A stretch of DNA of 63,934 nucleotides from a virus (taxonomy: Duplodnaviria; Caudoviricetes), in IMG/VR virus record IMGVR_UViG_3300034954_002602, positions 1 to 63,934 of that record. One strand, given 5' to 3'. Position numbers and translations under genes: made by a program. Under the pieces are notes generated by a model. The model saw only the letters and a list, made by a program, of their open reading frames with translations, was not told the DNA's origin and did no database searches. Positions 1 to 63,934 of the stretch are shown one piece after another; positions within the stretch are counted from its first letter, which is position 1, and each line of letters begins with the position of its first letter.

Positions 1-967
1 CATTCTTCTTGTCAAGCATTAGGATGTTGACCATGAATGCTGTCTCGTTTACGTCACCTATCCAGGTGTTGAAGTAGTGATTAACCATATCAACCAAGGC
101 CTTGTCGTTTTCCATGCCTTCCAAGAACCATTTGTGCTCTCCAGTCAGTATCTTTTGTTTGAACTTGTCATCCTTCAATGTGATCTCCGGTGGCACTTCC
201 ACAACTTCCGCATTTGGGAAAGTGGTCTTGTAGTCTATGGCTTCGTAGGCGGATATTATCAATTCATCAGTGATAGGAGTGAAACATCCATCCGAGTGCC
301 CTTCACTTGATGCAACGTGTATCTGTTTGTTGGGGAACAATCTTGAGAACCTATCTTTGATCTCATCGTGATTGTCATAGTAGTTCTGTGTGCCAACAAT
401 CATCTTGTCTCCCAATCTTGTAATGAACGAGGAGTTCATATAGTCTATGGGACTGGCAACAACTTCATTGCCCTGTTGCAGTGCCAAAGTAAAGATGTCC
501 TTATAGAAACCAACCTTCTTATCAAACACTGCTTTGTCTTCTCTTTGGAACTGTAACCACTGTGTCCTTACGTTCTCATCTGTGTGTATTGTTTCTCGGG
601 TGATGTTGTCTAGATTATTCTTGTCCTTGAATGTGTTCCAGGCGTGATTCACGTTGGGCAGTCCTGGGTAGTACAATTTGTCGTCTATCATTGTCATGAA
701 ATCTCTCGCAGATATGGGAGGCGCGATATAGCCTTTGTCTATCCTGAATTCCTTCAAGTCCTTGGGCATTGTTGGCCTCACAACTTCTATGCCAAATGCT
801 TGTAGGAACTTTGCAAGTTGCTGGATGTCCTCTTCCGTCTCGATAGCAAGTTTCTCAAAACTGTTCCTCAACTTGACGTCCTTTATAAAATCAAATACTT
901 CAGGAGGATAAGCACTGCCAACCACACAGGTCTTGAGTTTGTTCCATTGGTGTGTGACTTTAAACAT
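1..967 (-). CDS. amidinotransferase-family protein (partial, runs off window)
   Basis: Not in ORF track; hand translation MFKVTHQWNKLKTCVVGSAYPP...VEVVRP-like (IEVVRP)...ETAFMVNILMLD; parallels 960..1946. Confidence 0.8.
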   Translation of the reverse strand, partial: MFKVTHQWNKLKTCVVGSAYPPEVFDFIKDVKLRNSFEKLAIETEEDIQQLAKFLQAFGIEVVRPTMPKDLKEFRIDKGYIAPPISARDFMTMIDDKLYYPGLPNVNHAWNTFKDKNNLDNITRETIHTDENVRTQWLQFQREDKAVFDKKVGFYKDIFTLALQQGNEVVASPIDYMNSSFITRLGDKMIVGTQNYYDNHDEIKDRFSRLFPNKQIHVASSEGHSDGCFTPITDELIISAYEAIDYKTTFPNAEVVEVPPEITLKDDKFKQKILTGEHKWFLEGMENDKALVDMVNHYFNTWIGDVNETAFMVNILMLDKKN

Positions 968-1946
968 CCTGCCTCTCCACATCTGTTGTAATACAATGGA
1001 AACAACCTCCTAAGGTAACGGCGTGCCTCAGAGGTAACATGGCAGATTCTATTCCGTGTTTCTCTAACTCTTGTCTTAGATTGTGCTGATGTTCTTCCAA
1101 CACCACTAGTTTCTCGTTGATCGAAAGTAGATTGATGCTTAACCATGGACTTGAGTTACACAGGCCTGGGTAGTGTCCTATCTCCACTGGCTCGGGTGCC
1201 CATATGATATCCCAATTTTGTAATGACTTTGGCAACTGTTCTTTTTTCTTAATCCTGCTGGGATTGGCCAACAGCAATCCATCTCTAAGGAAAGCGATTG
1301 TGCTGTCGAGATGCATATACGAATACACGTTCTCGAGTGTGTGTACCTTTACATTGTTTCCTAAGAATCCTTGTAGGTATTTGGCACCCTTTTTGTTTCC
1401 ACTGTTGCTGACCAGATAATAAATGTCATCGTTGTTCCGTAGTATGTTCGCGGCATCAAAACAGTTTTCAGTTTCGTTCAGTGCCAATACGTTTGGATCA
1501 CCGATGCATTTGTCATTGTAGAGGCTGTCTTCTCTATCTATCAGAACAACTTCCTTACGCACATCAAATGGTTTGAATAAATCAATGTATGCCTGAAACT
1601 CTTCCGCCCTTGCCCTCAGTGCCATTGGTGTGAATAATACTTTGTCTCCGTGTACAAAAACTGTGTCCCTTGGACAATAGGTGTAATATTTTGGATCGTG
1701 TGCGGGATCAGGACGTAGTACCTGCACTGATTCTCCTTCGAGGAACTGTATGAACTTTGCTATGTCCTCGTTTGATTCCTCGATTACCTGTTGAGGATAT
1801 AGTCCCGACGTTGGCAATTGATCATCATTTGGCTTGTCAGCATAGTTTACACAACGCAAACTGATATCGTGTGCTGGAATCTTGGCACCCGTCGCATCAC
1901 CGACTATCACTGTTTTCAATTGACTGTATTCGTTCCTGCTTAACAT
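960..1946 (-). CDS. glycine/inosamine-phosphate amidinotransferase-like protein
   Basis: EYSQLKTVIVG, CPRD, FDAAN, HLDS and C-terminal GGCFHCIT motifs; start moved to MLSRNE (1946). Confidence 0.85.
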   Translation of the reverse strand: MLSRNEYSQLKTVIVGDATGAKIPAHDISLRCVNYADKPNDDQLPTSGLYPQQVIEESNEDIAKFIQFLEGESVQVLRPDPAHDPKYYTYCPRDTVFVHGDKVLFTPMALRARAEEFQAYIDLFKPFDVRKEVVLIDREDSLYNDKCIGDPNVLALNETENCFDAANILRNNDDIYYLVSNSGNKKGAKYLQGFLGNNVKVHTLENVYSYMHLDSTIAFLRDGLLLANPSRIKKKEQLPKSLQNWDIIWAPEPVEIGHYPGLCNSSPWLSINLLSINEKLVVLEEHQHNLRQELEKHGIESAMLPLRHAVTLGGCFHCITTDVERQDV

Positions 1947-2431
1947 TTCAATCCTGTAACCTGTAGAATGTATCTGTCCTCGTGTCCTAGATTTGCGGCC
2001 ATGTGTTCCGTGCCTTGTCCCCAACCAAAATAGTCTCCTGCGTTTCCTATACATATCTTGTCCTCTATCCACAACTGATGTCCTGCTTTTTGGTCGTGCA
2101 AGAATACAATGATCCTTTGTATGTCCTTTTGTTCTGTATCTGAAATGTTGTTGAGCCTGATGTAGGTTTTATAATGATCTGTGTGGTAAGGCAGTATTTC
2201 TCCAGGAGCAACTTTGTTGACAGCACAAACTTTCCTATTCAGAGGCAGTGATTCTACCGCTTCGTAGAATTTAGACAGTAGTTTTTCGTCAAAACACATC
2301 GCAACACCGATCTTGTAGTTGGTAGTGTCCACCGTGGCCCCAAACCTTTCTTCGTGGTCACTATTTGTGAACCAAGTCAGATCCTTGTAATCGTTCTCGG
2401 TCCAGGTGACTGGTAGTTTTCCTTTTATCAT
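1940..2431 (-). CDS. 2OG-Fe(II) oxygenase / cupin-like protein
   Basis: PG..LPYHTD (HxD) and distal H in EHMAAN...R.ILQVTG. Confidence 0.65.
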   Translation of the reverse strand: MIKGKLPVTWTENDYKDLTWFTNSDHEERFGATVDTTNYKIGVAMCFDEKLLSKFYEAVESLPLNRKVCAVNKVAPGEILPYHTDHYKTYIRLNNISDTEQKDIQRIIVFLHDQKAGHQLWIEDKICIGNAGDYFGWGQGTEHMAANLGHEDRYILQVTGLKC

Positions 2432-3408
2432 TGTTTCCTTGCGAAGTGATCTTTAATTTGATGCAACGTGTCAATATTTAATGATTCCAAATGCTGTGTG
2501 TCAAAGAATAGATTACGGTTGTGTTCTAATATCGGCCTCGCTTGTTCATACAACTGCACGTGGTCCATTTCCTTAAGACTTTTACATAAGTTTGTTATTT
2601 TTTCGATACGCAAAATTGGATCTACTTCGTTGTCATACCCTTCGTCGAAAAGATCCCTAAAAGTTTTAAAGCCAAAGGATCTAAGATAGGTAAGATAACC
2701 GGCACCTGCGAATGCCACAAAGATATGTCCTGCTATCATTGGTTTGAAAATCTTCTCACTAAGGCAGTAGACATTGTTTCTTTCAACTGTTTCTGCTACA
2801 ATGGAGAACTTGGTGTGAGAAAATTGCGGTGTAACTATCTGCCAAAGGGCAGGAGTATGATAAAAATTCTGCTTTTTCCAATCCACATCGTGGAAATCTG
2901 GATGTTCATATTCATCTGGCAAATGCTTCTCATCACCATTGCCCCTGTTGTATGTGTAGAGACTGTTTTCTAAACACTGCTCCTTCTCCAAAGTCCTACA
3001 AAGCAAATCACGATTGGTAGTGCCTCTGCCAGTGAGGAAAAGGAAATCTTTAGGCTTTGGACCTGTGTGTGTTAATTTTGGAGCACCTTTGTTCTGATCT
3101 CTTACCTCTATCCAGAAATCATTTTGATCGATGTAAGGGAAAGGGAAATCTTTGTTCTGTCCATGGGCCAAGACGCAAATATTTTGCTTGTACTGTGAAA
3201 CTAATTCTTGCAGTTCAATTACCGTTTGATTATCCTTGTCGTGTAATAGATCGATCTGTTCGTGATGAAACAGGATAATCTTGAGGTCTTGTTTGAGACA
3301 GTTCTTAAGGGCATCAAGAGTGATCGCGGGATTACTGCCCATCCACAAGAAGTCTTCTAACCAAAATACCATATAGTCTTTCCTGAGGATGTCTTCCAGC
3401 CGTTCCAT
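2428..3408 (-). CDS. GT10-like putative glycosyltransferase
   Basis: FSIVAET...LSEKIFKP...GFKTF...DEGYD motif shared with two paralogs in the window. Confidence 0.5.
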   Translation of the reverse strand: MERLEDILRKDYMVFWLEDFLWMGSNPAITLDALKNCLKQDLKIILFHHEQIDLLHDKDNQTVIELQELVSQYKQNICVLAHGQNKDFPFPYIDQNDFWIEVRDQNKGAPKLTHTGPKPKDFLFLTGRGTTNRDLLCRTLEKEQCLENSLYTYNRGNGDEKHLPDEYEHPDFHDVDWKKQNFYHTPALWQIVTPQFSHTKFSIVAETVERNNVYCLSEKIFKPMIAGHIFVAFAGAGYLTYLRSFGFKTFRDLFDEGYDNEVDPILRIEKITNLCKSLKEMDHVQLYEQARPILEHNRNLFFDTQHLESLNIDTLHQIKDHFARKQ

Positions 3409-3425
3409 ACCGATATTTAAGTCAC

Positions 3426-3458
3426 AAAAAAAGGGCGATACATTTCTGCACCGCCCTT
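3426..3458 (-). terminator. rho-independent terminator
   Basis: Minus strand AAGGGCGGTGCA-GAAA-TGTATCGCCCTT followed by T-run; G-U pairs work only on this strand. Confidence 0.85.
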
Positions 3459-3474
3459 CAAATTAACTAATCAA

Positions 3475-3846
3475 TTACGCAGAGTAGTTGATTACTTTTC
3501 TGCCTGATTTTCTTAATAATGAAATGATGTTTGATTTCATTGTTAATGCAGAGTTCTTAGGTGCAACACCTAATACTTCTACTGTAAAGTCTAAACCTTT
3601 TGATAACAACTTGTTAGTCGCTGTTTTTCTTGCAGTGTTTTTTACTGCTAGGTTTTTGAACTTGATTTTACCACCGTGTACTTCACCATTCACTTTGTAT
3701 GAAGAAGCCGGCTCGGCGAATACACCAATTTGCTTCGCTCTTGATTTGAAGTTTCTAGTGTATACAACGTATTGTGTTGAGTTTGCCATGGTCTTTGTTT
3801 CCTTCTTAGTAGATGGAAAAAGTGTATTAAACATACCTGTTAGCAT
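3475..3846 (-). CDS. small basic hypothetical protein
   Basis: SD-like AGAGG before ATG 3846; second SD-like start at 3789; flanked by own promoter and terminator. Confidence 0.7.
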   Translation of the reverse strand: MLTGMFNTLFPSTKKETKTMANSTQYVVYTRNFKSRAKQIGVFAEPASSYKVNGEVHGGKIKFKNLAVKNTARKTATNKLLSKGLDFTVEVLGVAPKNSALTMKSNIISLLRKSGRKVINYSA

Positions 3847-3924
3847 ATTGTTCCTCTTTCCTTGTTTGTTAATAAAAAACACGTAAGAATTTCAATCTCT
3901 GTTATCCTACGCATCATACAAACA

Positions 3925-3953
3925 ATTATATACTAGAAAGTGTATTATGTCAA
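3925..3953 (-). promoter_or_regulatory. sigma70-type promoter
   Basis: TTGACA-17nt-TATAAT on minus strand. Confidence 0.8.
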
Positions 3954-3982
3954 CCGGTACTAAAAGATCAACTTTTATGCGA

Positions 3983-4396
3983 CTAATTGTCCTTATAATC
4001 AGGCACTTGGAATAGATCTATTCCCTCATCAAGCAGTTGATTTGTCTCTTCCTTGGTTGCTTTACCATAGAACTTCTGATCTCTTTTACCTTTTGCGGCC
4101 TTACGTGCCTCCTTGGCAAAGTTTTTACCAACATCCTGGAAGTCCTTTTTAATCTTCTTGTTCAATTTACGCAAGATAGATTCAGCACTCTCGCCCATAA
4201 CCATATAATCATCAGGCTGTCCTTTTGGTTTTGAGGTCTTTACGTTTGGTGCCATAATGGCTTTATCCACCGCAGTGCTGTCACACATAGGACAATTGAT
4301 CATTCCTTTGTTCTTCTGTTTTGTGTATTCTTTACTGCTTGGAAACCAACCCTCGAACTCGGCGTTGCATCGGCATCTGAGTTTGTACTTGATCAT
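3983..4396 (-). CDS. DUF1178 family Zn-ribbon protein
   Basis: MIKYKLRC..FEGWF..CPMCDS..V.KAIMAPNV...VGKNFAKEARK; start trimmed to MIKY, 5 nt after TAAATA. Confidence 0.85.
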   Translation of the reverse strand: MIKYKLRCRCNAEFEGWFPSSKEYTKQKNKGMINCPMCDSTAVDKAIMAPNVKTSKPKGQPDDYMVMGESAESILRKLNKKIKKDFQDVGKNFAKEARKAAKGKRDQKFYGKATKEETNQLLDEGIDLFQVPDYKDN

Positions 4397-4452
4397 AATA
4401 TTATTTACATTATACACTTGACTTTTAAATGTGTCTACTATATTATAATATT

Positions 4453-4596
4453 ATGGCTTTACACAACACATCAGGATACACACCAGGCAAACCGAAAAAG
4501 ACTTCTCAAGGCAAGAACAAGAGCAGGATCAAGATGAGCTCTATGAACAAGCACAAGAAAAGAAGTTACAAGGCATATGTCGGACAAGGCAAATAA
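4453..4596 (+). CDS. 47-aa Lys-rich peptide (MALHNTSGYTPGKPKKTSQG...YVGQGK)
   Basis: Hand translation below ORF cutoff; follows TTGACT-17-TATTAT promoter. Confidence 0.65.
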   Translation: MALHNTSGYTPGKPKKTSQGKNKSRIKMSSMNKHKKRSYKAYVGQGK

Positions 4597-4741
4597 GGAC
4601 GAGATCAAACTGTTGAAGGCACAGTTAGGCAATCTGGAAGTGCAGGTGTCGGAATATCAGCAGATCGTCAAAGAACTTTCGGACAAACTAAAAAAATACG
4701 AAAAGAAATACGGATCAGTTTTCATCCGTTCATCAAATTAA
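4577..4741 (+). CDS. 54-aa coiled-coil peptide (MSDKANKDEIKLLKAQL...)
   Basis: Hand translation; heptad pattern; overlaps preceding ORF. Confidence 0.55.
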   Translation: MSDKANKDEIKLLKAQLGNLEVQVSEYQQIVKELSDKLKKYEKKYGSVFIRSSN

Positions 4742-5159
4742 AGAACACAGCATCCTTGCTTCTCCTGAACTTCAATGTTTCATAATCAACTATATGGACA
4801 TTACGCATTCCACCATACTGTTTCATAATCCGTTCTTGATCCAAAGGACGTATGGTTATAACTTCACGATCGGGTAAAGTCACTTCATACCCCCAAAACA
4901 TAGGCCACCAATGCAGAGGGTTCAACGAATCAAATTTTTCCTTCATAATGATGAGAAATACTAGAGGCACTATGGTGAATGGCTCTGCGTACCAAGGTAT
5001 AGTGTTCATCGTTACTGCATCTATGAAGTGTACCAATCCGGTCCATACACCAATTATGGTCAACAATACACCAACAACCGGCCAGAAGTCGTCTTCTATG
5101 TCAATGTCGTGGTCATAATGAGAATACATTCTGCGTTTCTGTTGTTGACTCAGTTTCAT
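4722..5159 (-). CDS. hypothetical membrane protein
   Basis: Two hydrophobic segments; likely start MKLSQQQ. Confidence 0.6.
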   Translation of the reverse strand: MKLSQQQKRRMYSHYDHDIDIEDDFWPVVGVLLTIIGVWTGLVHFIDAVTMNTIPWYAEPFTIVPLVFLIIMKEKFDSLNPLHWWPMFWGYEVTLPDREVITIRPLDQERIMKQYGGMRNVHIVDYETLKFRRSKDAVFFNLMNG

Positions 5160-5249
5160 ATAAAGTATATAGTCGTTGTGATAATTAAAATTATATAATC
5201 TGTTGTAACGCTCCAAAGGAAGTTCACAACAAATCCCAAAGAAATCGAT

Positions 5250-6686
5250 ATGGAACTTGCTATATTAATGGCGGGTATTGTTTACGGCTTGATCATTGGC
5301 CTAATACCAGCCGCTGGAGCAACAACAGGTCTAATCACACTATTTGGAGTTATGCCTTACTTCGTAGGAGATCCCTACCTGGGCGTGATATTCTGTGTGG
5401 CAGTTGTCGCTTCATCAACAACCGGTGATTCATTTGCAGGTGTGCTGTTGGGCATACCGGGAGCCAATTCTGCGGCGGCAACAATGGTGGATGGTTTTCC
5501 AATGGCCAAGAACGGAGAAGCCACAAGGGCACTGAGCGCCGCGATCACATCGTCGACTTGTAATGGACTATTCTGGGGATCACTAACATTCCTTTTCTTA
5601 CCTTGGTACACCAAAGTTGTGATGTATATGGGCATACCTGAACTATGGGCGTTGGTGCTGTTGGCATTTGTCACTGTTGGATTTGTATCCACTAGGAAAT
5701 ATGTCAGGAGTGTACTCGCAATCGTGTTGGGTGTGACCATAGGACTAGTTGGTGTGGACGTGAACAACGTGCCGAGATTCACAATGGGTTGGCGTTACCT
5801 CGAAGACGGTGTACAGATTTTACCTTACATGGCAGGACTTTTCGCAATACCTGAACTGTGGGACGGATGGTTCAACAGGAAGAAGACAACAACTATAAAA
5901 GCAGAACACGGCAGTTGGAATGATCTCAAACAAGGAGTCAAGGACACAATAAGATGTTGGAAGGACAGTGTGAGGGGAGGCTTCATTGGATCTTTCATAG
6001 GACTACTGCCTGGACTGGGAGGTGCGATGGCAGATTGGTTGGCGTACGGTGCCACTGTTGCCGCAAATCCAAAAGAGAAGTTCGGTGTTGGCAACGTAAA
6101 AGGTGTTGTGGGTGCCGAGGGGGCCAACAATGCACAGAAGGCCTCATCATTCATACCAACAGTGTTGTTTGGTATACCAGGAGCAAGTTTCGCCGCGATA
6201 CTGATGGGACTATGGCTTTACATTGGAATTGATCTAGGATCTCCAGACACATTCTACGACGAAAAATTATTTGACAGTATGACATTTGCGTTCTTGCTTG
6301 GAACGATAATCACTGCTGTCTTATGTTATGGACTGGCATACTTCGCTGGTTGGGTGACACGTATTCCTTACGTTTATTATTTCCCTATCATACTTGGATT
6401 CATTGTATGGGCGAGCCTGCAATACACAGGTGGTTGGGAAGACCTAGCGGTACTATTGGCATTCTCTATATTTGGAGTGCTTTGTAAAAAATTCCAAGTC
6501 AGCAGGCCAGCACTGCTGATCGGGTACATATTGAGTGACAGGATTTACAACCTCACTTATCAACTAACATCCTTGCATACAGTAGATGATCTCATCACCA
6601 GACCGATCTTCATTGGCATAATGATTTGTGTATTTGCATTATTGTATTGGGGAATAACAAAAAGGAGTCGATTAGACTATGCTTAA
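5250..6686 (+). CDS. tctA: tripartite tricarboxylate transporter large subunit TctA
   Basis: Multi-TM; GIPG..AAATMVDGFPMA, GLLPGLG, EGANNA..FGIPG motifs. Confidence 0.9.
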   Translation: MELAILMAGIVYGLIIGLIPAAGATTGLITLFGVMPYFVGDPYLGVIFCVAVVASSTTGDSFAGVLLGIPGANSAAATMVDGFPMAKNGEATRALSAAITSSTCNGLFWGSLTFLFLPWYTKVVMYMGIPELWALVLLAFVTVGFVSTRKYVRSVLAIVLGVTIGLVGVDVNNVPRFTMGWRYLEDGVQILPYMAGLFAIPELWDGWFNRKKTTTIKAEHGSWNDLKQGVKDTIRCWKDSVRGGFIGSFIGLLPGLGGAMADWLAYGATVAANPKEKFGVGNVKGVVGAEGANNAQKASSFIPTVLFGIPGASFAAILMGLWLYIGIDLGSPDTFYDEKLFDSMTFAFLLGTIITAVLCYGLAYFAGWVTRIPYVYYFPIILGFIVWASLQYTGGWEDLAVLLAFSIFGVLCKKFQVSRPALLIGYILSDRIYNLTYQLTSLHTVDDLITRPIFIGIMICVFALLYWGITKRSRLDYA

Positions 6687-7725
6687 GAAAACAATAATTG
6701 CCTTGTTTCTAATGACAACAACGGCGTTGGCAGATTACAACTTGATCGTGCCACAAAAACCATCTGGTGGAACTTCTGTGTGGGCACAGATAGTTGTAGC
6801 GGAATGGGAGAAACACCTAGGTGAGAAGATCAATCTTATCTACAAGCCAGGTGCGAGAGACCAACTTGGACCGAACGAGTTCCAAAACGAACTAAGGTTC
6901 GACGACAAGACAATACTTGTATCACACGGTGGTAATGGTATATCATATCTAACAGAGCCTGTTGATTACAATTATTTTGATTGGGAGTCTGTTGGACACA
7001 TGAACCTAAACATTATTGTAGGTGCTAGAAATAAAGCGGATACGACAAATGGACCGATTCAGTTTCCATCAGGATCTGGTATGACTCCAGAGATCATGGC
7101 AATCGTGATGTTACTTGCAGGACCAAACAATGATCCTGTGAAAACATTTGAAGACAAGATCATTTGGGTGAAAGGTATGAAAGGCTCTGAGAGGAGACTT
7201 GCTTTCATCAGAGGTGATCTAAATGCTACAAGGGAGAACCCTGCCGCATACAAGAAACACGTGATGCCAGTGATCAAGAAAGGCGATGCCTACACTTGGT
7301 TCCATCATGGACTACTAAACGTCAAGACGGGTGGTCATGATAAAGATCCAAACTTCACTGAACCAACTTTCGAAGAACTGTTTGAAAAGATGCACGGTGT
7401 TGCACCAAGTGGTGACTTCTATGATGCATACAAACTTGTAAAGAGTTGGAGAGATGCTCTACAGAAAGCGTTCTGGGTGAACAAGGGCAATCCTAACAAG
7501 GATAAACTCGTCGCCGCACTTGACAAGATGATCAAGGATCCTGAGTCAGTTGCCGCTATCGAGAAGAAGGTTGGCAAGTACGAGTGGAGAACAGGTGAGG
7601 AAGGTGACGCCGCAGTTAGAACACTGAAGTCATTCATCACACCAGGTGCATTAAAGACACTATCTGATTTTGGAAAGAACCAGTTGGGTTACAATGCAAT
7701 CTACAAGGAAGAGTTGACAAAGTAA
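6679..7725 (+). CDS. TctC/Bug-like periplasmic substrate-binding protein
   Basis: Signal peptide, LIVPQKPSGGT, KPGA, G..ER.LAFIRGDL; coupled to tctA. Confidence 0.75.
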   Translation: MLKKTIIALFLMTTTALADYNLIVPQKPSGGTSVWAQIVVAEWEKHLGEKINLIYKPGARDQLGPNEFQNELRFDDKTILVSHGGNGISYLTEPVDYNYFDWESVGHMNLNIIVGARNKADTTNGPIQFPSGSGMTPEIMAIVMLLAGPNNDPVKTFEDKIIWVKGMKGSERRLAFIRGDLNATRENPAAYKKHVMPVIKKGDAYTWFHHGLLNVKTGGHDKDPNFTEPTFEELFEKMHGVAPSGDFYDAYKLVKSWRDALQKAFWVNKGNPNKDKLVAALDKMIKDPESVAAIEKKVGKYEWRTGEEGDAAVRTLKSFITPGALKTLSDFGKNQLGYNAIYKEELTK

Positions 7726-8309
7726 TGTACATATTGTTTACAGGGGCGCCGGGATCAAAGTGGAGTAGTGTTGTCAAGAATATCTACTGGAGTAATGACA
7801 TAGATCACACAGACTATTCTGAAGAGAGAACCTACTGGCACGATGCTGACACCCCTGGCAACAAACATCTAATGCACATTGGTGCTTACTGGGATCCGGG
7901 AATGGAGTTCGTCAACAGAGATTGGGACGGACCTTTCTCGGGCACAGGTAAAAGAATTATCAAGTCACACACATTCGCACACAGACTGAATGAACTTAAA
8001 GATAAGGGCCATCCGATCGTGATGGTGTACAGGAATGATTTCGAATGTTTGGAATGGTGGAAACTGTGTGGCGAGTTCAAGATCACATATCCCAACTATC
8101 AGTGGTATGAGAACCTTGACCGTATGTGGGATCACATACAGGCAGAGAACAGAGACACGATGCAGTTCATTCACGATAACAGAGAAAGAATCTCTAGGGT
8201 GAAGGACAACGTAGAACTTTGCAATCTTTTAGAAATTAGTTTCCCTTCACACAAAGCAAAGGTACATAACTACGCAGAAAAGGGAATACAGGTCTATGTC
8301 TACAAGTAA
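7725..8309 (+). CDS. hypothetical protein with N-terminal P-loop/sulfotransferase-like segment
   Basis: ILFTGAPGSKWSSV, IIKSH, IVMVYR. Confidence 0.5.
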   Translation: MYILFTGAPGSKWSSVVKNIYWSNDIDHTDYSEERTYWHDADTPGNKHLMHIGAYWDPGMEFVNRDWDGPFSGTGKRIIKSHTFAHRLNELKDKGHPIVMVYRNDFECLEWWKLCGEFKITYPNYQWYENLDRMWDHIQAENRDTMQFIHDNRERISRVKDNVELCNLLEISFPSHKAKVHNYAEKGIQVYVYK

Positions 8310-8952
8310 TTGGGAAGACGCAAAAGCAAGAAGCAACTATCATTTCAACAAGTGGCACAAGGACACTGATTGTGTAGAGCACTTGGGTAAGTTCACAGGT
8401 GGATGGCAGACGGAACTACAGACTGTGATCAATGATGCCAAGCCGTTGAACTGGGCGAATCGTAGGCAAGGTACAGGCAGGGAAAATGTAAATGTAGATG
8501 TTGAAGCAGAAGAGAATGATCTGAAGACAGCAGGTGCTGATCCAAAGATGACAATCTATAGGGGACTTGCAGATTTCACGAAATGCCCAACACTACAAAG
8601 GATGACAGATTACTTTGCTCTGTCAAGTGTGAGATCAAAACTACATATTCAGTTCACCGGTGAGGTATTGAATATGCACATAGACAAACTCTATGATCTT
8701 GACGCAGACCCGGAGAAGGTCATAAGAATTATGGTAATGCTACAGGACTGGGAACCAGGACAGTTCATAATGTATGGTAATGAACAGTTTGACAGATGGA
8801 GGGCCGGAGACATACACAAATTCGATTGGCCGAACATACCACACGCCACAGCAAACGCCAGCAACAAACCCAGGCCTATGTTGGTGATAACTGGTGTGAT
8901 GTCGGACAAGACCAAAGAAATTTTATCGAAACAGATCAAGAAAAAGGTTTAG
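8296..8952 (+). CDS. 2OG-Fe(II) oxygenase / Asp-Asn beta-hydroxylase-like protein
   Basis: MHID (HxD), WRAGD, PHATAN...R. Confidence 0.65.
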   Translation: MSTSNWEDAKARSNYHFNKWHKDTDCVEHLGKFTGGWQTELQTVINDAKPLNWANRRQGTGRENVNVDVEAEENDLKTAGADPKMTIYRGLADFTKCPTLQRMTDYFALSSVRSKLHIQFTGEVLNMHIDKLYDLDADPEKVIRIMVMLQDWEPGQFIMYGNEQFDRWRAGDIHKFDWPNIPHATANASNKPRPMLVITGVMSDKTKEILSKQIKKKV

Positions 8953-8982
8953 TCATACAACTTTTTAGTATAAACTAGTTGT

Positions 8983-9636
8983 ATGAATAAAAAGATATTT
9001 GCACGACTCCTAACACACAGCGAAAACAACCTAGACAAAATAACACAACCTTGGATACTTGAAACATTCGGGGTAGAAGTGGATAGATGTGACACCATAG
9101 AACAATACGTGGAGGCCATTGACGATGCCTGCCTACACAAATACTTTTCCAAGTATTGGCAGAACGATATGAAGAAATGGAAATACTCGGGTGTACAACT
9201 GATAGACGAAGTCAACAGTCTCAAACCGAGAGCGGTGCTAGACGTTGGATGTGGGTACAACGAATTCAAAGGACGCATAGATAATCTCGTGGGCATTGAT
9301 CCTTACAATGACAAGGCAGACCTACAGATCAGCACTCTAGAATACAAGACTGCTGAAAAGTATGACGTGATACTTTGTTTGGGATCTGTGAACTTTGGCG
9401 ACAGGGAAAAGATTGTTGCTGAAGTAGGAAGATGTGTGAACCTGTTGGCAGACAATGGAACGATGTTCTTTAGGGTCAACCCTGGTGTGCAACACGATAA
9501 GCCTGAAGCAGACTGGATAGAATTCTTTGGATGGAACGTGCCTTTCATAATAGAACTGGCAGAAATGTATAATCTCAAAATACTTGACATACGTGATGAT
9601 ACTAACCAACGTAAGTATTTCGTTTATAGAAAGTGA
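8983..9636 (+). CDS. class I SAM-dependent methyltransferase
   Basis: VLDVGCG, GIDP, YDVILCLGS. Confidence 0.8.
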   Translation: MNKKIFARLLTHSENNLDKITQPWILETFGVEVDRCDTIEQYVEAIDDACLHKYFSKYWQNDMKKWKYSGVQLIDEVNSLKPRAVLDVGCGYNEFKGRIDNLVGIDPYNDKADLQISTLEYKTAEKYDVILCLGSVNFGDREKIVAEVGRCVNLLADNGTMFFRVNPGVQHDKPEADWIEFFGWNVPFIIELAEMYNLKILDIRDDTNQRKYFVYRK

Positions 9637-10319
9637 AAACATTATTAATCAATGGCTGTAGTTTTGGAGAGTGTTGGACTCCCAGTGACAAATTTGTAAA
9701 AGCACTCGGATGTGACAACGTCGTAAACATTTCAAAGACTGCAACGAGTGTGCAGAGGACACTCAGATCTACAATCGAATGGATTGCACAAAACGGAAAT
9801 CCTCACTATGTGATCACACCTATCACGTTTTGGAGCAGATGGGAACTGGCGATTAACAAATACGAAGACAAGATAGATGGAGCATGGTTTCCGATACAAA
9901 GACCCGAACTACTTGAATCTGAAGATAGAGAACTTCACCCTGATGTTGACAAAGGAAGGCTGTCTACAATGATTGAATCATATTACGCTTTGAGTCCAAC
10001 TGTAAGAACTTTCTGGGATAAACTTTTCACGGATGTGATATCCCTGTCATCGTTTCTCGAGAGTAGGAATATCAAACACTTGATATTTGATATGTGCAAT
10101 GACTTCGATATGATACACATAGAAGGATATAAGGGTTTTGAAAAGTTGAAGTTGCTTGAACAAAACAAGAGTGTGATAGACCTGTTTGGATTCTGCGGTA
10201 ACAAACATATGTGGAACACGTTGGAGGACAAGCAAAAGGTTGATTTCAACATACATCACGCACCAGAACAGTACATTATTCTAGAGGATTTTCTGTTAAA
10301 ATACGTAGAAAAGCAATGA
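9633..10319 (+). CDS. SGNH-hydrolase-like hypothetical protein
   Basis: LLINGCSF N-terminal block; C-terminal His. Confidence 0.5.
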   Translation: MKTLLINGCSFGECWTPSDKFVKALGCDNVVNISKTATSVQRTLRSTIEWIAQNGNPHYVITPITFWSRWELAINKYEDKIDGAWFPIQRPELLESEDRELHPDVDKGRLSTMIESYYALSPTVRTFWDKLFTDVISLSSFLESRNIKHLIFDMCNDFDMIHIEGYKGFEKLKLLEQNKSVIDLFGFCGNKHMWNTLEDKQKVDFNIHHAPEQYIILEDFLLKYVEKQ

Positions 10320-10370
10320 CCCCATAGACTTATGCTAGAATTGTGCTATAATAAAGTGTAAATACCTACA

Positions 10371-10670
10371 ATGCAAAGACACACAAAAAGTTTATTAGAA
10401 GAATTAAGTTCAATGCCCTTGAAGAGGGACAAGGAAGAAGTGGTTGAAAGCAGGGCATCTCACATATTAGAGAGTGCCATCAGACTAATGACCTACATCA
10501 GAGAGAACTTTGACCAGGACACTGCATTTAAACTAGAGAAGAAATTTAACTCAGCACTTAAGAACATGGACGCATCTAAATTCAGCAAGGGTGTGGCTCG
10601 TATCAAAGAGAACAGAGACGTCAAAGAAAACGTGTTGAAAATCAAAGACGGCGAATACAAAGAGGACTAA
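10371..10670 (+). CDS. hypothetical phage protein
   Basis: ORF 6 nt after TAAATA late-type promoter. Confidence 0.7.
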   Translation: MQRHTKSLLEELSSMPLKRDKEEVVESRASHILESAIRLMTYIRENFDQDTAFKLEKKFNSALKNMDASKFSKGVARIKENRDVKENVLKIKDGEYKED

Positions 10671-10673
10671 TCA

Positions 10674-11888
10674 ATGTTGATAGAAGATGTCCTTACAGAA
10701 TTCAAAAGGACGCACCTAGAACACATCGAGGACATTGTCATAACCGACGGGTACGAAGGCGGTAAGGCTGTAATCGAGTATTTCAGAGGTTTGTTGTTGA
10801 CATTGAAAGGTACCAGTTCAGAAGCGATGAGTGTTTCTGTCAAGTGGGACGGCGCACCTGCCGTTGTGTGTGGGACAAACCCAGACAATGGTCGATTCTT
10901 TGTAGGCACAAAATCAGTGTTTGCCAAGAATGCAAAGGTAAACTACACGAAACGTGACATAGCAAACAACCACGGAACAGACGACCTAGGACAGAAGTTG
11001 TTGAAGTGTTTGGTTCATCTAAAGAAATTAAATATTCAAGGGGTAGTCCAAGGTGATCTACTTTTCACAGACGAAGACATCACACGTAAGAACGTAGACG
11101 GAAAACCTCATATCACTTTCACTCCTAACACCATAACTTATGCTGTGCCAGAAGCAGGTGATCTAGGGAAGAGGATAGATAGAGCAAAGGTTGGCATAAT
11201 ATTCCATACAACTTACGTTGGAGATTCTCTATCAGAAATGAACGCAAAGGGTGGAGCGGATGTAAGTGAATACACACAGAGTCCTGATGTGTTCTTTGAC
11301 AATGCAACGTACAAAGATGTATCAGGCAGTGCAAAGTTCACTGATGCAGAGACTAAACAGTTCTTCAATGGAATTGAAAAACTTGAGAACCTACTGAACT
11401 CAGTGCCACGTAACCTTTCGAGTGTGCTTGGACAAAACCAGGACTTCATCCCAATGTTTCAGATGTACATCAATGCTATGGTCAGAGAAGGACAACTGCC
11501 AAACGATGCAAACAAATTTTTACTAGGCTTTAAGAAATTCTACAACGACAGAATGCAACAGCAGATGTCAGGATTGAAAGCACAGAAGGCCTTGCAACTA
11601 AGACAGGACAAGATGAAACAGATGCCAGTGTTCCTAAACAGGGCCAAGAAGCCGCTACAGGCTATGCTGACTTTCTACAGGGCAGTGCAAACAATGAAAG
11701 CATTTGTTCTAAGGAAAATGAATCAAGCACAGGCCATAGGATCATTCCAACAGACGGATGGCGGACTAGAAGTCACAGAACCGGAAGGTTTCGTTGCTGT
11801 AGACAAGTCAGGTAATGCTGTTAAGTTGGTAGATAGGTTAGGATTCTCAAGAAGAAACTTGACTGCTATCAGCAAATTCAAGAAATAG
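10674..11888 (+). CDS. conserved large-phage protein (DUF6267-like)
   Basis: THLEHIED, KWDGAPA, FFVGTKSVF, PEGFV, KLVDR..FS motifs. Confidence 0.7.
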   Translation: MLIEDVLTEFKRTHLEHIEDIVITDGYEGGKAVIEYFRGLLLTLKGTSSEAMSVSVKWDGAPAVVCGTNPDNGRFFVGTKSVFAKNAKVNYTKRDIANNHGTDDLGQKLLKCLVHLKKLNIQGVVQGDLLFTDEDITRKNVDGKPHITFTPNTITYAVPEAGDLGKRIDRAKVGIIFHTTYVGDSLSEMNAKGGADVSEYTQSPDVFFDNATYKDVSGSAKFTDAETKQFFNGIEKLENLLNSVPRNLSSVLGQNQDFIPMFQMYINAMVREGQLPNDANKFLLGFKKFYNDRMQQQMSGLKAQKALQLRQDKMKQMPVFLNRAKKPLQAMLTFYRAVQTMKAFVLRKMNQAQAIGSFQQTDGGLEVTEPEGFVAVDKSGNAVKLVDRLGFSRRNLTAISKFKK

Positions 11889-12953
11889 TTCTAAAGTTTT
11901 ATTGATCTGTTTGCTTAACTTTTCCTCATTGAAAAAAGTATCGTAATTATGTTTCCTCAGAGATTGTGTCTGTAAGTAAATGTCTTGCCATTTCTTGTTG
12001 CCTCTCTCCACTTGACTCCCATTGTCACATTTAGATTTCAATTCCTTACATAAAGAAACTAGTTTATCAATACGTTTATCTTTGTCTTTCTCTAGATCAT
12101 ATGACTCGTCGAAGTAGGCACTGAAAGTTTTGAATCCCATCTCCCTCAATCTTTGCAAGTATAGATAGTTTCCATGTACAACAAAAACGTGCTGTGCAAT
12201 TATAGGTTTCCATATCTTCTCCGTCATAAAAACTTCATAATCATTATCATTGGTCTCCGATACCAATGAGCAGACTGTGTCAATGTAAGGAAGTTCGTAT
12301 ATGTCTTGGTCCTTGCCGAACCTAGGGTAATATTCTGGATCTATTCCAGGCAGTTCGTATTTGTTGTCTAGTCGCTTGGGAACATCTTTGCCAATGAAGG
12401 TGTGGATGCTGTTTTCTAAGACACCGGCTTCTATAAGGTCATCATACAGTTTTACTCTGTGTGGTCTTGGAGCCTTGTTAAGGTACAGGAAGTCGTGTTT
12501 CTTGTGCCAGTAACTGCCATTATGATCGTGGGTGAATTTGAACTGTGTGTTCTTGTGTTTCATATACATATAATGCCAAAACCAACTAACATCACCTGTC
12601 CATTTGCAATGGTGCAAATCTATCTCAGGATATAGTTTTGTGCTATTCACGTTCTCCAGTGATTCCCATGGAGTGGCCTTGATGAATACAAAACCTTGAC
12701 TGTGTAATAGGTCACATCTCTTTTTCAGTTCTTCAGCAAACTGCGGATTTTCTGACATCATCTTCATCTCTGACCTTACGTCAAGTATCGCAAACTTCCT
12801 GTCATACTTGTCCAAATCAAACAAATGCAGGTCATAATATTGACCCACAGTTTCGAATGACTGATCTTTTAGGCTATGCATCGAGATAAAACTCTCGAGA
12901 TCCTGATGGAATCCAGTTTTCATTATATCTGTTAGAATAAAGTTTCGTTGCAT
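11847..12953 (-). CDS. GT10-like putative glycosyltransferase
   Basis: LVSET...FMTEKIWKP...GFKTF...DESYD. Confidence 0.5.
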   Translation of the reverse strand: MQRNFILTDIMKTGFHQDLESFISMHSLKDQSFETVGQYYDLHLFDLDKYDRKFAILDVRSEMKMMSENPQFAEELKKRCDLLHSQGFVFIKATPWESLENVNSTKLYPEIDLHHCKWTGDVSWFWHYMYMKHKNTQFKFTHDHNGSYWHKKHDFLYLNKAPRPHRVKLYDDLIEAGVLENSIHTFIGKDVPKRLDNKYELPGIDPEYYPRFGKDQDIYELPYIDTVCSLVSETNDNDYEVFMTEKIWKPIIAQHVFVVHGNYLYLQRLREMGFKTFSAYFDESYDLEKDKDKRIDKLVSLCKELKSKCDNGSQVERGNKKWQDIYLQTQSLRKHNYDTFFNEEKLSKQINKTLELFLEFADSSQVSS

Positions 12954-12972
12954 ATGCTCTATAAATACCTAT

Positions 12973-13533
12973 ATGTTAACACCTTTCTTAAAGTATGTAT
13001 CTGAGGGCAGAGTCATAAGACGTTTTAGTGACTTGCAAAGATTCACGTTCCCTGAAGTCACTGAGCGTATCTATCTAAGTTTCTTGGCACTAGCATTAAT
13101 GAGTCAAGATAAAACAACCAAGTCCTTTGTCGATTCATACGTAGAGCAAACAATGGCCAAAGGGACGTTCGATCAGGTAAGAATGATCAACAATGACCTT
13201 GCAAATATGCTGGCGATTGTATCCGGTGATCCAGAGATCACTAAGAAATTAAAAAATAAAAATCAGGCACAGGCCATGAGACAAAGACAACCAGTGCCGG
13301 TAATGGCTTTACGTAGATATATGCGGACGTGGGAAGATCATTTCAGAAATCTCACACAACTGGAGCGGGCTCTCAACATCAACGATGCAAACTACAGAAA
13401 TGTAAGGAGAGCAGTAGCCAATTATAAAAATTTAAACAGCAAGGCGAAGTCACAAACTCTCGACAAGATCAAACAGATGTTACACAGGAAGTTACCTGGC
13501 ACTGACATACACAAAAAGGTAAAGGAACTATAA
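12973..13533 (+). CDS. hypothetical phage protein
   Basis: ORF 5 nt after TATAAATA. Confidence 0.7.
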   Translation: MLTPFLKYVSEGRVIRRFSDLQRFTFPEVTERIYLSFLALALMSQDKTTKSFVDSYVEQTMAKGTFDQVRMINNDLANMLAIVSGDPEITKKLKNKNQAQAMRQRQPVPVMALRRYMRTWEDHFRNLTQLERALNINDANYRNVRRAVANYKNLNSKAKSQTLDKIKQMLHRKLPGTDIHKKVKEL

Positions 13534-13661
13534 TGCAAGAAGAGAAAAGGAAAGTCTGTCATCGATGTGCCTGTGATCCTCACTGCAAATCTAGATGTAA
13601 CAACTGTGACCAGTGCGATGTTTGTGAGTGCAATAAGTGTCTAGGGAGCGAATCATGTTGA
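13533..13661 (+). CDS. metallothionein-like Cys-rich peptide 1 (42 aa)
   Basis: MQEEKRKVCHRCACDPHCKSRCNNCDQCDVCECNKCLGSESC; TAATG-coupled to upstream stop. Confidence 0.75.
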   Translation: MQEEKRKVCHRCACDPHCKSRCNNCDQCDVCECNKCLGSESC

Positions 13662-13777
13662 TAGAATACATCTGCGAAAAGTGTGGCTGTGAGCAACACT
13701 GTAAAAGTTCTTGCACAGAATGTAGGGATTGTCCCGACTGTTTCTGCAAAAAGTGTAATGACGCTAGAGAACAATAA
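13655..13777 (+). CDS. metallothionein-like Cys-rich peptide 2 (40 aa)
   Basis: MLIEYICEKCGCEQHCKSSCTECRDCPDCFCKKCNDAREQ; GGGAG SD; same Cys/His spacing as peptide 1. Confidence 0.75.
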   Translation: MLIEYICEKCGCEQHCKSSCTECRDCPDCFCKKCNDAREQ

Positions 13778-14390
13778 TTACTGGGTCCTGTACAATCACC
13801 ACACCACGCCCACATTCATTGAAAATGCTAATGGCGGACAGCAGAGACAGAGGAACCGTGCATTACAGCACGTCAAACGTTGGCGTGTGTGTTTGGACAT
13901 AGGTAGCAACATAGGACAGTGGACTAGACCGTTGTCAAGAATATTTGACAGTGTTGTGTGCTTCGAACCCAATCCCAACTTCAGAGAATGTTTCCAAAGA
14001 AACGTAACGTCAAACAATGTAACTCTGTGGCCCTATGGACTTTCAAGCCATGAACACAAGGCCAATCAGATTTTCAACTCCACTGTTCTTCAAAAGGGCG
14101 ATGGAGATATAGAGTGTAGGACACTGGACAGTTTTGGATTAACCAACGTTGACTTCGTTAAGATTGATGTTGACGGTTTTGAACTTGAATTACTTGAGGG
14201 TGCAAGTAAAACACTCACAGAGAACAATCCTGTAATAAACATTGAAATGAAGAGAAACAAATATCAGCCTGCACATAAACAAAGTGCCACAAGGCAAAAG
14301 TTAGTAGATCAATGTGATGCTATACTAAGAAATCTTGGATATAAGTTTATAAAACGTACGAAAAGCGACGAAGTGTGGCTAAAACCATAA
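13758..14390 (+). CDS. FkbM family methyltransferase
   Basis: LDIGSNIG, FEPNP, VDFVKIDVDGFE; start trimmed to MTLENN. Confidence 0.85.
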   Translation: MTLENNNYWVLYNHHTTPTFIENANGGQQRQRNRALQHVKRWRVCLDIGSNIGQWTRPLSRIFDSVVCFEPNPNFRECFQRNVTSNNVTLWPYGLSSHEHKANQIFNSTVLQKGDGDIECRTLDSFGLTNVDFVKIDVDGFELELLEGASKTLTENNPVINIEMKRNKYQPAHKQSATRQKLVDQCDAILRNLGYKFIKRTKSDEVWLKP

Positions 14391-14418
14391 TATTACAGCA
14401 TAATTTACCAAAATAAGG

Positions 14419-14453
14419 TATAAATACTTTCAACTGCTGTCAGAGTGACAGCA
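14419..14453 (+). promoter_or_regulatory. T4-type late promoter plus 5' leader hairpin
   Basis: TATAAATA (14419-14426) then TGCTGTCA-GAG-TGACAGCA. Confidence 0.7.
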
Positions 14454-14488
14454 AGGCTTTTTAACCAGAGAAATAGGAGGGTAATAAA

Positions 14489-14887
14489 ATGCCAATAGCA
14501 AAAAACAACTTCTCTAGAAACGAAAACTACGAAGTAGGTTCAGTTGATATGACTTTCTTCACAGTTGATTTCATTAACTCAATGGCTTCTGAGACTGCAG
14601 ATTTTTCAGCGTCTAACGCCGTTGCTGGTTTAGAAATGACTAGAGCAACAATCGAAGGACAAGGTGTACCTGTGTTAATGGAAGGTCCATTAGCAGACTC
14701 AAACACACAAAAAACTTACGGTACAAGAACAGACTGTTTAGATGCAATTTCGTCTACTACAACAATCGCGGCTTTACAAACAGCCATCAGAGCGTTGAAC
14801 GGTAACGGAAGAGTTACAGCAACAATCAGTTCTGCAACAGTTACAGAAACTAAACTTGGTATCTTAACTGCGGCGGCTATAAGTTAA
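14489..14887 (+). CDS. probable virion structural protein
   Basis: Ala/Thr/Ser-rich; strong SD AGGAGG; own late promoter and terminator. Confidence 0.6.
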   Translation: MPIAKNNFSRNENYEVGSVDMTFFTVDFINSMASETADFSASNAVAGLEMTRATIEGQGVPVLMEGPLADSNTQKTYGTRTDCLDAISSTTTIAALQTAIRALNGNGRVTATISSATVTETKLGILTAAAIS

Positions 14888-14906
14888 TAGTTTTCACTAT
14901 TACCAT

Positions 14907-14941
14907 AAGGGTGGGTCTTTTTTTAGGCCCACTCTTTTTTT
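14907..14941 (+). terminator. rho-independent terminator
   Basis: AAGGGTGGGTCT-loop-AGGCCCACTCTT plus T-run. Confidence 0.85.
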
Positions 14942-14959
14942 ACGGCTAAATTATAACAT

Positions 14960-15592
14960 ATGAGCATCCAAACAATCCTTGAAATAATGAGACGACCCGA
15001 TAACGGAATGCGAATTAAGAATCCTGTTATCATAGACATCAATGAAAAAGTAGGTTGGCTACATTTGACAGGCGGTGCGGTGCACAGCATGATTGCGTGG
15101 CTTAACGAGTTTCATCTTAACGAATTCAAAGAAATAGAGACAGACAAGATAGAGTCCTATGACAAGGACGTGTTCGCCATACTGAAAGAACCAGAACAGA
15201 GATACTGGGATGGCATCACAGAATGGAGCACCTGTTGGGGCACTCATGAATGGTGGCAACACGATGACATCATGGAATGGTTCCCACATTTCGACAGATA
15301 CACCTGGCGTTACTCAGATCAGATAGATGGCGTCAAAGAAGTCAAACATCTGTTGAAATTAGATAACAACCTTAGTGATAAGATAGAAGCACTGGCAAAA
15401 CAGTATGACTTCAAATGCCCATATGGCATAGAAAAAGTTCGTCCACGATACAAAAAAGACAAGGCGGTGATAGAGATACATGAAACTATAACACCCAAAT
15501 TCAAATCTTTGGTCCAGGAAAGTCCAGAACTTTCTCAAAAGTTGGAAGAGTATCTGGCTCCGGATGTTTGGTACTACGCTAAGGCGAAATAA
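14960..15592 (+). CDS. hypothetical protein
   Basis: 210-aa ORF in gene-dense run. Confidence 0.65.
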   Translation: MSIQTILEIMRRPDNGMRIKNPVIIDINEKVGWLHLTGGAVHSMIAWLNEFHLNEFKEIETDKIESYDKDVFAILKEPEQRYWDGITEWSTCWGTHEWWQHDDIMEWFPHFDRYTWRYSDQIDGVKEVKHLLKLDNNLSDKIEALAKQYDFKCPYGIEKVRPRYKKDKAVIEIHETITPKFKSLVQESPELSQKLEEYLAPDVWYYAKAK

Positions 15593-15594
15593 TA

Positions 15595-16068
15595 ATGTAC
15601 GAATTCAGAGTCCACACACTGGTCGACATCACAGACAATGGTGTGCTTAACAAACCATTCCCTTTTAAAACAGAATCAGGTGAAGTGATACACGACAAAC
15701 ACACACTCGCCATTGCTAGGAATCAAAATGCAAATTTCAACACTATGCTACAACTTTTACAGATGAGAGGTAACGTGACCTGGGAGAATCCTCCTGAGAG
15801 GTTAGACTTGCAATCCCTTGGCAATCACGGATTCGGATCTTTCTACGAAGGCAAACACACCACTTGGCACTTCCAGTTCTTCACTGAACAATCTGGAGTG
15901 TATGGTGACACTATAGACCCGACCGCTTTCCTACAGGACGACTTCCACCAGGTGCCCATAGTGAGTTTCTGCAAGGAGACTGCAACCTTTCCGTTGAGCA
16001 CATTCGATACACAAACACCCACAACCATAAACACGTACTTTTCATACGCTGGGCCTACTGATAAATAA
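15595..16068 (+). CDS. hypothetical phage protein
   Basis: TLVDIT...RNQ..NFNT.LQ.L..R pattern; gene-dense run. Confidence 0.65.
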   Translation: MYEFRVHTLVDITDNGVLNKPFPFKTESGEVIHDKHTLAIARNQNANFNTMLQLLQMRGNVTWENPPERLDLQSLGNHGFGSFYEGKHTTWHFQFFTEQSGVYGDTIDPTAFLQDDFHQVPIVSFCKETATFPLSTFDTQTPTTINTYFSYAGPTDK

Positions 16069-16115
16069 CAGTACATTTAGGCACAAATAGAAACTAACAA
16101 AGGCACAACTAGGCA

Positions 16116-16421
16116 ATGACTCAGGCTCATTTACAGGCTCTATTGATGGAGGTACAGAACCTCAAGAGTGAGATTAAAAATTATATGAGTACAACAGAAT
16201 TAGAGAAACAAAACCTAGAAGCACACGTGGACCTTTGCTCCGAGAGATACAAAGGCCTACACGATAGATTGAGTGCGATAGAACTTCGTCTAGGCAAAAT
16301 GAACGAAGAGATGACACAAGGTCACAAGTCACAGACTAAGACAATCATAGCAACAGCGGGCACAGTAGTCGCAGGCTTACTATCAACAGTGGTAGTGATC
16401 CTGATGAAGATGCCAGGCTAA
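16116..16421 (+). CDS. coiled-coil protein with C-terminal TM helix
   Basis: LEAHVDLCSERY coiled coil then hydrophobic tail; alternative start 16185. Confidence 0.65.
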   Translation: MTQAHLQALLMEVQNLKSEIKNYMSTTELEKQNLEAHVDLCSERYKGLHDRLSAIELRLGKMNEEMTQGHKSQTKTIIATAGTVVAGLLSTVVVILMKMPG

Positions 16422-16434
16422 AATTTACCAATAG

Positions 16435-16668
16435 ATGTTCATACAGATAGCACCCAAGGCCAAGGTCTACGTAACAGATGCGGACGTAGAATTCATCAGG
16501 CAACACACATCAGAATCATTCAGGGCAAAGCAACTGTCACAAGAGGACGCGGACAGAGCCAAGCGATTGGCAGACAAGGCGGTGTTCGTTAGGAAAAAAC
16601 TTGACGACGATACGCAATATGCTTTAAATAGGAAGATAAGGTTTGTTGCTAATGACAGGAAAAAATAA
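16435..16668 (+). CDS. hypothetical protein
   Basis: ORF in operon-like run. Confidence 0.6.
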   Translation: MFIQIAPKAKVYVTDADVEFIRQHTSESFRAKQLSQEDADRAKRLADKAVFVRKKLDDDTQYALNRKIRFVANDRKK

Positions 16669-17155
16669 ATCAGAACTGGTAAAACAGATTGAGGCCTATG
16701 GACTCAAGAACAAATTACATGACCTCGCACGGAAGGAAGAGGCACGTAGACCGTTTCGCCACTTACCCAAACAGTTCTCCAAAGGAATCCTTATAGGTAA
16801 CATAGCGATCGTCCCCAAGAAACACACAGGTACCAGGTATGTGTATGTGATAGCCGACATGATGGAAGCAAGAGTGTTACACGAAAGCATCAACCTTAAA
16901 CAGACTGCAATACTTGTGGCACACTATTTGGCCGATCATAAAAGCATACCGCACAACATAATAGAACTGGACACCAAACACGCATCACAACTGTTTGACA
17001 TACAGAATGCAAAACGTATGATCAGAGAAGCACAGAAAGAGAAGGATGAACTGATGGAGGACGTGTATTGGGATAGGCTAGACGTCGCAAACCGCCTAGC
17101 GGACGAATGCAAGAGCAAAATCCAGCACATCTTTAATGACACGTTCGGAGGCTAG
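16652..17155 (+). CDS. hypothetical protein
   Basis: ORF; ATG start MTGKNK. Confidence 0.6.
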   Translation: MTGKNKSELVKQIEAYGLKNKLHDLARKEEARRPFRHLPKQFSKGILIGNIAIVPKKHTGTRYVYVIADMMEARVLHESINLKQTAILVAHYLADHKSIPHNIIELDTKHASQLFDIQNAKRMIREAQKEKDELMEDVYWDRLDVANRLADECKSKIQHIFNDTFGG

Positions 17156-17173
17156 ATAATAAATAAACACAGT

Positions 17174-18037
17174 ATGAAGAGTTTAGACCTTACAAAACCA
17201 GTAACAACTGAATCATTATTAAAAGAATTTGAATCTAGGTTCAATATGACTATGGACCTAAGCAGTCTTAACGAAGTTGAATTGCAAGACTATGCAAATC
17301 ACGTGAGAACAAAGATCCACGAAATCACACAAAACACACACTTCGGACAAGAACTTAAAGACGACAAGTATCAGAAGAACCAAATGATGCTTGATATTAT
17401 AAACCAGGCAATACAAGAAAGAAAACTTGCTGAATATGGTGGCAACATGGGTGATCCAGAAGCCAAAGCAGGGTCAACAGCAATCAGTGCCAAAGACAAG
17501 TTAGACAAAGGACAAACTTTATCGCAAGACGAAAAAAAAGTTGTAAGCAAAATGCTAACAAAAGAAGGCGTAGAAGAACAATCAGAATTAATTTTAGCGG
17601 CCAAGGACATGATGGACAAGGTAACAGGTTACTTGGAAGATCTAGCATCAATGAAGACAGAAGGTATGTTAGAACTAGCAGACAGAATCAGAGATGAAAT
17701 GGGTGCGGAGAAGGCAGACGCATTCATTCAAAAAATCCAACCAGCGATTGAACAGGCAGAAGCCACTTTATCGACAACTAGACAAGAACTAGACAACGGT
17801 GTAAGAATATTGACCGGAGAAGAAGTTGCTTCAGAACCCATGGGAGCCGATGACACGATGGATATGGATGCAGACGCAGACCTAGACTCACTGGACTCAG
17901 ACGATGCAGAGGCAGATGAGTTTGGTGCCTCTGATGCCGAAGCAGGCGGAACTGAGCCGGAAGGCAGAGAGCAAAGAGAATCCAAAGAAGTGTTTGAAGC
18001 ATCAAACAGGATCCTAGGCAAACTAGCGGGGAACTAA
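17174..18037 (+). CDS. acidic hypothetical protein (possible head core/scaffold)
   Basis: Helical, Asp/Glu-rich C-terminus; TAAATA upstream. Confidence 0.55.
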   Translation: MKSLDLTKPVTTESLLKEFESRFNMTMDLSSLNEVELQDYANHVRTKIHEITQNTHFGQELKDDKYQKNQMMLDIINQAIQERKLAEYGGNMGDPEAKAGSTAISAKDKLDKGQTLSQDEKKVVSKMLTKEGVEEQSELILAAKDMMDKVTGYLEDLASMKTEGMLELADRIRDEMGAEKADAFIQKIQPAIEQAEATLSTTRQELDNGVRILTGEEVASEPMGADDTMDMDADADLDSLDSDDAEADEFGASDAEAGGTEPEGREQRESKEVFEASNRILGKLAGN

Positions 18038-18041
18038 TCCC

Positions 18042-18398
18042 GTGAGATTTTTCGAATTTAAAAAATCAGACAGCGATTTAGAATCAGCGATCATTAATGT
18101 TTTACTGAATATGAGAGGCAGTGCCGATGAGAAAGACGTGGCGAGCCAGATCAGTATGGACGCTGTGAAACAGATAATGAGCAACACAGGTTATCCAGCA
18201 TTCAATTACGATGTATTCAAAAGAATCTATGATCAAGACGGTGATCTCAAGAATGTTGTTGCAGACTTTGATCAAGAGAAAATCATTGTAAAAACAGACC
18301 ACGAAGCAGAGAAAGATCCTGCTATGGACTATGACGACCAAGGTAGCACAGACGTCGTAAAGAAGATGGCCAAGTCTGCCATGAACAGACGAAAATAA
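18042..18398 (+). CDS. hypothetical phage protein
   Basis: MRFFEF-type N-terminus; GTG start. Confidence 0.6.
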   Translation: MRFFEFKKSDSDLESAIINVLLNMRGSADEKDVASQISMDAVKQIMSNTGYPAFNYDVFKRIYDQDGDLKNVVADFDQEKIIVKTDHEAEKDPAMDYDDQGSTDVVKKMAKSAMNRRK

Positions 18399-18413
18399 GC
18401 AATAATTACTACT

Positions 18414-18800
18414 ATGCATTATAAAAGTAGAACATACCAGTTGAACTCATTGCGACTGGGACTTATTAATGAGGATAACCTCTACGGCAAGCCTACTGTC
18501 TTTGTTACTGTTGGTTCGCAAGGTCCAAATGTCGAACAAACTGTAAAAAAATATCTGCAAATGCACAAAGAAGGAAAGCACAACGTGATTGCGATACCAT
18601 ATGATCTCGAAGGATGGGAGCCAGGCGATGATTATGAAATATACACCTACTATGAAAATTTCCTAGGCATTGAATTCTATGTCACAGAAAAACTTAAACG
18701 AGATCATATCTTCTTTAAACATTTCGGTGTTCCAACTAAAAATTTCACAGAATATCATTTTACCAAGGATACAGCCTTCATAGGAATGTTCAATGAGTAA
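18414..18800 (+). CDS. hypothetical protein
   Basis: ORF 5 nt after TAATTA. Confidence 0.6.
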   Translation: MHYKSRTYQLNSLRLGLINEDNLYGKPTVFVTVGSQGPNVEQTVKKYLQMHKEGKHNVIAIPYDLEGWEPGDDYEIYTYYENFLGIEFYVTEKLKRDHIFFKHFGVPTKNFTEYHFTKDTAFIGMFNE

Positions 18801-20061
18801 AGTCTATTGCGATTACCCTTTCAATCACAACTATGTCCACACAAACGGAAAGATGAGATTGTGTTGTACCACCATACAGGATATTCCAACAGACAACAAC
18901 TACAATCTGTTTGACGCTAACAAACACAGCATAGACGAATATTGGAACAGCAATCGTATGAAAGAAATACGTAGAAAAATGATTGCAGGAGAAAAGATCA
19001 GGGATTGTGCAAGGTGTTACAAACAAGAAGAGAGTGGTCTAGAAAGTTTAAGGCAAACTCGAGGTATGGATGAATACGTGAAACGCACCCTGCCCGATGG
19101 CACATTCGATGGTCGTGCAACAACAATGCAAGTACAGATGGGAAACGTTTGTAATCTAAAATGCAAGATGTGTAGTCAGATGTACAGTCATATGCACGGA
19201 CTGGAAACCAAAGCAATAGGTGAACAGGATCCAGAATGGCTTCACTGGGTGAAAACACAAGGAGCCAACGTCAACAACTGGACGAACCAATTAGGTGAGA
19301 AACAGGAATGGTACAAGAACACTGAATTCAAAAAACAAATCTTCGAACACATAAGTTCAAACATAGTAGATTTAACAATCATCGGAGGTGAACCTACACT
19401 GATTCCGGAGTTCTATGAACTGTTCGAATACTGCGAAGACAAAGGAACCCTAGGCAATAAAACTATACGTGTCACTACCAACCTGACAAATACCAATCCA
19501 AAATTAACAAGGTGGTTGCCAAAACTAAAAGATTGGTCAATCTTTGCCAGCATTGACGGCATAGGTGAGAGGACAGAATACATTAGATATCCAAGTGACT
19601 GGAATAAGGTGAATCAAAGCCTCGACTTCTACAAAAGTCTTATTGGAAAAACAGGGCACATTTCGTTAAGTCCTGCTGTGCAATTATTAAACATAGATCA
19701 ATTGGATGAAATAGTGGCATGGTGGAAACAATGGTGTGGAACAGATGTACTGAAAGGTAGGTATGGATGGTCTTGGTTGGCAACAGTTTGGTATCCTCTG
19801 ATTTGCAATCCAAACATAGCGCCTCGTCCATGGCGTCTCAAAGTAGCAGAAAAATTAAGCAAATACAAGTTTGATGAGCAGTACGATAATCTCATAGAGT
19901 CATTACGCACAGATCAGCACCCAGACCAAAAAGCAAAAGATCTACAGAGAGCGTTCATCAAATATAACGACAAGCAAGATCAATTTAGGAATGTCAAGAT
20001 CACTTGGAGACAATTAGTGCCTGCACTCGAACAAGCGATATTAGAAAATCTTAACGATTAA
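18793..20061 (+). CDS. radical SAM protein with N-terminal SPASM/twitch-like Cys domain
   Basis: CNLKCKMC, GGEPT, SIDG; N-terminal C..P...CC...CxxC. Confidence 0.85.
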   Translation: MSKVYCDYPFNHNYVHTNGKMRLCCTTIQDIPTDNNYNLFDANKHSIDEYWNSNRMKEIRRKMIAGEKIRDCARCYKQEESGLESLRQTRGMDEYVKRTLPDGTFDGRATTMQVQMGNVCNLKCKMCSQMYSHMHGLETKAIGEQDPEWLHWVKTQGANVNNWTNQLGEKQEWYKNTEFKKQIFEHISSNIVDLTIIGGEPTLIPEFYELFEYCEDKGTLGNKTIRVTTNLTNTNPKLTRWLPKLKDWSIFASIDGIGERTEYIRYPSDWNKVNQSLDFYKSLIGKTGHISLSPAVQLLNIDQLDEIVAWWKQWCGTDVLKGRYGWSWLATVWYPLICNPNIAPRPWRLKVAEKLSKYKFDEQYDNLIESLRTDQHPDQKAKDLQRAFIKYNDKQDQFRNVKITWRQLVPALEQAILENLND

Positions 20062-21013
20062 TAAAATCTAAAATAGGGACTACCATATCCTCATACATCA
20101 TTTTTTCTACGAGTCCTGTGTCCCAGAACCTGTTGAAATTGTGTTCTACTTTCTCATAGCAAGACTTTGGGATTGACTTTGTCTTTTCCACTTGGTCCAC
20201 GACCAATGATAATCGTTTGTCTAAATCGATCTCCAAGTCATAACTTGGATCAAACACCTCTGAATAGGTTTTGAAACCCCACGATTCTAGTTGTGACAGT
20301 GTTCCTGTGTTTCCAAATACAATAAATGGATGTCCATACATAATAGGCTTCAAAGTCTTTTCAGTAATAAACACATCGTCATCCCAATTTGACTCTACGA
20401 CCACTGTGTAATTTGTGCTTTGATACCACGCCGGATCATAATTCCGCTGTGAAAAATCCCTGTTGGCAGGAATGTAGGAATCAATCTTTCCTTCAAGGGC
20501 GTTGCCTTCATACAAAACACTGTACAGTGAGTTGCTTAAAAGTTTCCGTTTCCTAAATTCATCTAGAATTTTTGCTCTTGGGTCTTTGTGTTTGCCTATA
20601 AGCATTAGAAAATCTTTATTTTTTGTATGCTCGTGTGGCCATGATTGTACTAGTTCCTTCCTGTGTCTTTGTGCCACGTGTTCCTCGAACCAGAAAAACT
20701 TTGGAACCTGTACCACCCTGTCGTTTTCTAAGAAACCGTTGTTGACTATACCTAAAGTATTTGTATCAGTAGGGACATCACAGAAAAATTCTTTCTCCCA
20801 TAGTCCGTCGGCAATGAAACGACAACCTTTTGATCTATACTTGGATACTCTATCCTGGTCTTCTTGGAATCTGTAAACAAAAGTGTGGGTAGAATCATAT
20901 TCTTGGCCGTCGTCGTAATCGCTGATGTCAAAGTATTTTGAGAAAAAATTACTATGATGATCTGCAGGCTTTGTTAGAAAAGTTTCGCCAACACAAACAA
21001 GTTTTGGTTTCAT
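20051..21013 (-). CDS. GT10-like putative glycosyltransferase
   Basis: VVVES...FITEKTLKP...GFKTY...DPSYD; start MKPKLV. Confidence 0.5.
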   Translation of the reverse strand: MKPKLVCVGETFLTKPADHHSNFFSKYFDISDYDDGQEYDSTHTFVYRFQEDQDRVSKYRSKGCRFIADGLWEKEFFCDVPTDTNTLGIVNNGFLENDRVVQVPKFFWFEEHVAQRHRKELVQSWPHEHTKNKDFLMLIGKHKDPRAKILDEFRKRKLLSNSLYSVLYEGNALEGKIDSYIPANRDFSQRNYDPAWYQSTNYTVVVESNWDDDVFITEKTLKPIMYGHPFIVFGNTGTLSQLESWGFKTYSEVFDPSYDLEIDLDKRLSLVVDQVEKTKSIPKSCYEKVEHNFNRFWDTGLVEKMMYEDMVVPILDFINR

Positions 21014-21015
21014 CT

Positions 21016-22017
21016 TTATCTTACCCCACAGGTATGAAAGCAATTCATTAATCTATCACTGGTACCTTGATTAATTCCTTCGTCCAATCTCCTAAAGAAA
21101 TCACCTTGCAAGATGTCAACGAGGTTAGTGTGATTGATGTTGATTGATTTATGATCGTCTATCAGTCTTTTAACTTCGTGTAAGTCAGCCTCGCCTAGCA
21201 TACAGCAAGGTTGTACTACTCCAGTTGCCCTAATATATACTTCATAAATGTTGTCACTGGCCATTTTGCAAATAACTTTCTTTTCCGAATCAATGTTTCC
21301 ACTATAGACAGGCGGTGTCAAAACTTTCTCCACTTTTCTATCTGGATGGTTAGATGGTTTTTCTAAACTGTAATCATCTACCTCCCATGACTGCAAGTCG
21401 TCCAACTCACCGGTTATCCAGTTTGACTTTTTGAATCTGTTTGTATGGGTTGCGTTGAACTCTATGAATCCCATATCATTTGCTAAACGTTCCGCTTCTA
21501 CTAGTTGGTGTTCGTTGTGTTTGAATATGAGATATTTCCACTGCGCCTGTCCACCTGCCCCGATGTATGCTTTGACGTTTGCCATCAACTTATTCCAATT
21601 GACATTTCTCCTGTACAAGTGGTTTGTGTCTTCTAGGCCATCTATCCCAAACATAACAACGATTCCTAATTCCGCACACTCTCTCCAGAAGTCTTCGTTA
21701 CGTGCTCCGCCATTACTATGCATTTCTAATCTACAATCTTTGTTTATATCCCTGATCCATTTGTATATCTTCAACACCTCAGGATTCATTATTGGATCAC
21801 CATAGGTACCAACTGAATGAACTTTCTTCAACTGTTTGATCAGTTTCTCTGGAATACTTTTTTGTACCACTTCAAGTGTGGTATGATTTTTGTTGACTCT
21901 ATCCTTGTTCAATGTGCCGTCGTGCTCGTTGAATCTTGCACACATAGGACAGGCCGCATTACAAAAATCTGTGAACTCGAAGTTGATAACATTCAAATTG
22001 TCTGGCGTAATGAACAT
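21016..22017 (-). CDS. radical SAM/SPASM protein
   Basis: CNAACPMC, GDP, FGIDG, C-terminal PCC...CxxxC. Confidence 0.85.
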   Translation of the reverse strand: MFITPDNLNVINFEFTDFCNAACPMCARFNEHDGTLNKDRVNKNHTTLEVVQKSIPEKLIKQLKKVHSVGTYGDPIMNPEVLKIYKWIRDINKDCRLEMHSNGGARNEDFWRECAELGIVVMFGIDGLEDTNHLYRRNVNWNKLMANVKAYIGAGGQAQWKYLIFKHNEHQLVEAERLANDMGFIEFNATHTNRFKKSNWITGELDDLQSWEVDDYSLEKPSNHPDRKVEKVLTPPVYSGNIDSEKKVICKMASDNIYEVYIRATGVVQPCCMLGEADLHEVKRLIDDHKSININHTNLVDILQGDFFRRLDEGINQGTSDRLMNCFHTCGVR

Positions 22018-23315
22018 TAGAGATCTTTCACTTCATTCCATATCTGCGGATAAACTTTTTTCCAATCTGTGTTTCTTCTTCTGTCTAGTTCATTCAGATA
22101 TATCACGAGTTGTTTTTGTCTAAGGACGCTAGGTTCTCTTTTTTCAAACTCGTTAAGTATTCCAAGCATATACCGTTTATGGTTTTGTTTTACGGAGTCC
22201 TCGAATCCATGAGACTTCGTATCAAAATTTTCTATTGCTTCTCTGAGTCCCCACTCGTTGATTTTCTTTCCAAACACTCCAGGATACAACCAAGGCTGAC
22301 CAGGTTGTTCGTATGAGTTGGCCTTCATCATACTCCAGTATATCGGTTTTATTTTACTACATTCATTGATGTATCTTACCATAGCAGGCATTCCTGGCAC
22401 AGCAGTAACAGTCAATGCACTGTTAATGGCCTGCTCTATGTTTGTGTTATGAAGTATGTGTTCGAAGTTTTTGATTGCCACCCCTAGGTCCAACCCTGTC
22501 CTCACATATTCCCCCTCGTCACCCAATGCATCACAACTGAAGAATATCTGTATCTTATCAAGACGACCGGACTTCTGTAATCTGTCTAACCTATCTATCC
22601 ATCCTTTGAATCTTTCATGTTCGATGTTATGATTACTAAAGAACACAAGGGTAAGGTCAGGATAGTTGCCTTTTTCCAAATACTCGATGAACCTGAAAGT
22701 CTCCTTCTGTAAAAATGGCTCACCTCCCATTACAAAAATCTTGTGCAGTTTATGTAGATGCTTTTCAAACCATTTGAACAAAAGTTCAGTGTGTTCTTCT
22801 ATCTTGGGATTTTTTGTGTATTTCTCTTTGATCCTCACACCGCCACTATTGAATTCACCAAAACGTTTTTTCTCTTGTTGGATTGTTGAACTAAAGTGTG
22901 AGTCACAGTAGATGCAAGACTGCTGGCAGGTGTTCCCCCAATACACTTCTATTTGTCTAGGTGTTACATCCACGGCTTCAAGGTCGTGTTCTAATTCTGG
23001 TGGTGCAGTTGTACCTTCAAGGTGTAGGTGTATCATCCTGTCAGATGTACCGCCTGCCTCCTCTATGTGTTTGCAGTGTTCACAGTTTCTTCCTGGCCAT
23101 TCTCCCCGAAGCATCTTCCTTCGTGCTTCAAGTTTGGCTGGAATGTTATGGAAGTTCAGTTCGCCATTCCGCACTTCTAGAGGGTCACCTTGTACCCTGT
23201 GACAACTCGCACTCAACCCATCCGTCAGGTACACCGTGCTATGAGTCCATTTGAGTTGGCACGGTAGACCTTTGGTAATAGGAAAAGGTTTAGGTGGTTG
23301 CTTTGAAATGCCCAT
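22017..23315 (-). CDS. radical SAM protein
   Basis: CQQSCIYC, GGEPF. Confidence 0.85.
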   Translation of the reverse strand: MGISKQPPKPFPITKGLPCQLKWTHSTVYLTDGLSASCHRVQGDPLEVRNGELNFHNIPAKLEARRKMLRGEWPGRNCEHCKHIEEAGGTSDRMIHLHLEGTTAPPELEHDLEAVDVTPRQIEVYWGNTCQQSCIYCDSHFSSTIQQEKKRFGEFNSGGVRIKEKYTKNPKIEEHTELLFKWFEKHLHKLHKIFVMGGEPFLQKETFRFIEYLEKGNYPDLTLVFFSNHNIEHERFKGWIDRLDRLQKSGRLDKIQIFFSCDALGDEGEYVRTGLDLGVAIKNFEHILHNTNIEQAINSALTVTAVPGMPAMVRYINECSKIKPIYWSMMKANSYEQPGQPWLYPGVFGKKINEWGLREAIENFDTKSHGFEDSVKQNHKRYMLGILNEFEKREPSVLRQKQLVIYLNELDRRRNTDWKKVYPQIWNEVKDL

Positions 23316-23333
23316 TGTTATATAATTATCTAT

Positions 23334-24038
23334 ATGAAAATATCCAAAGATATCCTTGTGGATAAAGGTATCAATTACGTTCAGAAGTATCCTTACAACG
23401 AGTTAGCAAAGGTTACGAAAAATCACAAAAGGCATTACGCCACTCCTGACGGCAGACAGGTTCCAAGTGTGACCACGGTGTTGAGTGCTACAAAAGACAT
23501 GACACATCTCATCGAATGGCGTAAGAGGATAGGGGCGGAAAAGGCCCAACAAATAACCACAGAGAGTGCCAACATAGGAACAGTGATGCACCGTAGCCTT
23601 GAGAAGCACGTCAAGGGAGAGGACAGGACACCTGGTTCAAATCTCATACAACAGAAAGCACATAAGATGGCCAATGTGATAATAGACAATGGGTTGAACA
23701 ATGTCAGTGAGGTTTGGGGATCAGAGGTATCCCTTTATTATCCAGAACTGTACGCAGGCACTACAGACCTAGTCGGTGTTTACAAGGGTGCACCTGCAAT
23801 TATGGACTTCAAACAGGCACGTAGGCTTAAGAAGAAAGAATGGGTGGAGGATTATTTCCTCCAACTTGTAGCCTATTCTGAAGCACACAACAAGATGTAC
23901 GACACACAAATAAAGACCGGCCGTATCTTTATATGCACACAGAACAATGAATATCAAACGTTTGACATAGACAACTATGATCACTGGGTAGGCAAGTGGT
24001 ACGGCAAGTTGGAACAATACTACAAGTCTATCCTTTAA
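23334..24038 (+). CDS. PD-(D/E)XK exonuclease (Cas4/MGME1-like phage exonuclease)
   Basis: PSVTTVL, GT.MH, YAGTTD, IMDFK, YFLQLVAY. Confidence 0.85.
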   Translation: MKISKDILVDKGINYVQKYPYNELAKVTKNHKRHYATPDGRQVPSVTTVLSATKDMTHLIEWRKRIGAEKAQQITTESANIGTVMHRSLEKHVKGEDRTPGSNLIQQKAHKMANVIIDNGLNNVSEVWGSEVSLYYPELYAGTTDLVGVYKGAPAIMDFKQARRLKKKEWVEDYFLQLVAYSEAHNKMYDTQIKTGRIFICTQNNEYQTFDIDNYDHWVGKWYGKLEQYYKSIL

Positions 24039-24050
24039 TAAATACGTTAT

Positions 24051-25631
24051 ATGCCTATAGTACAGATATCTAGAATACAGCACAGACGTGGAAAAAGAAC
24101 GGATTTACCGCAATTGGCCGCAGGTGAATTGGGTTGGGTAATAGACGAGCAAAGATTGTTCATTGGAAATGGTACAGTATCAGATGGTGCACCAGCAGTG
24201 GGCAACACGGAAATAATGACTGCAGGCAGTTCGGCATTCACAACAGCATTGGGTCATACCTACAAAGGTTACCTAGGAGACAGCACACCGATCACTACAA
24301 CACAACAAAGAACATTACAGCAAAGATTAGACGACTATGTTTCTGTCAAAGACTTTGGTGCAACAGGTGACGACAGCACAGCAGATGTCACAGCGATACA
24401 AAATGCAATAGATGAAATTTACAAAGACACTGACAAAGCAGACACAAGATCAAGAAGAATACTTTTCTTTCCGGCAGGCACTTACAGAATCAATGCCGCA
24501 CTAAAAATCCCACCATACGCACATTTGATGGGTGAAGGACCAGACAAAACAATTATAAGAAATTCAGGCAACAACTCAGTAATGGTTACACAAGACAATG
24601 CAGGTAACGTTGGTGATGATATTACTGCACAGGTAAACCAAATCCAAATTTCAAACATGACATTGAGAAACACAGTGGCTTATGCAGGTGTGTCTCTTGA
24701 CAGGGCAAAAGAAGTATATTTCAACAACGTCAAGTTCCAAGGTTCTTATGCGGCCGGAGGCGCTGACGTATCAGCATCCAAAGGATTGACTGTGACTTCT
24801 ACTACTGCACTACCTTGTGAAAAATTATACTTCAATCATTGTCAGTTCACAAAATTTGCAAGATTGGTTGATATGAGTTTTGATGCAACCAATGTAAGAT
24901 TCAATGATTGTGATTTCAGCACAGCCTACTATGGTGCATTGATCGGAGATGAATGGGACAGTTCAACTTCAAACGGTATGACTGTTGGACCAAGAGACGT
25001 GCAATTTACCGGCAGTAGTTGGAGCAATATCGGTCAACAGGCAATCTACGTGAAGGCTCAACAAACAGTTGAAGCACCATCGAGGAACATCATATCACAT
25101 GGTAACTGGTATGCTAAGACGGTTGCAAACAATTTCGAGGGTGTTGGTTCTATAAGAGAAGTAGCAGTGATAAGATATGATCAGGACGAGTGTAGTTCTA
25201 TCATGGATTTCTTTGAAAGAAGTGACCTTAGAAGATCAGATGGTAGTTCAGAACTTAACGCGGCTCCTGAACTGCAAGGTATCGGTATACAATCAAAAGC
25301 AATAAAATCTCAAACTCTAACAAACAACACATCGACGGCCACCACATTCAATGAATATCCTGCTCTTGCAGGCAAAGGATTGAAAGTTGTTTACAAGATA
25401 GTGAGGGGTACACTCGACAGGACAGGTGAATTAATTGTCAGTGTTTCAACTAACGGAGTCAGTTACGACGACACATACACGGAAAGCGGAAATGATTGTG
25501 GTGTAGAACTGACAGCAGTGCTTGACAACAAAGACTCAACAGCAGGATCTGAGACTGTTGCATTAAAATTCACAACTACTAGTACTGGTACTGACGCAAC
25601 AATAGATTACCAGACTACCATCCTAGCATAA
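24051..25631 (+). CDS. tail fibre/spike protein with pectate-lyase-3-like beta-helix
   Basis: RIQHRRG..LPQLAAGELG..D..RLFIG N-terminus; VSVKDFGATGD..D.TAIQ.AI..FFPAGTY. Confidence 0.75.
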   Translation: MPIVQISRIQHRRGKRTDLPQLAAGELGWVIDEQRLFIGNGTVSDGAPAVGNTEIMTAGSSAFTTALGHTYKGYLGDSTPITTTQQRTLQQRLDDYVSVKDFGATGDDSTADVTAIQNAIDEIYKDTDKADTRSRRILFFPAGTYRINAALKIPPYAHLMGEGPDKTIIRNSGNNSVMVTQDNAGNVGDDITAQVNQIQISNMTLRNTVAYAGVSLDRAKEVYFNNVKFQGSYAAGGADVSASKGLTVTSTTALPCEKLYFNHCQFTKFARLVDMSFDATNVRFNDCDFSTAYYGALIGDEWDSSTSNGMTVGPRDVQFTGSSWSNIGQQAIYVKAQQTVEAPSRNIISHGNWYAKTVANNFEGVGSIREVAVIRYDQDECSSIMDFFERSDLRRSDGSSELNAAPELQGIGIQSKAIKSQTLTNNTSTATTFNEYPALAGKGLKVVYKIVRGTLDRTGELIVSVSTNGVSYDDTYTESGNDCGVELTAVLDNKDSTAGSETVALKFTTTSTGTDATIDYQTTILA

Positions 25632-25773
25632 TAATCAATAAACTGATAGACAAAAAACTTTTTTTGTCATAATATTAGTACATTATAAAAATGCAAAACG
25701 ACGTTGCAGTTTTGTTCAAACGATAGGTGACAAAAAAAGACAAAAAAAGTTATAAACGTGGATTTAGATAAAT

Positions 25774-28167
25774 ATGGATACAACAAAAACAAAATCAAAA
25801 AATAAAATTACAAGAAACTTAATGCCGAACACCAACTCTAGTACGATCAAAGTTCAAAAAAGAGATGGCAGGCTAGAAGACCTTGATATTAATAAAATTC
25901 ATTTCGTCGTTGAAGAGGCGTGTGAAGGTCTTTCTGGAGTGTCGTCGTCACAAATTGAAATGAATGCCAACATACAGTTCTATGATGGTATGACAACAAA
26001 AGATATCCAAAACGTTTTAGTGAGATCTGCAAACGATCTTATCAGTCTTGAAACTCCTAACTATCAATACGCCGCGGCGAGATTGCTTTCCTATGATGTA
26101 AGGAAAGAAGCACACGGTCAGTATGAATACATTCCGTTGTTAAAACTGATCTTAAGGAACATAAGGTCTGGTGTGTATGACAAAGCGATACTAGACAAGT
26201 ATTCAAAAACAGAAATAAAAAAATTCAACACGTGGATAAGAAGAGAAAGAGATTTAAAATTCACTTACGCAGGACTTAGACAGATCTGTGACAAGTATCT
26301 TGTGCAGGATAGAAGTTCAGGACAGATATATGAAACGCCACAAGATATGTATATGATGATCGCGGCGACACTGTTCGCGGACTACCCAACAAAAACAAGG
26401 ATGAGTTATGTTAAGAAATATTATGACGCAATTAGCCAACACAAAATTAATATACCGACTCCTGTTATGGCTGGTGTTAGGACTCCTATTCGTCAGTTTG
26501 CCAGTTGTGTACTTGTGGATTCAGACGATACACTCCCTAGTATATTTTCTAGTGATATGGCTATCGGACTTTATGTCGCACGTAGGGCCGGCATTGGAAT
26601 CAACGCTGGGCGTATCAGAGGCATAAACTCTAAAATCAGAGGAGGGGAGGTCCAACACACAGGTGTGATTCCGTTCCTAAAAAAATTCGAGTCGACTGTG
26701 AGATGTTGCACACAGAATGGTGTGCGTGGTGGAAACGCAACTGTTCACTTCCCAATATGGCATCCAGAGATCGAAGACATACTTGTATTAAAAAATAACA
26801 AAGGTACTGAAGACAACAGAGTAAGACGTATGGATTACTCGATACAGATCAGTAAACTGTTCTATGAGAGATTCATGAACGAAGAAGACATCACTCTCAT
26901 CTCTCCACACCTTGCACCAGGTCTGTACGAAGCATTTGGCACAGAAGAGTTCGATGACTTATATCTAAAATATGAAGCGGATAAAACAATTCCTAAGAAA
27001 AAAGTTTCAGCACAGGATCTATTTTTTGATCTTTTGAAAGAAAGAGCAGAGACAGGTAGGATCTACATAATGAACCTTGACCACTGTAACTCACACAGTT
27101 CATTCAAAGACAAAGTGTCAATGAGTAACCTGTGTCAAGAGATCACACTACCAACAACACCCATACAAGACATACACGACGAGCAAGGTGAGATTGCACT
27201 TTGTATCCTTTCAGCAGTGAACGTTGGTGCTTTGAATGATCTAAGCGAATTAGAAAACATCTGTGACCTAAGTGTTAGAGCACTTGAACAGATAATTGAC
27301 TACCAAGATTATCCAGTGAGGGCCGCAGAAGTTTCAACAAAGAAAAGAAGGAGCCTCGGCATAGGTTACATCGGACTTGCACACTATCTAGCAAAGAACG
27401 GTGTGAAGTATTCAGATCCAAAGGCGTGGGAGTTGGTTGATAGACTGACAGAGGCATTCCAATATCACCTGTTGAGATCAAGTTGCAACATAGCAATGGA
27501 GAAAGGCAAGTGTGAGGGATTCGAAAGAACAAAATACGCAGACGGCCTACTACCAATCGATCACTACAAGAAAGACGTTGATGAGATTGTGCCACACAAA
27601 CAGAGAATGGCGTGGGAAAGCCTAAGGAAAGATATAGCGAAATATGGCTTAAGACACAGCACACTATCTGCACAGATGCCTAGTGAGAGTTCTTCCGTTG
27701 TTAGTAACGAAACCAACGGTATCGAACCACCAAGGGCATTACTTTCTATCAAGAAAAGCAAAAAAGGTCCATTGAAACAGATTGCACCTGGATATCCTAA
27801 ACTGAAGAATGATTACACATTACTTTGGGATATGCCAGACAACACAGGTTACATCAATGTTGTTGCGATGATGCAGAAGTATTTCGATCAAGCGATATCA
27901 GGTAACTGGAGTTACAACCCACTTAAATTTGATAACAACGAAGTACCACTGTCAGCAATGGCCCAAGATATGCTTATGGCTTACAAGTTTGGTTGGAAGA
28001 CTTCGTACTACCAAAACACTTACGACTTCAAAGGTGAGGAAGAAGAAGTGCAACCGTCGGGCATAAGTGCTGTCTCTGAAGAGGACGAGGGAGAAGACGT
28101 GGAGTTGCCGCCTGAATTGGTAAATACACCCATCGACGGCGACGATTGCGACGCCTGTACAATTTAA
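25774..28167 (+). CDS. nrdA: ribonucleoside-diphosphate reductase class Ia alpha subunit
   Basis: ATP-cone (VQKRDG), PTP, SCVL, SNLCQEI, KTSYY, C-terminal CxxC. Confidence 0.97.
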   Translation: MDTTKTKSKNKITRNLMPNTNSSTIKVQKRDGRLEDLDINKIHFVVEEACEGLSGVSSSQIEMNANIQFYDGMTTKDIQNVLVRSANDLISLETPNYQYAAARLLSYDVRKEAHGQYEYIPLLKLILRNIRSGVYDKAILDKYSKTEIKKFNTWIRRERDLKFTYAGLRQICDKYLVQDRSSGQIYETPQDMYMMIAATLFADYPTKTRMSYVKKYYDAISQHKINIPTPVMAGVRTPIRQFASCVLVDSDDTLPSIFSSDMAIGLYVARRAGIGINAGRIRGINSKIRGGEVQHTGVIPFLKKFESTVRCCTQNGVRGGNATVHFPIWHPEIEDILVLKNNKGTEDNRVRRMDYSIQISKLFYERFMNEEDITLISPHLAPGLYEAFGTEEFDDLYLKYEADKTIPKKKVSAQDLFFDLLKERAETGRIYIMNLDHCNSHSSFKDKVSMSNLCQEITLPTTPIQDIHDEQGEIALCILSAVNVGALNDLSELENICDLSVRALEQIIDYQDYPVRAAEVSTKKRRSLGIGYIGLAHYLAKNGVKYSDPKAWELVDRLTEAFQYHLLRSSCNIAMEKGKCEGFERTKYADGLLPIDHYKKDVDEIVPHKQRMAWESLRKDIAKYGLRHSTLSAQMPSESSSVVSNETNGIEPPRALLSIKKSKKGPLKQIAPGYPKLKNDYTLLWDMPDNTGYINVVAMMQKYFDQAISGNWSYNPLKFDNNEVPLSAMAQDMLMAYKFGWKTSYYQNTYDFKGEEEEVQPSGISAVSEEDEGEDVELPPELVNTPIDGDDCDACTI

Positions 28168-28181
28168 CTTTACAAACACAT

Positions 28182-29282
28182 ATGACAAAAACAGTTTTTA
28201 ACCAGAGAGATATTGACTTCACTAAACAGCCTATGTTCTTTGGTGAGGACGGCGGAGTGCAGAGATACGACGAGTTCAAGTATCCACAGTTTGACAAACT
28301 GAATCAGACAATGATTGGATACTTCTGGAGACCAGAAGAGGTGTCCCTACAGAAAGACAGGGCAGACTTCCAGAACTTCAGACCTGAACAGAAACACATA
28401 TTCACAAGTAATCTAAAATATCAAACACTGTTGGACTCGGTACAAGGCAGAGGACCAAGCCTAATGTTCTTGCCATACGTGAGCAACCCTGAACTAGAAG
28501 GTTGCATAGTGACTTGGGACTTCTTTGAAACAATACACTCAAGAAGTTACACGCACATAATGAAGAACGTTTACCCAGATCCAACAGAGGTATTTGACAC
28601 AATCGTTAATGACAAAGAGATATTGAAGAGAGCCAAGTCAGTCACGCACGAGTACGACAAGTTCGGAAGCATGGCACTTGACCACGCAGTGGGTAAAAAG
28701 GTTGATATGTTGGAACTTAAGAAACAATTATACCTTGCGATGAACACTGTGAACTTGCTAGAAGGACTAAGGTTCTATGTATCATTCGCTTGTACATTTG
28801 CATTTGGAGAATTAAAACTAATGGAAGGTTCTGCAAAGATACTTTCATTGATTGCTAGGGACGAAGCAACACACTTGAATCTATCGACACACGTGTTGAA
28901 AGCGTGGCACAAGGGCGATGATCCTGAGATGACCAAAGCAATCAAAGGTACAGAGAAAACAGTGATCCAGATGTTCAAAGACTGTGTTGAAGAAGAGAAG
29001 GCGTGGGCGAGACACTTGTTCAAAGACGGATCCATCATAGGATTGAATGAGAAACTGTTGGGCAAGTACGTTGAATTCATAGCAAACAAGAGATTGAAAG
29101 CACTTGGTTATGATCCACTGTATGACGTGTCAGCGACACAGAACCCACTGCCATGGACACAGCACTGGTTGAGTTCTAAAGGTATGCAGGTGGCACCACA
29201 GGAGACTGAAGTAGAATCATACATCGTTGGTGGCATCAAGCAAGACGTCAAAAAAGGCCAATTCAGCAAATTTAAGTTATAA
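28182..29282 (+). CDS. nrdB: ribonucleoside-diphosphate reductase class Ia beta subunit
   Basis: FWRPEEV, DSVQGR, ETIHSRSY, EGLRFY, RDEATH, APQETE. Confidence 0.97.
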   Translation: MTKTVFNQRDIDFTKQPMFFGEDGGVQRYDEFKYPQFDKLNQTMIGYFWRPEEVSLQKDRADFQNFRPEQKHIFTSNLKYQTLLDSVQGRGPSLMFLPYVSNPELEGCIVTWDFFETIHSRSYTHIMKNVYPDPTEVFDTIVNDKEILKRAKSVTHEYDKFGSMALDHAVGKKVDMLELKKQLYLAMNTVNLLEGLRFYVSFACTFAFGELKLMEGSAKILSLIARDEATHLNLSTHVLKAWHKGDDPEMTKAIKGTEKTVIQMFKDCVEEEKAWARHLFKDGSIIGLNEKLLGKYVEFIANKRLKALGYDPLYDVSATQNPLPWTQHWLSSKGMQVAPQETEVESYIVGGIKQDVKKGQFSKFKL

Positions 29283-29315
29283 TCACAGCGGTTTTCGCCG
29301 GCAATAAATATCCAT

Positions 29316-29612
29316 ATGCCAAGGATATCAAGACACAGAGATAGAGCCCGTACAGGACACTTATGTTCTAAAACAGCACCCGTGCTGGCAAAACAAAGAT
29401 CAGTATTTGCCAACGGCAAAGCACTATTAACAAGAGGTGACAGGCTCGCTCCACACAAAATCAAGAAAGGTTTTTTCTGTATTCCACATCCTGCGAAATT
29501 AAAAGGAAGTTCAATGACAGTGTTTGCGGAAGGCATCGGTGTTGGAAGGAAGGGTGACAGGGCAGATTTTGGTGCAATGAAAGGAGCGTCATTCAACGTG
29601 TTCGCAGGATAA
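29316..29612 (+). CDS. PAAR-like baseplate spike tip protein (T4 gp5.4-like)
   Basis: TGH.C, SVFANG..RGD..PH, GS.TVF..G..VGR.GD, S.NVFAG. Confidence 0.8.
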   Translation: MPRISRHRDRARTGHLCSKTAPVLAKQRSVFANGKALLTRGDRLAPHKIKKGFFCIPHPAKLKGSSMTVFAEGIGVGRKGDRADFGAMKGASFNVFAG

Positions 29613-29614
29613 CA

Positions 29615-30892
29615 ATGACAGTAAACAAGGGATTATTATCACTAGTAGAGAACACACCAAACTTTTCAGACCAAGCATTGGAAAATGCAATCAATGAGAT
29701 CAAAGCAATAGACAAGGATGATGGACACCAATTCATTTTATCTCAATTCTTATTAGACACAGCAATACACGATAACACAGTTTTGACCACGTCACAGAAA
29801 AATGATGTGCTAGATGCAATCTACAATGCCCAGCCTCATTTGCAGATTGGACGTTATCTCAATGACGTTGTAAGACACACAAAGTCAATAATCGATGGAT
29901 CTATTATACCTGTTGACGAACTGACCAATCCAATACAAAGAACCTTTCTGGAAATTATGCAGGACGTTCTCAGCCTACAATCGTTGGTGCCAGAACTTTA
30001 CGGAGTTGCGGCTTCTGAAAAGAAAAGATCTGTGAACGATCACTTGGGCACTTTGAATAATATTTTCGTTAGCACAACCGACAGCACTGCACCTGTGTTC
30101 ACAAGGTTGAAAGAGATAATGGAATTGATTGATGCAACATCAAGGGCAAACACGGTTAGTGGTTTGAATCTCGCCATCACAAACGCGGCCGCGGGCAATT
30201 TAAACTTGCGGACTTTCCTGGCCGGTCTCGTAGCCGACTCTACGGACTTCCAGCAATCCTTAGACAATATGGTGAACCTCTGTACTAACAAGTATGCAAC
30301 CCTCAACACTCGCATATCAGAAATACCAGGAGACCCAACCACTGACTTGGTAGCAATAAGAGAGGAAATCAATACACAGGTGGCATTAGAAAACAGCAAC
30401 CTCTTGGGTATGGACACCTACGTTGAAACCCTAACAAACCAAATTGCATACACATCATTGGCCAGCGATGCTGATCTAAGATCTGTATTGGTGAACACTG
30501 CACAGGATCTAAACTGGCAGTCGTACTTCAGAGACTACGAGACCAACCAATCTAACCTCAACCCTCTTTACACTACAGACACCGACTCTGACAAGAGTGG
30601 CGTCATTGATCAGGTTCTTGCAGACAGTGGACTACCTGATGTCACAGATGCAACTGACCTAGAAGCAGTTGCTGAAAAGGCCAAACGTGACAGCAGGATT
30701 GATACTGCTAACTTTGATCGTTACACAGTGGAAACACAAATAACAAAAAGTTGTGAACAGTTGGGCATAACCACAGCCAACAGAACTATAAGTGCTCTGA
30801 GCAATAGTCTATTGAACAATATGAATAAGTTTGACAGGGATGAAATTGCTAGGAGTCTAGATCTCAACGAGGACGCAGAGACTCTAAGTTAA
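29615..30892 (+). CDS. hypothetical protein (probable virion/baseplate)
   Basis: 425-aa ORF following PAAR gene. Confidence 0.6.
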   Translation: MTVNKGLLSLVENTPNFSDQALENAINEIKAIDKDDGHQFILSQFLLDTAIHDNTVLTTSQKNDVLDAIYNAQPHLQIGRYLNDVVRHTKSIIDGSIIPVDELTNPIQRTFLEIMQDVLSLQSLVPELYGVAASEKKRSVNDHLGTLNNIFVSTTDSTAPVFTRLKEIMELIDATSRANTVSGLNLAITNAAAGNLNLRTFLAGLVADSTDFQQSLDNMVNLCTNKYATLNTRISEIPGDPTTDLVAIREEINTQVALENSNLLGMDTYVETLTNQIAYTSLASDADLRSVLVNTAQDLNWQSYFRDYETNQSNLNPLYTTDTDSDKSGVIDQVLADSGLPDVTDATDLEAVAEKAKRDSRIDTANFDRYTVETQITKSCEQLGITTANRTISALSNSLLNNMNKFDRDEIARSLDLNEDAETLS

Positions 30893-31104
30893 GAATCTTC
30901 TTTCATTTCGTTACAACCTACTTCAATGCTTTCATAATCTTGTCCATAATAGGCAAAAACATCTGTCATTCCGTAGAAACGAGCGGCCGCATCTGACTCA
31001 CACTTGGCCAATTCTTGATATATTTTTCCTGTGCTGTCGTCATAATCGGTGCACTTCATCTCACCATTTACTAGGACACACATCACCATAAAAAGTTTGT
31101 ACAT
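30889..31104 (-). CDS. small Cys-containing hypothetical protein
   Basis: Start trimmed to MYKLFMVMC; architecture resembles 32231..32443. Confidence 0.6.
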   Translation of the reverse strand: MYKLFMVMCVLVNGEMKCTDYDDSTGKIYQELAKCESDAAARFYGMTDVFAYYGQDYESIEVGCNEMKEDS

Positions 31105-31115
31105 ACAAATAGTTA

Positions 31116-31397
31116 TGGCCCGTTCTGTTGCAAGGTGGGCCAAACCCCTGAGAATATTGGTTATTACGCCGCTAATCTCAATGCAGGCATACCGACTGTT
31201 AGGTCAGCAAACCCTAATGCTCTTTTGTTTGCATTTAAAAACTGGACGTATTCCTCGTGCCTACAGGGAGTTCTCGTAAAAAGTTTCAACGTGAATCGAT
31301 CCTAATTCCACCCCTCAAGTTTCATCGCTCAAATGGTGGAGTGGCTGGGAATTGCACCCAGGTCTTCACCGCCTATTGATTTCTAGTCAACAAACTC
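31116..31397 (-). ncRNA. ssrA: two-piece (circularly permuted) tmRNA; tag ANKRALGFADLTVGMPALRLAA
   Basis: Acceptor piece ends CTGGG-TGCAATT-CCCAG-CCACTCC-A-CCA (31334); 19-nt spacer; coding piece starts GGGGTGG..GGATCGA (31314); G3-U70 pair; tag ORF 31232-31164; outer ends approximate. Confidence 0.93.
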
Positions 31398-31404
31398 AAA
31401 TATA

Positions 31405-31433
31405 ATTATACCCTAAGGTTGACTGTTTGTCAA
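31405..31433 (-). promoter_or_regulatory. sigma70 promoter of tmRNA
   Basis: TTGACA-17-TATAAT; overlaps a divergent TTGACT-17-TAAATT promoter. Confidence 0.85.
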
Positions 31434-31454
31434 TTCTGTGCTAAATTAGTTTAT

Positions 31455-31658
31455 ATGCCAAAAAATAGAATATTCAAAATCACAGACGGAACAGAGACAA
31501 AGGAAGTTGAAGCACTCTCTTTCAAGAAGGCCGTGAAATCATTTCAGGGCAGTTCTAAAGCGAAGATGATAACTATCGAGTGGATGACGAAGGGTGGAGA
31601 ACTTTTCGTCAAAGATCAACCGATACCACTAGGTAGAAAGAAAAAGATAGGACGTTAG
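31455..31658 (+). CDS. hypothetical protein
   Basis: Start MPKNRI just after divergent promoter. Confidence 0.65.
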   Translation: MPKNRIFKITDGTETKEVEALSFKKAVKSFQGSSKAKMITIEWMTKGGELFVKDQPIPLGRKKKIGR

Positions 31659-31671
31659 ACAAGAAGTGAGA

Positions 31672-31833
31672 GTGAGCCACAACCCATTAGTTAAATTACT
31701 GGTCAAACTAAGAATGGCCTGGGCAGATGCACGGGGACATCACGGCAAAGTCTGGGACTATGAGCCTGGTGAGTACTATATGGGCCGACACGCAGGACAC
31801 CGTAAACACGAGAAAAGACACAAGATAAAATGA
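31672..31833 (+). CDS. 53-aa His/Arg-rich peptide (..LVKLRMAWADARGHHGKVWDYEPGEYYMGRH..)
   Basis: Hand translation; GTG start; below ORF cutoff. Confidence 0.55.
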   Translation: MSHNPLVKLLVKLRMAWADARGHHGKVWDYEPGEYYMGRHAGHRKHEKRHKIK

Positions 31834-31904
31834 CGAAACTGATGTGGACTATTTTCGCTGTGTACACATCAATATTCCTTTTTGGTTGCTACCATCTACT
31901 TTAA
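31830..31904 (+). CDS. 24-aa hydrophobic peptide
   Basis: ATGA overlap with previous stop; MTKLMWTIFAVYTSIFLFGCYHLL. Confidence 0.35.
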   Translation: MTKLMWTIFAVYTSIFLFGCYHLL

Positions 31905-31946
31905 TCATACCACATAACTTACACACATTAACACCTAAATATTAGT

Positions 31947-32222
31947 GTGCCGAAGCCAAAGAAGCGGACCTCTTATTGGTCAAAGATCAGGAAGAAGGCG
32001 CCAAAGGTTCCAGACATCACCTGTCCAGATATAGATGCTATACTGAACAGGTTGGAGAAATTGGTGGACAAGAGTCTTACGAAAGCACAGTACAAGATAA
32101 TCGAACGCAAGATGGAGAAACTTCGTATTGCAAACGAGAAACTTCGTGAGTCTGGCGTGTACTGGCACAAGGCCTGTAGGGAGACCGTGAGGGACCTCCT
32201 GGGTAAAGCAAAAATGAGGTAA
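31947..32222 (+). CDS. basic hypothetical protein
   Basis: GTG 5 nt after TAAATA. Confidence 0.65.
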   Translation: MPKPKKRTSYWSKIRKKAPKVPDITCPDIDAILNRLEKLVDKSLTKAQYKIIERKMEKLRIANEKLRESGVYWHKACRETVRDLLGKAKMR

Positions 32223-32230
32223 TTAATAAT

Positions 32231-32443
32231 ATGTGGAAAGTACTGGTAGCGATATGTTTAATAAACCAACCCTGCACCCTGTTCGAGGAAGACCCCATCA
32301 AATACTATCACACCGAATCAGAATGCATCAAAGCCGCGGAGGCCAAATCCAGATCAATGGTGCAAACCTTCAAGGATTATGGCTATTACATAGACAGTGA
32401 AGCACACTCTTGTCAGTTTATTGTGTTGAAAAACGAAGCATAG
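32231..32443 (+). CDS. small Cys-containing hypothetical protein
   Basis: ATG 5 nt after TAATTA. Confidence 0.65.
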   Translation: MWKVLVAICLINQPCTLFEEDPIKYYHTESECIKAAEAKSRSMVQTFKDYGYYIDSEAHSCQFIVLKNEA

Positions 32444-32444
32444 G

Positions 32445-32472
32445 TTGACAGATCTCAAAGATATGCTATAAT
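32445..32472 (+). promoter_or_regulatory. sigma70-type promoter
   Basis: TTGACA-16-TATAAT with TG extension. Confidence 0.75.
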
Positions 32473-32545
32473 GAAACTGTAATTAGGGTTAATCCTATTG
32501 TAGGAATTCTGCCCTCTTTTACACTCATTAACCATAGGAGATCAT

Positions 32546-33622
32546 ATGAGCAAGGTAAAAATGCTTCTAGACGTCGTCGCAGAAGTCAAGAAAGAAGCAC
32601 CAGAAGATGTTCCAAACTGGAACGCCAAACTAGCAGAAGCAAAAGTAAATCTACAGAATCAAATCGCGAAAGGCAGGCTGTTGCCCAAGGGTGTTGAAGA
32701 TCATCCACTTGAACATTTCGCATTCAATTATTCCGTACAACGTGATGTGAGGGCAGGACACGTTATGAACATCATGAAGAAGTTCGATCCAAGGGTTTGT
32801 TGTCCTGTGTCAGCAGTAAAACGTTCAGACGGTGATACACTATACATATTCGATGGGCAACACAGAGCAGTGGCCCTGGCACTGTTGGGTTGGACAAAGA
32901 TCCCAGTAACAATAGTAGAAACAGATGAACCGGCCTTTGACGCAGAAGCATTTGAGATTGTTAATGACTCAGGCATATTGAGAGCAGGCACAGAAGAGAT
33001 CCACAGATGTCTATTACACAGATATAAAATGGGCGAAACAGAAACAGAAAGGGTTGCTACAGCACACGCGGTGCAGAGAGTGTTTGACGAGTGTGAGATT
33101 GATCTAGAGCCAAAACGTGTCAGGAAGAGCCCGGGCAAGTGTGGACCTAACAAACATTACTTCTCACATTTTGATTATGCATACAAAGGCATCAAGATGG
33201 CGGGTGAACACGGACTCAAGAACGCATTAGAGGCCATCAAGGCCATATACGGTGATGAGGAAGGTGGTGAGATCAATCAGGGTCTTTTCATAGGACTTAT
33301 GAAGCAGTACCAAATGGGTGCTGAGGCCAAGAGGTTAAACAGGCTTCCAGGAGACTGGATGTTCAAGATGGTTGAAGCAGTGAAGAAGGTATGCCCAAGT
33401 GGTGTGTTGGTACACACCGCAACCAAGAAACAATGGCAACACGCAAATGGTGTTGGGTGGGACGCACCGGTGGCAATGGCACATCTATTAAGAGAAGTGT
33501 ACTTGTTGGAAGATGGCACGTTCGAACCTAGTTATATGCCCAATGTTACATTGAAACTTGAGGACGGAGATATAGCCAAAGAATCAGAAGCACAAACGGC
33601 CTTCAACAAGTATGTCAAATAA
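32546..33622 (+). CDS. ParB/Srx-like DGQHR-motif protein
   Basis: VQR...YIFDGQHRAVA...IPV. Confidence 0.7.
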   Translation: MSKVKMLLDVVAEVKKEAPEDVPNWNAKLAEAKVNLQNQIAKGRLLPKGVEDHPLEHFAFNYSVQRDVRAGHVMNIMKKFDPRVCCPVSAVKRSDGDTLYIFDGQHRAVALALLGWTKIPVTIVETDEPAFDAEAFEIVNDSGILRAGTEEIHRCLLHRYKMGETETERVATAHAVQRVFDECEIDLEPKRVRKSPGKCGPNKHYFSHFDYAYKGIKMAGEHGLKNALEAIKAIYGDEEGGEINQGLFIGLMKQYQMGAEAKRLNRLPGDWMFKMVEAVKKVCPSGVLVHTATKKQWQHANGVGWDAPVAMAHLLREVYLLEDGTFEPSYMPNVTLKLEDGDIAKESEAQTAFNKYVK

Positions 33623-33803
33623 ACTTTGTTATTACAGGTGTTTCGTTACCAAGGCGGGCAAGACTGAGGAGTATGGTTATGGTCTGCCTTGGAAGGACGT
33701 GCAAGAAGAAGTTGACAAACACTACAATGAAGGCGCCGAAGCAGTGGAACTTGAGATGATCACAGAAGAGGAATTCAATGATAGATTACCAAAACCTTAC
33801 TAA
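33612..33803 (+). CDS. small acidic hypothetical protein
   Basis: Overlaps both neighbours. Confidence 0.6.
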   Translation: MSNKLCYYRCFVTKAGKTEEYGYGLPWKDVQEEVDKHYNEGAEAVELEMITEEEFNDRLPKPY

Positions 33804-34311
33804 CCTACCTGACATCAATTTCAAGAGCAAGGGTAGACCAGAACTAAAGGAGTTGGCTGACTACATTGACAGGATGAAGTCAGACCTGTTCAATGATAGG
33901 TGGAGCCAGGTCACAAAGAAACACATCAAGACTTCGCTGGTGTTGTACATAAGATCAATGCAGAAACAGTTGGCACCAATGGGATATCACTACAGGGCAC
34001 AGGACATAGTAGGTAAACAACACCTTGAACACGTGATACCTCAGAACAAGATAATAACGGCATATCTGCACGACAAGATACCAGCGGAACTTATATTACA
34101 GATGCCATTGTGTATGATCGATGACGCAGACAAGCACATACTAGAAGGAGACTGGCAGACAGCAGGTAACTGGCAGTATCCATTCCGTAGATACCAATTG
34201 GCTGGCTTCACTAAAACCATAAAAGATGTGCGTGGAAACGTGGTAGATCTTGACAACTACACACTAGATGATCACTTCGCTATGTTGGGCGTGGTTGACA
34301 ATTCAAAGTAA
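33778..34311 (+). CDS. hypothetical protein with EHxxP His-Me-nuclease-like motif
   Basis: HLEHVIPQ. Confidence 0.5.
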   Translation: MIDYQNLTNLPDINFKSKGRPELKELADYIDRMKSDLFNDRWSQVTKKHIKTSLVLYIRSMQKQLAPMGYHYRAQDIVGKQHLEHVIPQNKIITAYLHDKIPAELILQMPLCMIDDADKHILEGDWQTAGNWQYPFRRYQLAGFTKTIKDVRGNVVDLDNYTLDDHFAMLGVVDNSK

Positions 34312-34322
34312 AAGTGTATAAT
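34295..34322 (+). promoter_or_regulatory. sigma70-type promoter
   Basis: TTGACA-16-TATAAT. Confidence 0.8.
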
Positions 34323-34328
34323 TAGAAC

Positions 34329-34480
34329 AGCAAAACACCGGAGACGGTCGCGGCCAGTACTCACTTGCGAACATCATTTGGAGACACTCTATGTCGATGA
34401 TGGATTTTAAAAGCCGGAGGTGGGGTGACAGCCCTACGCCAAAGGCGAGGCTGGATAAGGCTGTCTTTGTGTGTGATGCT
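34329..34480 (+). ncRNA. candidate structured RNA, family unknown
   Basis: GC-rich intergenic; ends pair (AGCA/TGCT, ACAC/GTGT, AGACGGTC/GGCTGTCT, CCAGT/GCTGG); internal hairpins; begins at predicted TSS. Confidence 0.6.
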
Positions 34481-34488
34481 TAATCATT

Positions 34489-34998
34489 ATGCCAAGCGAA
34501 AAAACAAAAAAATTACTGGAAGGACTGGGCAAGATCACAGATTCTGCTCCAAAACCTTTCGCCGAACAGAAATATCATTCATACACAAATAGATTTTACA
34601 AGAACTTCATACACCAACTTCCAGCGATATACGACAAGGCCAAACCTAAAAAGGACGAGGACGGTGATGAGTACATAATGATTGATAGGGTGTATGGTTC
34701 ACTATACGAAGATCATCTACTACAAAAAGATGGCACAACCTACACAGGAAAACTTTACAAGAAGAGAAGATTGGTTGTCAGGAAGGATCCAATCACAGGT
34801 GAGAAGAAGAACTTCTATAGTCCTTGCACTTCAACAGCGGATGGCAGATGGTTTGACAACACAGGATTGCCTATCGAGGCACCAGACAAACTGGAACCAG
34901 AGAAGAAACCAGATCCAGAAGAAGTGGCTTTAGAGGCCAAAAGAAAAGCCGAGGCCGCAAAAGCCAAAGAAGCCGCCATACTTGCCAATCTGAAATAA
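34489..34998 (+). CDS. hypothetical protein
   Basis: 169-aa ORF. Confidence 0.65.
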   Translation: MPSEKTKKLLEGLGKITDSAPKPFAEQKYHSYTNRFYKNFIHQLPAIYDKAKPKKDEDGDEYIMIDRVYGSLYEDHLLQKDGTTYTGKLYKKRRLVVRKDPITGEKKNFYSPCTSTADGRWFDNTGLPIEAPDKLEPEKKPDPEEVALEAKRKAEAAKAKEAAILANLK

Positions 34999-35134
34999 AT
35001 AATTCCGTAACGCCACTGTCCAAGTGACGTCGGAAATAAAAGGACGCTTGAGTAAGCACTCTTTACTGGAAACAGAACGCCCTTCCGTATGCAAGATCCT
35101 TGCTAACTTTTACAAAAAACATTTATAATTGAGT

Positions 35135-36214
35135 ATGATAGAAATTCTACGTTCTAGTAATGAGCCTATGAAAATCGTTGACTGGATCAACGACTTCGGA
35201 CTGAACACACCAACCTATTTGGTGAAAGGCAAACCGTTCTATAACAGATATGATGCTATTGAAAGTTGTGTAACCGAGGGTGTTGAGTGGCCAGACTTCC
35301 GTGTATGGCAACAGTCATACAAGATGGCCGAACCAGAAGAATCATTCTTTGATCTGTGTAAGAAACAAGCACAGGCCATTAGCAAACGTTTCAAGAGAGT
35401 TAGATTGTGGTATAGTGGTGGTTACGACAGCCATACTATGTTGAAGGCTTTTTTTGAGTCTGGCCTAGATGTTGACGAGATCTGCACCTGGAGACGATTC
35501 CCTGGAGTGTTCGATAGTTTCACAAACATTGAATCTGAATACATTGGCACATTCGATGACCTACAGCACTATTGCGAACAGCACAACAGTAAGGCAAGAA
35601 TTAGGGTATGTGATGTGACCCCCGACCATTTCAGATGGTACTGTAAAAACTTTATTCATTATAATAAACACAAGACACTCGCACAGGTATTGAACGCACA
35701 GCATCATCACGTTATGGAATGCTATCCAGAGCTCATAGACAAAGAAACTATCAATGTTTCCGGAGCAGGAGATGTTGCATTAGAAGATGATGGTTTTAGG
35801 TTTTATGATGGTTTCAATTACTCCCACTCGGCTCCAAACACTTTATTTTTCTATTATGACGAGTCGATGCCTGAACTCACGTTCAAGTATGCTTATCATA
35901 TGAGAAACTATGAATACCCTGACCAGAAGAACATGGCAAAGAAGGATCTAGGGTTCACTGCCCTAAACCCAATGCTGGCCAAAAAGTTTTCTGAGGGAGT
36001 TGATGAGGTAACTGGTGGTAAAACTATTTCTTTCTGTAGGAAATCTGCACTGTTGATCAACAATGCAATAGGAACTACACACGGAAAAAGGATCCTGATC
36101 CAGTATAAAAAATTCAGGAAGAAATATGAAAAGGAAAGGAAAAAATTTTTAAATCAAGGTAAGTGCTCTAACGGATGGGTAGGTGCTCTCAGTGAGAAGC
36201 ATTATTTTATCTAG
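35135..36214 (+). CDS. PP-loop (adenine nucleotide alpha-hydrolase-like) protein
   Basis: LWYSGGYDSHTML. Confidence 0.65.
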   Translation: MIEILRSSNEPMKIVDWINDFGLNTPTYLVKGKPFYNRYDAIESCVTEGVEWPDFRVWQQSYKMAEPEESFFDLCKKQAQAISKRFKRVRLWYSGGYDSHTMLKAFFESGLDVDEICTWRRFPGVFDSFTNIESEYIGTFDDLQHYCEQHNSKARIRVCDVTPDHFRWYCKNFIHYNKHKTLAQVLNAQHHHVMECYPELIDKETINVSGAGDVALEDDGFRFYDGFNYSHSAPNTLFFYYDESMPELTFKYAYHMRNYEYPDQKNMAKKDLGFTALNPMLAKKFSEGVDEVTGGKTISFCRKSALLINNAIGTTHGKRILIQYKKFRKKYEKERKKFLNQGKCSNGWVGALSEKHYFI

Positions 36215-36221
36215 CACGTAC

Positions 36222-36250
36222 TTGACTTTGAAAAAACACAAACGTATAAT
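36222..36250 (+). promoter_or_regulatory. sigma70-type promoter
   Basis: TTGACT-17-TATAAT; AAGGAG SD downstream. Confidence 0.75.
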
Positions 36251-36278
36251 AACAAAAAACTAAAGGAGAAAAAGAAAA

Positions 36279-37133
36279 ATGAGAACTATTTTAATATCAT
36301 TTATTACGTTTATTTGTATGTTGGCACACACTGCCAGTGCATACGATCTGGTGCTGAATGCACCATTCAGTAAGGCCGGTAGTGGTCAATTGACGATGAG
36401 GACACTTGCAAAAGGTTTAGAGGCGAAAGGATACAACTTTGATATAGTCATCACATCAAATGCAAAATTATCTAAACAAAACTACGCTGACGAAAACAAG
36501 CCATTACTTTTAGGTTGGGAAGCGCCTGCATCAAGCAAGGGGGCACCTTTGTATATGGGACCACCAACAGACAAGGATCTAGTTGCAATAGTTGTGACGA
36601 TGGGACATTTCATCTGCACAAAGAAAGACATTTCGATTGAAGATGTTTTCAATGGAAAAAAAGAACTGACTATTGCCCATGATGTTGCCTTTGGTAATTG
36701 GGTACAAGAGTTGGCAGATCACACTGGTGCCAAATTGAAGTTGATTCCATACAAAGGATCAAAAAAGGTTGAAAATGCTTTGGTATCAGGCGAGGTTGAC
36801 CTAGCAATGAGCACCAAGGGAGCAGGTTGGCAAAAGAAAGGTTTGGCTAACTGCTTATTAACATCTGGAACAGATAGTGTATTAGGTATCCAGACTGTGA
36901 ATAGTCTGTATCCTGATTGGAATGATAACACTCTGGTCTTGACTTTTTACATAAAATCTAAGAATATCCCACAAGATAAATTAGATCAATTAAGAAAAGA
37001 CATTGAGGAAGTGAAAAGGACGTCTGAGGAATTCGCGGCTTTGGTTGAGAAAAAATCGTGGACACCTGTCGTGGACAAAAGCATAGACGAACAACTATCA
37101 CTACTTCAAGCGATAGACAAGTCTATCAAATAG
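36279..37133 (+). CDS. TctC/Bug-like substrate-binding protein
   Basis: Signal peptide; PFSKAGS; IPYKGS...ALVSGEVD. Confidence 0.75.
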   Translation: MRTILISFITFICMLAHTASAYDLVLNAPFSKAGSGQLTMRTLAKGLEAKGYNFDIVITSNAKLSKQNYADENKPLLLGWEAPASSKGAPLYMGPPTDKDLVAIVVTMGHFICTKKDISIEDVFNGKKELTIAHDVAFGNWVQELADHTGAKLKLIPYKGSKKVENALVSGEVDLAMSTKGAGWQKKGLANCLLTSGTDSVLGIQTVNSLYPDWNDNTLVLTFYIKSKNIPQDKLDQLRKDIEEVKRTSEEFAALVEKKSWTPVVDKSIDEQLSLLQAIDKSIK

Positions 37134-37157
37134 TCACTCCTTGGCGACAAGAATGGT

Positions 37158-38456
37158 ATGCTAGACATATTTTTATTGTTGTCGTCTCCTTTCATAGGAA
37201 TCCTCGTTGGGTTCCTACCGGCGATGGGTGCATTCTTCACTTTGCTGTTGATGTACCCGTTGCTGATAGACATGGATCCTTTGTTGTTGATCCTATTTTA
37301 TTCAATCCTCATAAGTGCAAGAGACTTCAGCGGAAGCGTCAGTGCCTTGAATTTTGGAATACTGGGCGAGGTAACCAGCCTCCCGGTGTTGCAGGAGAGG
37401 AAAAAGATCATAGACAATCACAAACAAAAGGAAGCACTGCGAAACACAATGATAGGCAGTGTGTTCGGAATGGCAATGGGGTTGGCTTTCCTCTTACTGA
37501 TATTGGCAGGAATAGGTGACTACAGTGTGTTGTTACGAACAGATGTAATGGCAGTCTTGATTTGCCTTACTATAGTGTTCCTGGTGTTTTGGGACAAGAA
37601 CAAATGGTACATGAACCTTGTCATCGGGGCGTGTGGGTACCTCGTTGCTATGGTAGGGTTCGATCCATACATACAAAAAGAATACTTTACATTTGGCAAC
37701 GTATACCTGTCGGGTGGTGTTCCAACGATGCCTTTGCTCCTTGGACTTTACGGAGTGCCTGCTATGTTTGCCATTATAAGGCACACCAAACTTCAAAAAC
37801 CAAAGCCAATACACGACCAGGCCATGTCCAGGGTTCGTTTGCCTATCCTATTCAGGTCCAGCGTGATTGGTTCCTTGTGTGGATTCGTACCTTACATAGG
37901 TAGTGTGTTGAGCAGTAACATTGCCTATATGTTCGAGAAAAAAATAACAACAAACAATGTGAAGTCCGCACTAGACAGAATAGTGGCATCGGAAACAGCC
38001 AATAACGCCAGCCAGGTGACTGTGTTGATTCCATTCATCCTAATAGGAATCGCATTACAACCTTCCGAACTTTTAGTTTTAGATATGATAGAAAACAAAG
38101 GCTGGGAGATTAATTTTGAATCAGCGAAGCAAACTACTTTCTATCTTATAATAGCATTACCTATTGGATGTCTTGTATCTGCATTCTTGTGTTACAATAT
38201 GATCAGCCGGGTGTTGCATTTTTTCCAGTTGCATCATAAAAAAATTGTCTACTCTCTGTTGGCAATCATCATAGCAAATATTTTCTATCTTGGTTATGAC
38301 TCAAACCAGTCACTGTACTATATGCTGGTGTTCGCCACTGCGTTGCCAATTGGCTTTTATCTCAGAAAGCACTTTGATCTGATGCCTTTTATTATGTGTT
38401 TTTTGCTACAAAATCAGTTCCAAGAGACACTTATCAGGCTTCCCATACTGTATTAG
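37158..38456 (+). CDS. tctA: divergent TctA-like transporter subunit
   Basis: GFLPAMG, FSGSVSA..FGILGE, VG.DP...FTFG, SETANNA; multi-TM. Confidence 0.8.
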   Translation: MLDIFLLLSSPFIGILVGFLPAMGAFFTLLLMYPLLIDMDPLLLILFYSILISARDFSGSVSALNFGILGEVTSLPVLQERKKIIDNHKQKEALRNTMIGSVFGMAMGLAFLLLILAGIGDYSVLLRTDVMAVLICLTIVFLVFWDKNKWYMNLVIGACGYLVAMVGFDPYIQKEYFTFGNVYLSGGVPTMPLLLGLYGVPAMFAIIRHTKLQKPKPIHDQAMSRVRLPILFRSSVIGSLCGFVPYIGSVLSSNIAYMFEKKITTNNVKSALDRIVASETANNASQVTVLIPFILIGIALQPSELLVLDMIENKGWEINFESAKQTTFYLIIALPIGCLVSAFLCYNMISRVLHFFQLHHKKIVYSLLAIIIANIFYLGYDSNQSLYYMLVFATALPIGFYLRKHFDLMPFIMCFLLQNQFQETLIRLPILY

Positions 38457-38482
38457 CCAATAAAACCAATGGTTATACCAGG

Positions 38483-38510
38483 TTGACGTAATACCAAATC
38501 CTGTTATAAT
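38483..38510 (+). promoter_or_regulatory. sigma70-type promoter
   Basis: TTGACG-16-TATAAT with TG extension. Confidence 0.75.
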
Positions 38511-38536
38511 AATGGTAACAAAGAAGGAGAAAGACA

Positions 38537-38890
38537 ATGTATAAATGTTCAGCAAAAGCAAGTTTGGTTTTAGATCAAGTGAGATCTAGATGCCAAGAGG
38601 ACACGCAGACTAACAACAAGTGGAGAGGCAGATCTGGAAACTATATGTATATCATGGGCAGAGAGAACGCTGATGGTAAGGCTACAGGTGTGGTACACAA
38701 GATTGCAGAAGATGGTTCTCACAAGTTATGTGGATCATTCAAGATAATGAGTGATGGTATCATAACAAGGTTCACAGGATTGTCTAAAGCAGACTGGAAC
38801 AATGCTATGAGAAATGCGGAAGCCGAGTACAAAGCGAAGTACGAAGCAGAAACTACAGAACCAGCAACAGAACAAAAAGTTGCAGTATAA
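38537..38890 (+). CDS. hypothetical (probably early) protein
   Basis: AAGGAG SD; strong promoter. Confidence 0.75.
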   Translation: MYKCSAKASLVLDQVRSRCQEDTQTNNKWRGRSGNYMYIMGRENADGKATGVVHKIAEDGSHKLCGSFKIMSDGIITRFTGLSKADWNNAMRNAEAEYKAKYEAETTEPATEQKVAV

Positions 38891-38977
38891 TATTGATCAG
38901 TGGGTTCGAGTGCTCCAATAGTGCCAACGAGGCCAATGCAGTAAAATTCTCGGCCCACTGACTAACTACAATTTACA

Positions 38978-39622
38978 ATGGTGAAAAAATACGTAAAAAG
39001 ATTTATCTATTTCTGTATATGTGTAGGCTTCGTTATTGTGGCCACATATATCGCAGGCACATTCCATCCTAATGATTACACAGTTCAGAAGATCGAAGAC
39101 GAGATTCACAGGAAGGAAATGAAGGTAGTGGAAGAACTTGGTTTGAAAGAACCAGAGTTTGAATTCACTGATAAAGTTTCTTTCATTAATGCTACCGCCA
39201 AATGTATTGCCTATCTCAACTGGACCACAGACAGAGATAAGAGAGTGCCCACTAGCATTATTATTGCAATGGCGGGTATAGAAAGTGCCTGGGGCAAGAG
39301 CAGATTCGCAAAAGAAGGTAATGCACTATTTGGTGTGAGGACCTGGGATCTCAAAGGCACACCACATATGAAAGCACTTGGCAATCCAGATGCAGAATGG
39401 GGTGTCAAAAAATACAACACAAAATGCCAATCTGTGAAAGATATGATAAGGATTTTAAACACGCACCCTGCATATGAGAAGTTCCGAGACTTCAGAGAAC
39501 AACAGATAGACGCAGGCGAATGGAACTACAGTCAACTATTATCCGGTATGACTGCCTGGAGCACCAATCCAGATTACCAAAAAATAATACTTTCTACCAT
39601 AGTTGACAATAAATTACCCTAA
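38978..39622 (+). CDS. Bax-like glucosaminidase (GH73) with N-terminal TM anchor
   Basis: A.IESAWGKSRFAKEGNALFGV, LNTHPAY..FR, WSTNPDY. Confidence 0.85.
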   Translation: MVKKYVKRFIYFCICVGFVIVATYIAGTFHPNDYTVQKIEDEIHRKEMKVVEELGLKEPEFEFTDKVSFINATAKCIAYLNWTTDRDKRVPTSIIIAMAGIESAWGKSRFAKEGNALFGVRTWDLKGTPHMKALGNPDAEWGVKKYNTKCQSVKDMIRILNTHPAYEKFRDFREQQIDAGEWNYSQLLSGMTAWSTNPDYQKIILSTIVDNKLP

Positions 39623-39636
39623 TAGTATAATTTAGA

Positions 39637-39999
39637 ATGGGATTCATACAAATGAAACTGCCAAAACGTATCAAGCACAAGATCGAGAACTCTCGTAGGA
39701 ATAGGGAGGCACAGGCAAACCACGAAGAGTGGTTGGCATCGCAAGGACTTGACAACTACACACTGAAACAGGCATCTAAAAGATTCAAGGGTTATGACAT
39801 ACCCAAGTACGATTCCGATCCCAATCAACCCAAGTGCGGTGACAAGATACCTGTCAATGGTGGCAAGAAAGCAGAGCCACAGGCCTACTCTGGAGAACGT
39901 AAGTTGTTGGGCATAGGTCTTATGCACAAAAGCAATCTTGTTCCTGTGTGGGACGAAGAAGGTGCAAAAGAAATCACGGCAATGAAAGGTAACAAATAA
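39637..39999 (+). CDS. hypothetical phage protein
   Basis: YSG..LLGIG.MHKSNLVPV motif; ATG 5 nt after TTGACA-17-TATAAT. Confidence 0.7.
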   Translation: MGFIQMKLPKRIKHKIENSRRNREAQANHEEWLASQGLDNYTLKQASKRFKGYDIPKYDSDPNQPKCGDKIPVNGGKKAEPQAYSGERKLLGIGLMHKSNLVPVWDEEGAKEITAMKGNK

Positions 40000-40229
40000 T
40001 GAGTAATCATTTGAGAAACATAAGAGCATTGTTCGAGAATGCTAAAAATTTTGAAGTCAGTAGAAAGATAGACACATACGAATATGAGTCTCTGGAAAAA
40101 CTGATATTAGATGACAACGTGAGATACAGTGAGATAATGGAGATATTCACAGACAAAGATTATCGAGAATGGTTCCACGACAGAAACTTCCAGGGCAAAG
40201 AATTCAACATCACCAGATTCCACGAGTAA
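39999..40229 (+). CDS. hypothetical protein
   Basis: TAATG coupling. Confidence 0.65.
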   Translation: MSNHLRNIRALFENAKNFEVSRKIDTYEYESLEKLILDDNVRYSEIMEIFTDKDYREWFHDRNFQGKEFNITRFHE

Positions 40230-40474
40230 TGAAAATCCGTTATTACAAAAAAATAGACGGATGGAGATGGTTAGGATTTATCCTGGCCATGGTGAGTGCC
40301 TTTACCTTGAGTGGTGGTAATCCTGATGTGCAATGGATTGGTTGGTCGGTGGCACTTATTTCTTGTAGCATCTGGATATGGATGGGCATAAAGGACCAAG
40401 ACACACCTAGGGCATTGATGGAATTGATGTATCTTTTACTAGCCGTTCGTGGTGTGTACAGTTGGCTGGCTTAA
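40229..40474 (+). CDS. small 3-TM membrane protein
   Basis: Start MKIRYY via TAATG coupling. Confidence 0.65.
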   Translation: MKIRYYKKIDGWRWLGFILAMVSAFTLSGGNPDVQWIGWSVALISCSIWIWMGIKDQDTPRALMELMYLLLAVRGVYSWLA

Positions 40475-40549
40475 AAAGCCAATAAAATCAACACTTCTAG
40501 CAAGATCAACCCTGGTTGACGTATTTGGAAATTGTGCTATAATTTTACT

Positions 40550-40693
40550 ATGATTAGACTAATAATACTATTTGCAATCTTCCTAGCGGTATATCCGATG
40601 ATAGGTGATGGTTGGGCACAATTCAGCAATGACTTTAATGTTGCTGGTGTATCCGATTTCATATCAGAGCAGATTGCGAAACTTAACAAATAA
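40550..40693 (+). CDS. 47-aa membrane/secreted peptide
   Basis: MIRLIILFAIFLAVYPMIGDGW...; ATG 6 nt after TTGACG-16-TATAAT. Confidence 0.6.
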   Translation: MIRLIILFAIFLAVYPMIGDGWAQFSNDFNVAGVSDFISEQIAKLNK

Positions 40694-40701
40694 GGAAACA
40701 A

Positions 40702-41253
40702 ATGAAACAACTGAATAGATTGATCTTGTTGTTGGTTGCAGGCCTAATGTTGGCACAATGCTCAACCTATAAGATCAAGCCAGATATGAACAAGAGTGGC
40801 GTTGTGAACAAGACACCTAAGTGGTATGTTGATTACAAACACGAAACTCTTTTCAAGTACCAAGAGGCGGCGACAGCAGTGAGTCCAGATATGGAGTTGG
40901 CTGTGAAAAAAGCCACATTGTTGGCAAAGGCTAAACTTGTTGACAGGATCAACGGCGAGATGAACAACAGAACCACTATCAAGAAAGATGAGTCTGGAAC
41001 AAACGAAGACCTGAATGTTAGTGCTGGATCTCAAGACATAATTGTGAATGTGATAGAAGACACTCTTGCGAGAGGTTACGAAGTGACTAAACAAGAAATG
41101 TTCCTTACAAAGACTAAATCTTACAGAGTTTACGTAATGATAGAAGTCAGTAAGAAAGAAGTCGAGGAGATCATCACACAGGTCAACAAGAATAAATTGG
41201 CTTTAATTAACTCGGATGCTTTGGATAAAGCGGCAGACAAGGTGCTTAACTAG
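40702..41253 (+). CDS. lipoprotein (LPP20-like)
   Basis: Lipobox LAQC; PKWY; A.S.D...A..KA...AK..L. Confidence 0.65.
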   Translation: MKQLNRLILLLVAGLMLAQCSTYKIKPDMNKSGVVNKTPKWYVDYKHETLFKYQEAATAVSPDMELAVKKATLLAKAKLVDRINGEMNNRTTIKKDESGTNEDLNVSAGSQDIIVNVIEDTLARGYEVTKQEMFLTKTKSYRVYVMIEVSKKEVEEIITQVNKNKLALINSDALDKAADKVLN

Positions 41254-41255
41254 AT

Positions 41256-41624
41256 ATGAAGTTTGACAACATAATCAAATTGATACTCCTAGTGATGGTC
41301 ACCTTGTTTGTGATGACTTTCTATCTAGTCACCTACGCCAACGCAGGTGGTCCTTGGAGCAATCAATACTGTGACGTAGAAATCACAAAAGTGAGAGTGA
41401 TTGATCAGCAAGGCAATGTGGTAGAAAATCTCACAGAAGAGAAAATGGTTTGCAATGACGGAGCATCGGACTTCTTGTTTGATATGGGCATAGCAGACAC
41501 TTGTGAAATGTACACTTGGGATATGCCAATAGGTGAAACTCTCGTAACACAAAGGCAAGTTGCCTGTGAGAAAATGGATGGTACTGGATATGAGATTGTT
41601 CAAGGTTATCATAGTATTGAGTAG
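41256..41624 (+). CDS. secreted hypothetical protein
   Basis: Signal peptide; four Cys. Confidence 0.6.
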   Translation: MKFDNIIKLILLVMVTLFVMTFYLVTYANAGGPWSNQYCDVEITKVRVIDQQGNVVENLTEEKMVCNDGASDFLFDMGIADTCEMYTWDMPIGETLVTQRQVACEKMDGTGYEIVQGYHSIE

Positions 41625-42015
41625 CCTACTGCTGGGCACATCAGCATCGGCTAAGGACAAGATAGGCGAAATGCCTCCCCCGGTTTGGTTGGGCGATGAT
41701 GTGAAATACAGTATGCCTGCGTTCCTGTTTAGAGGCACACAGTTCCTTAGATTTAGACTCAAAAAGGAAGAGAAGAAGATGCACGAATCTGCGGTGTTCT
41801 TTGCATTGACAAACACGCAAAATGGCCAGATAGTAAGTTGGTACAGTAAGAAGCGACTAGCAGGTGGCAAGGTGCGTGTGATACATTCATACCCTATTTC
41901 GGGCGGATATTGCCGTACGTATCAAGCATATATCAAAGTAAAGGGTAAAGAAAGGCATATGACCAACAATGCCTGCAAATATGTTGGTGCACCTAGTTGG
42001 TCCTTTTATAAATAA
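41590..42015 (+). CDS. 17-kDa surface antigen (RT0821/Lpp0805)-like protein
   Basis: AL...NG..VSW...G.V...G.CR.Y...AC...W. Confidence 0.6.
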   Translation: MRLFKVIIVLSSLLLGTSASAKDKIGEMPPPVWLGDDVKYSMPAFLFRGTQFLRFRLKKEEKKMHESAVFFALTNTQNGQIVSWYSKKRLAGGKVRVIHSYPISGGYCRTYQAYIKVKGKERHMTNNACKYVGAPSWSFYK

Positions 42016-42053
42016 TTCATATAAATAAGTACATAAGACAAAGGATTTAAACA

Positions 42054-42710
42054 ATGGCAACAGTTGAACCAAAATCATTATACGCGGTTTCTCCAGCAGA
42101 ACCACAACAAACGTATTTTACAGTATCAATCGCACAGGGCGGTTTCGCAGACTCGGCCGACGCAAATGGTGGTAGAGTATCACCGTGTGTTGCAAAAGAC
42201 TTCGCAACAGCACCAACAACATTAGCAGAATCATTAAAAGTTTCAAGGGGTAACCTAAGATGGAAAATGATGATGGAAGCATTGGCTGTACGTTCAAATT
42301 TCAAGGTTCACAACATTGTAACAACATATGCCAGTGATGCAGGTGACACACCAATTGGCACACTAGCATTTGGTTTAGTGTTTGATAACCCAGATTTTAT
42401 TCCAACTACTGGTACTACTATCGACGGTTCTACAACTACAACAACGAAAGCATTATACATCCAAGACAAAATTGCAGAAGCATTGAACACAACAAGAACA
42501 GAGAATATGGGTGTGTTCGATCCATCTACAGTCGACGGTACTGCGAATGCAAACGAATTGAGAACTTTAGAAGTTACAGCAGGACCTGTGGTATCAGCCT
42601 CAGTTGGTGAGATAGTTGAAGCGATCACTGTTACGGCAGTGTCGGCGTTTGCTCCTAACACTAGCAACCAATTGGCTACTGACAACGCATTAACTTACTC
42701 AGCAGAGTAA
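42054..42710 (+). CDS. probable virion structural protein
   Basis: Thr/Ala-rich; tandem TATAAATA upstream. Confidence 0.6.
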   Translation: MATVEPKSLYAVSPAEPQQTYFTVSIAQGGFADSADANGGRVSPCVAKDFATAPTTLAESLKVSRGNLRWKMMMEALAVRSNFKVHNIVTTYASDAGDTPIGTLAFGLVFDNPDFIPTTGTTIDGSTTTTTKALYIQDKIAEALNTTRTENMGVFDPSTVDGTANANELRTLEVTAGPVVSASVGEIVEAITVTAVSAFAPNTSNQLATDNALTYSAE

Positions 42711-42775
42711 TCTAATTACCAATAAAAACACTAGCGTTCTTTTGACGCATCTGCTATAGTAAATACACTTTATAA

Positions 42776-45475
42776 ATGTTTATAGCAATACTCACACTCC
42801 TATCGGCTCTATCCATTTCAGGTGTAGCGATATTCTATTCTGTAATTGGACTAGCCACAATATTCCCTGGAGCATTCTGGCCAGTGGTTATAATGGGATC
42901 AGTATTGGAAGTGGGTAAATTGGTCACGGCATCATGGCTGTACAGAAACTGGCGACACACCCGCTGGCTGTTGAAGACATACCTGACCATTGCGGTCATT
43001 GTGTTGATCTGTATAACGTCAATGGGTATCTTTGGTTTCCTATCCAAAGCACACCTAGAGCAGAACCTAGCGGAAGACACTGTCACACAACGGATCGACA
43101 TAATCAACAACAAGATACTGTCAGAAGAGACCTACATCAAGAGACAGAAAGACACTATCATAAGATTAGAGTCAACACTCAACAGGACCACAACGTCAAA
43201 CACAGGTGCACTGGACATAGAGATACAGAGCCTCAAGGACGCTGAAGACAAATTCAAAACACTACTTGCGGTCGAGACCAACACTGTGAAGGATCTCAAC
43301 GACCAACTCAAAACCACATTGAAAGACCTCAACGACAGATTGAGAACACTGGACAAGGATGTAAGCGATGTGCTCAACGCCAATAAACAGTTCTTCAATG
43401 AGGAGAGAGCGGCCGCTGAACTGAAAGCATCACAGAAGGAAGAGCGTGAACAGATCGCCAACAAGATAGCAGAAGCAGAGAAAACAATAGCGATCAAGAT
43501 AGCAGAAGCACAGGCCAGGATACAGATCCTCAAGGATGACTACGCCAAAGACACAGACAAGATACAGGCAAGGATCGATGGTTTGAGAAAAAGCAACGTC
43601 TCAGACAACTCAGATGTCAGCAACGACATTGAAAAAGCAGAACAGAACATCATTGACGCACAGAACAGGATAGACGGATACATCGTGGAGAGGGAACCAC
43701 TACAGAGTTCAATGTTGAAGTTGGAAGCGGAAGTTGGACCTGTGAAATACATAGCCGCACTGGCGGTTGATTTTGGAATAACAGATAAAGTAAACACTTC
43801 AGAAGCAGTGAGATGGGTGATACTGATCATCATTGTTGTGTTTGACCCACTGGCTGTACTACTATTGATTGCGGCAAACCAAAGTTTCCTAAGAAGATTC
43901 CCAGTCAAAGCACCAAAACCACAAGAAGTGATTGATCTGGAGAAACCAGATGAAGAAGATGTCACCCTTAAATGGAACGAGATGATTGATAAAGCCAAGG
44001 AACAAGCGGCCAAGGAAAATGCTGAGAAGCAAATGAAAGAGTGGCAGGACAAATTACAAGCATTTAACAAAAAAGTGCCACAACCAGAGGACAAGCCTGT
44101 GGAAATCGTGCAGGAGCAGGACGACAGCACAGTTCCATATGTAGAACTAAAAGGCCAAAAAAAAACTGAAGACGAAGAAATAGCAGTAGATAATATGAAA
44201 GATGGATTCGATCCAGACGAGGTGATGTTTGATCTTACAGAACCAGCGGTTGATAAACAAAAACAACTAGAAGAATTCAAGAAACGTGAGGAAGAAGAAA
44301 AAGCGGAACTAGAGCGTATAGCGGAAGAGGCCAGGAAAGAAGAAGTTACAACAACAGTTGAAGAAGCATTAAAAATGACAGAGGCAGAGAGTGTTGAAAC
44401 TCCAATCCAAGAAGAAAGGATCAAACCAGATCTTACAGAAGTAATTGAGCCTGAAGTGAAGATAGAGGACAAAGCACCAAAGAAACCAGTGGTTGGAATG
44501 TTGGGCACAAGGACCGTAGAAGAAAGAACAGGAAAGGTGGTAGAGCCCCCAAAGCCGGAACTGCCGAATCCGGCGGACCTGACAAGTGATGAACGTAAGA
44601 AAATGCTTGACGCATTTCACAACATCAATGGCAAATTTGAAGATATCACCCTTGAAGAATTGAAAATGGAGAGAGACGAAAGCAATAGAGCACAATACCT
44701 AGCAGACGTAAGCCTAACACGAGAAGATGCGGAATCACAACCTGCCATCACAGAGTCACGTATGAATTTCTTCCAAGATATGATAGATGACATCCTGCGT
44801 GGAGATACTACTTTTGAAAATGTACCTGAAGAGAATAGGAAGATCATAGCACAACTTATGGATCCAGAAATGCCTAACCCACCAATTATAACAAAAGGAT
44901 CTGCACTCATACCAGAAGGTGAAGAGGGAGTTGAAAAAACTACAGCAGAAGGTCTTAAAGAAAAGTTCATGGCACATCCTGAGTCGGAAGAACGACCGAT
45001 GACAGATCAAGAACTAGATGATTTACTTCAAGGGTGGGAAGATGAAAACAAACCAGAACCCGGACAAAAAACAAGAATGATCATAAGGAATGGGCAACGA
45101 GTCTTTGTTCCTGTGGAAGATAAAAAAGAAGAATACATACAGAACGAAGAGCAGTCTGATCAAACACTATGGCAGAAAAGCAAAGAACTAGACATACCAG
45201 AACCTGAGAAGAATGAGATAATCTTACCAGATCTAGAAAACACCGTAGACGAAGTGCCTGAGATAGTAGAAAACATTTCAATGGAGCAAAACATTCCTAG
45301 TGAAAAATTCGCCAAGTACAAAAAAAGAATTACCAGCGAAGAAGATTATCACCAGAGAATTGAGGCCAGGATCAACGACCTGATAACTAAATTAGAAAGC
45401 AAAGAAATAAAACTTTCTGACTTGTCCGAGGAAGACAAAAATGTTATAATTGAAATATTAAACCAAGACGAATAG
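42776..45475 (+). CDS. large membrane protein with coiled coil and acidic C-terminus
   Basis: 3 N-terminal TMs (LEVGKLV, TSMGIFGFLS), coiled coil, TM with VFDPLA, Glu/Pro-rich tail. Confidence 0.75.
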   Translation: MFIAILTLLSALSISGVAIFYSVIGLATIFPGAFWPVVIMGSVLEVGKLVTASWLYRNWRHTRWLLKTYLTIAVIVLICITSMGIFGFLSKAHLEQNLAEDTVTQRIDIINNKILSEETYIKRQKDTIIRLESTLNRTTTSNTGALDIEIQSLKDAEDKFKTLLAVETNTVKDLNDQLKTTLKDLNDRLRTLDKDVSDVLNANKQFFNEERAAAELKASQKEEREQIANKIAEAEKTIAIKIAEAQARIQILKDDYAKDTDKIQARIDGLRKSNVSDNSDVSNDIEKAEQNIIDAQNRIDGYIVEREPLQSSMLKLEAEVGPVKYIAALAVDFGITDKVNTSEAVRWVILIIIVVFDPLAVLLLIAANQSFLRRFPVKAPKPQEVIDLEKPDEEDVTLKWNEMIDKAKEQAAKENAEKQMKEWQDKLQAFNKKVPQPEDKPVEIVQEQDDSTVPYVELKGQKKTEDEEIAVDNMKDGFDPDEVMFDLTEPAVDKQKQLEEFKKREEEEKAELERIAEEARKEEVTTTVEEALKMTEAESVETPIQEERIKPDLTEVIEPEVKIEDKAPKKPVVGMLGTRTVEERTGKVVEPPKPELPNPADLTSDERKKMLDAFHNINGKFEDITLEELKMERDESNRAQYLADVSLTREDAESQPAITESRMNFFQDMIDDILRGDTTFENVPEENRKIIAQLMDPEMPNPPIITKGSALIPEGEEGVEKTTAEGLKEKFMAHPESEERPMTDQELDDLLQGWEDENKPEPGQKTRMIIRNGQRVFVPVEDKKEEYIQNEEQSDQTLWQKSKELDIPEPEKNEIILPDLENTVDEVPEIVENISMEQNIPSEKFAKYKKRITSEEDYHQRIEARINDLITKLESKEIKLSDLSEEDKNVIIEILNQDE

Positions 45476-45477
45476 AA

Positions 45478-46065
45478 ATGGCAAAAGGTGATAAGCACGT
45501 AGGTGCACAAGACGTACAAGGAAACAAAGAGCAAAAATCAGAAATTGCAGTCACAGGTGCAAAATTGGATCTAAGGAAAAAGAACGGAACCATAACATTA
45601 GTGACGCCTCCGAGTTTCTTTCAAAACCAAAACAGAAGTTTCTGTTTGATTAATCTTAGCAAAAAAGACAAAGATAATTTTGCTGACCAAATAAACAAAT
45701 ACTTTCCAAAGGACGACCTAACAATTTATCTGTGGGATGATAACAACTTTTCTGCACTGGATCCTTTTGGAGGCGATGATCCTGAATACGAGAGATATCT
45801 CGAGAACTGGAAACCAAACGCCAAGGGCAGAGACTACACTTGGTTGTTGAATGCCTGCAGGGCGGCAACCACTGTAATATTGAATATGGACTACAGTTCT
45901 AATCAAATGAAAGTATGGTCAGGTTACATTCTCACAATGGCCAAGACTTGGTTCCTAAACTCCAATGTAGATGATTCAGCATCGTTTGGTGTACTAAACA
46001 GAAACAAGATCAACGGAATGCACGAGTTGTTTCCAAAGATCCAAAAACTCAAAGATAATCAGTAA
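45478..46065 (+). CDS. hypothetical protein
   Basis: Coupled to clpX. Confidence 0.65.
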   Translation: MAKGDKHVGAQDVQGNKEQKSEIAVTGAKLDLRKKNGTITLVTPPSFFQNQNRSFCLINLSKKDKDNFADQINKYFPKDDLTIYLWDDNNFSALDPFGGDDPEYERYLENWKPNAKGRDYTWLLNACRAATTVILNMDYSSNQMKVWSGYILTMAKTWFLNSNVDDSASFGVLNRNKINGMHELFPKIQKLKDNQ

Positions 46066-47309
46066 TGTCCGAAGAGACATTGGTATGCTCGTTCTGTAGC
46101 AAGAGTCGTAAAGACGTCACCAAGATGATCGTTGGTGCAAAGAAAACATCAATTTGCAATGAGTGTGTTAAATTGTGTGTTGAGATCCTAGAAGAAGATG
46201 TGATCAAAGCACGTAAGGAGAAACTGTACGCAGGTGACAAAAACATACTCAATCCTGTGGCAATCAAAGAACACCTTGATCAATATGTGATAGGCCAAGA
46301 TCAAGCAAAGACTATCCTTAGTGTTGCAGTGGCGAACCATTACAAACGAATTGTTCAGCCACCTATTGACTTCGAACTAGACAAGTCAAACGTGATGGTG
46401 CTTGGTGCCACTGGTGCAGGTAAAACACTAATGGCGAGGACAATCGCGAAATACTTGGACGTTCCATTTGCGATAGCAGACGCAACCACATTGACAGAAT
46501 CAGGATATGTTGGTGAGGATGTTGAGAACGTGGTGCAGAAACTGTATGCCAATGCAGAAGGTGACATTGAGAAAACTGAAAAAGGAATAATATTCATAGA
46601 CGAGATTGACAAGATCTGCCGTAAAGGAGAGAACACATCTCTCACCAGAGACGTGTCGGGCGAGGGTGTGCAACAAGGGTTACTGAAGATAGTAGAGGGC
46701 ACGGAGTGTAGGGTGCCTCCACATGGCGGACGAAAGCATCCAGATCAGCAGACTGTGACAATAGACACAAAGAACATATTGTTTATAGTTGGAGGTGCGT
46801 TCACAGAATTAGAGAAACAAATAAGATCAAAGAAATCTGGAGGGATAGGCTTTGGCACACAACTGAGAGAACAGGATGAGAAGAATTATCTCAGTGAAGT
46901 AAAACCAGAAGATCTAATCAAATATGGACTTATACCAGAATTTGTTGGAAGGTTCTCAATGATCACAAACATAGATCCTTTGAATGAAGCACAGTTGATC
47001 AGAATATTGACAGAACCTCGTAACGCCATATTGAAACAGGTACACTACCTGTTTGGACTGGACAACATAGAAATTGAATTTACCAAAGAAGCCAAGCAGA
47101 GCATAGCCAAGAAAGCAAAAGCACTGGGCACCAACGCAAGGGGACTTAAAAACGTAGTAGATACTGTGGTTCTTCCCTATCAATTTGACGCTGAGGAGAT
47201 GAGAAGCAAGGGAGTTGGCAAGATACAGATAACTAATGCGGTGGTTGACAATGAAGCAGACCCTGTGTTAGTATTTAAAAAAGATGGATCAACAAAGAAA
47301 CAAATTTAA
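46065..47309 (+). CDS. clpX: ATP-dependent Clp protease ATPase subunit ClpX
   Basis: CSFC..CxxC Zn finger, [35 protein letters not shown] loop. Confidence 0.95.
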
Positions 47310-47577
47310 ATCAAAATTTAGAAAAAACAATAGACCCTTAGGTTTCCAAGGTTATTATGTTGAAGTGCGTGAGGGTGAAGATGCCGTCAGAGCATACAGG
47401 AAGATCAAGAGATGGATCAAAGAGGACAAGTTCATTGATCAGATAAGAGCCAACAATACATACACAAAGCCATCCGCTATCAAAAGAGAAAAGCAGAAAG
47501 AACGTAGGAGAATCCTACGTAAATTGCAACGTGAACGAGATAGCAACATCTTTCTTGGCGTAAAACGAGGCAGATAA
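47284..47577 (+). CDS. rpsU: ribosomal protein bS21
   Basis: VEVREGE...A.RK.KR...Y.KPS..KR; N-terminal basic extension. Confidence 0.75.
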   Translation: MDQQRNKFKSKFRKNNRPLGFQGYYVEVREGEDAVRAYRKIKRWIKEDKFIDQIRANNTYTKPSAIKREKQKERRRILRKLQRERDSNIFLGVKRGR

Positions 47578-47599
47578 TTTTACCAAAAAAGGTCGCAAT

Positions 47600-47632
47600 T
47601 TGACATATAGTACATATATGTTATAATAAATA
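47600..47632 (+). promoter_or_regulatory. overlapping sigma70 and late promoters of hsp20
   Basis: TTGACA-16-TATAAT overlapping TAAATA. Confidence 0.75.
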
Positions 47633-47634
47633 CA

Positions 47635-47698
47635 GTTGAAGATTGCTATAGATAGGATCTTCACAACATTAACTCGCTTAACAATAGGAGGAAAGCAA
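47635..47698 (+). promoter_or_regulatory. ROSE-like RNA thermometer
   Basis: 5' hairpin TGAAGAT..ATCTTCA; CTCGCT (UYGCU) pairs with SD AGGAG with bulged G. Confidence 0.6.
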
Positions 47699-48139
47699 AT
47701 GACAAAACATCTATCTATTTTTAATAACCTAAGACCATACACAGTAGGATTTGACGACTGGTTCGATCACTTCGAAACAATGATGGACGACAGTTTCTTC
47801 AGAGGAACTAGCAACTTCCCACCATACAACATAGTGAAGACTGGTGACAACACCTACGATGTTGAACTTGCTCTTGCAGGTTTCAACAAAGACGACATCG
47901 AAGTAGAATATAAAGAGAATCTACTTACAGTCAAATCCAAGAAACAGGAAGAGACTAAAGACGAGGATGGTAATGTGATACAACACAGAGGCATTTCAAA
48001 GAGAATGTTTTCTAAATCATTTACCATTGCCAACGATGTAGAAGTCAAGGGTGCAGAACTCAAGGACGGCCTATTAAAAGTGTCAATGGAGAGAATAATC
48101 CCAGAACACAAGAAGGCTAAACTTATCGACATCAAGTAA
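47699..48139 (+). CDS. small heat shock protein Hsp20 (IbpA-like)
   Basis: FPPYNI, ELALAGF, HRGIS.R.F, A.LKDGLL. Confidence 0.93.
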   Translation: MTKHLSIFNNLRPYTVGFDDWFDHFETMMDDSFFRGTSNFPPYNIVKTGDNTYDVELALAGFNKDDIEVEYKENLLTVKSKKQEETKDEDGNVIQHRGISKRMFSKSFTIANDVEVKGAELKDGLLKVSMERIIPEHKKAKLIDIK

Positions 48140-48150
48140 TGCAAACAAAT

Positions 48151-48176
48151 GGATAGGGTGGTAAAACACCCTGTCC
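48151..48176 (+). terminator. hairpin after hsp20 (probable terminator)
   Basis: GGATAGGGTG-GTAAAA-CACCCTGTCC; weak U-tract. Confidence 0.55.
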
Positions 48177-48212
48177 TAATTGACAACTATCACAGATGTG
48201 TTATAATAAGGT

Positions 48213-48515
48213 ATGACAATGGCAGATATACAAACACTTACAAAAGAAAAAATTAAACTAGATGAACCTGGAATGTACGATGTGATATTCCTTAACGACA
48301 ACATCACCACTATGGAGTTCGTTGTTAAAGTTCTAAAACAGATATTCAACAAGACTCCTGAGCAGGCACAGAACATCACTATGAGGATACACCAGGACGG
48401 ACAGGGTATCGTGGGATCTTACACACACGAAGTTGCCGAGCAGAAGGGTATAGAAGCGACACTGGCCGCTAGGCAAGAGAACTTCCCACTCCAGATCAAA
48501 GTCAAGAAACAGTGA
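48213..48515 (+). CDS. clpS: Clp protease adaptor ClpS
   Basis: YDVIFLND..TTMEFVV.VL..IF, IH..G.G, AE.K, FPL. Confidence 0.93.
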   Translation: MTMADIQTLTKEKIKLDEPGMYDVIFLNDNITTMEFVVKVLKQIFNKTPEQAQNITMRIHQDGQGIVGSYTHEVAEQKGIEATLAARQENFPLQIKVKKQ

Positions 48516-48853
48516 TTGATTTTAGAGCATACGTTGAGAAAAATCAAAAAATAATACAATTCGTCAAAGACGTAACTCCTGGATACCTCGACAAATATGT
48601 TGGCACATTAGATTACGCCACTGCAAGGTTTAATACAATTTTAATTAAACTGTCACAAGATCCATTGATGGCTGATCAATGCAAAAAAGAAGTCGAGGAT
48701 TGTTTCAACACCACACAAGACTTTTATGATTACACAGTTAGACTCTCAAATGCAACTTGGGTCTCAAGATGGTACTACAGATTTATACTACACATAAAAG
48801 GCACCTTGCACATTCCAAAGATCAAATTTCTTCTAGATAAAATCAATAATTAA
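48512..48853 (+). CDS. hypothetical protein
   Basis: GTGA overlap with clpS. Confidence 0.55.
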   Translation: MIDFRAYVEKNQKIIQFVKDVTPGYLDKYVGTLDYATARFNTILIKLSQDPLMADQCKKEVEDCFNTTQDFYDYTVRLSNATWVSRWYYRFILHIKGTLHIPKIKFLLDKINN

Positions 48854-48857
48854 CCAT

Positions 48858-49886
48858 ATGACCATATGGGCAGAATTCACTCCGTTGAAAAAATGTGTCG
48901 TGGGCACTCTGCCTGATGCAGATCAAATACTACCTCACACCAACCTAACCAATAGGTACAAGAAATATTTTACAGAAATAATCAATACATCAAAGAAAGA
49001 ACTGGACCAACTTGCAAAGACGTTGAATGATCTTGGAGTGCAAACATCGAGAAGCAAACAGCATTATCCAATACACAATGGCCACACAATCACAACACCA
49101 CCGTTGGCGGTAAGGGATATTTTCTCAGTGTATGGTAATGGTTTATTCAAAGGTAACTTTGCTTGTGAATGGAACAAAGATGTACCGGACTCGTGCAACC
49201 ACGTGCTTGAATCTATGAAGTTTGATAGTGTCACAAAACTACCCACCAATGATATTTTCTTTGATGGAGATTTCACTACCTTTGATCCTGACAAGGATTT
49301 GAATCGTCCGTTGTTCCATCCACCTATGTCCTTGCGTATTGGTAACGATATTGTTATTGCAAAAAGATATGGGAGAGAGGGCAACGATCTAGGCAAAGAT
49401 GCCTACATAGATTGGTTGAGATCTATCAACCCTTCTGTGAGGATACACACGATAGACACAGAGAGTCATATCGATTCACAAATATTTTTAGTGCGTCCTG
49501 GCTTACTGATAACTTGTTTACAAGATAACAAACTGCCCGAATATTTTGATAAATGGGAAAAGGTAAAAGTAAAAGCGGTGACATCGCAGGCACTCCATAA
49601 GAAAAATCGCTACAGGCACAAAAAGTTCCATCCGGTCATTGCCCAGTCATTTTACAATTTTTTAGAAACTTGCACAGAAGAGACATACTTCGACATCAAC
49701 AGTCTAAGTGTGAATGAAAACACTGTACTATTCACAGGACGCCATACGGAACTTTTTAGAAAACTCGAAAGGAGAAATGTCAACTGTGTAGCAATAAGTA
49801 TGAAAGCAACCACATTCTGGGACACGGGAGTTCATTGTGCAACTAACGAACTGGAAAGGGAAGGAACTTTAGAAGATTATGCTTAA
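48858..49886 (+). CDS. amidinotransferase-family protein
   Basis: EFTPLKKCVVG, VRD, HIDS..LVRPGL, GVHCATN. Confidence 0.8.
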   Translation: MTIWAEFTPLKKCVVGTLPDADQILPHTNLTNRYKKYFTEIINTSKKELDQLAKTLNDLGVQTSRSKQHYPIHNGHTITTPPLAVRDIFSVYGNGLFKGNFACEWNKDVPDSCNHVLESMKFDSVTKLPTNDIFFDGDFTTFDPDKDLNRPLFHPPMSLRIGNDIVIAKRYGREGNDLGKDAYIDWLRSINPSVRIHTIDTESHIDSQIFLVRPGLLITCLQDNKLPEYFDKWEKVKVKAVTSQALHKKNRYRHKKFHPVIAQSFYNFLETCTEETYFDINSLSVNENTVLFTGRHTELFRKLERRNVNCVAISMKATTFWDTGVHCATNELEREGTLEDYA

Positions 49887-50082
49887 TTGGTTATTTTGGG
49901 CGATACCCAGACAATACATTAGGCCCTACATATTCGCCTTATGGTTGGTGATGTTCTTCCTGCCTGCGTACATTATGGGATTGCAATTAACAAAGTTAGG
50001 ATTTATAATAAACTGGATCTGGTTCGACGTAGTGTTCTATGGTTGGGTCAGGGCCAAACAAATGTTAGGAGACGATGAATGA
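49879..50082 (+). CDS. small membrane protein
   Basis: Hydrophobic, Trp-rich. Confidence 0.55.
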   Translation: MLNWLFWAIPRQYIRPYIFALWLVMFFLPAYIMGLQLTKLGFIINWIWFDVVFYGWVRAKQMLGDDE

Positions 50083-50300
50083 AAGCAATAGTATGGAGTA
50101 AACCTGCGTGTGTTTACTGCGAGAAATCAAAAGCCTTGCTGAAAGCAAAAGGTATAGAATATGAAGAGAAGAACATAGCAGAAGGACACAAGATACAGGA
50201 CCTTTTGGAACTTGTACCAAACGCAAGGACGATGCCACAGATATGGTTAGATGAGGAACACATAGGTGGTTTCTTTGAGTTGGAGAAGAAACTCAAGTAA
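50079..50300 (+). CDS. glutaredoxin
   Basis: CVYC, TMPQI, IGGF. Confidence 0.9.
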   Translation: MKAIVWSKPACVYCEKSKALLKAKGIEYEEKNIAEGHKIQDLLELVPNARTMPQIWLDEEHIGGFFELEKKLK

Positions 50301-50350
50301 GTTGACAACTACCAGATTGTAGTTTAAAATTACTATAAACAAGGAGATTT

Positions 50351-50536
50351 ATGATCAAGGAAGCATTGATTAAGAAACTGGAAGGCGAGATAGAGGTAGC
50401 AAAAACAGACCTTAGAACTTTCCTAGCAAATCCGATCGGCGTGGCAGAACACATCGATTACGTGATTACTGCTGAGAAAAAGTTAGAAGCACTCGCTCAC
50501 GCAGAAGATAAACTTGAATCGCTGAACAAGTTATAA
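50351..50536 (+). CDS. hypothetical protein
   Basis: AAGGAG SD; NPIGVAEH motif. Confidence 0.7.
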
Positions 50537-50862
50537 TGACATACACTGTCAATGACAAGTGTATTATGTGTAAGCACACTGACTGTGTGGAGGTGTGTCC
50601 TGTTGACTGTTTCTACGAAGGCGAAAATATGCTTGTCATCAACCCAGATGAATGTATAGACTGTGGCGTGTGTGAACCGGAGTGTCCTGAGGATGCAATA
50701 TTGCCAGACACAGACGACAACGGCAGAGGGTGGGTGGACTTCAATAGGAAATGGTCGACTTCGGGTTGGCCTGTACTGACCAGTAAGAAAGATTCTTTAG
50801 ATCCTGATGGAAAGCACAAGAACGAAGATAACAAACTAGAAAAATATTTTAAAGATAAATGA
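50536..50862 (+). CDS. fdxA: 7Fe-type ferredoxin FdxA
   Basis: [33 protein letters not shown]. Confidence 0.93.
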
Positions 50863-51047
50863 TGAAGAAAAAGAAAAAATCGAAATGGCAAGCCAGGCGT
50901 GAGCAGGAGGCCAGCCAGAATTCACAGTTCGATCCAAAGATACACGATCTTGGACGGGCGGGATTTGGATTCCAAATGAAAAAAGACTATAAAAGTAAAC
51001 CTGAAGAACTGTCAGGCAAGAACCTACCATTCTCAAAAGACAAATGA
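50859..51047 (+). CDS. small basic hypothetical protein
   Basis: Overlaps both neighbours. Confidence 0.5.
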
Positions 51048-51454
51048 TACTAGATAAAATTAAAGAGATGGGCGAAAACCTCAAGATGTTGGAAGGCCAC
51101 GACAGGTTGCATTACCTCATTGACAAGGCCAAAGAAATAGAGCCACTTCCTGAAGCCGCCAAGATAGAAGACAACAGGATACGTGGTTGTGCCTCTAAAC
51201 TTTGGATCATAGGCGGCACGACTGAAAACGGCACAATGCAATACAGAGTCGATGGAGATGCACACATCAGTAAGGGCACTGCGAAGGTTGTGACAGATCT
51301 GGTCAATGGCGAACACAGGAGTGCTGTGGCAAACCTCACAGTAGAGGATTTTACACCATTGGGCATAAAAGAATTATTAACAATGCAGAGACAGAATGGA
51401 CTGGGTGAGTTGATTGATAGGATAATAAGGATCGCCCATAGAGATGAAAATTGA
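51044..51454 (+). CDS. sufE: SufE family sulfur-transfer protein
   Basis: YLID, N.IRGCASKLW, D.DA.ISKG, L..QRQNGL. Confidence 0.9.
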   Translation: MILDKIKEMGENLKMLEGHDRLHYLIDKAKEIEPLPEAAKIEDNRIRGCASKLWIIGGTTENGTMQYRVDGDAHISKGTAKVVTDLVNGEHRSAVANLTVEDFTPLGIKELLTMQRQNGLGELIDRIIRIAHRDEN

Positions 51455-52040
51455 TATAGAAGTAAATGCAACTCATTGTAATACCTGGCCCACTCTGGTA
51501 TTGGAAATCAACAATAACAAAATATTTTCTGATCTAGTCAAAGATAGGCAGAAAATCAGTTTAGAATACACGGATCTCAAACAACAAGGAAACAAATTCG
51601 TAATCGGAATGATTAGAAAAAGTTTTGGCCTCGCTGATATATGGGATACCGTTTACAAAAACAACATCGTAGTACAAGACAAGAAGATAGAAATCCTAAG
51701 TTTAAAATTAGATGATGTTGAATGCAAAGATTTATTAGGGAGCCGTTTCTACGTTCAACGGACAGGTAAGCAACCAAGTTATTTTCCGGACGTTGTGGAG
51801 TCAACTGGCGTGATGAACTACAATGGATATTTTACTTTTGACTTCGATCTGCCTTTGTACAATTCTATAATCAACAAGAAATACAAACAACAAGAAAACA
51901 AGGATCTCAGTTACTTCAGTAATTACACCAAGGTGTTTCATTACGACGACGAAATAAAAGTAATAAACGAAATCAACAGTATATTGAAAGAAGTGGATGA
52001 AAAATTTAGTCATAAGCGTTCCAAGATTAGAAATTCATAG
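51444..52040 (+). CDS. hypothetical protein
   Basis: Overlaps both neighbours. Confidence 0.6.
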   Translation: MKIDIEVNATHCNTWPTLVLEINNNKIFSDLVKDRQKISLEYTDLKQQGNKFVIGMIRKSFGLADIWDTVYKNNIVVQDKKIEILSLKLDDVECKDLLGSRFYVQRTGKQPSYFPDVVESTGVMNYNGYFTFDFDLPLYNSIINKKYKQQENKDLSYFSNYTKVFHYDDEIKVINEINSILKEVDEKFSHKRSKIRNS

Positions 52041-53520
52041 ACCGCCTATCAGTACAGCGATAGTTGCCGAAGTGATAAGGACCACTGGTGCTCCAGTACA
52101 GGCACTTGACTTGAATTGTGAATTCTATCATTTTTTGCCTGACAGGCAGGCATACTACAGTTGGGATGAAATTTGGGACCAAGTACGGAACCCAACCTTT
52201 ACGGAACTAAAAAACTTATTTAGATTCATCAAGCAGAGCCTTGAAAAAATGAAATCTTATGATAGATATTGGATCAGTGTTTTTGGTTCGTCGGGGCATA
52301 TCTTTTCAAAACTGCTCTGCAAGTTTATTCGGAAACATCTGCCAAATAAGATAGTGATACTAGGAGGACAGGGAGCCGCCGCGAAGGATCTACATTCAAA
52401 GGACGTGGGATTTGGTAATGTCCTCAGGAAGCAAGGACTATGTGATATGTATCTCACAGGCGAGGGAGAAGAAGTCATTAAACAAGTGCTGGCAGGAAAC
52501 ACTGACGGTCCAGGCATAAACAATGAGGATCCTGTGCAGATCGACGACATAAATGATCTTCCATTCCCGAACTACAGTTTCTACGATCTAGATCGCTATG
52601 ACTACCTTGACAAGAAAGAAGTGTTCATAGTCGGTAGCAGAGGATGTGTGAGACGATGCACGTACTGTGACGTCGCCAAGTATTGGCCCAAGTTCAGATA
52701 CAGGTCCGGTGAGAACATAGCATCTGAGATGATCAATCATTACGAGAAACACGGAGTCACAAAGTTCTACTTCACTGACAGTCTGATCAATGGCAGTATG
52801 AAAGCGTTCAATGATATGTGTGATAGGCTTGCCAAATACAACACAGACCACAAGGCAGGCTTCACGTGGAAGGGACAGTTCATATTCAGACCCAAAAATC
52901 AACTGCCCCAGGATCACTTCGCCACCGTGGCCGCGGCGGGTGGTAAGGAGTTCTACGTAGGTGTTGAAACGGGCAGTGATAAAATCAGATGGGAGATGGA
53001 CAAGAAGTTTACCAACGAAGACATAGACTTCCAACTAGAGGAGTTCAGCAAGTACAATATAAATGTGATATTCCTTATGTTGATTGGTTACGTTACCGAA
53101 ACACTAGATGATCACAAGGACACTCTCAAGATGTTCAAGCGTTGGCAGAAGTATGTGGCCACAGGCACGATCAAAGGCATCGATCTTGCCACTGGATTGC
53201 TGTTCCTGTCTGACACGCCTTTGCAACGTCAGATAGATCAACACGGAGTCTATTTCTTGAATGCCGAAGGAAACGAACCAGGAAAGCCTTACACAGGATT
53301 GTGGCAGGCCAAGACCAATCCTGATCTAGATGTACCAGAGAGGATACGTAGGAGGATGGAGACGCACATGGAGGCCATCAAGTACAACTGGCCCATATGG
53401 AGAGGCGAGCAAAGGCTCAATCACATCAAGCATATGACACAGAAGTATTTGGATTACCTTAAAGGACAATCTGACAATTTGGTAAAAATAAAGATAGGCA
53501 ACCTGAACTTCTTTGAATAG
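51997..53520 (+). CDS. B12-binding-domain radical SAM protein
   Basis: ILGG, GEGE, LPFP.Y, SRGCVRRCTYC, FTDS, GVETGS, GYVTET. Confidence 0.85.
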   Translation: MKNLVISVPRLEIHRPPISTAIVAEVIRTTGAPVQALDLNCEFYHFLPDRQAYYSWDEIWDQVRNPTFTELKNLFRFIKQSLEKMKSYDRYWISVFGSSGHIFSKLLCKFIRKHLPNKIVILGGQGAAAKDLHSKDVGFGNVLRKQGLCDMYLTGEGEEVIKQVLAGNTDGPGINNEDPVQIDDINDLPFPNYSFYDLDRYDYLDKKEVFIVGSRGCVRRCTYCDVAKYWPKFRYRSGENIASEMINHYEKHGVTKFYFTDSLINGSMKAFNDMCDRLAKYNTDHKAGFTWKGQFIFRPKNQLPQDHFATVAAAGGKEFYVGVETGSDKIRWEMDKKFTNEDIDFQLEEFSKYNINVIFLMLIGYVTETLDDHKDTLKMFKRWQKYVATGTIKGIDLATGLLFLSDTPLQRQIDQHGVYFLNAEGNEPGKPYTGLWQAKTNPDLDVPERIRRRMETHMEAIKYNWPIWRGEQRLNHIKHMTQKYLDYLKGQSDNLVKIKIGNLNFFE

Positions 53521-53555
53521 TTGACCGACAATGTTAGTCGTGTTATAATAGTGAC

Positions 53556-53954
53556 ATGATTGATATGCCACCTGGATGGACTCCACAACAAAATCCTTCT
53601 GTCGATCCCCAACTGAAAACTGACCTTAGCGATATACAAGAACATCCACCAACTCAGCAGGAATACATCTCTAAAATTGTAGAAAAATTGAAAACCTGCT
53701 ACGATCCTGAAATCAGTGTTGACATATACAATCTTGGTCTAGTTTACGACATCAAGGTGACAGAGGACGGTTGGGTACACGTGTTGATGAGTCTCACGAG
53801 TGCTTTCTGTCCTGCCGCTGATATGATACCAAGGGACGTGCAACAGGCCATTGAAAGCATTCCAAATCTAAAATGTAAAGTAAAGATCACAATGCAACCA
53901 CAGTGGGGTCGTGACATGATCAATCCAGAAGTAAGAGGTCTGATGGGACTATGA
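53556..53954 (+). CDS. SufT/MIP18 (DUF59) Fe-S assembly protein
   Basis: LKTCYDPEISVDIYNLGLVY, MSLTSAFCP, P.W. Confidence 0.9.
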   Translation: MIDMPPGWTPQQNPSVDPQLKTDLSDIQEHPPTQQEYISKIVEKLKTCYDPEISVDIYNLGLVYDIKVTEDGWVHVLMSLTSAFCPAADMIPRDVQQAIESIPNLKCKVKITMQPQWGRDMINPEVRGLMGL

Positions 53955-55573
53955 TCAGACTGATACTTGTACTTGCATTTTTCTTTACACACGCTAACGC
54001 AAAGGTTGATGATTGCGAATGGGATAATGAAACCCCTTGCGTGGTGATAAGCAAGGGCATAAACAATTCAAACGCAATCGGTAACAAGGTATCACCAACA
54101 CACACCATAACAAAATCAGAGATTATAAAGTATAGACTAATTGACCTGCCCAGGGCACTGAACTACATTCAAGGACTGGCAGTGACACAGTCAGGGCCGA
54201 CAGGACAACAGGCATCACTGTTCCTGAGGGGTACCAATTCTAATCAAACATTAGTGTTATTGAATGGCATACCAATCAATGACTTCTCAACACCCACAGG
54301 TGCACACGACTTTGGCCAGGACTTTATGTTCAATGTTGTGCAGATAGATGTGTACAAAGGATCACAGGGTGCTCATTGGGGAGCGGACGCTGTTGGTGGT
54401 GCTATCAATTTCAGGACAACTGTGGATTATGATCAGAGATTAAGTTTATCTGGAAATGGCAATGATAAAACTATCAGTGGTAACTTCTACACTAAATTAA
54501 ACGACTTCGACATATCTGTTTCGGCAGGTGAACATCAATCAAGAAACGTTTCTGCTCTATCAGGTGCTGATGAGAAGGATGGCACAAAGAATCAAACCAT
54601 AGGGGTTAACGTAAGCAAATGGTATGATCTCATACACTGGCGAACAACTTGGTTCGCAAGGAACACTTTCTCTGACATAGATGGTCATAGTGTTGCTCTG
54701 CAAGATGGATATTTTGCTGACAACACTTTCTTTGCGTTACAGACTGGCATTGATTATTTGAACAACAGTCTTACTTTCCACACACACGAATATGATAGAG
54801 ATTACTACAGAGCAGATTACGAAAGTGAAAACTACACAATCAGAGGAACACATCAAACAGAAAAGTATGGTTTTGGTTTTGATTACAAACACAACGAAGC
54901 AATAGGCAAATACACAAACATTCATCAACGTCATAATCTAGGGTACTTCTTTAACTTCTCACATAATATATTCTCATATCATCACAGGTTTGATGAGGAA
55001 CACGAAACATACAAGTTGGGTTTCTTCAAAGAGATAGGAGATGGTTTAAGTCTAAGTGGTAGCACATCAACAAGTTACAGAGATGAAACATCATACACCA
55101 GCATAGAGTATGGTGATTCACAAGAACTGACATTGACTAAAAATAATTTCGCAACTACTATATTCAAGAATGATATTGGTAATCTCAATTCTGACGGTAT
55201 AGAATTCAGTTACAAGCAAGAAAACTCCAAATTCTTCATCAGTCATTTGAACAGCAAGACAAATGACAGTGTCAATTTGAGGAGACCAAACTGGAGTCTT
55301 GGATTTATGCACACGCAGGATCTATCAAACAACTTCACTCTAACAACAAACTACAAATACAAAGGCAAACACTTAGATGTACACAATGTCACATATGAAA
55401 GTGGAATATCGATGCCAGAGACACACCTATTGGATCTAAATCTCGGATACAACTACCATGGCATAGAGTTTGGTGTGAGCCTGTTAAATTTGCTTGATGA
55501 GGACTACGAAGCACCGCACGGTTTCAGCCAAGAGGGAAGGAAATTTACAATGGGATTCAAAAGGAGTTTCTAA
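53951..55573 (+). CDS. TonB-dependent outer membrane receptor (BtuB-like, short)
   Basis: Signal peptide; plug LRGTNSNQTLVLLNG..IDVYKG..G.DAVGGAIN; NLLD..Y...G...GR; terminal F. Confidence 0.85.
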   Translation: MIRLILVLAFFFTHANAKVDDCEWDNETPCVVISKGINNSNAIGNKVSPTHTITKSEIIKYRLIDLPRALNYIQGLAVTQSGPTGQQASLFLRGTNSNQTLVLLNGIPINDFSTPTGAHDFGQDFMFNVVQIDVYKGSQGAHWGADAVGGAINFRTTVDYDQRLSLSGNGNDKTISGNFYTKLNDFDISVSAGEHQSRNVSALSGADEKDGTKNQTIGVNVSKWYDLIHWRTTWFARNTFSDIDGHSVALQDGYFADNTFFALQTGIDYLNNSLTFHTHEYDRDYYRADYESENYTIRGTHQTEKYGFGFDYKHNEAIGKYTNIHQRHNLGYFFNFSHNIFSYHHRFDEEHETYKLGFFKEIGDGLSLSGSTSTSYRDETSYTSIEYGDSQELTLTKNNFATTIFKNDIGNLNSDGIEFSYKQENSKFFISHLNSKTNDSVNLRRPNWSLGFMHTQDLSNNFTLTTNYKYKGKHLDVHNVTYESGISMPETHLLDLNLGYNYHGIEFGVSLLNLLDEDYEAPHGFSQEGRKFTMGFKRSF

Positions 55574-56193
55574 TGGAAGTACAACTAATAGACAAGATGG
55601 GTACAGACTTATCCGTTGTCAATGCGGCAAGGGTAAGTTACGCAAAAACAAAAGACGTGTTCGATGACAAGGACGAGAAGTTGATCAAGTATCTCGCAGA
55701 ACACGAGCACTGGTCTCCATTCGCACACGCATCATTACAGTTCAGGATCAAGGCACCTGTGTTTGTAGCAAGGCAACTGGTCAAACACCAAGTGGGCCTT
55801 GTGTGGAACGAAGTATCGAGACGATATGTTGATGACAAGCCAGAGTTCTTCACACCTTCTTCGTGGAGGGGCAGACCCAAGAACAGCAAACAGGGTTCTG
55901 ATGGAGAAGTACACACGGACGAGGAATACTATCAGAGATACATCAACGGCTGTAAGGTATACTATCATCTCTTATTGAACGAAGGTGTCGCACCAGAACA
56001 GGCACGTATGGTGCTACCACAGTCGATGATGACTGAATGGTACTGGTCTGGCACACTTTACGCATTCGCCAGGGTGTGTAACCTGAGGTGCAAACCAGAC
56101 ACGCAACGAGAAACACAGGAGGTGGCCAACGAGATAGACAGACTGACCAATGAGGCGTTTCCGCACAGTTGGAAACATTTAAGAAAACTTTAA
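55573..56193 (+). CDS. thyX: flavin-dependent thymidylate synthase
   Basis: AARVSY, H.SPF, ARQLVKH, NEVSRRY, EQARMVLP, TQ.E. Confidence 0.95.
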   Translation: MEVQLIDKMGTDLSVVNAARVSYAKTKDVFDDKDEKLIKYLAEHEHWSPFAHASLQFRIKAPVFVARQLVKHQVGLVWNEVSRRYVDDKPEFFTPSSWRGRPKNSKQGSDGEVHTDEEYYQRYINGCKVYYHLLLNEGVAPEQARMVLPQSMMTEWYWSGTLYAFARVCNLRCKPDTQRETQEVANEIDRLTNEAFPHSWKHLRKL

Positions 56194-56242
56194 TTGATTT
56201 GTAACAAAACTTTAACATAGCATATATTAAATAGGAACGAAG

Positions 56243-57208
56243 ATGGAACAAACTTTCTCATTATGGATGGTACTGGGTTTCTTGTTTGCCGCATACTCTG
56301 TTGTGGCCAATGACAGTGTGCAGACACTGGGTACCTGGATGGCATCAAATCAAAACAAATTCAAATGGTACTACTTGTGGGCGGCGGCCACTGTGGTGCT
56401 TTGGTTCACCATATGGTGGGGTTGGTCAAAGAACGGTGGCGACATATCCTACGGTAGGTTGAACAAGATACCGTTCCAAGAGATACAATGGTATCACGCA
56501 ACCGCACCTTTGATACTTTTATTACTGACACGTGTTGGTATTCCTGTATCCACAAGTTTCCTTGTGCTGTCTGCTTTCGCCAGCACATTCGTTCTAGAGA
56601 AGATGTTGGTGAAATCAATCATAGGCTATGCACTTGCGGCCGTTGTGGCGTATGCGGCATGGCAGATAATTGAGAGGATCATAGACGAGAAGAAAAACCA
56701 AATTTCGGACAAGAACAAGACACGTTGGCGTATCGCCCAATGGTGTAGCACCGCGTTCCTATGGTACACTTGGCTGAGCCATGACATGGCCAACATCGCT
56801 GTGTTCCTGCCAAGAGCAGTGCCAGTTGAATGGATGGTAACGATATCAATTGTGTTCGCGGCCTTCCTTGGATACACATTCTGGGAGAAGGGTGGTAAGA
56901 TACAAAAGATAGTGGTTGAGAAAACAGGCACGAGATTTGTTAGATCTGCCACACTGATCGATTTGGTCTATGCTTTCATACTATTGTTCTTCAAACAGTA
57001 CAACGACATACCAATGAGCACAACTTGGGTGTTCGTGGGATTGTTATGTGGTAGAGAACTTGCTATATCAACACTGATGAAGGACTACAAGTTCAAGTAC
57101 GTCTTTCCGATAGTGGCCAAAGACTTTGCCAAGATGATGCTGGGTTTGTTAGTGTCAGTTGGTATTGTGCTTACCATACACTACGTGATAGTTCCAAACG
57201 GACTATAA
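56243..57208 (+). CDS. multi-pass membrane protein, PiT/anion-permease-like
   Basis: ANDSVQT, GIPVSTS, HDMAN, PMSTT resemble PiT repeat motifs. Confidence 0.55.
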   Translation: MEQTFSLWMVLGFLFAAYSVVANDSVQTLGTWMASNQNKFKWYYLWAAATVVLWFTIWWGWSKNGGDISYGRLNKIPFQEIQWYHATAPLILLLLTRVGIPVSTSFLVLSAFASTFVLEKMLVKSIIGYALAAVVAYAAWQIIERIIDEKKNQISDKNKTRWRIAQWCSTAFLWYTWLSHDMANIAVFLPRAVPVEWMVTISIVFAAFLGYTFWEKGGKIQKIVVEKTGTRFVRSATLIDLVYAFILLFFKQYNDIPMSTTWVFVGLLCGRELAISTLMKDYKFKYVFPIVAKDFAKMMLGLLVSVGIVLTIHYVIVPNGL

Positions 57209-57251
57209 TCAGATATAGACATAGCCAAAATTTCCAAGTATAATATATCGT

Positions 57252-58058
57252 ATGAAACTGGGAATTGTGGGACATGGATTTGTAGGCACCGCGGTGGATC
57301 ATGGATTCACGAAGGACGTGCAGAAGTTCATAGTAGATCCCAAACACAACAGCACCAACACCATAGAGGACCTGATTGCATTCAAGCCTGATGCAACATT
57401 CGTGTCCGTGCCAACTCCGATGTTGGAGACCGGAGAGTGCAACACTGCCATACTGGAGGACGTGATGCAACAGTTGAACAAGTGCAAAGGACTTCTAGTG
57501 ATTGTAAAATCAACAGTGCCAGCATACAAGTTGGAACAGTTGAAGGAACAGTGTGTTGACCTGAGGATCGTTTATAATCCAGAATTCCTAACAGAGAAGA
57601 ACTACATAGAAGACTTCCGCAATCCACCAATGCACGTGTTCGGCGGTGTCAACGCGGACACAGACGCAGTTGAGAAACTGTACAAAGAGCACAGCGAGTG
57701 TGCGGAGTGTCCTGTGTACAAGACTGATCTAGTGACAGCATCAATGGTCAAATACTGCATCAACAGTTTCCTGGCCACAAAGGTCACATTCATGAATGAG
57801 ATGTATGATGTGCTGAAGGCCGCGAGGGGCACCGACTGGAAGACCTTCATGAAGATCATCTCAACAGACAAACGTATTGGAAGCACACACTTGAAGGTTC
57901 CTGGCAACGACGGACAGAGAGGCTACGCTGGTTCCTGTTTCCCAAAAGACACCAGTGCATTGGCCTGGTATGCCAAAGAAATACTCAATACACCTTTCAC
58001 ACAATTAGAAACCAGTATAGCAATCAACGAAAAACTACGTAAAACCAATCAGTCATAA
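57252..58058 (+). CDS. UDP-glucose/GDP-mannose dehydrogenase family protein (short, no C-terminal domain)
   Basis: G.GFVG, VPTP, KSTVP, NPEFL, N.FLA.KV.F.NE, GY.GSCFPKD. Confidence 0.85.
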   Translation: MKLGIVGHGFVGTAVDHGFTKDVQKFIVDPKHNSTNTIEDLIAFKPDATFVSVPTPMLETGECNTAILEDVMQQLNKCKGLLVIVKSTVPAYKLEQLKEQCVDLRIVYNPEFLTEKNYIEDFRNPPMHVFGGVNADTDAVEKLYKEHSECAECPVYKTDLVTASMVKYCINSFLATKVTFMNEMYDVLKAARGTDWKTFMKIISTDKRIGSTHLKVPGNDGQRGYAGSCFPKDTSALAWYAKEILNTPFTQLETSIAINEKLRKTNQS

Positions 58059-58073
58059 CGGGTAAATACGCAT

Positions 58074-59693
58074 ATGAAACCGTGGTTTGCCAAAGAAGCA
58101 GATATTATTAAGTTCCCAGAACCCAAAGCGAAGGTGATAGAACTGCCAAACGTGCAGTCGTATCCTGACTTCCTAACAGGGGTCAAGGACCTACACAACC
58201 GTAAGGAAAAGGGCGAGATATCCCAGGCGTCACACGACAAACTATACCAGGATCTCATACACAGATTTATGAGAAAAGAAGACTTTTCTAAACCTTGGTT
58301 TGAAAAAGAACTTGAAGAAGATGCAATGACGGCAAGAGACTATGCTCCGCTCATAAACACACTTTCAAGTCAAGGACTAAACGTCAATCCAAGACCTAAA
58401 CCGTCGAGATTGAAGAAGATTGTACACGCAAGGATCACCAATCCTGTTGATAAGATTACAGATGTGCTACAGCAACTTGGAGCAAAATTCAAAGTCATCC
58501 CAGGACCAAATGAACTGAGTGGTAAATTCTCTCAGGTGATAGCACAGTTTCCTAAACAACTTGCAAAGCAATTTCCCGACCTTGCAGGTAAAACATTCAA
58601 CATAGCAAGTGCCGTTAAAAAAGGATCAAGCGTTGGAATAAAAGTTTTTACACCAACAAACTTAGGTCTAGCAAACAAAACAATGAGTAGAACAGATTTA
58701 TACAACACATTGAAATCTACAATTCCTGGAAAAGTCAATGATGAAATAACTGAAGAATTACTATTACAGTTATTAGATGTAGCAGTAAAGAAAAAGAAAG
58801 CAGTTGATCCTGATATCATAGAACAATTCAACGCAGACGATCTAAGACAGTTGGGAGTTGATTTTGGTGAGATACTGGGACCTTTGATGTCAGGCGAAGA
58901 CGCAATAAAATTTCCTGCTGGTAATAGTATGCTGGCAGACGTTGAAATAAACGGCAAACCAATCAGCGTCAAGAGTGCGTCAGGCAGTGGTACCAGTTTC
59001 AAAGCAATTTTGCCATACCTTGACAAACTGAAAAATAACAAAGCAGTCAAACTAAACAAGGAAGAAACAAAGGTTAACAATTTCTTTAGAGCCTTTGTTG
59101 ACACCCAAGGAAACAATATGGACAAGATAGTGGCCGGTAGTAAGGTTGCAAACACTCCCGAACACCAAGCAATGGCCAAATTAGTTGGCAATAAAAATTT
59201 CACTGTGGCGGATCTTGAAAATTATGCTAGTAAGTTTGGCAAAAGAGAATATGGTAAGTTCCTAAATTCAATATATCCAGTATCAATAGCAGGCGGTTAC
59301 AAGATAGCAGATAAGGATCGTCCAAATGGATTACCACAAGATGCCGCGTACTATATGCACAAAAGTGATAAGAAACCTCAGGCCAAACAGGCAGGGAAAC
59401 CATCCTGGGACGCACAGGGTTCAGCAGTGGCCGGAAGGAACATAATGGTTTATATACTAGGTGCAAGTTTCTTGAAGGACGCTAAAAGAGTAGAGAAGAA
59501 AGAGAAGTTCAGCAATTTCCTTAGTAAAGTAATGCAGGGTGCAAATGCAGAAATAATGTGGGTAAACATAAATTCTAACGGCACGTTAAGCCTACAAAGA
59601 AAACCTATCAAGGACGTGCAGGCGGATTTCCAATACCACGCTCCATCACATATTCCTGGAAACAATCTACCAGGATTCAGTCTAAAACTGTAA
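58074..59693 (+). CDS. hypothetical phage protein
   Basis: 539 aa; ATG 5 nt after TAAATA; FP...LAD...ISVK weakly resembles PD-(D/E)XK. Confidence 0.65.
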   Translation: MKPWFAKEADIIKFPEPKAKVIELPNVQSYPDFLTGVKDLHNRKEKGEISQASHDKLYQDLIHRFMRKEDFSKPWFEKELEEDAMTARDYAPLINTLSSQGLNVNPRPKPSRLKKIVHARITNPVDKITDVLQQLGAKFKVIPGPNELSGKFSQVIAQFPKQLAKQFPDLAGKTFNIASAVKKGSSVGIKVFTPTNLGLANKTMSRTDLYNTLKSTIPGKVNDEITEELLLQLLDVAVKKKKAVDPDIIEQFNADDLRQLGVDFGEILGPLMSGEDAIKFPAGNSMLADVEINGKPISVKSASGSGTSFKAILPYLDKLKNNKAVKLNKEETKVNNFFRAFVDTQGNNMDKIVAGSKVANTPEHQAMAKLVGNKNFTVADLENYASKFGKREYGKFLNSIYPVSIAGGYKIADKDRPNGLPQDAAYYMHKSDKKPQAKQAGKPSWDAQGSAVAGRNIMVYILGASFLKDAKRVEKKEKFSNFLSKVMQGANAEIMWVNINSNGTLSLQRKPIKDVQADFQYHAPSHIPGNNLPGFSLKL

Positions 59694-59727
59694 TTGACAA
59701 AATAACCAAAATCTGTTATACTGGAGT

Positions 59728-60639
59728 ATGACTTTGATTAATGGTGACTGCACACTTGTTGCAGATCAGATAGCAGACAACTCCGTGGACTTACTACTCA
59801 CAGATCCACCATACAACATATCAGATGATGGTGCAAAGCCAGAATGGCGAGATCCAGAAACCGGAGAGAACAAGAACACAATACACAGTCAACGATTTGA
59901 TGAGAATTTTGATAGTAACTGGGACAGCGTCACACACGAAGAGTTCCTACAGCAGATGCAGAGTTGGAGTGAGATGTGGTATCGGAAACTGCGTAAGGGT
60001 GGTGCTTTCGCTGTGTTCATATCTGATCAGTACATCAGTTATCTATGGAAAATTATGAAGGACACAGGATTCGAACCCAAACGTATATTCACCTGGAAGA
60101 AGCCGGCCGCTGTGCCGTTTAACAGGAAAGTCAATCCTGTAAGTGGTTGCGAGTACGTGCTGTGGGGCATAAAGCCAGGTGGCACTAGAACTTTCAATGC
60201 AAGTGCGGTCGAAGGCACGATGGTTGAAAGGTATGCACGTGCTGACAAGATATCCAGCATCGTTTACAGGATGATCAAGGACAACACAGACAAGAGCATA
60301 GAAACTGTGTTCGCAGATGCACTCAAAGAATCCAAGAAGATGTTACAGAATCAAAAGAGGGATGATGATGTAGTACACTGTGTGATACCCAACACAATCA
60401 CTTATTCAGGAGGGTTGGGCAAGGACAAGATACATCCAACACAGAAGCCGGTAGAGATACTAAGGTACTTCATAGAACTGTGCACCAAACCTGGAGATAT
60501 GGTGTTGGACACGTTCGCGGGATCAGGAAGCACGGGTATGGCCTGCAAGGAAGCAGGCAGGAAGTACACACTGATAGAGCGTGATGCCAAGATGTTCACG
60601 CTGATGAAGAAGAAGTTCGACGGCGACTTATTCGAATGA
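59728..60639 (+). CDS. N4/N6 DNA methyltransferase (beta class, orphan)
   Basis: TDPPYN, HPTQKP, VLDTFAGSGST. Confidence 0.92.
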   Translation: MTLINGDCTLVADQIADNSVDLLLTDPPYNISDDGAKPEWRDPETGENKNTIHSQRFDENFDSNWDSVTHEEFLQQMQSWSEMWYRKLRKGGAFAVFISDQYISYLWKIMKDTGFEPKRIFTWKKPAAVPFNRKVNPVSGCEYVLWGIKPGGTRTFNASAVEGTMVERYARADKISSIVYRMIKDNTDKSIETVFADALKESKKMLQNQKRDDDVVHCVIPNTITYSGGLGKDKIHPTQKPVEILRYFIELCTKPGDMVLDTFAGSGSTGMACKEAGRKYTLIERDAKMFTLMKKKFDGDLFE

Positions 60640-60683
60640 TTCACTACGCACAATAAACAGATCACACCCTTATAAGTATTTGT

Positions 60684-61271
60684 ATGCACATCGACGCACA
60701 GGGCAAGATTCTAGTGGCACCCCCAGGTATGCCTGATCCAAGGTTCGCCAAGACTGTGGTGTTCATATGGAAGCACGACGTGTCTGGTGCGGCAGGGGTC
60801 GTTGTCAACAAGCGATGCCAAAGGCCCACATTCGAACACGTGTGCCAAGAGGGCAGGATTCCATTGAAGAAGGGCGTCAATCCACCGGTGTACTGGGGTG
60901 GACCAATACTGAACAACGTGGTTGGGGTACTACATAGCACTGAATACAGACTGCCCAGCACTAACACGCTGATAGAGGGTACTGTGGGATTCACGCTTGA
61001 CAGCAAGATACTGAATGATGTGGCACAGGGCAAAGGTCCACTCAATAGAATGATCACGCTAGGGATGGCCAACTGGAACGCTTCACAGTTGGAGGAAGAG
61101 ATCGAACACCCACACGCACCACAGATGAGTTGGTTGATGTTGGACTACGACGAGAAATTAGTGTTTGGACAATTAGAGGATACAAAACCTGACGACATCT
61201 GGGAGGATTGTGTCAGCAGGGCGGTGAAAAATAAAACAGCAGAAATCACATCTAAAATTTTTAAGGACTAG
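60684..61271 (+). CDS. YqgE/AlgH (UPF0301) family protein
   Basis: LVA.P.M.DPRF..TVV...H...GA.G.VVN, VY.GGP, G.A.W...QLEEEI. Confidence 0.88.
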   Translation: MHIDAQGKILVAPPGMPDPRFAKTVVFIWKHDVSGAAGVVVNKRCQRPTFEHVCQEGRIPLKKGVNPPVYWGGPILNNVVGVLHSTEYRLPSTNTLIEGTVGFTLDSKILNDVAQGKGPLNRMITLGMANWNASQLEEEIEHPHAPQMSWLMLDYDEKLVFGQLEDTKPDDIWEDCVSRAVKNKTAEITSKIFKD

Positions 61272-61345
61272 GTGTTTATTTTAAGTCCTTTGAAATAGTA
61301 GCACATATCCGGTATTTGGTAATTTCGATAAATACCCATATACGT

Positions 61346-61801
61346 ATGTTTAGAAAATTAATTTTCATAATGATCCTGGGTGTGACCGCACAGGCCTCAG
61401 AATTGACGCACGAGTTCAAAAACCCGTCATTCTCTGGCAATGGCTACAGCACCCACGTTCTTTCAATCGAGCAACTGCGATACAGCAGGAAGAACGATGT
61501 GAGGGATGAGCAGAGAAGGCTGGAATCACAGGCCAAGAGGGACGAAGAGAACACCACAATCAACAAATTCATCAAGAACGTGGAGTCAAGGATCTACGCA
61601 AACCTATCAAAACAACTTGTTGACAATATGTTCGGAGAGAGTTGCTCAGGCGAGTGTCCCACAAGCGGTACTGCTGAAGTGGAAGGCGACACGATCTACT
61701 GGGTAAAAGACACAACAACAGAAACGATTACACTGACAGTTACGGGACAGGATGGAACTGTGACAACAATGACTATACCAATGGGAGATTTCAATTTCTA
61801 A
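61346..61801 (+). CDS. csgF: curli assembly protein CsgF-like
   Basis: Signal peptide then SEL...FKNPSFSG. Confidence 0.75.
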   Translation: MFRKLIFIMILGVTAQASELTHEFKNPSFSGNGYSTHVLSIEQLRYSRKNDVRDEQRRLESQAKRDEENTTINKFIKNVESRIYANLSKQLVDNMFGESCSGECPTSGTAEVEGDTIYWVKDTTTETITLTVTGQDGTVTTMTIPMGDFNF

Positions 61802-62601
61802 TGATTAAACTTCTTGCCATAATTGCCCTAGTGTGTGGACTTGGTGGATGTGCGAAACATCACAACAAGGTGGAGATAGGACAGCAACCGTTCATAGAAG
61901 GCACTAGTACGAGGCATATGTTAGAAGCGATTCCGGCATTGGCCGACCAACCCAAGATCACTATAGCGGTGTACAATTTCCCTGATCTCACAGGACAGCG
62001 TAAACCCAGCACCAAGTTCTCACAACTGTCTATGGCAGTGTCACAGGGTGCTGATACCTGGGTGATAGCGGCCCTTAAAGCGGTGGGCAAGGGCACTTGG
62101 TTCAAAGTGGTGGAGAGAAAAGGGTTAGACAGTTTAATAAAAGAGAGACAATTGATAAGAAGCACCAGAGAGATGTATGACGGCAAACAGGAGGTGGGCA
62201 ACGTGATCAAACCACTCGTGTTCGCTGGATTGCTGATCGAGGGCGGCATAGTTGGATATGATGCCAACGTGGCCTCAGGTGGAGATGGTGCTAGATATTT
62301 CGGAATTGGCGTAAACGAAGAATACAGGATTGACCAGGTTACTGTAAGTATGCGCCTAGTTGCTGTACAAACGGGAGAAGTCCTGCTTACAGCAGAAGCA
62401 ACAAAAACGATTGCCAGCCACAAGACTGGCGCTGATGTGTTCAGATTTTTGGATATGAGCACCATGGCGTTTGAAGTGGAATCTGGTGTGGCGTCGAATG
62501 AACCAGTTAATTACGCAGTTAGGACAGCAATAGAGTTTTGTTTGCTAGAAATCTTAAAACTGGGTGATAAAGATGGCCTCTGGAAGATTAAATACTACTA
62601 A
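61801..62601 (+). CDS. csgG: curli secretion pore CsgG-like lipoprotein
   Basis: Lipobox LGGC; AVY.F.DLTGQRK, AVSQG, WF.VVER.GL, EGGIVGYD, NEPV. Confidence 0.9.
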   Translation: MIKLLAIIALVCGLGGCAKHHNKVEIGQQPFIEGTSTRHMLEAIPALADQPKITIAVYNFPDLTGQRKPSTKFSQLSMAVSQGADTWVIAALKAVGKGTWFKVVERKGLDSLIKERQLIRSTREMYDGKQEVGNVIKPLVFAGLLIEGGIVGYDANVASGGDGARYFGIGVNEEYRIDQVTVSMRLVAVQTGEVLLTAEATKTIASHKTGADVFRFLDMSTMAFEVESGVASNEPVNYAVRTAIEFCLLEILKLGDKDGLWKIKYY

Positions 62602-62615
62602 TAAGGAAACGAGGA

Positions 62616-63302
62616 ATGAAGCGACTATTAACAACATTACTATTATCAGCAGGTTTAGCCTTTGCGGCTCAAGCCAATGATATCTATGTTACACAGTCAG
62701 GAGCCGACCTTGATTTGGACATCACACAGGATGGACAAAACAACCAGGTAGGTAACTCCACTACTGCGTCATCTGTTATCGGTGCTAGTGCAACGATCGA
62801 CATTGACCAAGTGGGTAACTCCAACGTGTTGAAGTTTGATGTTAACGGAGCAAACTACACTGGAACGTTCAACGTGACGGGTAACTCCAACGACATTGAC
62901 ATCCTTTGTGACAGCACAGGAAACAACAGTTCTTGTGGAACTGTAACTGCGTCGATCACAATGGTTGGTAACTCAAATGACATAGATCTAGACATTGGTG
63001 AGACGTCAGATGCGTCTAACACCACTGCAACTATTACGTCAGCGGGATCAGAAGATTCCAACGTGATAGCGGCAACGATAGATGGTAAAAGTGCTATCTT
63101 GACAATCACAGTTGATGGTGACACCAACAACTGGTTGCTTGACATAGACGGCGACGGAGATATCAACGGACACACTTATATACACACTCACACAGGTGGT
63201 ATAGCAGACGTGGACGTGGTACAATCTGGAGTCTATGACAACATGGTGACTTTAACCACATCAGGTGATAATCACGACATCGACATCAGCCAAACTGACT
63301 AA
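62616..63302 (+). CDS. curlin-like repeat protein
   Basis: Signal peptide; repeated (I/V)xQ/xxGxxN units, Asp/Asn/Thr-rich. Confidence 0.7.
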   Translation: MKRLLTTLLLSAGLAFAAQANDIYVTQSGADLDLDITQDGQNNQVGNSTTASSVIGASATIDIDQVGNSNVLKFDVNGANYTGTFNVTGNSNDIDILCDSTGNNSSCGTVTASITMVGNSNDIDLDIGETSDASNTTATITSAGSEDSNVIAATIDGKSAILTITVDGDTNNWLLDIDGDGDINGHTYIHTHTGGIADVDVVQSGVYDNMVTLTTSGDNHDIDISQTD

Positions 63303-63934
63303 TGAAACTCTTAATAATACTGTTGTGCAGTCTAATATGGACTGCACAGGGGTACGCCAGCATCGGAAATGTAATCCTACACGAGGGCAATGGCGAGATT
63401 GAGAGGACCACGGGTGAATCACAAATAACTGTAAAAGATCTTGACGTGTTCAGTTATGACGTCGTCAAGACCGGCAACGGAAAAACAGGCATAGAATTCG
63501 TAGACGAAACAAGAGTTGATGTCACACAACACAGCAAACTGATAATCGACGAGTTCGTTTATGATCCCAACACCAAGACAGGTGCGTTGAGTCTTAAGGC
63601 ATCACTGGGCACAGTGAGATACGCATCTGGACAGATAGCAAAGAATTCAAAACAGAATGTAAAGATATCAACACCAACTGCCACGATCGCTGTCAGGGGT
63701 ACGGACTTCGCGATGACCATAGACGAACTGGGTAGCAGTACGATCATCCTACTGCCTAGTTGCAACACACTGGGCAAATGCTACGTGGGAGAGATCGCCG
63801 TTGAATCAGATGCGGGACAGGTGATAATGAACCAGGCATTCCAGGCCACGGTGGTTGAGACTGTCGCCAGTCCGCCGATGCCACCAGTGACATTATCGCT
63901 TGACGAAAGTTTAATCAGCAACTTGCTGATAATC
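63302..63934 (+). CDS. FecR-domain protein (partial, runs off window)
   Basis: Hand translation: signal peptide, D.V.TG, F.D.T, TPTATIAVRGTDF. Confidence 0.8.
   Translation, partial: MKLLIILLCSLIWTAQGYASIGNVILHEGNGEIERTTGESQITVKDLDVFSYDVVKTGNGKTGIEFVDETRVDVTQHSKLIIDEFVYDPNTKTGALSLKASLGTVRYASGQIAKNSKQNVKISTPTATIAVRGTDFAMTIDELGSSTIILLPSCNTLGKCYVGEIAVESDAGQVIMNQAFQATVVETVASPPMPPVTLSLDESLISNLLII

Follow-up and report, generated by a model that had tools for sequence, protein, structure and literature searches.

A two-piece tmRNA with a long, conserved tag in an ocean phage lineage that also carries ClpX

The stretch of DNA analysed here (the window, 63,934 bases, a whole IMG/VR virus record of a large, uncultured ocean phage) carries what is, with a probability that we put at about 0.8, a functional phage-encoded tmRNA of the two-piece, circularly permuted, alphaproteobacterial type. 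Trans-translation tags are usually regarded as short, host-determined degrons. The tag frame of this gene has 22 codons (ANKRALGFADLTVGMPALRLAA) and is characteristic of an entire phage lineage, not an isolated case. Two of its features are new, namely an RNA hairpin internal to the tag and the tight co-inheritance of the tmRNA with a phage ClpX; a phage-encoded two-piece tmRNA is in itself of a known kind.

ARAGORN, run on the whole window, returned a single gene, a permuted tmRNA (reported under the program's starred tmRNA label) at 31073-31426 on the minus strand, with the tag closed by two stop codons. Two Rfam matches exceeded the gathering score in the whole window and both fell at this locus: RF04321, tmRNA_permuted (85.4 bits for a cut-off of 47, E = 6e-15), and RF01849, alpha_tmRNA (78.7 bits for a cut-off of 50, E = 1e-19). 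Detection of the tmRNA is far beyond chance, and the combined ARAGORN and Rfam extent is 31073-31437 (minus strand). The original prediction, made from the letters alone, had described a promoter, an acceptor piece, a 19-nt spacer, a coding piece starting with GGGGTGG, a G3:U70 pair, a tag and its stops. All of these were recovered on the minus strand in the place that it had named, and both Rfam alpha_tmRNA and ARAGORN, which it had proposed as checks, found a permuted tmRNA, with an identical tag. None of the outcomes that it had given as contrary to it was observed. It had not included the phage ClpX, the hairpin within the tag or the occurrence of the tag throughout a lineage.

The gene order is circularly permuted, the T-arm and the 3' acceptor strand with its CCA preceding the 5' acceptor strand and the tag frame, as read from the sequence and by ARAGORN. 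The acceptor piece (31334..31397, minus strand), delimited by Rfam alignment, RNAalifold and pair counts, comprises the 5' strands of the long TLD helices, the T-arm (31361-31345), the acceptor 3' strand CCACTCC (31344-31338), the discriminator A (31337) and CCA (31336-31334); its 5' end is the start of the Rfam model rather than a mapped transcript end. An intervening spacer (31315..31333, minus strand), predicted to be removed at maturation, has 19 nt here versus 33 nt in most relatives. The coding piece (31114..31314, minus strand; aligned to RF01849 up to the model end at 31114) contains the acceptor 5' strand GGGGTGG (31314-31308), which forms seven pairs with the acceptor 3' strand including G3:U70, followed by the TLD return strands, the pseudoknot region, the tag frame and a 3' terminal hairpin (31141-31117), all five pairs of which covary. 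The region upstream of the resume codon, in the place of PK1, aligns to RF01849, and RNAalifold and the pair counts covered nested helices only.

Conservation of this fold was assessed on 26 distinct tmRNA genes, with slid pairing partners and 500 shuffles as controls. Paired cells amounted to 97.6%, versus 34.0-45.5% with the partners slid; 29 of 44 pairs changed on both sides, versus 5-12; and the covariation score was 0.624, versus at most 0.114. No shuffle out of 500 equalled the observed value on four of the five measures. The acceptor stem was 100% paired, with two of its seven pairs covarying and G3:U70 invariant in 26 of 26 genes, and the T-arm showed both-side changes in four of its five pairs; helices were 94-100% paired. 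These comparisons of sequences indicate that the structure of the tmRNA is under selection.

The gene is preceded by a sigma-70-type promoter (31405..31433, minus strand) composed of a -35 TTGACA (31433-31428) and a -10 TATAAT (31410-31405) separated by 17 nt, a 12/12 match to the consensus. The surrounding 3 kb contain 10 promoter-like sites, where shuffled sequence gave 5.0 +/- 2.5, and no more than two of the 10 are 12/12 matches. All 26 distinct relatives have the -35 core TTGAC unchanged, and their -10 element is TATAAT or TTAAAT. A small ORF, P0003 (71 aa, 30889..31104, minus strand), starts 10 nt past the modelled 3' end of the tmRNA (31114), and no terminator-like site was found between the two; P0003 is possibly co-transcribed with the tmRNA. 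Its start region can be aligned in most relatives, and its translation matched no PHROG family. Metatranscriptome contigs covering the tmRNA came from four runs in four studies, all as assembled contigs. In the run with a near-identical sequence, the flanks were covered equally with the tmRNA and carry-over of DNA is possible; the other runs contained relatives of 90-99% identity. The RNA-library contig of one relative runs across the spacer.

The tag frame occupies 31161..31232 (minus strand). A resume context, TTTAAAT, precedes the GCA codon at 31232-31230, the 22 codons run to 31167, and TAA TAA follows at 31166-31161. The tag family comprises 36 contigs, two of which are the same DNA, and reduces to 24 different coding sequences that specify 20 peptides. 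Tags have 22 residues on 32 contigs and 25 on four, and all finish with RLAA and a stop, R-L-A-A being invariant in 20 of 20 peptide variants. The family tags share a layout in which a conserved N-terminal block, AN-K/R/T-K/R-ALGFAD, and a C-terminal degron, LRLAA, flank a hairpin-forming segment of about 36-44 nt. It is because this segment sits inside the frame that the tag is long. The length and divergence that the original prediction had seen in the tag stand out against other tags: when 48 permuted tmRNAs from phage contigs were sampled by nothing but their acceptor stem, 40 had tags of 8-14 residues (two of them being ARAGORN miscalls of a 23-aa tag), and the tags of cultured relatives have 10 and 14. 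A second long-tag family has 23 residues and another contig 27. In E. coli, a terminal Leu-Ala-Ala is the ClpX determinant, and SspB requires the ANDxx block in E. coli and Caulobacter; SspB-assisted tags have an N-terminal adaptor-binding segment of the AANDENY type. The phage tag retains the Leu-Ala-Ala end and lacks the N-terminal AANDENY-type segment.

A candidate reader of the -LAA end is encoded by the same phage, 14.6 kb from the tmRNA. P0001 (414 aa, 46065..47309, plus strand) scored above the cut-offs of the ClpX equivalogs NF003745 and TIGR00382 (531 bits for a cut-off of 359 and 495 bits for a cut-off of 370.75), contains zf-C4_ClpX and AAA_2 domains, and aligned with a solved ClpX in the PDB (E = 2e-127), the GYVG (pore-1), RKH and IGF loops being recognisable both in the translation and in that alignment. 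The zinc-finger N-domain of ClpX is the adaptor-docking domain in E. coli. A gene for an Hsp20 small heat-shock protein adjoins clpX (47636..48139, plus strand; Pfam HSP20, 61.3 bits for a cut-off of 20.8), which makes this a proteostasis neighbourhood. Of 32 related fragments, 10 encode ClpX, among them all eight of at least 50 kb. Reciprocally, when contigs were retrieved solely through their ClpX (at least 67% identity), 13 of 15 bore this tmRNA family, the two genes being non-adjacent and 10-22 kb apart. The tmRNA is thus tightly co-inherited with the phage ClpX, an association that may reflect mere shared ancestry within one lineage.

Long tags are not a general trait of ClpX-bearing phages. 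Among 65 contigs with 48-55% ClpX identity, 25 of less than 30 kb were dropped and the 40 others were searched; 14 of these 40 IMG/VR contigs carried a permuted tmRNA above the cut-off, and all 10 tags that ARAGORN could read among the 15 loci fetched from these jumbo-phage records had an ordinary length of 9-12 residues. The long tag is therefore not accounted for by the presence of ClpX. ClpX was found in none of the five records of the 23-aa-tag family and the 27-aa contig, all fragments of 4-13%. Neither SmpB, ClpP nor a member of the SspB family was found in the 32 related records, which are all fragments (4-39% complete). An ORF of 195 aa, P0002, the start of which overlaps the start region of clpX, was considered as an adaptor or ClpP and set aside: it is conserved full-length beside clpX in only two of six relatives, has no Pfam, NCBIfam or PHROG-based support and 278 homologues, all unnamed, and the nearest Atlas clusters to which a Pfam family is assigned suggest, as no more than a lead, nucleoside deoxyribosyltransferases (feature score 0.80).

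Were the phage tmRNA functional as we propose, it would be transcribed by the host RNA polymerase from the consensus promoter, probably early in infection, and host tRNA-processing enzymes would cut out the 19-nt spacer, leaving a CCA-ended acceptor piece and a GGGG-starting coding piece that would stay joined by base pairing. The molecule would be charged by the host AlaRS via G3:U70 and would enter stalled ribosomes with the host SmpB, translation restarting at GCA and appending ANKRALGFADLTVGMPALRLAA. The conserved -RLAA end would then hand the rescued polypeptides to ClpX. Since the phage ClpX has kept its IGF loop, it would dock on the host ClpP. Overall, ribosomes would stay available and amino acids would be recycled in infection. 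A more specific proposal, which we put forward tentatively and with the odds clearly against it, is that the phage ClpX and the tmRNA work together as a circuit for tagging and degradation that the phage itself specifies. The conserved basic N-terminal block, AN-K/R-K/R-ALGFAD, would provide a second recognition site, to which the N-domain of the phage ClpX or a putative phage adaptor would bind, and the in-frame hairpin would space the two elements. When ribosomes stall on host mRNAs that have been degraded, the rescued polypeptides would go by preference to proteolysis under phage control, with amino acids recycled in nutrient-poor ocean hosts. The tag would then be a natural bipartite degron separate from the host tag.

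The same N-terminal block would also fit a tmRNA that works in trans-translation mainly to swap the host tag for one that host adaptors cannot read, devoid of the acidic ANDxx segment. Rescued proteins would escape SspB-dependent delivery and would be either stabilised or reserved for a phage reader, whether the ClpX N-domain or a putative phage adaptor. The block is conserved and basic, the comparison tags beginning with AND, ANE or ANN; its codons 1, 2, 7, 9 and 10 vary synonymously only; the phage ClpX retains its zinc-finger N-domain; and the interference of a phage DS6A tmRNA with the host tmRNA offers a precedent, as far as the available text goes (PMC11915505). We nevertheless consider such re-targeting improbable as the main role, since full conservation of the canonical LAA end favours ordinary ClpX recognition, no SspB-like phage protein occurred in the 32 records, and the clpX-coupled P0002 is patchily conserved and leads towards deoxyribosyltransferases, not adaptors. 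The dependence of SspB on ANDxx, on which this explanation leans, is moreover carried over from E. coli and Caulobacter.

Returning to the functional tmRNA with a 22-codon tag, the reading frame itself is conserved. It resumes at an Ala codon, GCA, closes with GCG GCG TAA TAA, and is open on all 36 contigs. Length differences amount to whole codons, the 9-nt insertion of the 25-aa forms leaving the frame intact, and each of the 21 distinct sequences of 22 codons has one to five stops in the two alternative frames. Variable sites number 6, 4 and 12 at the three codon positions. Pairwise codon differences comprised 553 synonymous and 639 nonsynonymous changes, for 46 and 152 possible single changes, respectively, and variation was exclusively synonymous at codons 1, 2, 7, 9, 10, 12 and 13. 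This enrichment in synonymous changes indicates, at the level of the sequences compared, purifying selection on the frame. Since 31 of the contigs were recovered by a pattern over codons 1-10, conservation there is partly a matter of ascertainment; members recovered independently of any tag query (via the T-arm, a neighbouring protein, the acceptor stem or ClpX) retain ALGFAD...RLAA.

A shorter real tag, with translation resuming later, for example at GGT to give GMPALRLAA, and the upstream codons serving as structural RNA only, is very unlikely. ARAGORN did place the resume point later in 2 of 24 calls (GMSELRLAA in L018 and L022), nine residues is the commonest length in the sample, and codons 7-16 are taken up by a hairpin. 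Against this, in both Rfam models UUUAAAU-GCA-AAC falls on the resume site with a high posterior probability, the frame is open from GCA and closed in the other registers, it survives the 9-nt insertion, synonymous-only variation extends upstream of the alternative start, and a resume codon within the 3' strand of a stem would presumably be unusual. The misplacement of the resume codon by ARAGORN in some long-tag genes also implies that long tags are under-reported by automatic annotation.

The hairpin inside the 22-codon frame spans codons 7-16 (31185..31214, minus strand) and has nine pairs, with 97.9% of cells paired. Pair 269/303 covaries, joining the third base of the Gly7 codon to the first base of codon 16 (Pro, Ser or Thr), and the 25-aa variants retain a nine-pair stem with a different 3' strand. 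In single-sequence folding, the hairpin was present in the MFE and centroid structures with z-scores that were not significant (-0.57 and -1.22). Conservation of codons 7-16 is owed in part to the RNA hairpin rather than to the peptide. Alignment with the short-tag relatives L005, L124 and HTVC008M places an inserted block of about 36-44 nt within the frame, and L098 (ANDNFASGELRLAA) has the ELRLAA end and the 3' hairpin in common with family members. The tRNA-like and the 3' parts of these tmRNA modules have apparently recombined. We rejected the alternative that a 1-nt insertion had moved the ancestral stop out of frame (in the Rfam alignment, the consensus stop faces a UAA that is out of frame, in the loop of the hairpin), because this UAA is missing from three of the 21 distinct sequences of 22 codons, which have TTC or TTT at codon 11, and because the alignment with short-tag relatives shows an in-frame block instead.

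The phage origin of the gene is supported by its surroundings, the window containing tail-spike, virion, RNR and exonuclease genes together with a curli module of the pelagimyophage type. In a search of one genome per species (185,579 species), the tag-start pattern matched a single contig. It belongs to a MAG that also carries a cellular-type tmRNA (185.5 bits), the tag of which reads ANDNEMALAA in the model alignment, and a second phage-type contig of the same MAG is listed in IMG/VR as viral. In this analysis the tag occurs on phage DNA only, the lone cellular-bin case being these phage-like contigs in one MAG. The comparison with host genes that had been suggested at the outset found the tag in no other cellular genome and as that of no host ssrA among the genomes searched. 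Co-binning with this one 'Rickettsiales' MAG and the common curli module are hints only as to the host. Searches of one genome per species with a 25-mer of the T-arm and acceptor, an ANN-x-LAMAA-type tag pattern and a back-translated ANDNFA-xx-ELRLAA pattern gave no match, and blastn of the tmRNA against 50,697 GenBank phage records detected no similarity. The strings ALGFADLTV, ELRLAA and GFADLT retrieved one unrelated paper only, and no description of the tag was found in the literature on phage, two-piece, ClpX and jumbo- or huge-phage tmRNA, with supplementary tables outside the scope. That the gene is a host ssrA, acquired by imprecise excision or retained as an attachment site and roleless in infection, can hardly be right: tmRNA genes are frequent integration sites and prophages carry ssrA fragments (in the available text of PMC9004378 and PMC4383910), and 3 of 32 related IMG/VR records are labelled 'provirus', but the gene is complete in both pieces, has its own consensus promoter, shows compensatory changes across 26 distinct genes and carries a tag unmatched in the cellular genomes searched, and no integrase was found among the subset of the ORFs of the window that was scanned.

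An abundant and apparently worldwide ocean phage lineage has fixed a far longer tag of its own, conserved at both ends and structured as RNA in between, together with a co-inherited ClpX. If the tag is made, it provides a natural test case for how the length of a tag and its N-terminal residues direct rescued proteins among proteases and adaptors, bears on the reasons why large phages invest in ribosome rescue, and offers for engineering a possible degron distinct from that of the host.

The Caulobacter ssrA reportedly specifies a two-piece tmRNA, in work attributed to Keiler and colleagues in 2000. The phage gene resembles the alphaproteobacterial two-piece tmRNA (RF01849) in the order of the pieces, the seven-pair acceptor stem with G3:U70, the T-arm, the resume GCA-AAC, the -AA end and the 3' GCAACAGAA hairpin. 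It differs from the cellular type in being phage-borne and in its tag of 22-25 residues with a basic start, the co-binned MAG copy having the 10-aa ANDNEMALAA, and its RF01849 score of 78.7 bits is modest in comparison with the 185.5 bits of that copy.

The original prediction that the phage runs its own trans-translation RNA holds in so far as a complete alpha-type gene lies on phage DNA, but not as a novelty, two-piece phage tmRNAs having already been published, according to the available text of PMC9004378 and PMC7162821. The closest are the phage-encoded ssrA genes of the Methylophilales OM43 phage Melnitz and Pelagibacter phage HTVC008M, placed behind a sigma-70-type promoter that the authors read as early (Buchholz et al. 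2022; PMC9004378, in the text available). Both are permuted, alpha-type marine-phage tmRNAs (RF04321, 113.4 and 90.6 bits in their genomes), and both genomes share with the window a syntenic module running from thymidylate synthase to CsgF-CsgG-curlin-FecR, with identities of 64% and 53% for CsgG and 71% and 64% for the FecR-like protein. Their tags are shorter, ANDNYVPVDYALAA (14 aa) in Melnitz and ANFNEYALAA (10 aa) in HTVC008M versus 22 aa here, and ClpX was found in neither of the two complete genomes. In Melnitz, the 3' part of ssrA contains a glutamine (glnA) riboswitch, a common but non-defining feature in the available account (PMC9004378); in the window none reached the gathering score, nor was one detected between positions 30500 and 31800 at E values up to 1.

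The pairing of a tmRNA with ClpX recalls large phages: as far as the available text of each source goes, Sinorhizobium phage AP-J-162 has a tmRNA, ClpX and Hsp20 (PMC11242549), Bacillus phage G a tmRNA with a 13-aa tag, ClpP and ClpX (PMC12484599), and the huge phages of Al-Shayeb et al. 2020 tmRNA and Clp genes (PMC7162821). The available portions of these three sources draw no functional link between tag and ClpX. The ClpX proteins of jumbo and huge phages are less than 60% identical to P0001, and the readable tags there have 9-12 residues. Finally, the tmRNA of mycobacteriophage DS6A, for which interference with the host tmRNA has been reported, also departs in the tag region; it is CDS-less and, as described in the text available (PMC11915505), has no tag frame at all, whereas the frame found here is long, open and conserved.

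A complete, circularly permuted tmRNA gene was located on the minus strand at positions 31073-31437 by ARAGORN and Rfam. This is the sole tRNA-like gene of the 63,934-base window and, according to ARAGORN, encodes the tag ANKRALGFADLTVGMPALRLAA followed by two stop codons. Only two Rfam matches in the window exceeded the gathering score, both at this gene: RF04321 tmRNA_permuted (85.4 bits for a cut-off of 47) and RF01849 alpha_tmRNA (78.7 bits for a cut-off of 50). The elements listed in the original prediction (promoter, T-arm, CCACTCC-A-CCA, 19-nt spacer, GGGGTGG, G3:U70, TTTAAAT-GCA, and TAA TAA) were all read in the sequence, and the promoter, TTGACA-17-TATAAT, matched the consensus at 12 of 12 positions. 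As judged from its sequence, the gene is a real, functional-looking phage tmRNA. A small ORF on the same strand (30889-31104), encoding 71 residues with a hydrophobic N-terminus and several cysteines, begins 10 nt past the modelled 3' end of the tmRNA (31114). No terminator-like site was found between the two, and the start region of the ORF was alignable in most tmRNA relatives; this ORF may be co-transcribed with the tmRNA. A second perfect promoter, TTGACA-16-TATAAT with a TG extension, was present on the plus strand (32445-32472), upstream from a weakly ParB-like ORF of 358 aa (32546-33622).

The window is an entire IMG/VR virus record, linear and with an estimated completeness of 17%. It encodes a tail-spike-like protein, a class Ia ribonucleotide reductase, an exonuclease, a virion structural protein, a thymidylate synthase, and a DNA methyltransferase. 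Its right end (~55.5-63.9 kb) is syntenic with the region of the Pelagibacter phage HTVC008M and the OM43 phage Melnitz that extends from thymidylate synthase to a CsgF-CsgG-curlin-FecR module. The corresponding module of the window is located at 61316-63934 (and 55573-57208), with the thymidylate synthase gene and an ssDNA-binding-like gene upstream. Identity to HTVC008M and Melnitz was 64% and 53% for CsgG, and 71% and 64% for the FecR-like protein, respectively. Thus, the phage-type genes and the synteny of the curli module support a phage origin of the window, the latter connecting it with the gene pool of pelagimyophages and Melnitz. No family was assigned to most of the remaining ORFs of the window, and no GenBank phage record was alike at the DNA level to the tmRNA region. 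The contig also carries a TctA-family subunit of a tripartite tricarboxylate transporter (37158-38456; Pfam, 177 bits), preceded by two ORFs without family (35129-36214 and 36279-37133), four radical-SAM-type ORFs (18793-20061, 21016-22017, 22017-23315, and 51997-53520), of which three form a cluster spread over both strands, and three paralogous ORFs matching phrog_25854, of unknown function (2-982 and 960-2072 on the minus strand, 48858-49886 on the plus strand).

The tag-start pattern had a single match among 185,579 species, each represented by one genome, in a contig of 14.8 kb from a MAG with the title 'Rickettsiales bacterium'. This MAG contained three alpha_tmRNA matches. One was of the cellular type (185.5 bits), with a tag read as ANDNEMALAA from the model alignment, and was not called by ARAGORN. 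The remaining two were of the phage type, and one of their contigs, filed as viral in IMG/VR, also bears a ClpX 67% identical to that of the phage; identity is 49% for the ClpX of the MAG itself. These comparisons indicate that the window tmRNA is not a host copy. Co-binning with this MAG hints only weakly at the host.

Four independent searches yielded relatives of the phage tmRNA. They used the T-arm/acceptor 25-mer (4 contigs), the 425-aa protein encoded nearby (3 loci), tag codons 1-10 (31 viral contigs), and the geometry of the acceptor stem alone. The 26 distinct aligned genes fold as a canonical permuted tRNA-like domain, and acceptor position 3:70 is G:U in all of them. For 44 chosen pairs, standard pairing was observed in 97.6% of the cells versus 34.0-45.5% when partners were slid by 1-3 columns, with 29 versus 5-12 pairs changed on both sides and a covariation score of 0.624 versus at most 0.114, the pair counts being favoured by derivation of the structure from the same alignment. 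In spite of this circularity, the comparison with slid partners and the abundance of double changes allow the safe conclusion that the tmRNA is under selection as an RNA. The T-arm and 3'-terminal hairpin types were found in all four combinations (the window and loci L003, L006, and L008), despite a near-identical tag region, which suggests recombination between modules of the gene. In most relatives, the spacer is 33 nt long (alignment columns 124-160) and contains TTGGTGG, a possible pairing partner of the 3'-terminal CCACCAA of the acceptor piece; the spacer is 19-20 nt long and devoid of this motif in the window (31315-31333) and three others.

On each of the 36 contigs of the long-tag family, window included, direct translation from GCA gave an open frame. 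These contigs, two of which are the same DNA filed twice, represent 24 different coding sequences and 20 different peptides; two further members emerged from ClpX-based sampling. The tag comprises 22 residues in 32 contigs and 25 in four, owing to a 9-nt in-frame insertion, and always ends with RLAA and a stop. Residues A1, N2, A5-L-G-F-A-D10, T12, and the terminal R-L-A-A are invariant, and positions 3, 4, 11, and 14-18 are variable. Conservation at codons 1-10 is in part ascertainment, 31 contigs having been found with a pattern covering these codons; members found without the tag displayed only ANKK, ANKR, ANRK, ANTK, or ANTR starts, followed by the same ALGFAD. Variation was exclusively synonymous at codons 1, 2, 7, 9, 10, 12, 13, and 22, and variable sites numbered 6, 4, and 12 at the first, second, and third codon positions. 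Pairwise codon differences were synonymous in 553 cases and nonsynonymous in 639, versus 46 and 152 for random single changes. Every one of the 21 distinct 22-codon sequences is interrupted by 1-5 stops in the two alternative frames. As far as these sequences indicate, the 22-25-aa tag is a hallmark of the lineage.

Tag codons 7-16 fold into a nine-pair stem (97.9% paired), which lies in a block of about 36-44 nt that the long tag has in addition when aligned with short-tag relatives. Covariation links the third position of the Gly7 codon to the first position of codon 16 (G-C for Pro, A-U for Ser, U-A for Thr), and the altered 3' strand of the 25-aa variants still pairs perfectly with GGUUUUGCU. 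Folding z-scores of single sequences were not significant for this hairpin. RNA structure therefore largely dictates the variable middle of the peptide; both ends look peptide-constrained.

The window also encodes a full ClpX (46065-47309, plus strand; NCBIfam equivalogs at 531 and 495 bits, each over the cut-off), with a zinc-finger N-domain and aligned GYVG, RKH, and IGF loops (PDB ClpX match, E 2e-127), followed by an Hsp20 gene. The stop codon of a 195-aa ORF (45478-46065) overlaps the clpX start; this ORF has 278 homologues in ocean data, all unnamed, and of six relatives, only two have it at full length beside clpX. Its Atlas lead, to nucleoside 2-deoxyribosyltransferase-like proteins, is weak (0.80). 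Of 32 related viral fragments, 10 encode ClpX, including 8 of 8 of at least 50 kb; SmpB, ClpP, and SspB were found in none of these 32 records, which, all being fragments, fall short of proving absence. Among 80 relatives kept of 390, 15 IMG/VR contigs encode a ClpX at least 67% identical to that of the window, and 13 of them carry the window tmRNA family, which is missing from two fragments. Of 65 more distant ClpX-bearing contigs, we searched 40, leaving out 25 of less than 30 kb; 14 had a permuted tmRNA over the cut-off. All five ClpX-bearing records at least 90% complete had a match (E ≤ 0.001), over the cut-off in four. In two ClpX-bearing jumbo phages (L255 and L256; ~316-344 kb, 91-99% complete), a permuted tmRNA with a 10-aa tag lies within a tRNA gene array. 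With the phage ClpX, a role of the tag in degradation is plausible. The length of the tag is not accounted for by ClpX because the readable tags of the distant ClpX-bearing contigs comprise 9-12 aa (10 of 10). Co-inheritance of tmRNA and ClpX may simply come from shared ancestry.

Contigs of four metatranscriptome runs, from four studies, cover the tmRNA. A near-identical one covers 31130-31319, with equally covered flanks. The three other runs hold relatives (90-99%), the tmRNA being the sole covered part in one, and one relative's contig runs across the spacer. These contigs are no more than compatible with expression since they neither show RNA ends nor exclude DNA.

Tag length was compared in 48 permuted tmRNAs called by ARAGORN in 77 acceptor-defined loci: 9 aa (17), 10 aa (11), 14 aa (10), 8 aa (2), 12 aa (2), 18 aa (1), 22 aa (2), 23 aa (2), and 27 aa (1, L101). 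Both 22-aa tags belong to the window's family. A second phage family, with the 23-aa tag ANAFKPEVTVP-M/V-S-V/I-FAD-Q/A-ELVAA, occurs on four contigs (L064, L086, L092, and L096); ARAGORN misreads two of its tags as ADAELVAA, which accounts for both 8-aa calls. These four contigs and L101 are fragments estimated to be 4-13% complete. In the tmRNA database paper, which includes 79 phage sequences, the most frequent length is 10 aa. Pairing of tmRNA with ClpX is not unique to the window's lineage, both being listed for the jumbo phages AP-J-162 (PMC11242549) and G (PMC12484599); huge-phage tmRNAs and SmpB figure in a 2020 report (PMC7162821). Phage two-piece tmRNA is an already known kind (PMC9004378, PMC7162821). 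The tags are ANDNYVPVDYALAA in Melnitz and ANFNEYALAA in HTVC008M, in contrast to the 22 residues of the window. As far as literature searches reach, supplementary tables lying outside them, the variant is new: a phage-only tag family of 22-25 aa, conserved at both ends, with a hairpin inside and co-inherited with a ClpX of the phage.

Follow-up and report, generated by a model that had tools for sequence, protein, structure and literature searches.

A covarying structured RNA upstream of an orphan gene in marine myophages: a candidate translational operator

Introduction

Between a perfect sigma-70-type promoter and the start codon of a gene of no known family, a marine phage genome carries a block of about 150 nt that is predicted to fold into a long closed structure. 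Is this block a small RNA in its own right, or is it part of the messenger of the gene that follows? A preliminary description of the locus, made from the letters of the DNA, left both readings open: a stand-alone, 6S-like non-coding RNA, or a structured leader of the gene starting at 34489. The question was addressed by structure prediction, the collection of homologues, covariance modelling and an analysis of the neighbouring genes. All positions refer to the DNA analysed, the window, which consists of a single IMG/VR virus record (63,934 bp; CheckV completeness 17%).

The phage and its genomic context

The window encodes ribonucleotide reductase, ThyX, ClpX, ClpS, bS21, HSP20 and SufE, as well as several radical-SAM enzymes, two TctA transporters and a CsgF/CsgG curli pore. 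A two-piece alpha-type tmRNA lies on the - strand at 31114-31437, where it was found by both Rfam 15 and ARAGORN. Curli pores and two-piece tmRNAs are known features of the pelagimyophage group (PMC9004378). The CsgG of the window shares 64% identity with its counterpart in Pelagibacter phage HTVC008M and 53% with the CsgG of Methylophilales phage Melnitz. The window is therefore a piece of a large marine myophage related to the pelagimyophages. At the DNA level, a blastn search of the window against GenBank phages gave no match. Shine-Dalgarno sequences are sparse in this phage, GGAG, GAGG or AGGA being present upstream of 20 of the 69 ORF starts.

Stability of the predicted fold

The preliminary description had called the block GC-rich, and its G+C content of 0.53 is indeed above the value of about 0.42 for the window. 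The + strand from 34329 to 34480 folds with a minimum free energy (MFE) of -61.8 kcal/mol, compared to a mean of -44.1 (sd 3.8) for dinucleotide shuffles. The fold is thus clearly more stable than its shuffled controls (z -4.65), and none of 200 shuffles was as stable. For the reverse complement, the z-score is -2.22, and 4 of 200 shuffles were as stable.

Most of the helices of the preliminary description are found in the MFE structure. This applies to the closing helices AGCA/UGCU, ACAC/GUGU, the GGAGACGGUC/GGCUGUCUUUG rod, CCAGU/GCUGG and CUC/GAG, and to the hairpins CAUCAUU/GAUGAUG and GUGGGGU-GACA-GCCCUAC. The third proposed hairpin, CGCC-AAA-GGCG, has to be given up, as the comparative data pair its GGC (34444-34446) with GCC at 34413-34415 to close another hairpin, P3. 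The best-conserved hairpin, GACA-CUCUA-UGUC at 34383-34395, was absent from the preliminary description and is also missing from the single-sequence MFE structure of the window.

Homologues and covariation

Protein-guided scans of IMG/VR recovered the downstream 169-aa gene in 35 loci and the upstream 177-aa gene in 21. In most of these loci, the stretch 5' of the 169-aa gene is recognisably homologous. It contains the conserved blocks CUCAUUUGYAA, GAGACNCUYUANGUC and GCGAG, and its closing stem diverges in sequence yet remains complementary. A covariance model, R1, was built from nine sequences, and its 26 matches were used to build a second model, R2. In the window, the models match the whole element from 34328 to 34481 on the + strand, at 62.6 bits with R1 (E 4.9e-12) and 76 bits with R2 (E 4.9e-15).

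R2 matches 30 of 40 viral sources, in every case on the gene strand and directly 5' of the gene, and it matches none of three control loci. The ten unmatched sources comprise seven loci (L023, L030, L032, L033 and L035-L037) in which no gap separates the gene from the preceding ORF and the RNA is missing, together with L057 and the loci L065 and L069, which had been found by sequence pattern only. Eight relatives of the 169-aa gene are entirely devoid of the RNA. In a scan of metagenome contigs, 518 stretches encode a relative of the 169-aa protein. Among the best 80 of these loci, 75 match the RNA; in the five others, the contig begins no more than 89 nt upstream of the gene. Both gene and RNA (104.9 bits) are also present on a 12-kb contig of a metagenome-assembled genome labelled Betaproteobacteria TMED41.

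The element is single-copy. Only one match to R1 or R2 was found in the 63.9-kb window, and five whole viral records (39-131 kb) contain at most one copy each, present only in those whose gene is preceded by the RNA. A pattern scan of viral contigs for the motif formed by J1/2 and P2 (described below) gave 16 matches, of which 11 are loci of the family. The five others were rejected as chance matches (antisense to a coding region, in another phage group), R2 being negative in both of those that were searched.

Two alignments were compiled: A7, with 30 diverse viral sequences, and A8, with 64 distinct metagenome sequences. Both were fitted to the model structure, so that their pairing counts are somewhat inflated: in A7, 95.3% of the cells are in standard pairs and 27 of the 32 pairs changed on both sides, and in A8, the corresponding values are 97.2% and 24 of 32. 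The covariation score of A7 is 0.651, and none of 500 column shuffles reached any of the five measures. When the 3' partners in A7 were slid by one to three columns, pairing dropped to 32-47% and the score to 0.083 or less; for the slid controls of both alignments together, pairing was 31-47%. Three lines of evidence are independent of this fitting, namely the G-U pairs described further below, single folds of homologues, and alignments made with MAFFT from sequence only, which display the same compensatory changes. For P2 alone, 93.3% of the cells of such an alignment are paired, a value that sliding lowers to 44% or less, and its closing pair is AU in 11 sequences, GC in 5 and CG in 4. The covariation among homologues on which the preliminary description had staked its proposal was therefore found in both alignments.

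Twelve homologues were also folded singly. Their z-scores range from -0.83 to -5.61, with nine of the 12 at or below -2.3. The rod and the hairpins P2 and P3 form in most of these single folds, including that of L028, which has the weakest z-score; in L050 and L021, the junction folds differently.

The preliminary description had left the RNA unassigned, and it remains so after searches of the known families. Rfam 15 was scanned at gathering scores with the whole window and 17 related loci, and at E values up to 10 with positions 34200-34600 of the window and the leaders of L013, L003 and L016. These scans found no family for the leader RNA, only the tmRNA and chance rows at 7-19 bits. Likewise, ARAGORN reported the tmRNA only in the window, and the 6S covariance models of Rfam had no match in the region at E values up to 10. 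The element is a conserved, covarying + strand RNA family that is absent from Rfam 15.

Architecture of the RNA

In the consensus structure, a three-way junction sits on top of P1, a long rod with interruptions, and a conserved hairpin (P2) and a variable hairpin (P3) extend from this junction. In most members, P1 is about 25-30 pairs long. Its 5' strand occupies 34329-34362 and consists, in the MFE structure, of AGCA (34329-34332), the rod proper (34335-34349), an internal loop (34350-34353), P1b (CCAGU, 34354-34358) and P1c (CUC, 34360-34362). The 3' strand occupies 34447-34480 and is supported by both the MFE structure and A7. It begins with GAG (34447-34449), which follows P3 without a linker, and continues with GCUGG (34450-34454), the loop AUAA, the rod (34459-34474) and UGCU (34477-34480). 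All P1 helices have two-sided changes in A7. P1c (CUC/GAG) provides the last three P1 pairs and closes the three-way junction; its outer pair in A7 is CG in 18 sequences, GC in 5, GU in 4 and UA in 1.

Inside the junction, P1c is followed by J1/2 (34363-34382), an A/U-rich strand of about 20 nt that begins with A-Y-U and contains columns conserved in at least 27 of the 30 sequences of A7. P2 (34383-34395) has four pairs and a 5-nt loop that ends with the invariant U34390 and A34391. Its closing pair in A7 is CG in 14 sequences, AU in 10 and GC in 5. The strand J2/3 (34396-34412, GAUGAUGGAUUUUAAAA in the MFE structure) is conserved within subfamilies only, and its length varies from 10 to 17 nt across the family. 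In the subfamily of the window, it can pair with the 3' part of J1/2, extending the P2 arm. P3 (34413-34446) is defined by A7 covariation as GCC at 34413-34415 paired with GGC at 34444-34446. The pair G34413:C34446 is invariant (30/30), and the next P3 pairs covary (CG 22, GC 4, GU 3, AU 1). The optional extension of P3 at 34416-34443, with a GGAGGU stretch and a UGACAG loop in the window, varies in length in A7, and in many relatives P3 is reduced to GCC-GNRA-GGC.

Few bases, about 15, are near-invariant in A7 (at least 27 of 30 sequences), and they cluster at the junction. They include U34361, C34362, A34363, U34365, A34370 and A34382 in P1c and J1/2, and the pair C34385:G34393, U34390, A34391, the pair G34413:C34446, G34447 and A34448 in P2, P3 and P1c. 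Position 34364 is U in 27 of the 30 sequences and C in the window.

Several known motifs were considered and rejected. On inspection of the alignments by eye, a hammerhead or other ribozyme core, P2 as a tRNA-like element or T-loop, a k-turn or loop E in the internal loops of P1, and pairing of the P2 loop with P3 or the J strands were all inconsistent across subfamilies. A 30-aa ORF at 34391-34483 was discarded as a leader peptide, since its AUG, formed by the P2 loop and stem, occurs only in variants with an A-U closing pair (10/29).

Link to the downstream gene and its start codon

The RNA is found directly 5' of a homologue of the 169-aa gene in all 30 viral matches and in 74 of the 75 metagenome matches. 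The association is with the downstream gene and not with the upstream gene, as upstream contexts vary among the loci. The one exception is L128, where an intact RNA (129.8 bits) is separated from the 169-aa gene by a 272-aa ORF without a known family. This insertion demonstrates that the gene can exist without an adjacent leader.

The distance between the end of the RNA and the AUG is also constrained, with a median of 7 nt for the 30 homologues and 5-19 nt in most loci. In the window, the spacer at 34481-34488 on the + strand is A/U-rich and without a Shine-Dalgarno sequence; among the homologues, such a sequence occurs in the spacer of L034 only. A partition-function fold of the leader with 45 nt of coding sequence predicts that positions -8 to +12 relative to the start codon are 65% unpaired, and that positions -30 to -11, which correspond to P1, are 26% unpaired. 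The AUG region is thus predicted to be open next to a paired rod. An inspection by eye for conserved alternative pairing that could serve as an expression platform found none.

The product of the gene itself (34489-34998, + strand) is an orphan phage protein in which the motif ADGRWF.N.G is invariant. An AlphaFold2 model (pLDDT 79.7) has an N-terminal helix, a beta-rich core with the invariant motif and basic hairpins, and a long C-terminal helix. No family was assigned to the protein by Pfam, PHROGs, NCBIfam or PADLOC. A Foldseek search of the model against PDB and BFVD gave nothing at E <= 0.001, the best BFVD row being an unnamed 102-aa protein (E 4e-3). The best VIA-align Z was 2.8, to beta-hairpins of Rhs repeats. 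These structure searches (PDB, BFVD, VIA-align) found no RNA-binding fold. The ESM Atlas gave no usable match, a tblastn search against GenBank phages gave no match, and a literature search for the ADGRWF.N.G protein motif in full text found no paper. In a profile search, 135 clusters (50% identity) were collected. All but three are shorter than 240 aa, and in the three longer ones (533, 955 and 1559 aa) the match is confined to short, repeated segments. The protein is mildly basic in most homologues, with a pI of about 9; among those linked to the RNA, the pI ranges from 5.1 to 9.6, the RNA-bearing loci L027-L029 having values of 5.1-6.6.

Promoter and transcription

The sigma-70-type promoter at 34295-34322 on the + strand matches the consensus at 12 of 12 positions, with TTGACA at 34295-34300, a 16-nt spacer and TATAAT at 34317-34322. 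It is the only 12/12 site among eight promoter-like sites between 33000 and 36000. The first base of P1, 34329, is positioned 7 nt past the -10 box, and transcription is predicted to start near this base. The sequence match thus bears out the earlier observation of a sigma-70 promoter and of a block whose first base lies 7 nt after TATAAT.

Homologues were scanned for the pattern TTGAC-N16-19-TAnA[AC]T upstream of the RNA. A promoter-like site precedes the RNA in 24 of the 30 viral matches and in all 68 metagenome matches with at least 45 nt of upstream sequence. The other six viral loci have no promoter of their own for the RNA, which lies within an operon after a phage gene for initiation factor IF-1 (infA). 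These upstream IF-1 genes match Pfam eIF-1a (E 8e-21 and 2e-25). In L016 and L028, the 5' strand of P1 contains the stop codon of IF-1.

Between 34329 and the AUG at 34489, no terminator-like site was found, and P1 is not followed by a U-tract. A weak terminator-like hairpin was detected by the terminator scan at 35091-35103 on the + strand, 3' of the 169-aa gene, and the promoter scan placed a promoter-like site of the next gene at 35100-35129. Together with the covariation, the constant placement before the gene and the short distance to its start codon, the absence of a terminator supports the second of the two initial readings, a structured leader of the gene at 34489.

The region is represented in a single marine metatranscriptome, with 71% of the sampled words, preserved as contigs only. 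These contigs span the neighbouring genes too at a similar low depth, and one of them (34197-34402) runs over the promoter. They may derive from read-through or from DNA carry-over. As they cover the flanking genes and the promoter, they reveal neither the start nor the end nor the transcription of the region.

Proposed function and alternative explanations

The reading preferred here, with a probability of about 0.5, takes the element as the 5' leader of the 169-aa gene's mRNA and as a translational operator that acts in cis and post-transcriptionally, with a protein as the most likely ligand. Transcription of the leader, its action in cis, the level of control and the identity of the ligand are what we infer here. 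The proposed sequence of events is as follows. Transcription from the consensus early promoter would begin at the first base of the P1 rod. The junction at the tip of the rod would then present the conserved core, formed by UCAYU...A of J1/2, the UA of the P2 loop, the P3 pair and the GA of P1c. The 3' strand of the rod would end about 7 nt short of the AUG, which is not preceded by a Shine-Dalgarno sequence and is embedded in an open, A-rich stretch. By binding to the conserved junction, a factor could fix the rod beside the ribosome-binding site and thereby set the frequency of translation, and the paired 5' end could shield the mRNA from decay. The footprint of the 30S subunit extends roughly from -20 to +15. 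The base of the rod, which ends 5-10 nt ahead of the AUG, lies within this footprint, and therefore fixing or loosening the rod should change initiation. The factor would most likely be a protein, possibly the product of the 169-aa gene itself. A protein is tentatively favoured over a metabolite because the leader precedes a single orphan gene and not a set of metabolic genes.

Some observations argue against an operator. In both length and stability, the rod far exceeds the switching helix usually seen in riboswitches or operators, and no expression platform is recognisable. The protein is only mildly basic, and acidic to neutral in L027-L029. Furthermore, the insertion in L128 leaves the gene without an adjacent leader, and eight relatives of the gene have no RNA. 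Four other explanations that treat the element as RNA are discussed below in order of decreasing probability, followed by one that does not.

It is doubtful, though conceivable, that the element represents a new riboswitch class, in which the junction (UCAYU...A, the UA of the P2 loop and the GC and GA of P3 and P1c) binds a metabolite or ion and alters the shielding of the ribosome-binding region by the base of P1. An aptamer-like conserved core within covarying helices, a variable peripheral hairpin and the position in the 5' UTR would all fit, and glutamine riboswitches are reported in related marine phages (PMC9004378). However, the element precedes one gene family only, which has no recognisable metabolic role, and the ORF inserted in L128 has no family either. 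Neither alternative pairing nor a terminator was found that could act as an expression platform, and a P1 of about 25-30 pairs is not a helix that a ligand would toggle.

Alternatively, the rod could be passive and have no specific ligand, protecting an early mRNA from 5'-end-dependent decay or serving in maturation by RNase III. RNase III processing has precedents in the leader of lambda N and in the early transcripts of T7. The paired first transcribed bases, the long rod with internal loops and the open AUG region are compatible with such a role. Nevertheless, neither a stabiliser nor an RNase III site requires a three-way junction in which about 15 unpaired or junction bases have stayed near-invariant while the helices diverged between subfamilies. 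In the loci after IF-1, moreover, the element is internal to the transcript and cannot cap a 5' end, which makes this explanation unlikely.

The element was also considered as a small RNA acting in trans, either stand-alone or cut from the mRNA, that resembles 6S RNA or is another kind of mimic directed at the host machinery, the gene merely sharing its promoter. The perfect promoter of the element, its length of about 150 nt and its highly stable fold agree with this, and the phage group has other RNA genes, for instance that of tmRNA. Such an RNA would, however, be expected neither to lack a terminator and U-tract after P1 nor to adjoin the start codon of the same gene family, at 5-19 nt in most loci. 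In addition, 6 of the 30 viral loci are promoterless, and there is no Rfam match, including to 6S RNA, whose rod with a central bubble differs from the three-way junction found here. A function in trans is accordingly quite improbable, and the 6S-like stand-alone RNA of the preliminary description does not hold up against the three-way junction, the Rfam results and the promoterless copies within operons.

A cis-acting antitermination RNA of the put type would modify RNA polymerase through its nascent structure, so that downstream terminators are read through. This is very improbable. The location just downstream of a strong early promoter in most loci and the weak terminator-like hairpin after the gene would suit it, but the position at the start codon is kept in the six promoterless loci after infA, so the element follows the gene and not the promoter context, and the next gene has a promoter-like site of its own.

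Finally, an element acting at the DNA level (inverted repeats bound by a protein, or an origin) or a chance fold can hardly be upheld, for although the rod is also an inverted repeat in DNA, compensatory changes preserve its pairing, the z-score of the - strand is much weaker, and G-U pairs, which become C-A mismatches on the other strand and had already been taken to favour the + strand, are so common in the alignment (one pair of A7 is GU in 15 of 30 sequences, and another is UG in 17 of 30) that they fix the strand as +.

Significance

Structured leaders with comparable covariation are usually functional. The leader described here occurs in more than 100 contigs of abundant uncultured marine phages, which carry genes for translation (IF-1, bS21, tmRNA) and in which most genes have no Shine-Dalgarno sequence. 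It flags an orphan early gene as tightly controlled and offers a handle on the function of this gene. As the promoter matches the sigma-70 consensus perfectly, promoter, leader and gene are directly testable as a unit in reporters in E. coli. If the ligand were the 169-aa protein, this protein would define a new RNA-binding fold. If the ligand were a metabolite, the leader would constitute a new class of phage riboswitch, through which large marine phages of hosts poor in Shine-Dalgarno sequences would make an immediate-early gene responsive to a metabolite or ion of the infected cell.

Comparison with known systems

The element is rated as a new RNA family of a known general kind, that of structured 5' leaders and operators. 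Searches of the literature on structured RNAs in these marine phages found nothing specific. In the IMG/VR screen of Fremin, Bhatt and Kyrpides (2023), 8495 unnamed candidate structured RNAs (csRNAs) are reported, and many of the csRNA motifs lie within 25 nt upstream of genes (PMC10690425). The leader motif may be among these 8495 candidates, and it is not one of the examples discussed in sections 2.4 and 2.6 of that article.

Some known RNAs resemble the leader in part of their features. With 6S RNA, it shares a similar size and 5' and 3' ends paired in a long helix. In contrast to 6S RNA, it has a three-way junction with two hairpins and no central bubble, lacks both a terminator and an independent 3' end, and accompanies a single coding gene. 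The pRNA of phi29, 120-170 nt in size, has paired ends and a three-way junction from which two hairpin arms project, and it is made from an early promoter. The leader is alike in size, paired ends, junction, arms and early promoter. However, the leader belongs to no Rfam family, is fused to an mRNA and comes from a relative of T4-like myophages. Moreover, the loop of P3 is not conserved, and because of this a fixed loop-loop pairing as in pRNA is impossible. The put RNA of HK022 consists of two stem-loops, is tied to a promoter and acts in antitermination. Both are structured RNAs made first from an early phage promoter, and the presumed action of the leader in cis would be a further parallel; unlike put, the leader is tied to a start codon and is kept without a promoter in 6 of 30 loci. 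An RNA of a type III toxin-antitoxin system (ToxI-like) was considered and rejected, as the element is single-copy without tandem repeats and the protein has no PADLOC match.

Closer in kind are the glutamine (glnA) riboswitches reported in Melnitz-like phages and pelagimyophages (PMC9004378). They share with the leader a conserved junction core in covarying helices and the same broad phage group. The differences are the lack of any Rfam riboswitch match at an E value of 10, the orphan nature of the gene, the very long P1 of the leader and the fact that no expression platform was recognised in it.

The nearest likeness is to the leaders of T4 gene 32 and of ribosomal-protein genes. As in those, the element lies directly 5' of a start codon and travels with a single gene family, a terminator is absent, and the surroundings of the start codon are open and rich in A and U. 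Binding of its own product, should it occur, would possibly resemble the autogenous control of these genes. Structured RNAs 5' of phage gp32 genes are described as likely cis-regulators that are not in Rfam (PMC10690425). Two differences set the leader apart from these autogenous operators. Its product of 169 aa has no known nucleic-acid-binding fold, and whereas the T4 gene 32 leader forms a pseudoknot, the leader of the marine phages presents a three-way junction on a long rod.

Gene order around the leader RNA

In several related phage loci (L016, L020 and L027-L029), the leader RNA is adjoined on its 5' side by a gene for translation initiation factor IF-1, e.g., at 2683-2901 in L016. The products of these phage genes match Pfam eIF-1a with E values of 8e-21 to 2e-25. 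The stop codon of IF-1 falls within the 5' strand of P1, the long closing rod of the RNA, in L016 and L028, and from this position the rod should be opened transiently when translation of IF-1 terminates. No IF-1 gene was found within the window fragment.

In the metagenome contig L128 (227-1710), the leader RNA is intact but is separated from the 169-aa gene by an inserted ORF of 272 aa, which could be assigned to no known family. Both the inserted ORF and the displaced gene start with ATGCCAA, and a TATAAAATATAAAAATA stretch now lies ahead of the latter. Locus L051 carries a homologue of this 272-aa ORF at another place. Mosaic exchange around the leader is suggested by the comparison of the window with another metagenome contig, L077: protein identity is 100% in the best tblastn segment, but the leader is of a different subtype (with a P1 like that of locus L005), and overall identity across the region (window 33700-35100) is 87%.

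Gene and leader RNA (104.9 bits) are both present in L075, a 12-kb contig (NHCU01000021.1) binned into a MAG labelled Betaproteobacteria bacterium TMED41. This is probably a phage contig, and its binning is at best a weak hint to the host.

Other genes of the window

The 361-aa product encoded at 35129-36214 (+) in the window contains an SGGYDS stretch, which resembles the PP-loop ATP-pyrophosphatase motif; no match to this product was found in Pfam, PHROG, NCBIfam or PADLOC. Host-like auxiliary genes are densely grouped at 45478-63302 and encode ClpX, bS21, HSP20, ClpS, SufE, an Fe-S assembly protein, a TonB-plug protein, ThyX, CsgF, CsgG and a curlin-repeat protein.

At 31114-31437 (-), the phage encodes a tmRNA of the two-piece (permuted) alpha type, whose tag peptide is ANKRALGFADLTVGMPALRLAA. 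Related contigs keep a two-piece tmRNA close to the leader RNA locus (L013 923-1266, L043 381-704, L053 305-657). PMC9004378 reports tmRNAs of this type in Melnitz-like phages and pelagimyophages.

Gene starts and leader length

Many start codons of the window (e.g., 12973, 24051, 29316, 47636, 48213, 53556, 57252 and 58074) have TATAAT- or TATAAATA-like boxes just 6-12 nt upstream, and Shine-Dalgarno sequences are rare (20/69 ORFs). Together, these sequence features suggest that many genes have late promoters of the T4 type and leaders of very short length, in comparison with which a 160-nt leader is unusual.

Follow-up and report, generated by a model that had tools for sequence, protein, structure and literature searches.

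A probably vertically inherited ClpX, bS21, Hsp20 and ClpS gene block of aquatic jumbo phages and the long-tagged tmRNA of one sub-clade

The genes for ClpX, ribosomal protein bS21, Hsp20 and ClpS that stand together in a very large ocean phage form a block passed down through an entire lineage of giant phages, with cultured members among them, and do not constitute a new system. The sequence analyzed here (the window) is an entire virus record of 63,934 nucleotides, a 63.9-kb fragment rated 17% complete, so a gene missing from it says little. An earlier note on this DNA had read the block, together with a distant tmRNA gene, as a quality-control circuit in which the phage encodes both the writer and the reader of a degradation tag and plugs specificity subunits into host ClpP and ClpA, and had put it forward as a candidate undescribed system. 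The better account, and probably the correct one, is that these are vertically inherited, early-expressed genes of an aquatic jumbo-phage lineage that make up a side-by-side proteostasis and translation kit, not a closed tag-writing and tag-reading circuit. The lineage appears to comprise aquatic jumbo phages of ∼300–370 kb allied to the cultured phages PA5oct and Paride. What is inferred here covers the activities of ClpX, bS21, Hsp20, ClpS and the tmRNA, their partners, and their transcription by host RNA polymerase early in infection. Taken as a whole, the lineage carries a nearly self-sufficient kit for protein turnover (ClpX, ClpA, ClpS, ClpP, Hsp20, a ribosomal protein and tmRNA) that leaves only SmpB to the host, which fits long infections by very large genomes. 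The window adds little beyond the cultured phages and earlier surveys; the missing ClpP and the long, selected tag described below could make its sub-clade a useful case for hybrid proteases of phage unfoldase and host ClpP and for a private phage degron.

Table 1. Positions of the block, its upstream neighbors, the tmRNA gene and associated promoters in the window.
Feature	Position	Strand	Evidence
Two-piece (permuted, alpha-type) tmRNA gene	31073..31437	-	ARAGORN (31073-31426), Rfam
Perfect sigma-70 promoter TTGACA-17-TATAAT, just ahead of tmRNA	31405..31433	-	RF04321 match begins at 31397
Membrane-anchored acidic protein, 899 aa, no known family	42776..45475	+	No Pfam above cut-off, no PHROG
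Protein of 195 aa, no known family	45478..46065	+	No Pfam or PHROG match
ClpX AAA+ unfoldase, 414 aa	46065..47309	+	NCBIfam, Pfam domains, alignment to solved ClpX
Ribosomal protein bS21, 97 aa	47284..47577	+	Pfam, NCBIfam
Perfect sigma-70 promoter ahead of Hsp20, TTGACA-16-TATAAT with TG preceding the -10 hexamer	47600..47627	+	
Hsp20, IbpA-like small heat-shock protein, 146 aa from ATG	47699..48139	+	Pfam, PHROG
Perfect sigma-70 promoter ending 5 bases before the ClpS ATG	48180..48207	+	
ClpS N-degron adaptor, 100 aa	48213..48515	+	Pfam, alignment to solved ClpS

The four genes are intact, share the plus strand and lie adjacent to one another where the earlier note had placed them, each with a family score above the Pfam cut-off (Table 1). 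A gene for an 899-aa protein heads a run that has no intergenic space and continues through the 195-aa gene, ClpX and bS21; the stop codon of the 195-aa gene overlaps the ClpX start by one base, and the bS21 gene overlaps the ClpX end by 26 bases. A stretch homologous to the 899-aa gene is present upstream of ClpX in 79 of 80 related loci. This gene is context, a predicted neighbor for which no functional tie to the block is claimed. The 195-aa protein is 68–88% conserved in six close relatives and more weakly in others.

ClpX is a full-length equivalog match to NCBIfam model NF003745 (531 bits, cut-off 359) and also scores above TIGR00382 (495 bits, cut-off 370.75). Both the zf-C4_ClpX and AAA_2 domains are found, the C4 zinc finger occupying residues 7–44 (PF06689, 50.7 bits, cut-off 27), and the paired CxxC cysteines of the finger are kept in 80/80 related ClpX loci. 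Walker A, Walker B, the GYVG pore-1 loop, the pore-2 region, GRKHP and GGIGF align to the same motifs in solved ClpX 9ndj, in agreement with the earlier observation that ClpX retains its GYVG, pore-2, RKH and IGF loops. Across the 80 loci the tag-reading loops are nearly invariant (GYVG in all, RKH in 76). The product would be a functional unfoldase and would dock on a ring of ClpP, which most relatives would supply themselves.

The three smaller products are assigned with varying margins. bS21 exceeds the cut-offs of both PF01165 (34.7 bits against 27) and TIGR00030 (35.6 against 28.95) and carries a basic N-terminal extension of ∼25 residues; it may join host ribosomes and bias translation initiation. 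The mechanically called Hsp20 reading frame, 47636–48139, opens at a TTG directly 3′ of a promoter, and because that promoter ends at 47627 the ATG at 47699 is the likely start. Hsp20, which would hold unfolded proteins, matches PF00011 (61.3 bits, cut-off 20.8) and phrog_432 (156 bits) and falls under the IbpA equivalog cut-off (95.4 bits versus 212). ClpS matches PF02617 over residues 18–95 (97.5 bits, cut-off 23), its best NCBIfam model, NF000669, remaining below the equivalog threshold at 89.7 bits versus 149. Scores under the NCBIfam equivalog cut-offs mark ClpS, Hsp20 and also the ClpA described below as diverged members of their families. The ClpS pocket motif is N-D-D-x-T-x-M plus a His. 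The phage ClpS core aligns to the Caulobacter and E. coli proteins, and its pocket, LNDNITTMEFV, aligns to LNDDYTPMEFV of solved ClpS with the His kept and the second Asp replaced by Asn, as in most relatives; the motif is conserved across 69 related loci.

Conservation of gene order extends far beyond the window. ClpX, Hsp20 and ClpS occur in that order in 67 of the 80 related viral loci; eight of the other 13 end less than 3 kb after ClpX, and five are without one or both genes. An S21 gene directly follows ClpX in 48/50 related records. The five relatives that are at least 90% complete (316–349 kb) all have ClpP in two copies together with a full ClpA and a permuted tmRNA, and none of them has SmpB. 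The closest cultured counterpart is Pseudomonas phage Paride (OR805295.1, Paride_0053 to Paride_0058; Wroclawvirus, PA5oct group), where ClpX, S21, Hsp20 and a 100-aa ClpS-like gene have the same order and strand, the S21 gene likewise overlaps the ClpX end, and the block again lies downstream of two ribonucleotide reductase genes. Identities to the window are 42% for ClpX, 43% for ClpS, 30% for Hsp20 and 47–48% for the reductase, and a ClpP gene lies 9.5 kb downstream of the Paride block. Paride differs in having two extra genes between S21 and Hsp20, in lacking both a tmRNA and the 899-aa membrane gene ahead of ClpX, and in its host, which is Pseudomonas and not a marine bacterium; the existing annotation calls its ClpX hypothetical and its ClpS an 'ATP-dependent protease'. 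A search of a phage collection with the window gave no near match, only Hsp20 matching Pelagibacter phages at 66% nucleotide identity.

A second comparable gene set is that of the jumbo Agrobacterium phage Atu_ph07 (MF403008.1), which has a ClpX (47.7% identical to that of the window), ClpA, ClpS, ClpP and Hsp20. There, however, they are dispersed across 490 kb, with ClpX next to IF3 and the topoisomerase genes, and a tmRNA was not found. For the Clp proteins of Atu_ph07, Attai et al. (2018; PMC6102473) suggest parts in the turnover of proteins, in the control of replication and in keeping the host alive while infection lasts. Clp, Hsp20, S21 and tmRNA genes of jumbo phages have already been discussed in print, to judge from the partial texts at hand (e.g., PMC7824862, PMC6102473, PMC12484599). 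ClpX, S21, Hsp20 and ClpS were not found treated as one block in the literature text available, although supplements may list the genes. With the same ordered block annotated in a cultured phage and its component genes under discussion, the earlier suggestion of an undescribed system is not supported.

No ClpP was found in the window and SmpB gave 0 matches there; a full-length ClpA is likewise absent from the window because its only two reading frames above 600 aa are a ribonucleotide reductase and the membrane protein, all as had been noted before. The lack of SmpB holds in the wider search, with 0/50 related records above the cut-off. ClpP, by contrast, is present in 21/50 related records, all of them among the 35 more distant relatives (21/35) and 18 of the 21 with two copies, and it is found in every one of the five most complete genomes. 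Host ClpP is not supported as the general design of the system. In the marine sub-clade to which the window belongs, ClpP was found in 0/15 close records and not in contigs G051, G056 and G057, and these records together span the interval from ClpX to ClpA in which 5/5 complete relatives keep their ClpP genes. Searches with one ClpP sequence and with an eight-sequence profile returned, among the matches listed, no locus with flanks at least 80% identical to the window or to G051. Since ∼150 kb of an estimated 370 kb is covered for the sub-clade, its ClpP may lie elsewhere; equally, since none was found there, ancestral place included, the part of the earlier reading that invokes host ClpP may be right for the sub-clade. 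The ring on which sub-clade ClpX docks would accordingly be either a phage ClpP yet to be found or that of the host.

ClpX is also known to act as a remodeler, MuA and lambda O being the familiar examples, and a sub-clade ClpX working without ClpP could be an unfolding or remodeling chaperone for replication or virion assembly, with ClpS, Hsp20 and S21 as unrelated neighbors. In addition to the failure to find ClpP in the sub-clade, this is consistent with the translocase and assembly roles proposed for jumbo-phage ClpA and ClpX in the accessible text of Iyer et al. (2021; PMC7824862) and with the detection of phage G ClpP and ClpX by virion mass spectrometry, as given in the available part of another report (PMC12484599). 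It is nevertheless improbable, given that the ClpP-docking loop, GGIGFG in the window, is kept as [IM]GF in common variants across the 80 loci, that many relatives have a ClpP gene 3–30 kb downstream of the block and that the four-gene order is fixed in distant relatives, which argues against chance neighbors.

The suggestion that the specificity subunits plug into host ClpA is not supported, a phage ClpA having been found. Full-length ClpA is encoded in 12/50 related records, including 5/5 complete ones, and a contig walk past the end of the window, which overlaps G051 at 83–94% amino-acid identity and through it G057 at 95%, reached a ClpA gene, carried on G057 at the syntenic place ∼45 kb beyond the window end. 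This 778-aa protein aligns to residues 3–752 of E. coli ClpA, N domain and docking loop included, and the IGF loop is kept in sub-clade ClpA. No ClpP was met on the walk, which does not by itself establish its absence. As the walk from the window end leads to a full ClpA, the phage protein is the most likely partner of ClpS, which would deliver N-degron substrates to it. A ClpS directed mainly at the host, binding host ClpA, blocking ssrA-tagged or other substrates and shifting ClpAP to N-degrons so as to protect phage proteins or destroy host ones, is a different reading and a poor prospect. ClpS is described as modulating the substrates of ClpAP (Dougan, 2002, cited through PMC6102473), phage ClpS has been read as bringing targets to host ClpAP (Iyer et al., 2021; PMC7824862, accessible text), and the gene has a perfect promoter of its own. 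Against this, the lineage, sub-clade included, encodes a ClpA with an N domain that offers a phage partner, and the retained pocket residues fit substrate delivery better than plain blocking.

The tmRNA gene scores well above the gathering scores of two Rfam families (RF01849, 78.7 bits against 50; RF04321, 85.4 bits against 47) and begins 14.6 kb upstream of the ClpX start, close to the 15 kb given earlier; no glutamine riboswitch was detected in the window by Rfam at gathering thresholds. Its tag reading frame has 22 codons, reading ANKRALGFADLTVGMPALRLAA, followed by two stop codons. A 22-residue tag ending in LAA is kept in 14/14 sub-clade tmRNAs, with the pattern ANK[KR]ALGFADLTVGM..LRLAA, and at least 10 codons show synonymous changes with few replacements; the sub-clade tag is under peptide-level selection. 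Four records (L323, L328, L431 and L433) gave no ARAGORN tmRNA call yet have Rfam matches, and the tags of L431 and L433 were taken from the Rfam alignments. A degenerate pattern of the first 13 residues matched one stretch in a collection of species-representative genomes, on a phage-like contig within a MAG titled Rickettsiales bacterium, whose own best tmRNA tag is ANDNEMALAA; co-binning being weak evidence of host, none is claimed from this match. The 22-residue tag is specific to these phages, and its selection is not predicted by a plain housekeeping role of the tmRNA.

In bacterial trans-translation, tmRNA and SmpB do the tagging, ClpXP and ClpAP recognize the ssrA tag, and ClpS and ClpA serve the N-degron pathway. 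The phage genes resemble that scheme in the two-piece tmRNA, the LAA-ended tag, the tag-reading loops of ClpX, ClpS and the sub-clade ClpA, and depart from it in the lack of a phage SmpB (0/50), in the ClpP not found in the sub-clade and in a tag of 22 residues as opposed to the usual ∼10. Marine myophages (Melnitz and pelagimyophages) likewise carry a permuted alpha-type ssrA behind an early-type promoter, according to the available text of PMC9004378, where the tmRNA is proposed to serve hijacked-ribosome upkeep or the tagging of host proteins for recycling (Buchholz et al., 2022). As far as these sources go, those phages differ in size (∼140–150 kb), and the complete 147-kb record tested has a short tag, ANFNEYALAA. 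That record has a tmRNA without ClpX or ClpP, and Paride and Atu_ph07 have Clp genes without tmRNA; tmRNA and Clp block can each occur without the other.

With an LAA-ended tag, rescued products would be open to degradation by whatever ClpXP or ClpAP the cell contains. Developed in full, the circuit of the earlier note would have the tmRNA write a degron specific to the phage, which phage ClpX would read in preference to host tags while docking on host ClpP, the sub-clade having lost its own, and proteolysis and ribosome recycling would be redirected to the benefit of the phage. The premise that the lineage carries both an LAA-tag tmRNA and a ClpX whose pore and docking loops are intact is borne out, the two genes co-occurring in 13/15 close relatives and 5/5 near-complete ones, and the constancy and near-uniqueness of the selected tag, the ClpP missing from its ancestral place, the IGF loop retained in both ClpX and ClpA and the spacing of 10–22 kb between tmRNA and ClpX in 13/13 sub-clade records that hold a tmRNA all count in favor of the circuit. 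The GYVG and RKH loops are, however, identical to those of ClpX from relatives with ordinary 10-residue ANDE..ALAA tags and show no sign of having adapted to the long one; in addition, the sub-clade encodes its own ClpA, the limited coverage leaves room for a ClpP elsewhere, other phages have the tmRNA or the Clp block alone, and in four complete relatives the tmRNA is 141–165 kb from ClpX. All of the co-occurrence comes from a single clade, where inheritance by itself can account for it. A dedicated circuit is therefore unlikely, and in the side-by-side kit preferred here the tmRNA would be an accessory gene apart from the block, driven by a strong promoter of its own and dependent on host SmpB.

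The window holds seven perfect sigma-70 promoters versus 0.06 expected, three of which precede the tmRNA, Hsp20 and ClpS (Table 1). Exact copies occur at the same place ahead of the tmRNA in 6/13 close relatives, ahead of Hsp20 in 12/13 and ahead of ClpS in 6 of the 12 that have ClpS. The position of its promoter predicts a ClpS mRNA with little or no leader. These perfect promoters and the 22-residue tag are two features specific to the sub-clade, and the promoter type common to tmRNA, Hsp20 and ClpS, with the tmRNA 10–22 kb from ClpX, fits some co-regulation. A bolder and distinctly doubtful proposal would join these features: the marine sub-clade would have lost ClpP and kept ClpX, ClpA and ClpS with their docking loops intact, so that its unfoldases would work on host ClpP rings; its tmRNA would have evolved a phage-specific degron whose conserved middle would be read by a phage factor, allowing rescued proteins to be sorted from host-tagged ones; and the perfect sigma-70 promoters would turn on the tmRNA, Hsp20 and ClpS jointly right after infection.

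The RNA data consist of contigs from RNA libraries in four runs, for which reason no part of the window is counted as transcribed; run X10, from the probable source sample, gives thin cover over all 30 bins and may contain DNA, and in runs X16–X18 the parts without cover carry no meaning. In the available part of the PhageExpressionAtlas preprint, it is host clpP and clpX, and not phage genes, that are treated. Contigs from the RNA libraries pile up on Hsp20, a side observation that is given no weight as evidence.

The window, 63,934 bases with a G+C content of 41.7%, makes up a whole IMG/VR virus record and was estimated by CheckV to be 17% complete, and would thus represent some sixth part of a ∼370-kb genome. 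The clpX, rpsU, hsp20 and clpS genes proposed for it in the earlier note, together with the loops of ClpX, are borne out by their coordinates, family scores and alignment to solved ClpX. Residues 5-407 of ClpX can be aligned to the solved protein, with the zinc finger, Walker A and B, GYVG, pore-2 region, RKH and IGF motifs all in place. The ClpS core is likewise alignable to Caulobacter and E. coli ClpS, with a motif that reads LNDNITTMEFV in the window versus LNDDYTPMEFV in the solved proteins; the histidine is also retained. The stated absence of clpP, clpA and smpB also holds for the 63.9-kb window, where searches for ClpP and SmpB gave no match and the only two ORFs larger than 600 aa encode proteins other than ClpA.

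Features of the window, with positions, strand and basis of assignment
Feature	Position	Strand	Basis or remark
TctA-family genes (tripartite tricarboxylate transporter large subunit)	5250-6686, 37158-38456		317 and 177 bits
Radical SAM proteins, four, two with SPASM domains	18793-23315 (three), 51997-53520		Domain matches
tmRNA, permuted alpha-type	31073-31437	-	Structural-RNA calls
899-aa and 195-aa protein genes	42776-46065	+	Directly ahead of ClpX, no intergenic space
ClpX	46065-47309	+	414 aa; NF003745, 531 bits (cut-off 359)
bS21	47284-47577	+	Both curated cut-offs exceeded
Hsp20	ORF 47636-48139; likely start ATG at 47699	+	Family match
ClpS	48213-48515	+	PF02617, 97.5 bits
Small ORFs	50079-50300, 50536-50862		Motifs by eye only
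540-aa protein, TonB-dependent receptor Plug domain	53951-55573		64 bits
266-aa protein	61801-62601		phrog_20175, 286 bits, function not assigned
Sigma-70 consensus promoters	3925-3953, 31405-31433	-	Exact match
Sigma-70 consensus promoters	32445-32472, 34295-34322, 39603-39631, 47600-47627, 48180-48207		Exact match

When viral contigs were scanned with the window ClpX protein, 390 relatives were detected, and among the best 80 of these the ClpX, Hsp20 and ClpS genes share an identical order and strand in 67 loci, with a median span of 2.5 kb; the contig ends less than 3 kb past ClpX in eight others, and Hsp20 and/or ClpS are missing from the available DNA in the remaining five. An S21 gene lies directly 3′ of ClpX in 48 of 50 whole records, including all five that are at least 90% complete, and in 79 of the 80 loci ClpX is preceded by a stretch of the 899-aa membrane protein encoded upstream. 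The GYVG motif and the zinc-finger cysteines are retained in every locus and RKH in 76, while the ClpS pocket motif is kept across 69 loci. The genes and motifs are real, and the block is conserved and, as judged from its sequences, surely functional; it is inherited, and was not put together in the window's phage.

The cultured Pseudomonas phage Paride (PA5oct group) carries ClpX and S21 and then, after two intervening genes, Hsp20 and a ClpS-like gene (100 aa, annotated as 'ATP-dependent protease'), with ClpP situated 9.5 kb beyond the block. Its ClpX, annotated as hypothetical, is 42% identical to that of the window, and in both phages the block is located downstream of two ribonucleotide reductase genes. 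ClpP, ClpS (read as feeding host ClpAP), ClpA, ClpX and Hsp20 have been noted in jumbo phages (Iyer et al., 2021; PMC7824862), seven scattered Clp genes in the Agrobacterium jumbo phage Atu_ph07 (Attai et al., 2018; PMC6102473), and tmRNA, SmpB and N-terminally extended S21 have been reported for huge phages (Al-Shayeb et al., 2020; PMC7162821). In phage G, which also has a tmRNA, ClpP adjoins ClpX and both were detected in virions (PMC12484599), and two-piece tmRNAs have been described from marine myophages (Buchholz et al., 2022; PMC9004378). No treatment of ClpX, S21, Hsp20 and ClpS as a single block was found in the available text of this literature. The block is a kit passed down within a known kind of phage, cultured relatives already carry it in annotated form, and the suggestion that it represents an undescribed system was wrong.

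Whole records were searched for 50 of the 80 loci, comprising the 15 closest and 35 others picked by length. ClpP was detected in 21 of them, namely in none of the 15 close records and 21 of the 35 others, and in each of the five near-complete genomes (316-349 kb). In 18 of the 21 ClpP-bearing records, including G025, G034, G037, G041 and G042, it occurs as two copies ∼2 kb apart, one canonical (∼210-276 bits) and the other diverged (∼90-100 bits), with Ser and His retained in the single diverged copy that was aligned; a mixed phage ClpP ring is possible from this arrangement. A full-length ClpA-like gene (775-876 bits, short of the equivalog cut-off of 993) is present in 12 of the 50 records and in all five complete genomes, which share the gene order ClpX, ClpP pair, ClpA and encode a permuted tmRNA, four above the gathering score and one at 38 bits. 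SmpB was above cut-off in none of the 50 records. This gene content indicates a lineage that encodes ClpX, ClpA, ClpS, ClpP, Hsp20, bS21 and tmRNA, with SmpB to be provided by the host.

For the sub-clade formed by the window and its closest marine relatives, the region beyond the window was followed through overlapping records. The window is collinear, with insertions, with the first 45 kb of the complete genome G025 and also with the 115-kb marine record G052, in which ClpP lies ∼6.5 kb beyond the point matching the window end and ClpA further along. The closest record overlapping the window end, G051 (83-94% amino-acid identity), extends 17 kb past it and across the syntenic ClpP place, and ClpP was not found anywhere in this record. 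The walk was continued from the last gene of G051, which is matched at 95% identity by G057, a record with 41.6% G+C, like the window, that keeps collinearity with G052, G054 and G025. At the syntenic site G057 encodes a 778-aa ClpA (890 bits) alignable to residues 3-752 of E. coli ClpA, including the ClpS-binding N domain, with a docking loop that is IGF rather than the IGL of E. coli. Because the walk reaches this gene, the sub-clade ClpS very probably has a phage ClpA partner. ClpP was not found in records G056 and G057, and two further scans gave no ClpP locus with sub-clade-like flanks, in the second case among the matches listed. No sub-clade ClpP was thus detected in the entire ClpX-to-ClpA interval plus ∼60 kb upstream, with ∼200 kb of the genome outside this coverage, and both the ClpA and ClpP results derive from a contig chain that spans different samples rather than one genome. 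The missing ClpP is a point for follow-up.

The earlier note had proposed a circuit in which the phage both writes and reads the tag and feeds its specificity subunits to host ClpP and ClpA. Writer and reader are indeed both present, with SmpB supplied by the host, but delivery by ClpS to host ClpA was wrong, given the syntenic ClpA of G057 and a ClpA in all five complete relatives. Reliance on host ClpP agrees with the covered sub-clade sequence but is unproven; the five complete relatives all encode ClpP.

The tmRNA tag frame (ANK[KR]ALGFADLTVGM[SP][EA]LRLAA) comprises 22 codons in all 14 copies, including that of the window, although two of the ARAGORN calls gave a shorter frame. At least 10 codons vary synonymously and amino-acid changes occur only at positions 3-4, 11 and 14-18, a pattern across the 14 copies that fits selection on the peptide. 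The tags of distant relatives are ordinary (ANDEVYALAA, ANDNVYALAA, ANDEQFALAA, ANDSQFALAA and ADENLALAA), and LAA, the part read by ClpX, ends every tag in both groups. When a degenerate pattern of the first 13 residues was searched against a collection of one genome per species, a single stretch matched, and no other record did so; the matching contig (46,675 bases) belongs to a MAG with the title 'Rickettsiales bacterium' (G062; L430-L433). The tmRNA coordinates and score of this contig equal those of viral record G015, so that it represents a phage contig binned into the MAG. The MAG has three alpha-type tmRNA genes. The best (185 bits) is cell-like with the tag ANDNEMALAA, whereas the other two are located on phage-like contigs and carry the long tag, which in the third copy, on a separate contig, is a variant of 25 residues. 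The binning of this MAG has evidently taken in jumbo-phage contigs, a possible but weak hint at the host. A long, apparently selected tag that matches no other record of the collection is a further point for follow-up in the sub-clade.

The alpha-type tmRNA is located 10-22 kb upstream of ClpX in 13 of the 15 close records, and in the two without it the upstream sequence reaches only 17-19 kb. In four complete relatives it lies 141-165 kb from ClpX, inside tRNA clusters in the two inspected. An alpha tmRNA (tag ANFNEYALAA) is present in a complete myophage record of 147 kb in which ClpX and ClpP were not found, and in Paride and Atu_ph07 Clp genes are present and a tmRNA was not found. Co-occurrence of tmRNA and clpX, suggested as a check on the circuit, therefore holds for those 13 close and all five complete records but not for these three phages; linkage of the tmRNA to the Clp block is not general, and within the clade co-occurrence can reflect inheritance alone.

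Seven exact TTGACA-N16-18-TATAAT sites occur in the window versus 0.06 expected from shuffles, and three of these perfect promoters are directly ahead of tmRNA, Hsp20 and ClpS. The Rfam match of the tmRNA begins 8 bases past the -10 hexamer, and 5 bases separate that of the ClpS promoter from the ATG, which predicts a ClpS mRNA that is leaderless or nearly so; five close relatives (loci L001, L005, L006, L007 and L009) show this spacing between the promoter and the start of the ClpS match. This predicted mRNA shares its neighborhood with the phage bS21 gene. Exact promoter copies are present in close relatives for Hsp20 (12/13), ClpS (6/12) and tmRNA (6/13). The genes for the 899-aa and 195-aa proteins, ClpX and bS21 abut or overlap, which suggests a single transcript, and from the promoter sequences we infer that the block would be transcribed early by host polymerase. 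A giant phage with perfect host-type promoters on presumably early genes may merit a study of its own. In X16, X17 and X18, three RNA libraries of marine origin drawn from three studies, contigs at least 90% alike are piled on Hsp20 (47225-48538), where bin depth is 92-197 for X16 and X17 and 2-14 for X18, compared with at most 7.1 in other bins. Genes cannot be ranked by such contig depth and the libraries may contain DNA, which makes this no more than a hint of strong Hsp20 expression. Contigs from two RNA libraries cover the tmRNA tag region (31145-31268).

Neither protein encoded directly ahead of ClpX has a family match; the 899-aa protein is membrane-anchored and highly acidic, the stop of the 195-aa gene overlaps the ClpX start, and a ClpX substrate, adaptor or anchor is possible among them. 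Homologues of the 540-aa Plug-domain protein adjoin ClpP in G052 and related loci, as do genes similar to the radical SAM genes in relatives; the radical SAM cluster at 18793-23315 surrounds a 330-aa gene of no family. By eye, a CxxC motif makes one of the small ORFs resemble a glutaredoxin or NrdH, and two CxxCxxCxxxCP motifs make another resemble a ferredoxin; both are kept in close relatives. The two TctA-family genes are unusual phage cargo. Many viral contigs from the sea, including a complete 147-kb myophage record, carry genes with 62-69% identity to the 266-aa protein, and by these matches its gene is common to unrelated marine phage groups. The window's phage type recurs in the sea, at least half of the sampled words of positions 45400-48900 being found in seven marine-metagenome DNA runs from three studies, beyond the probable source sample.
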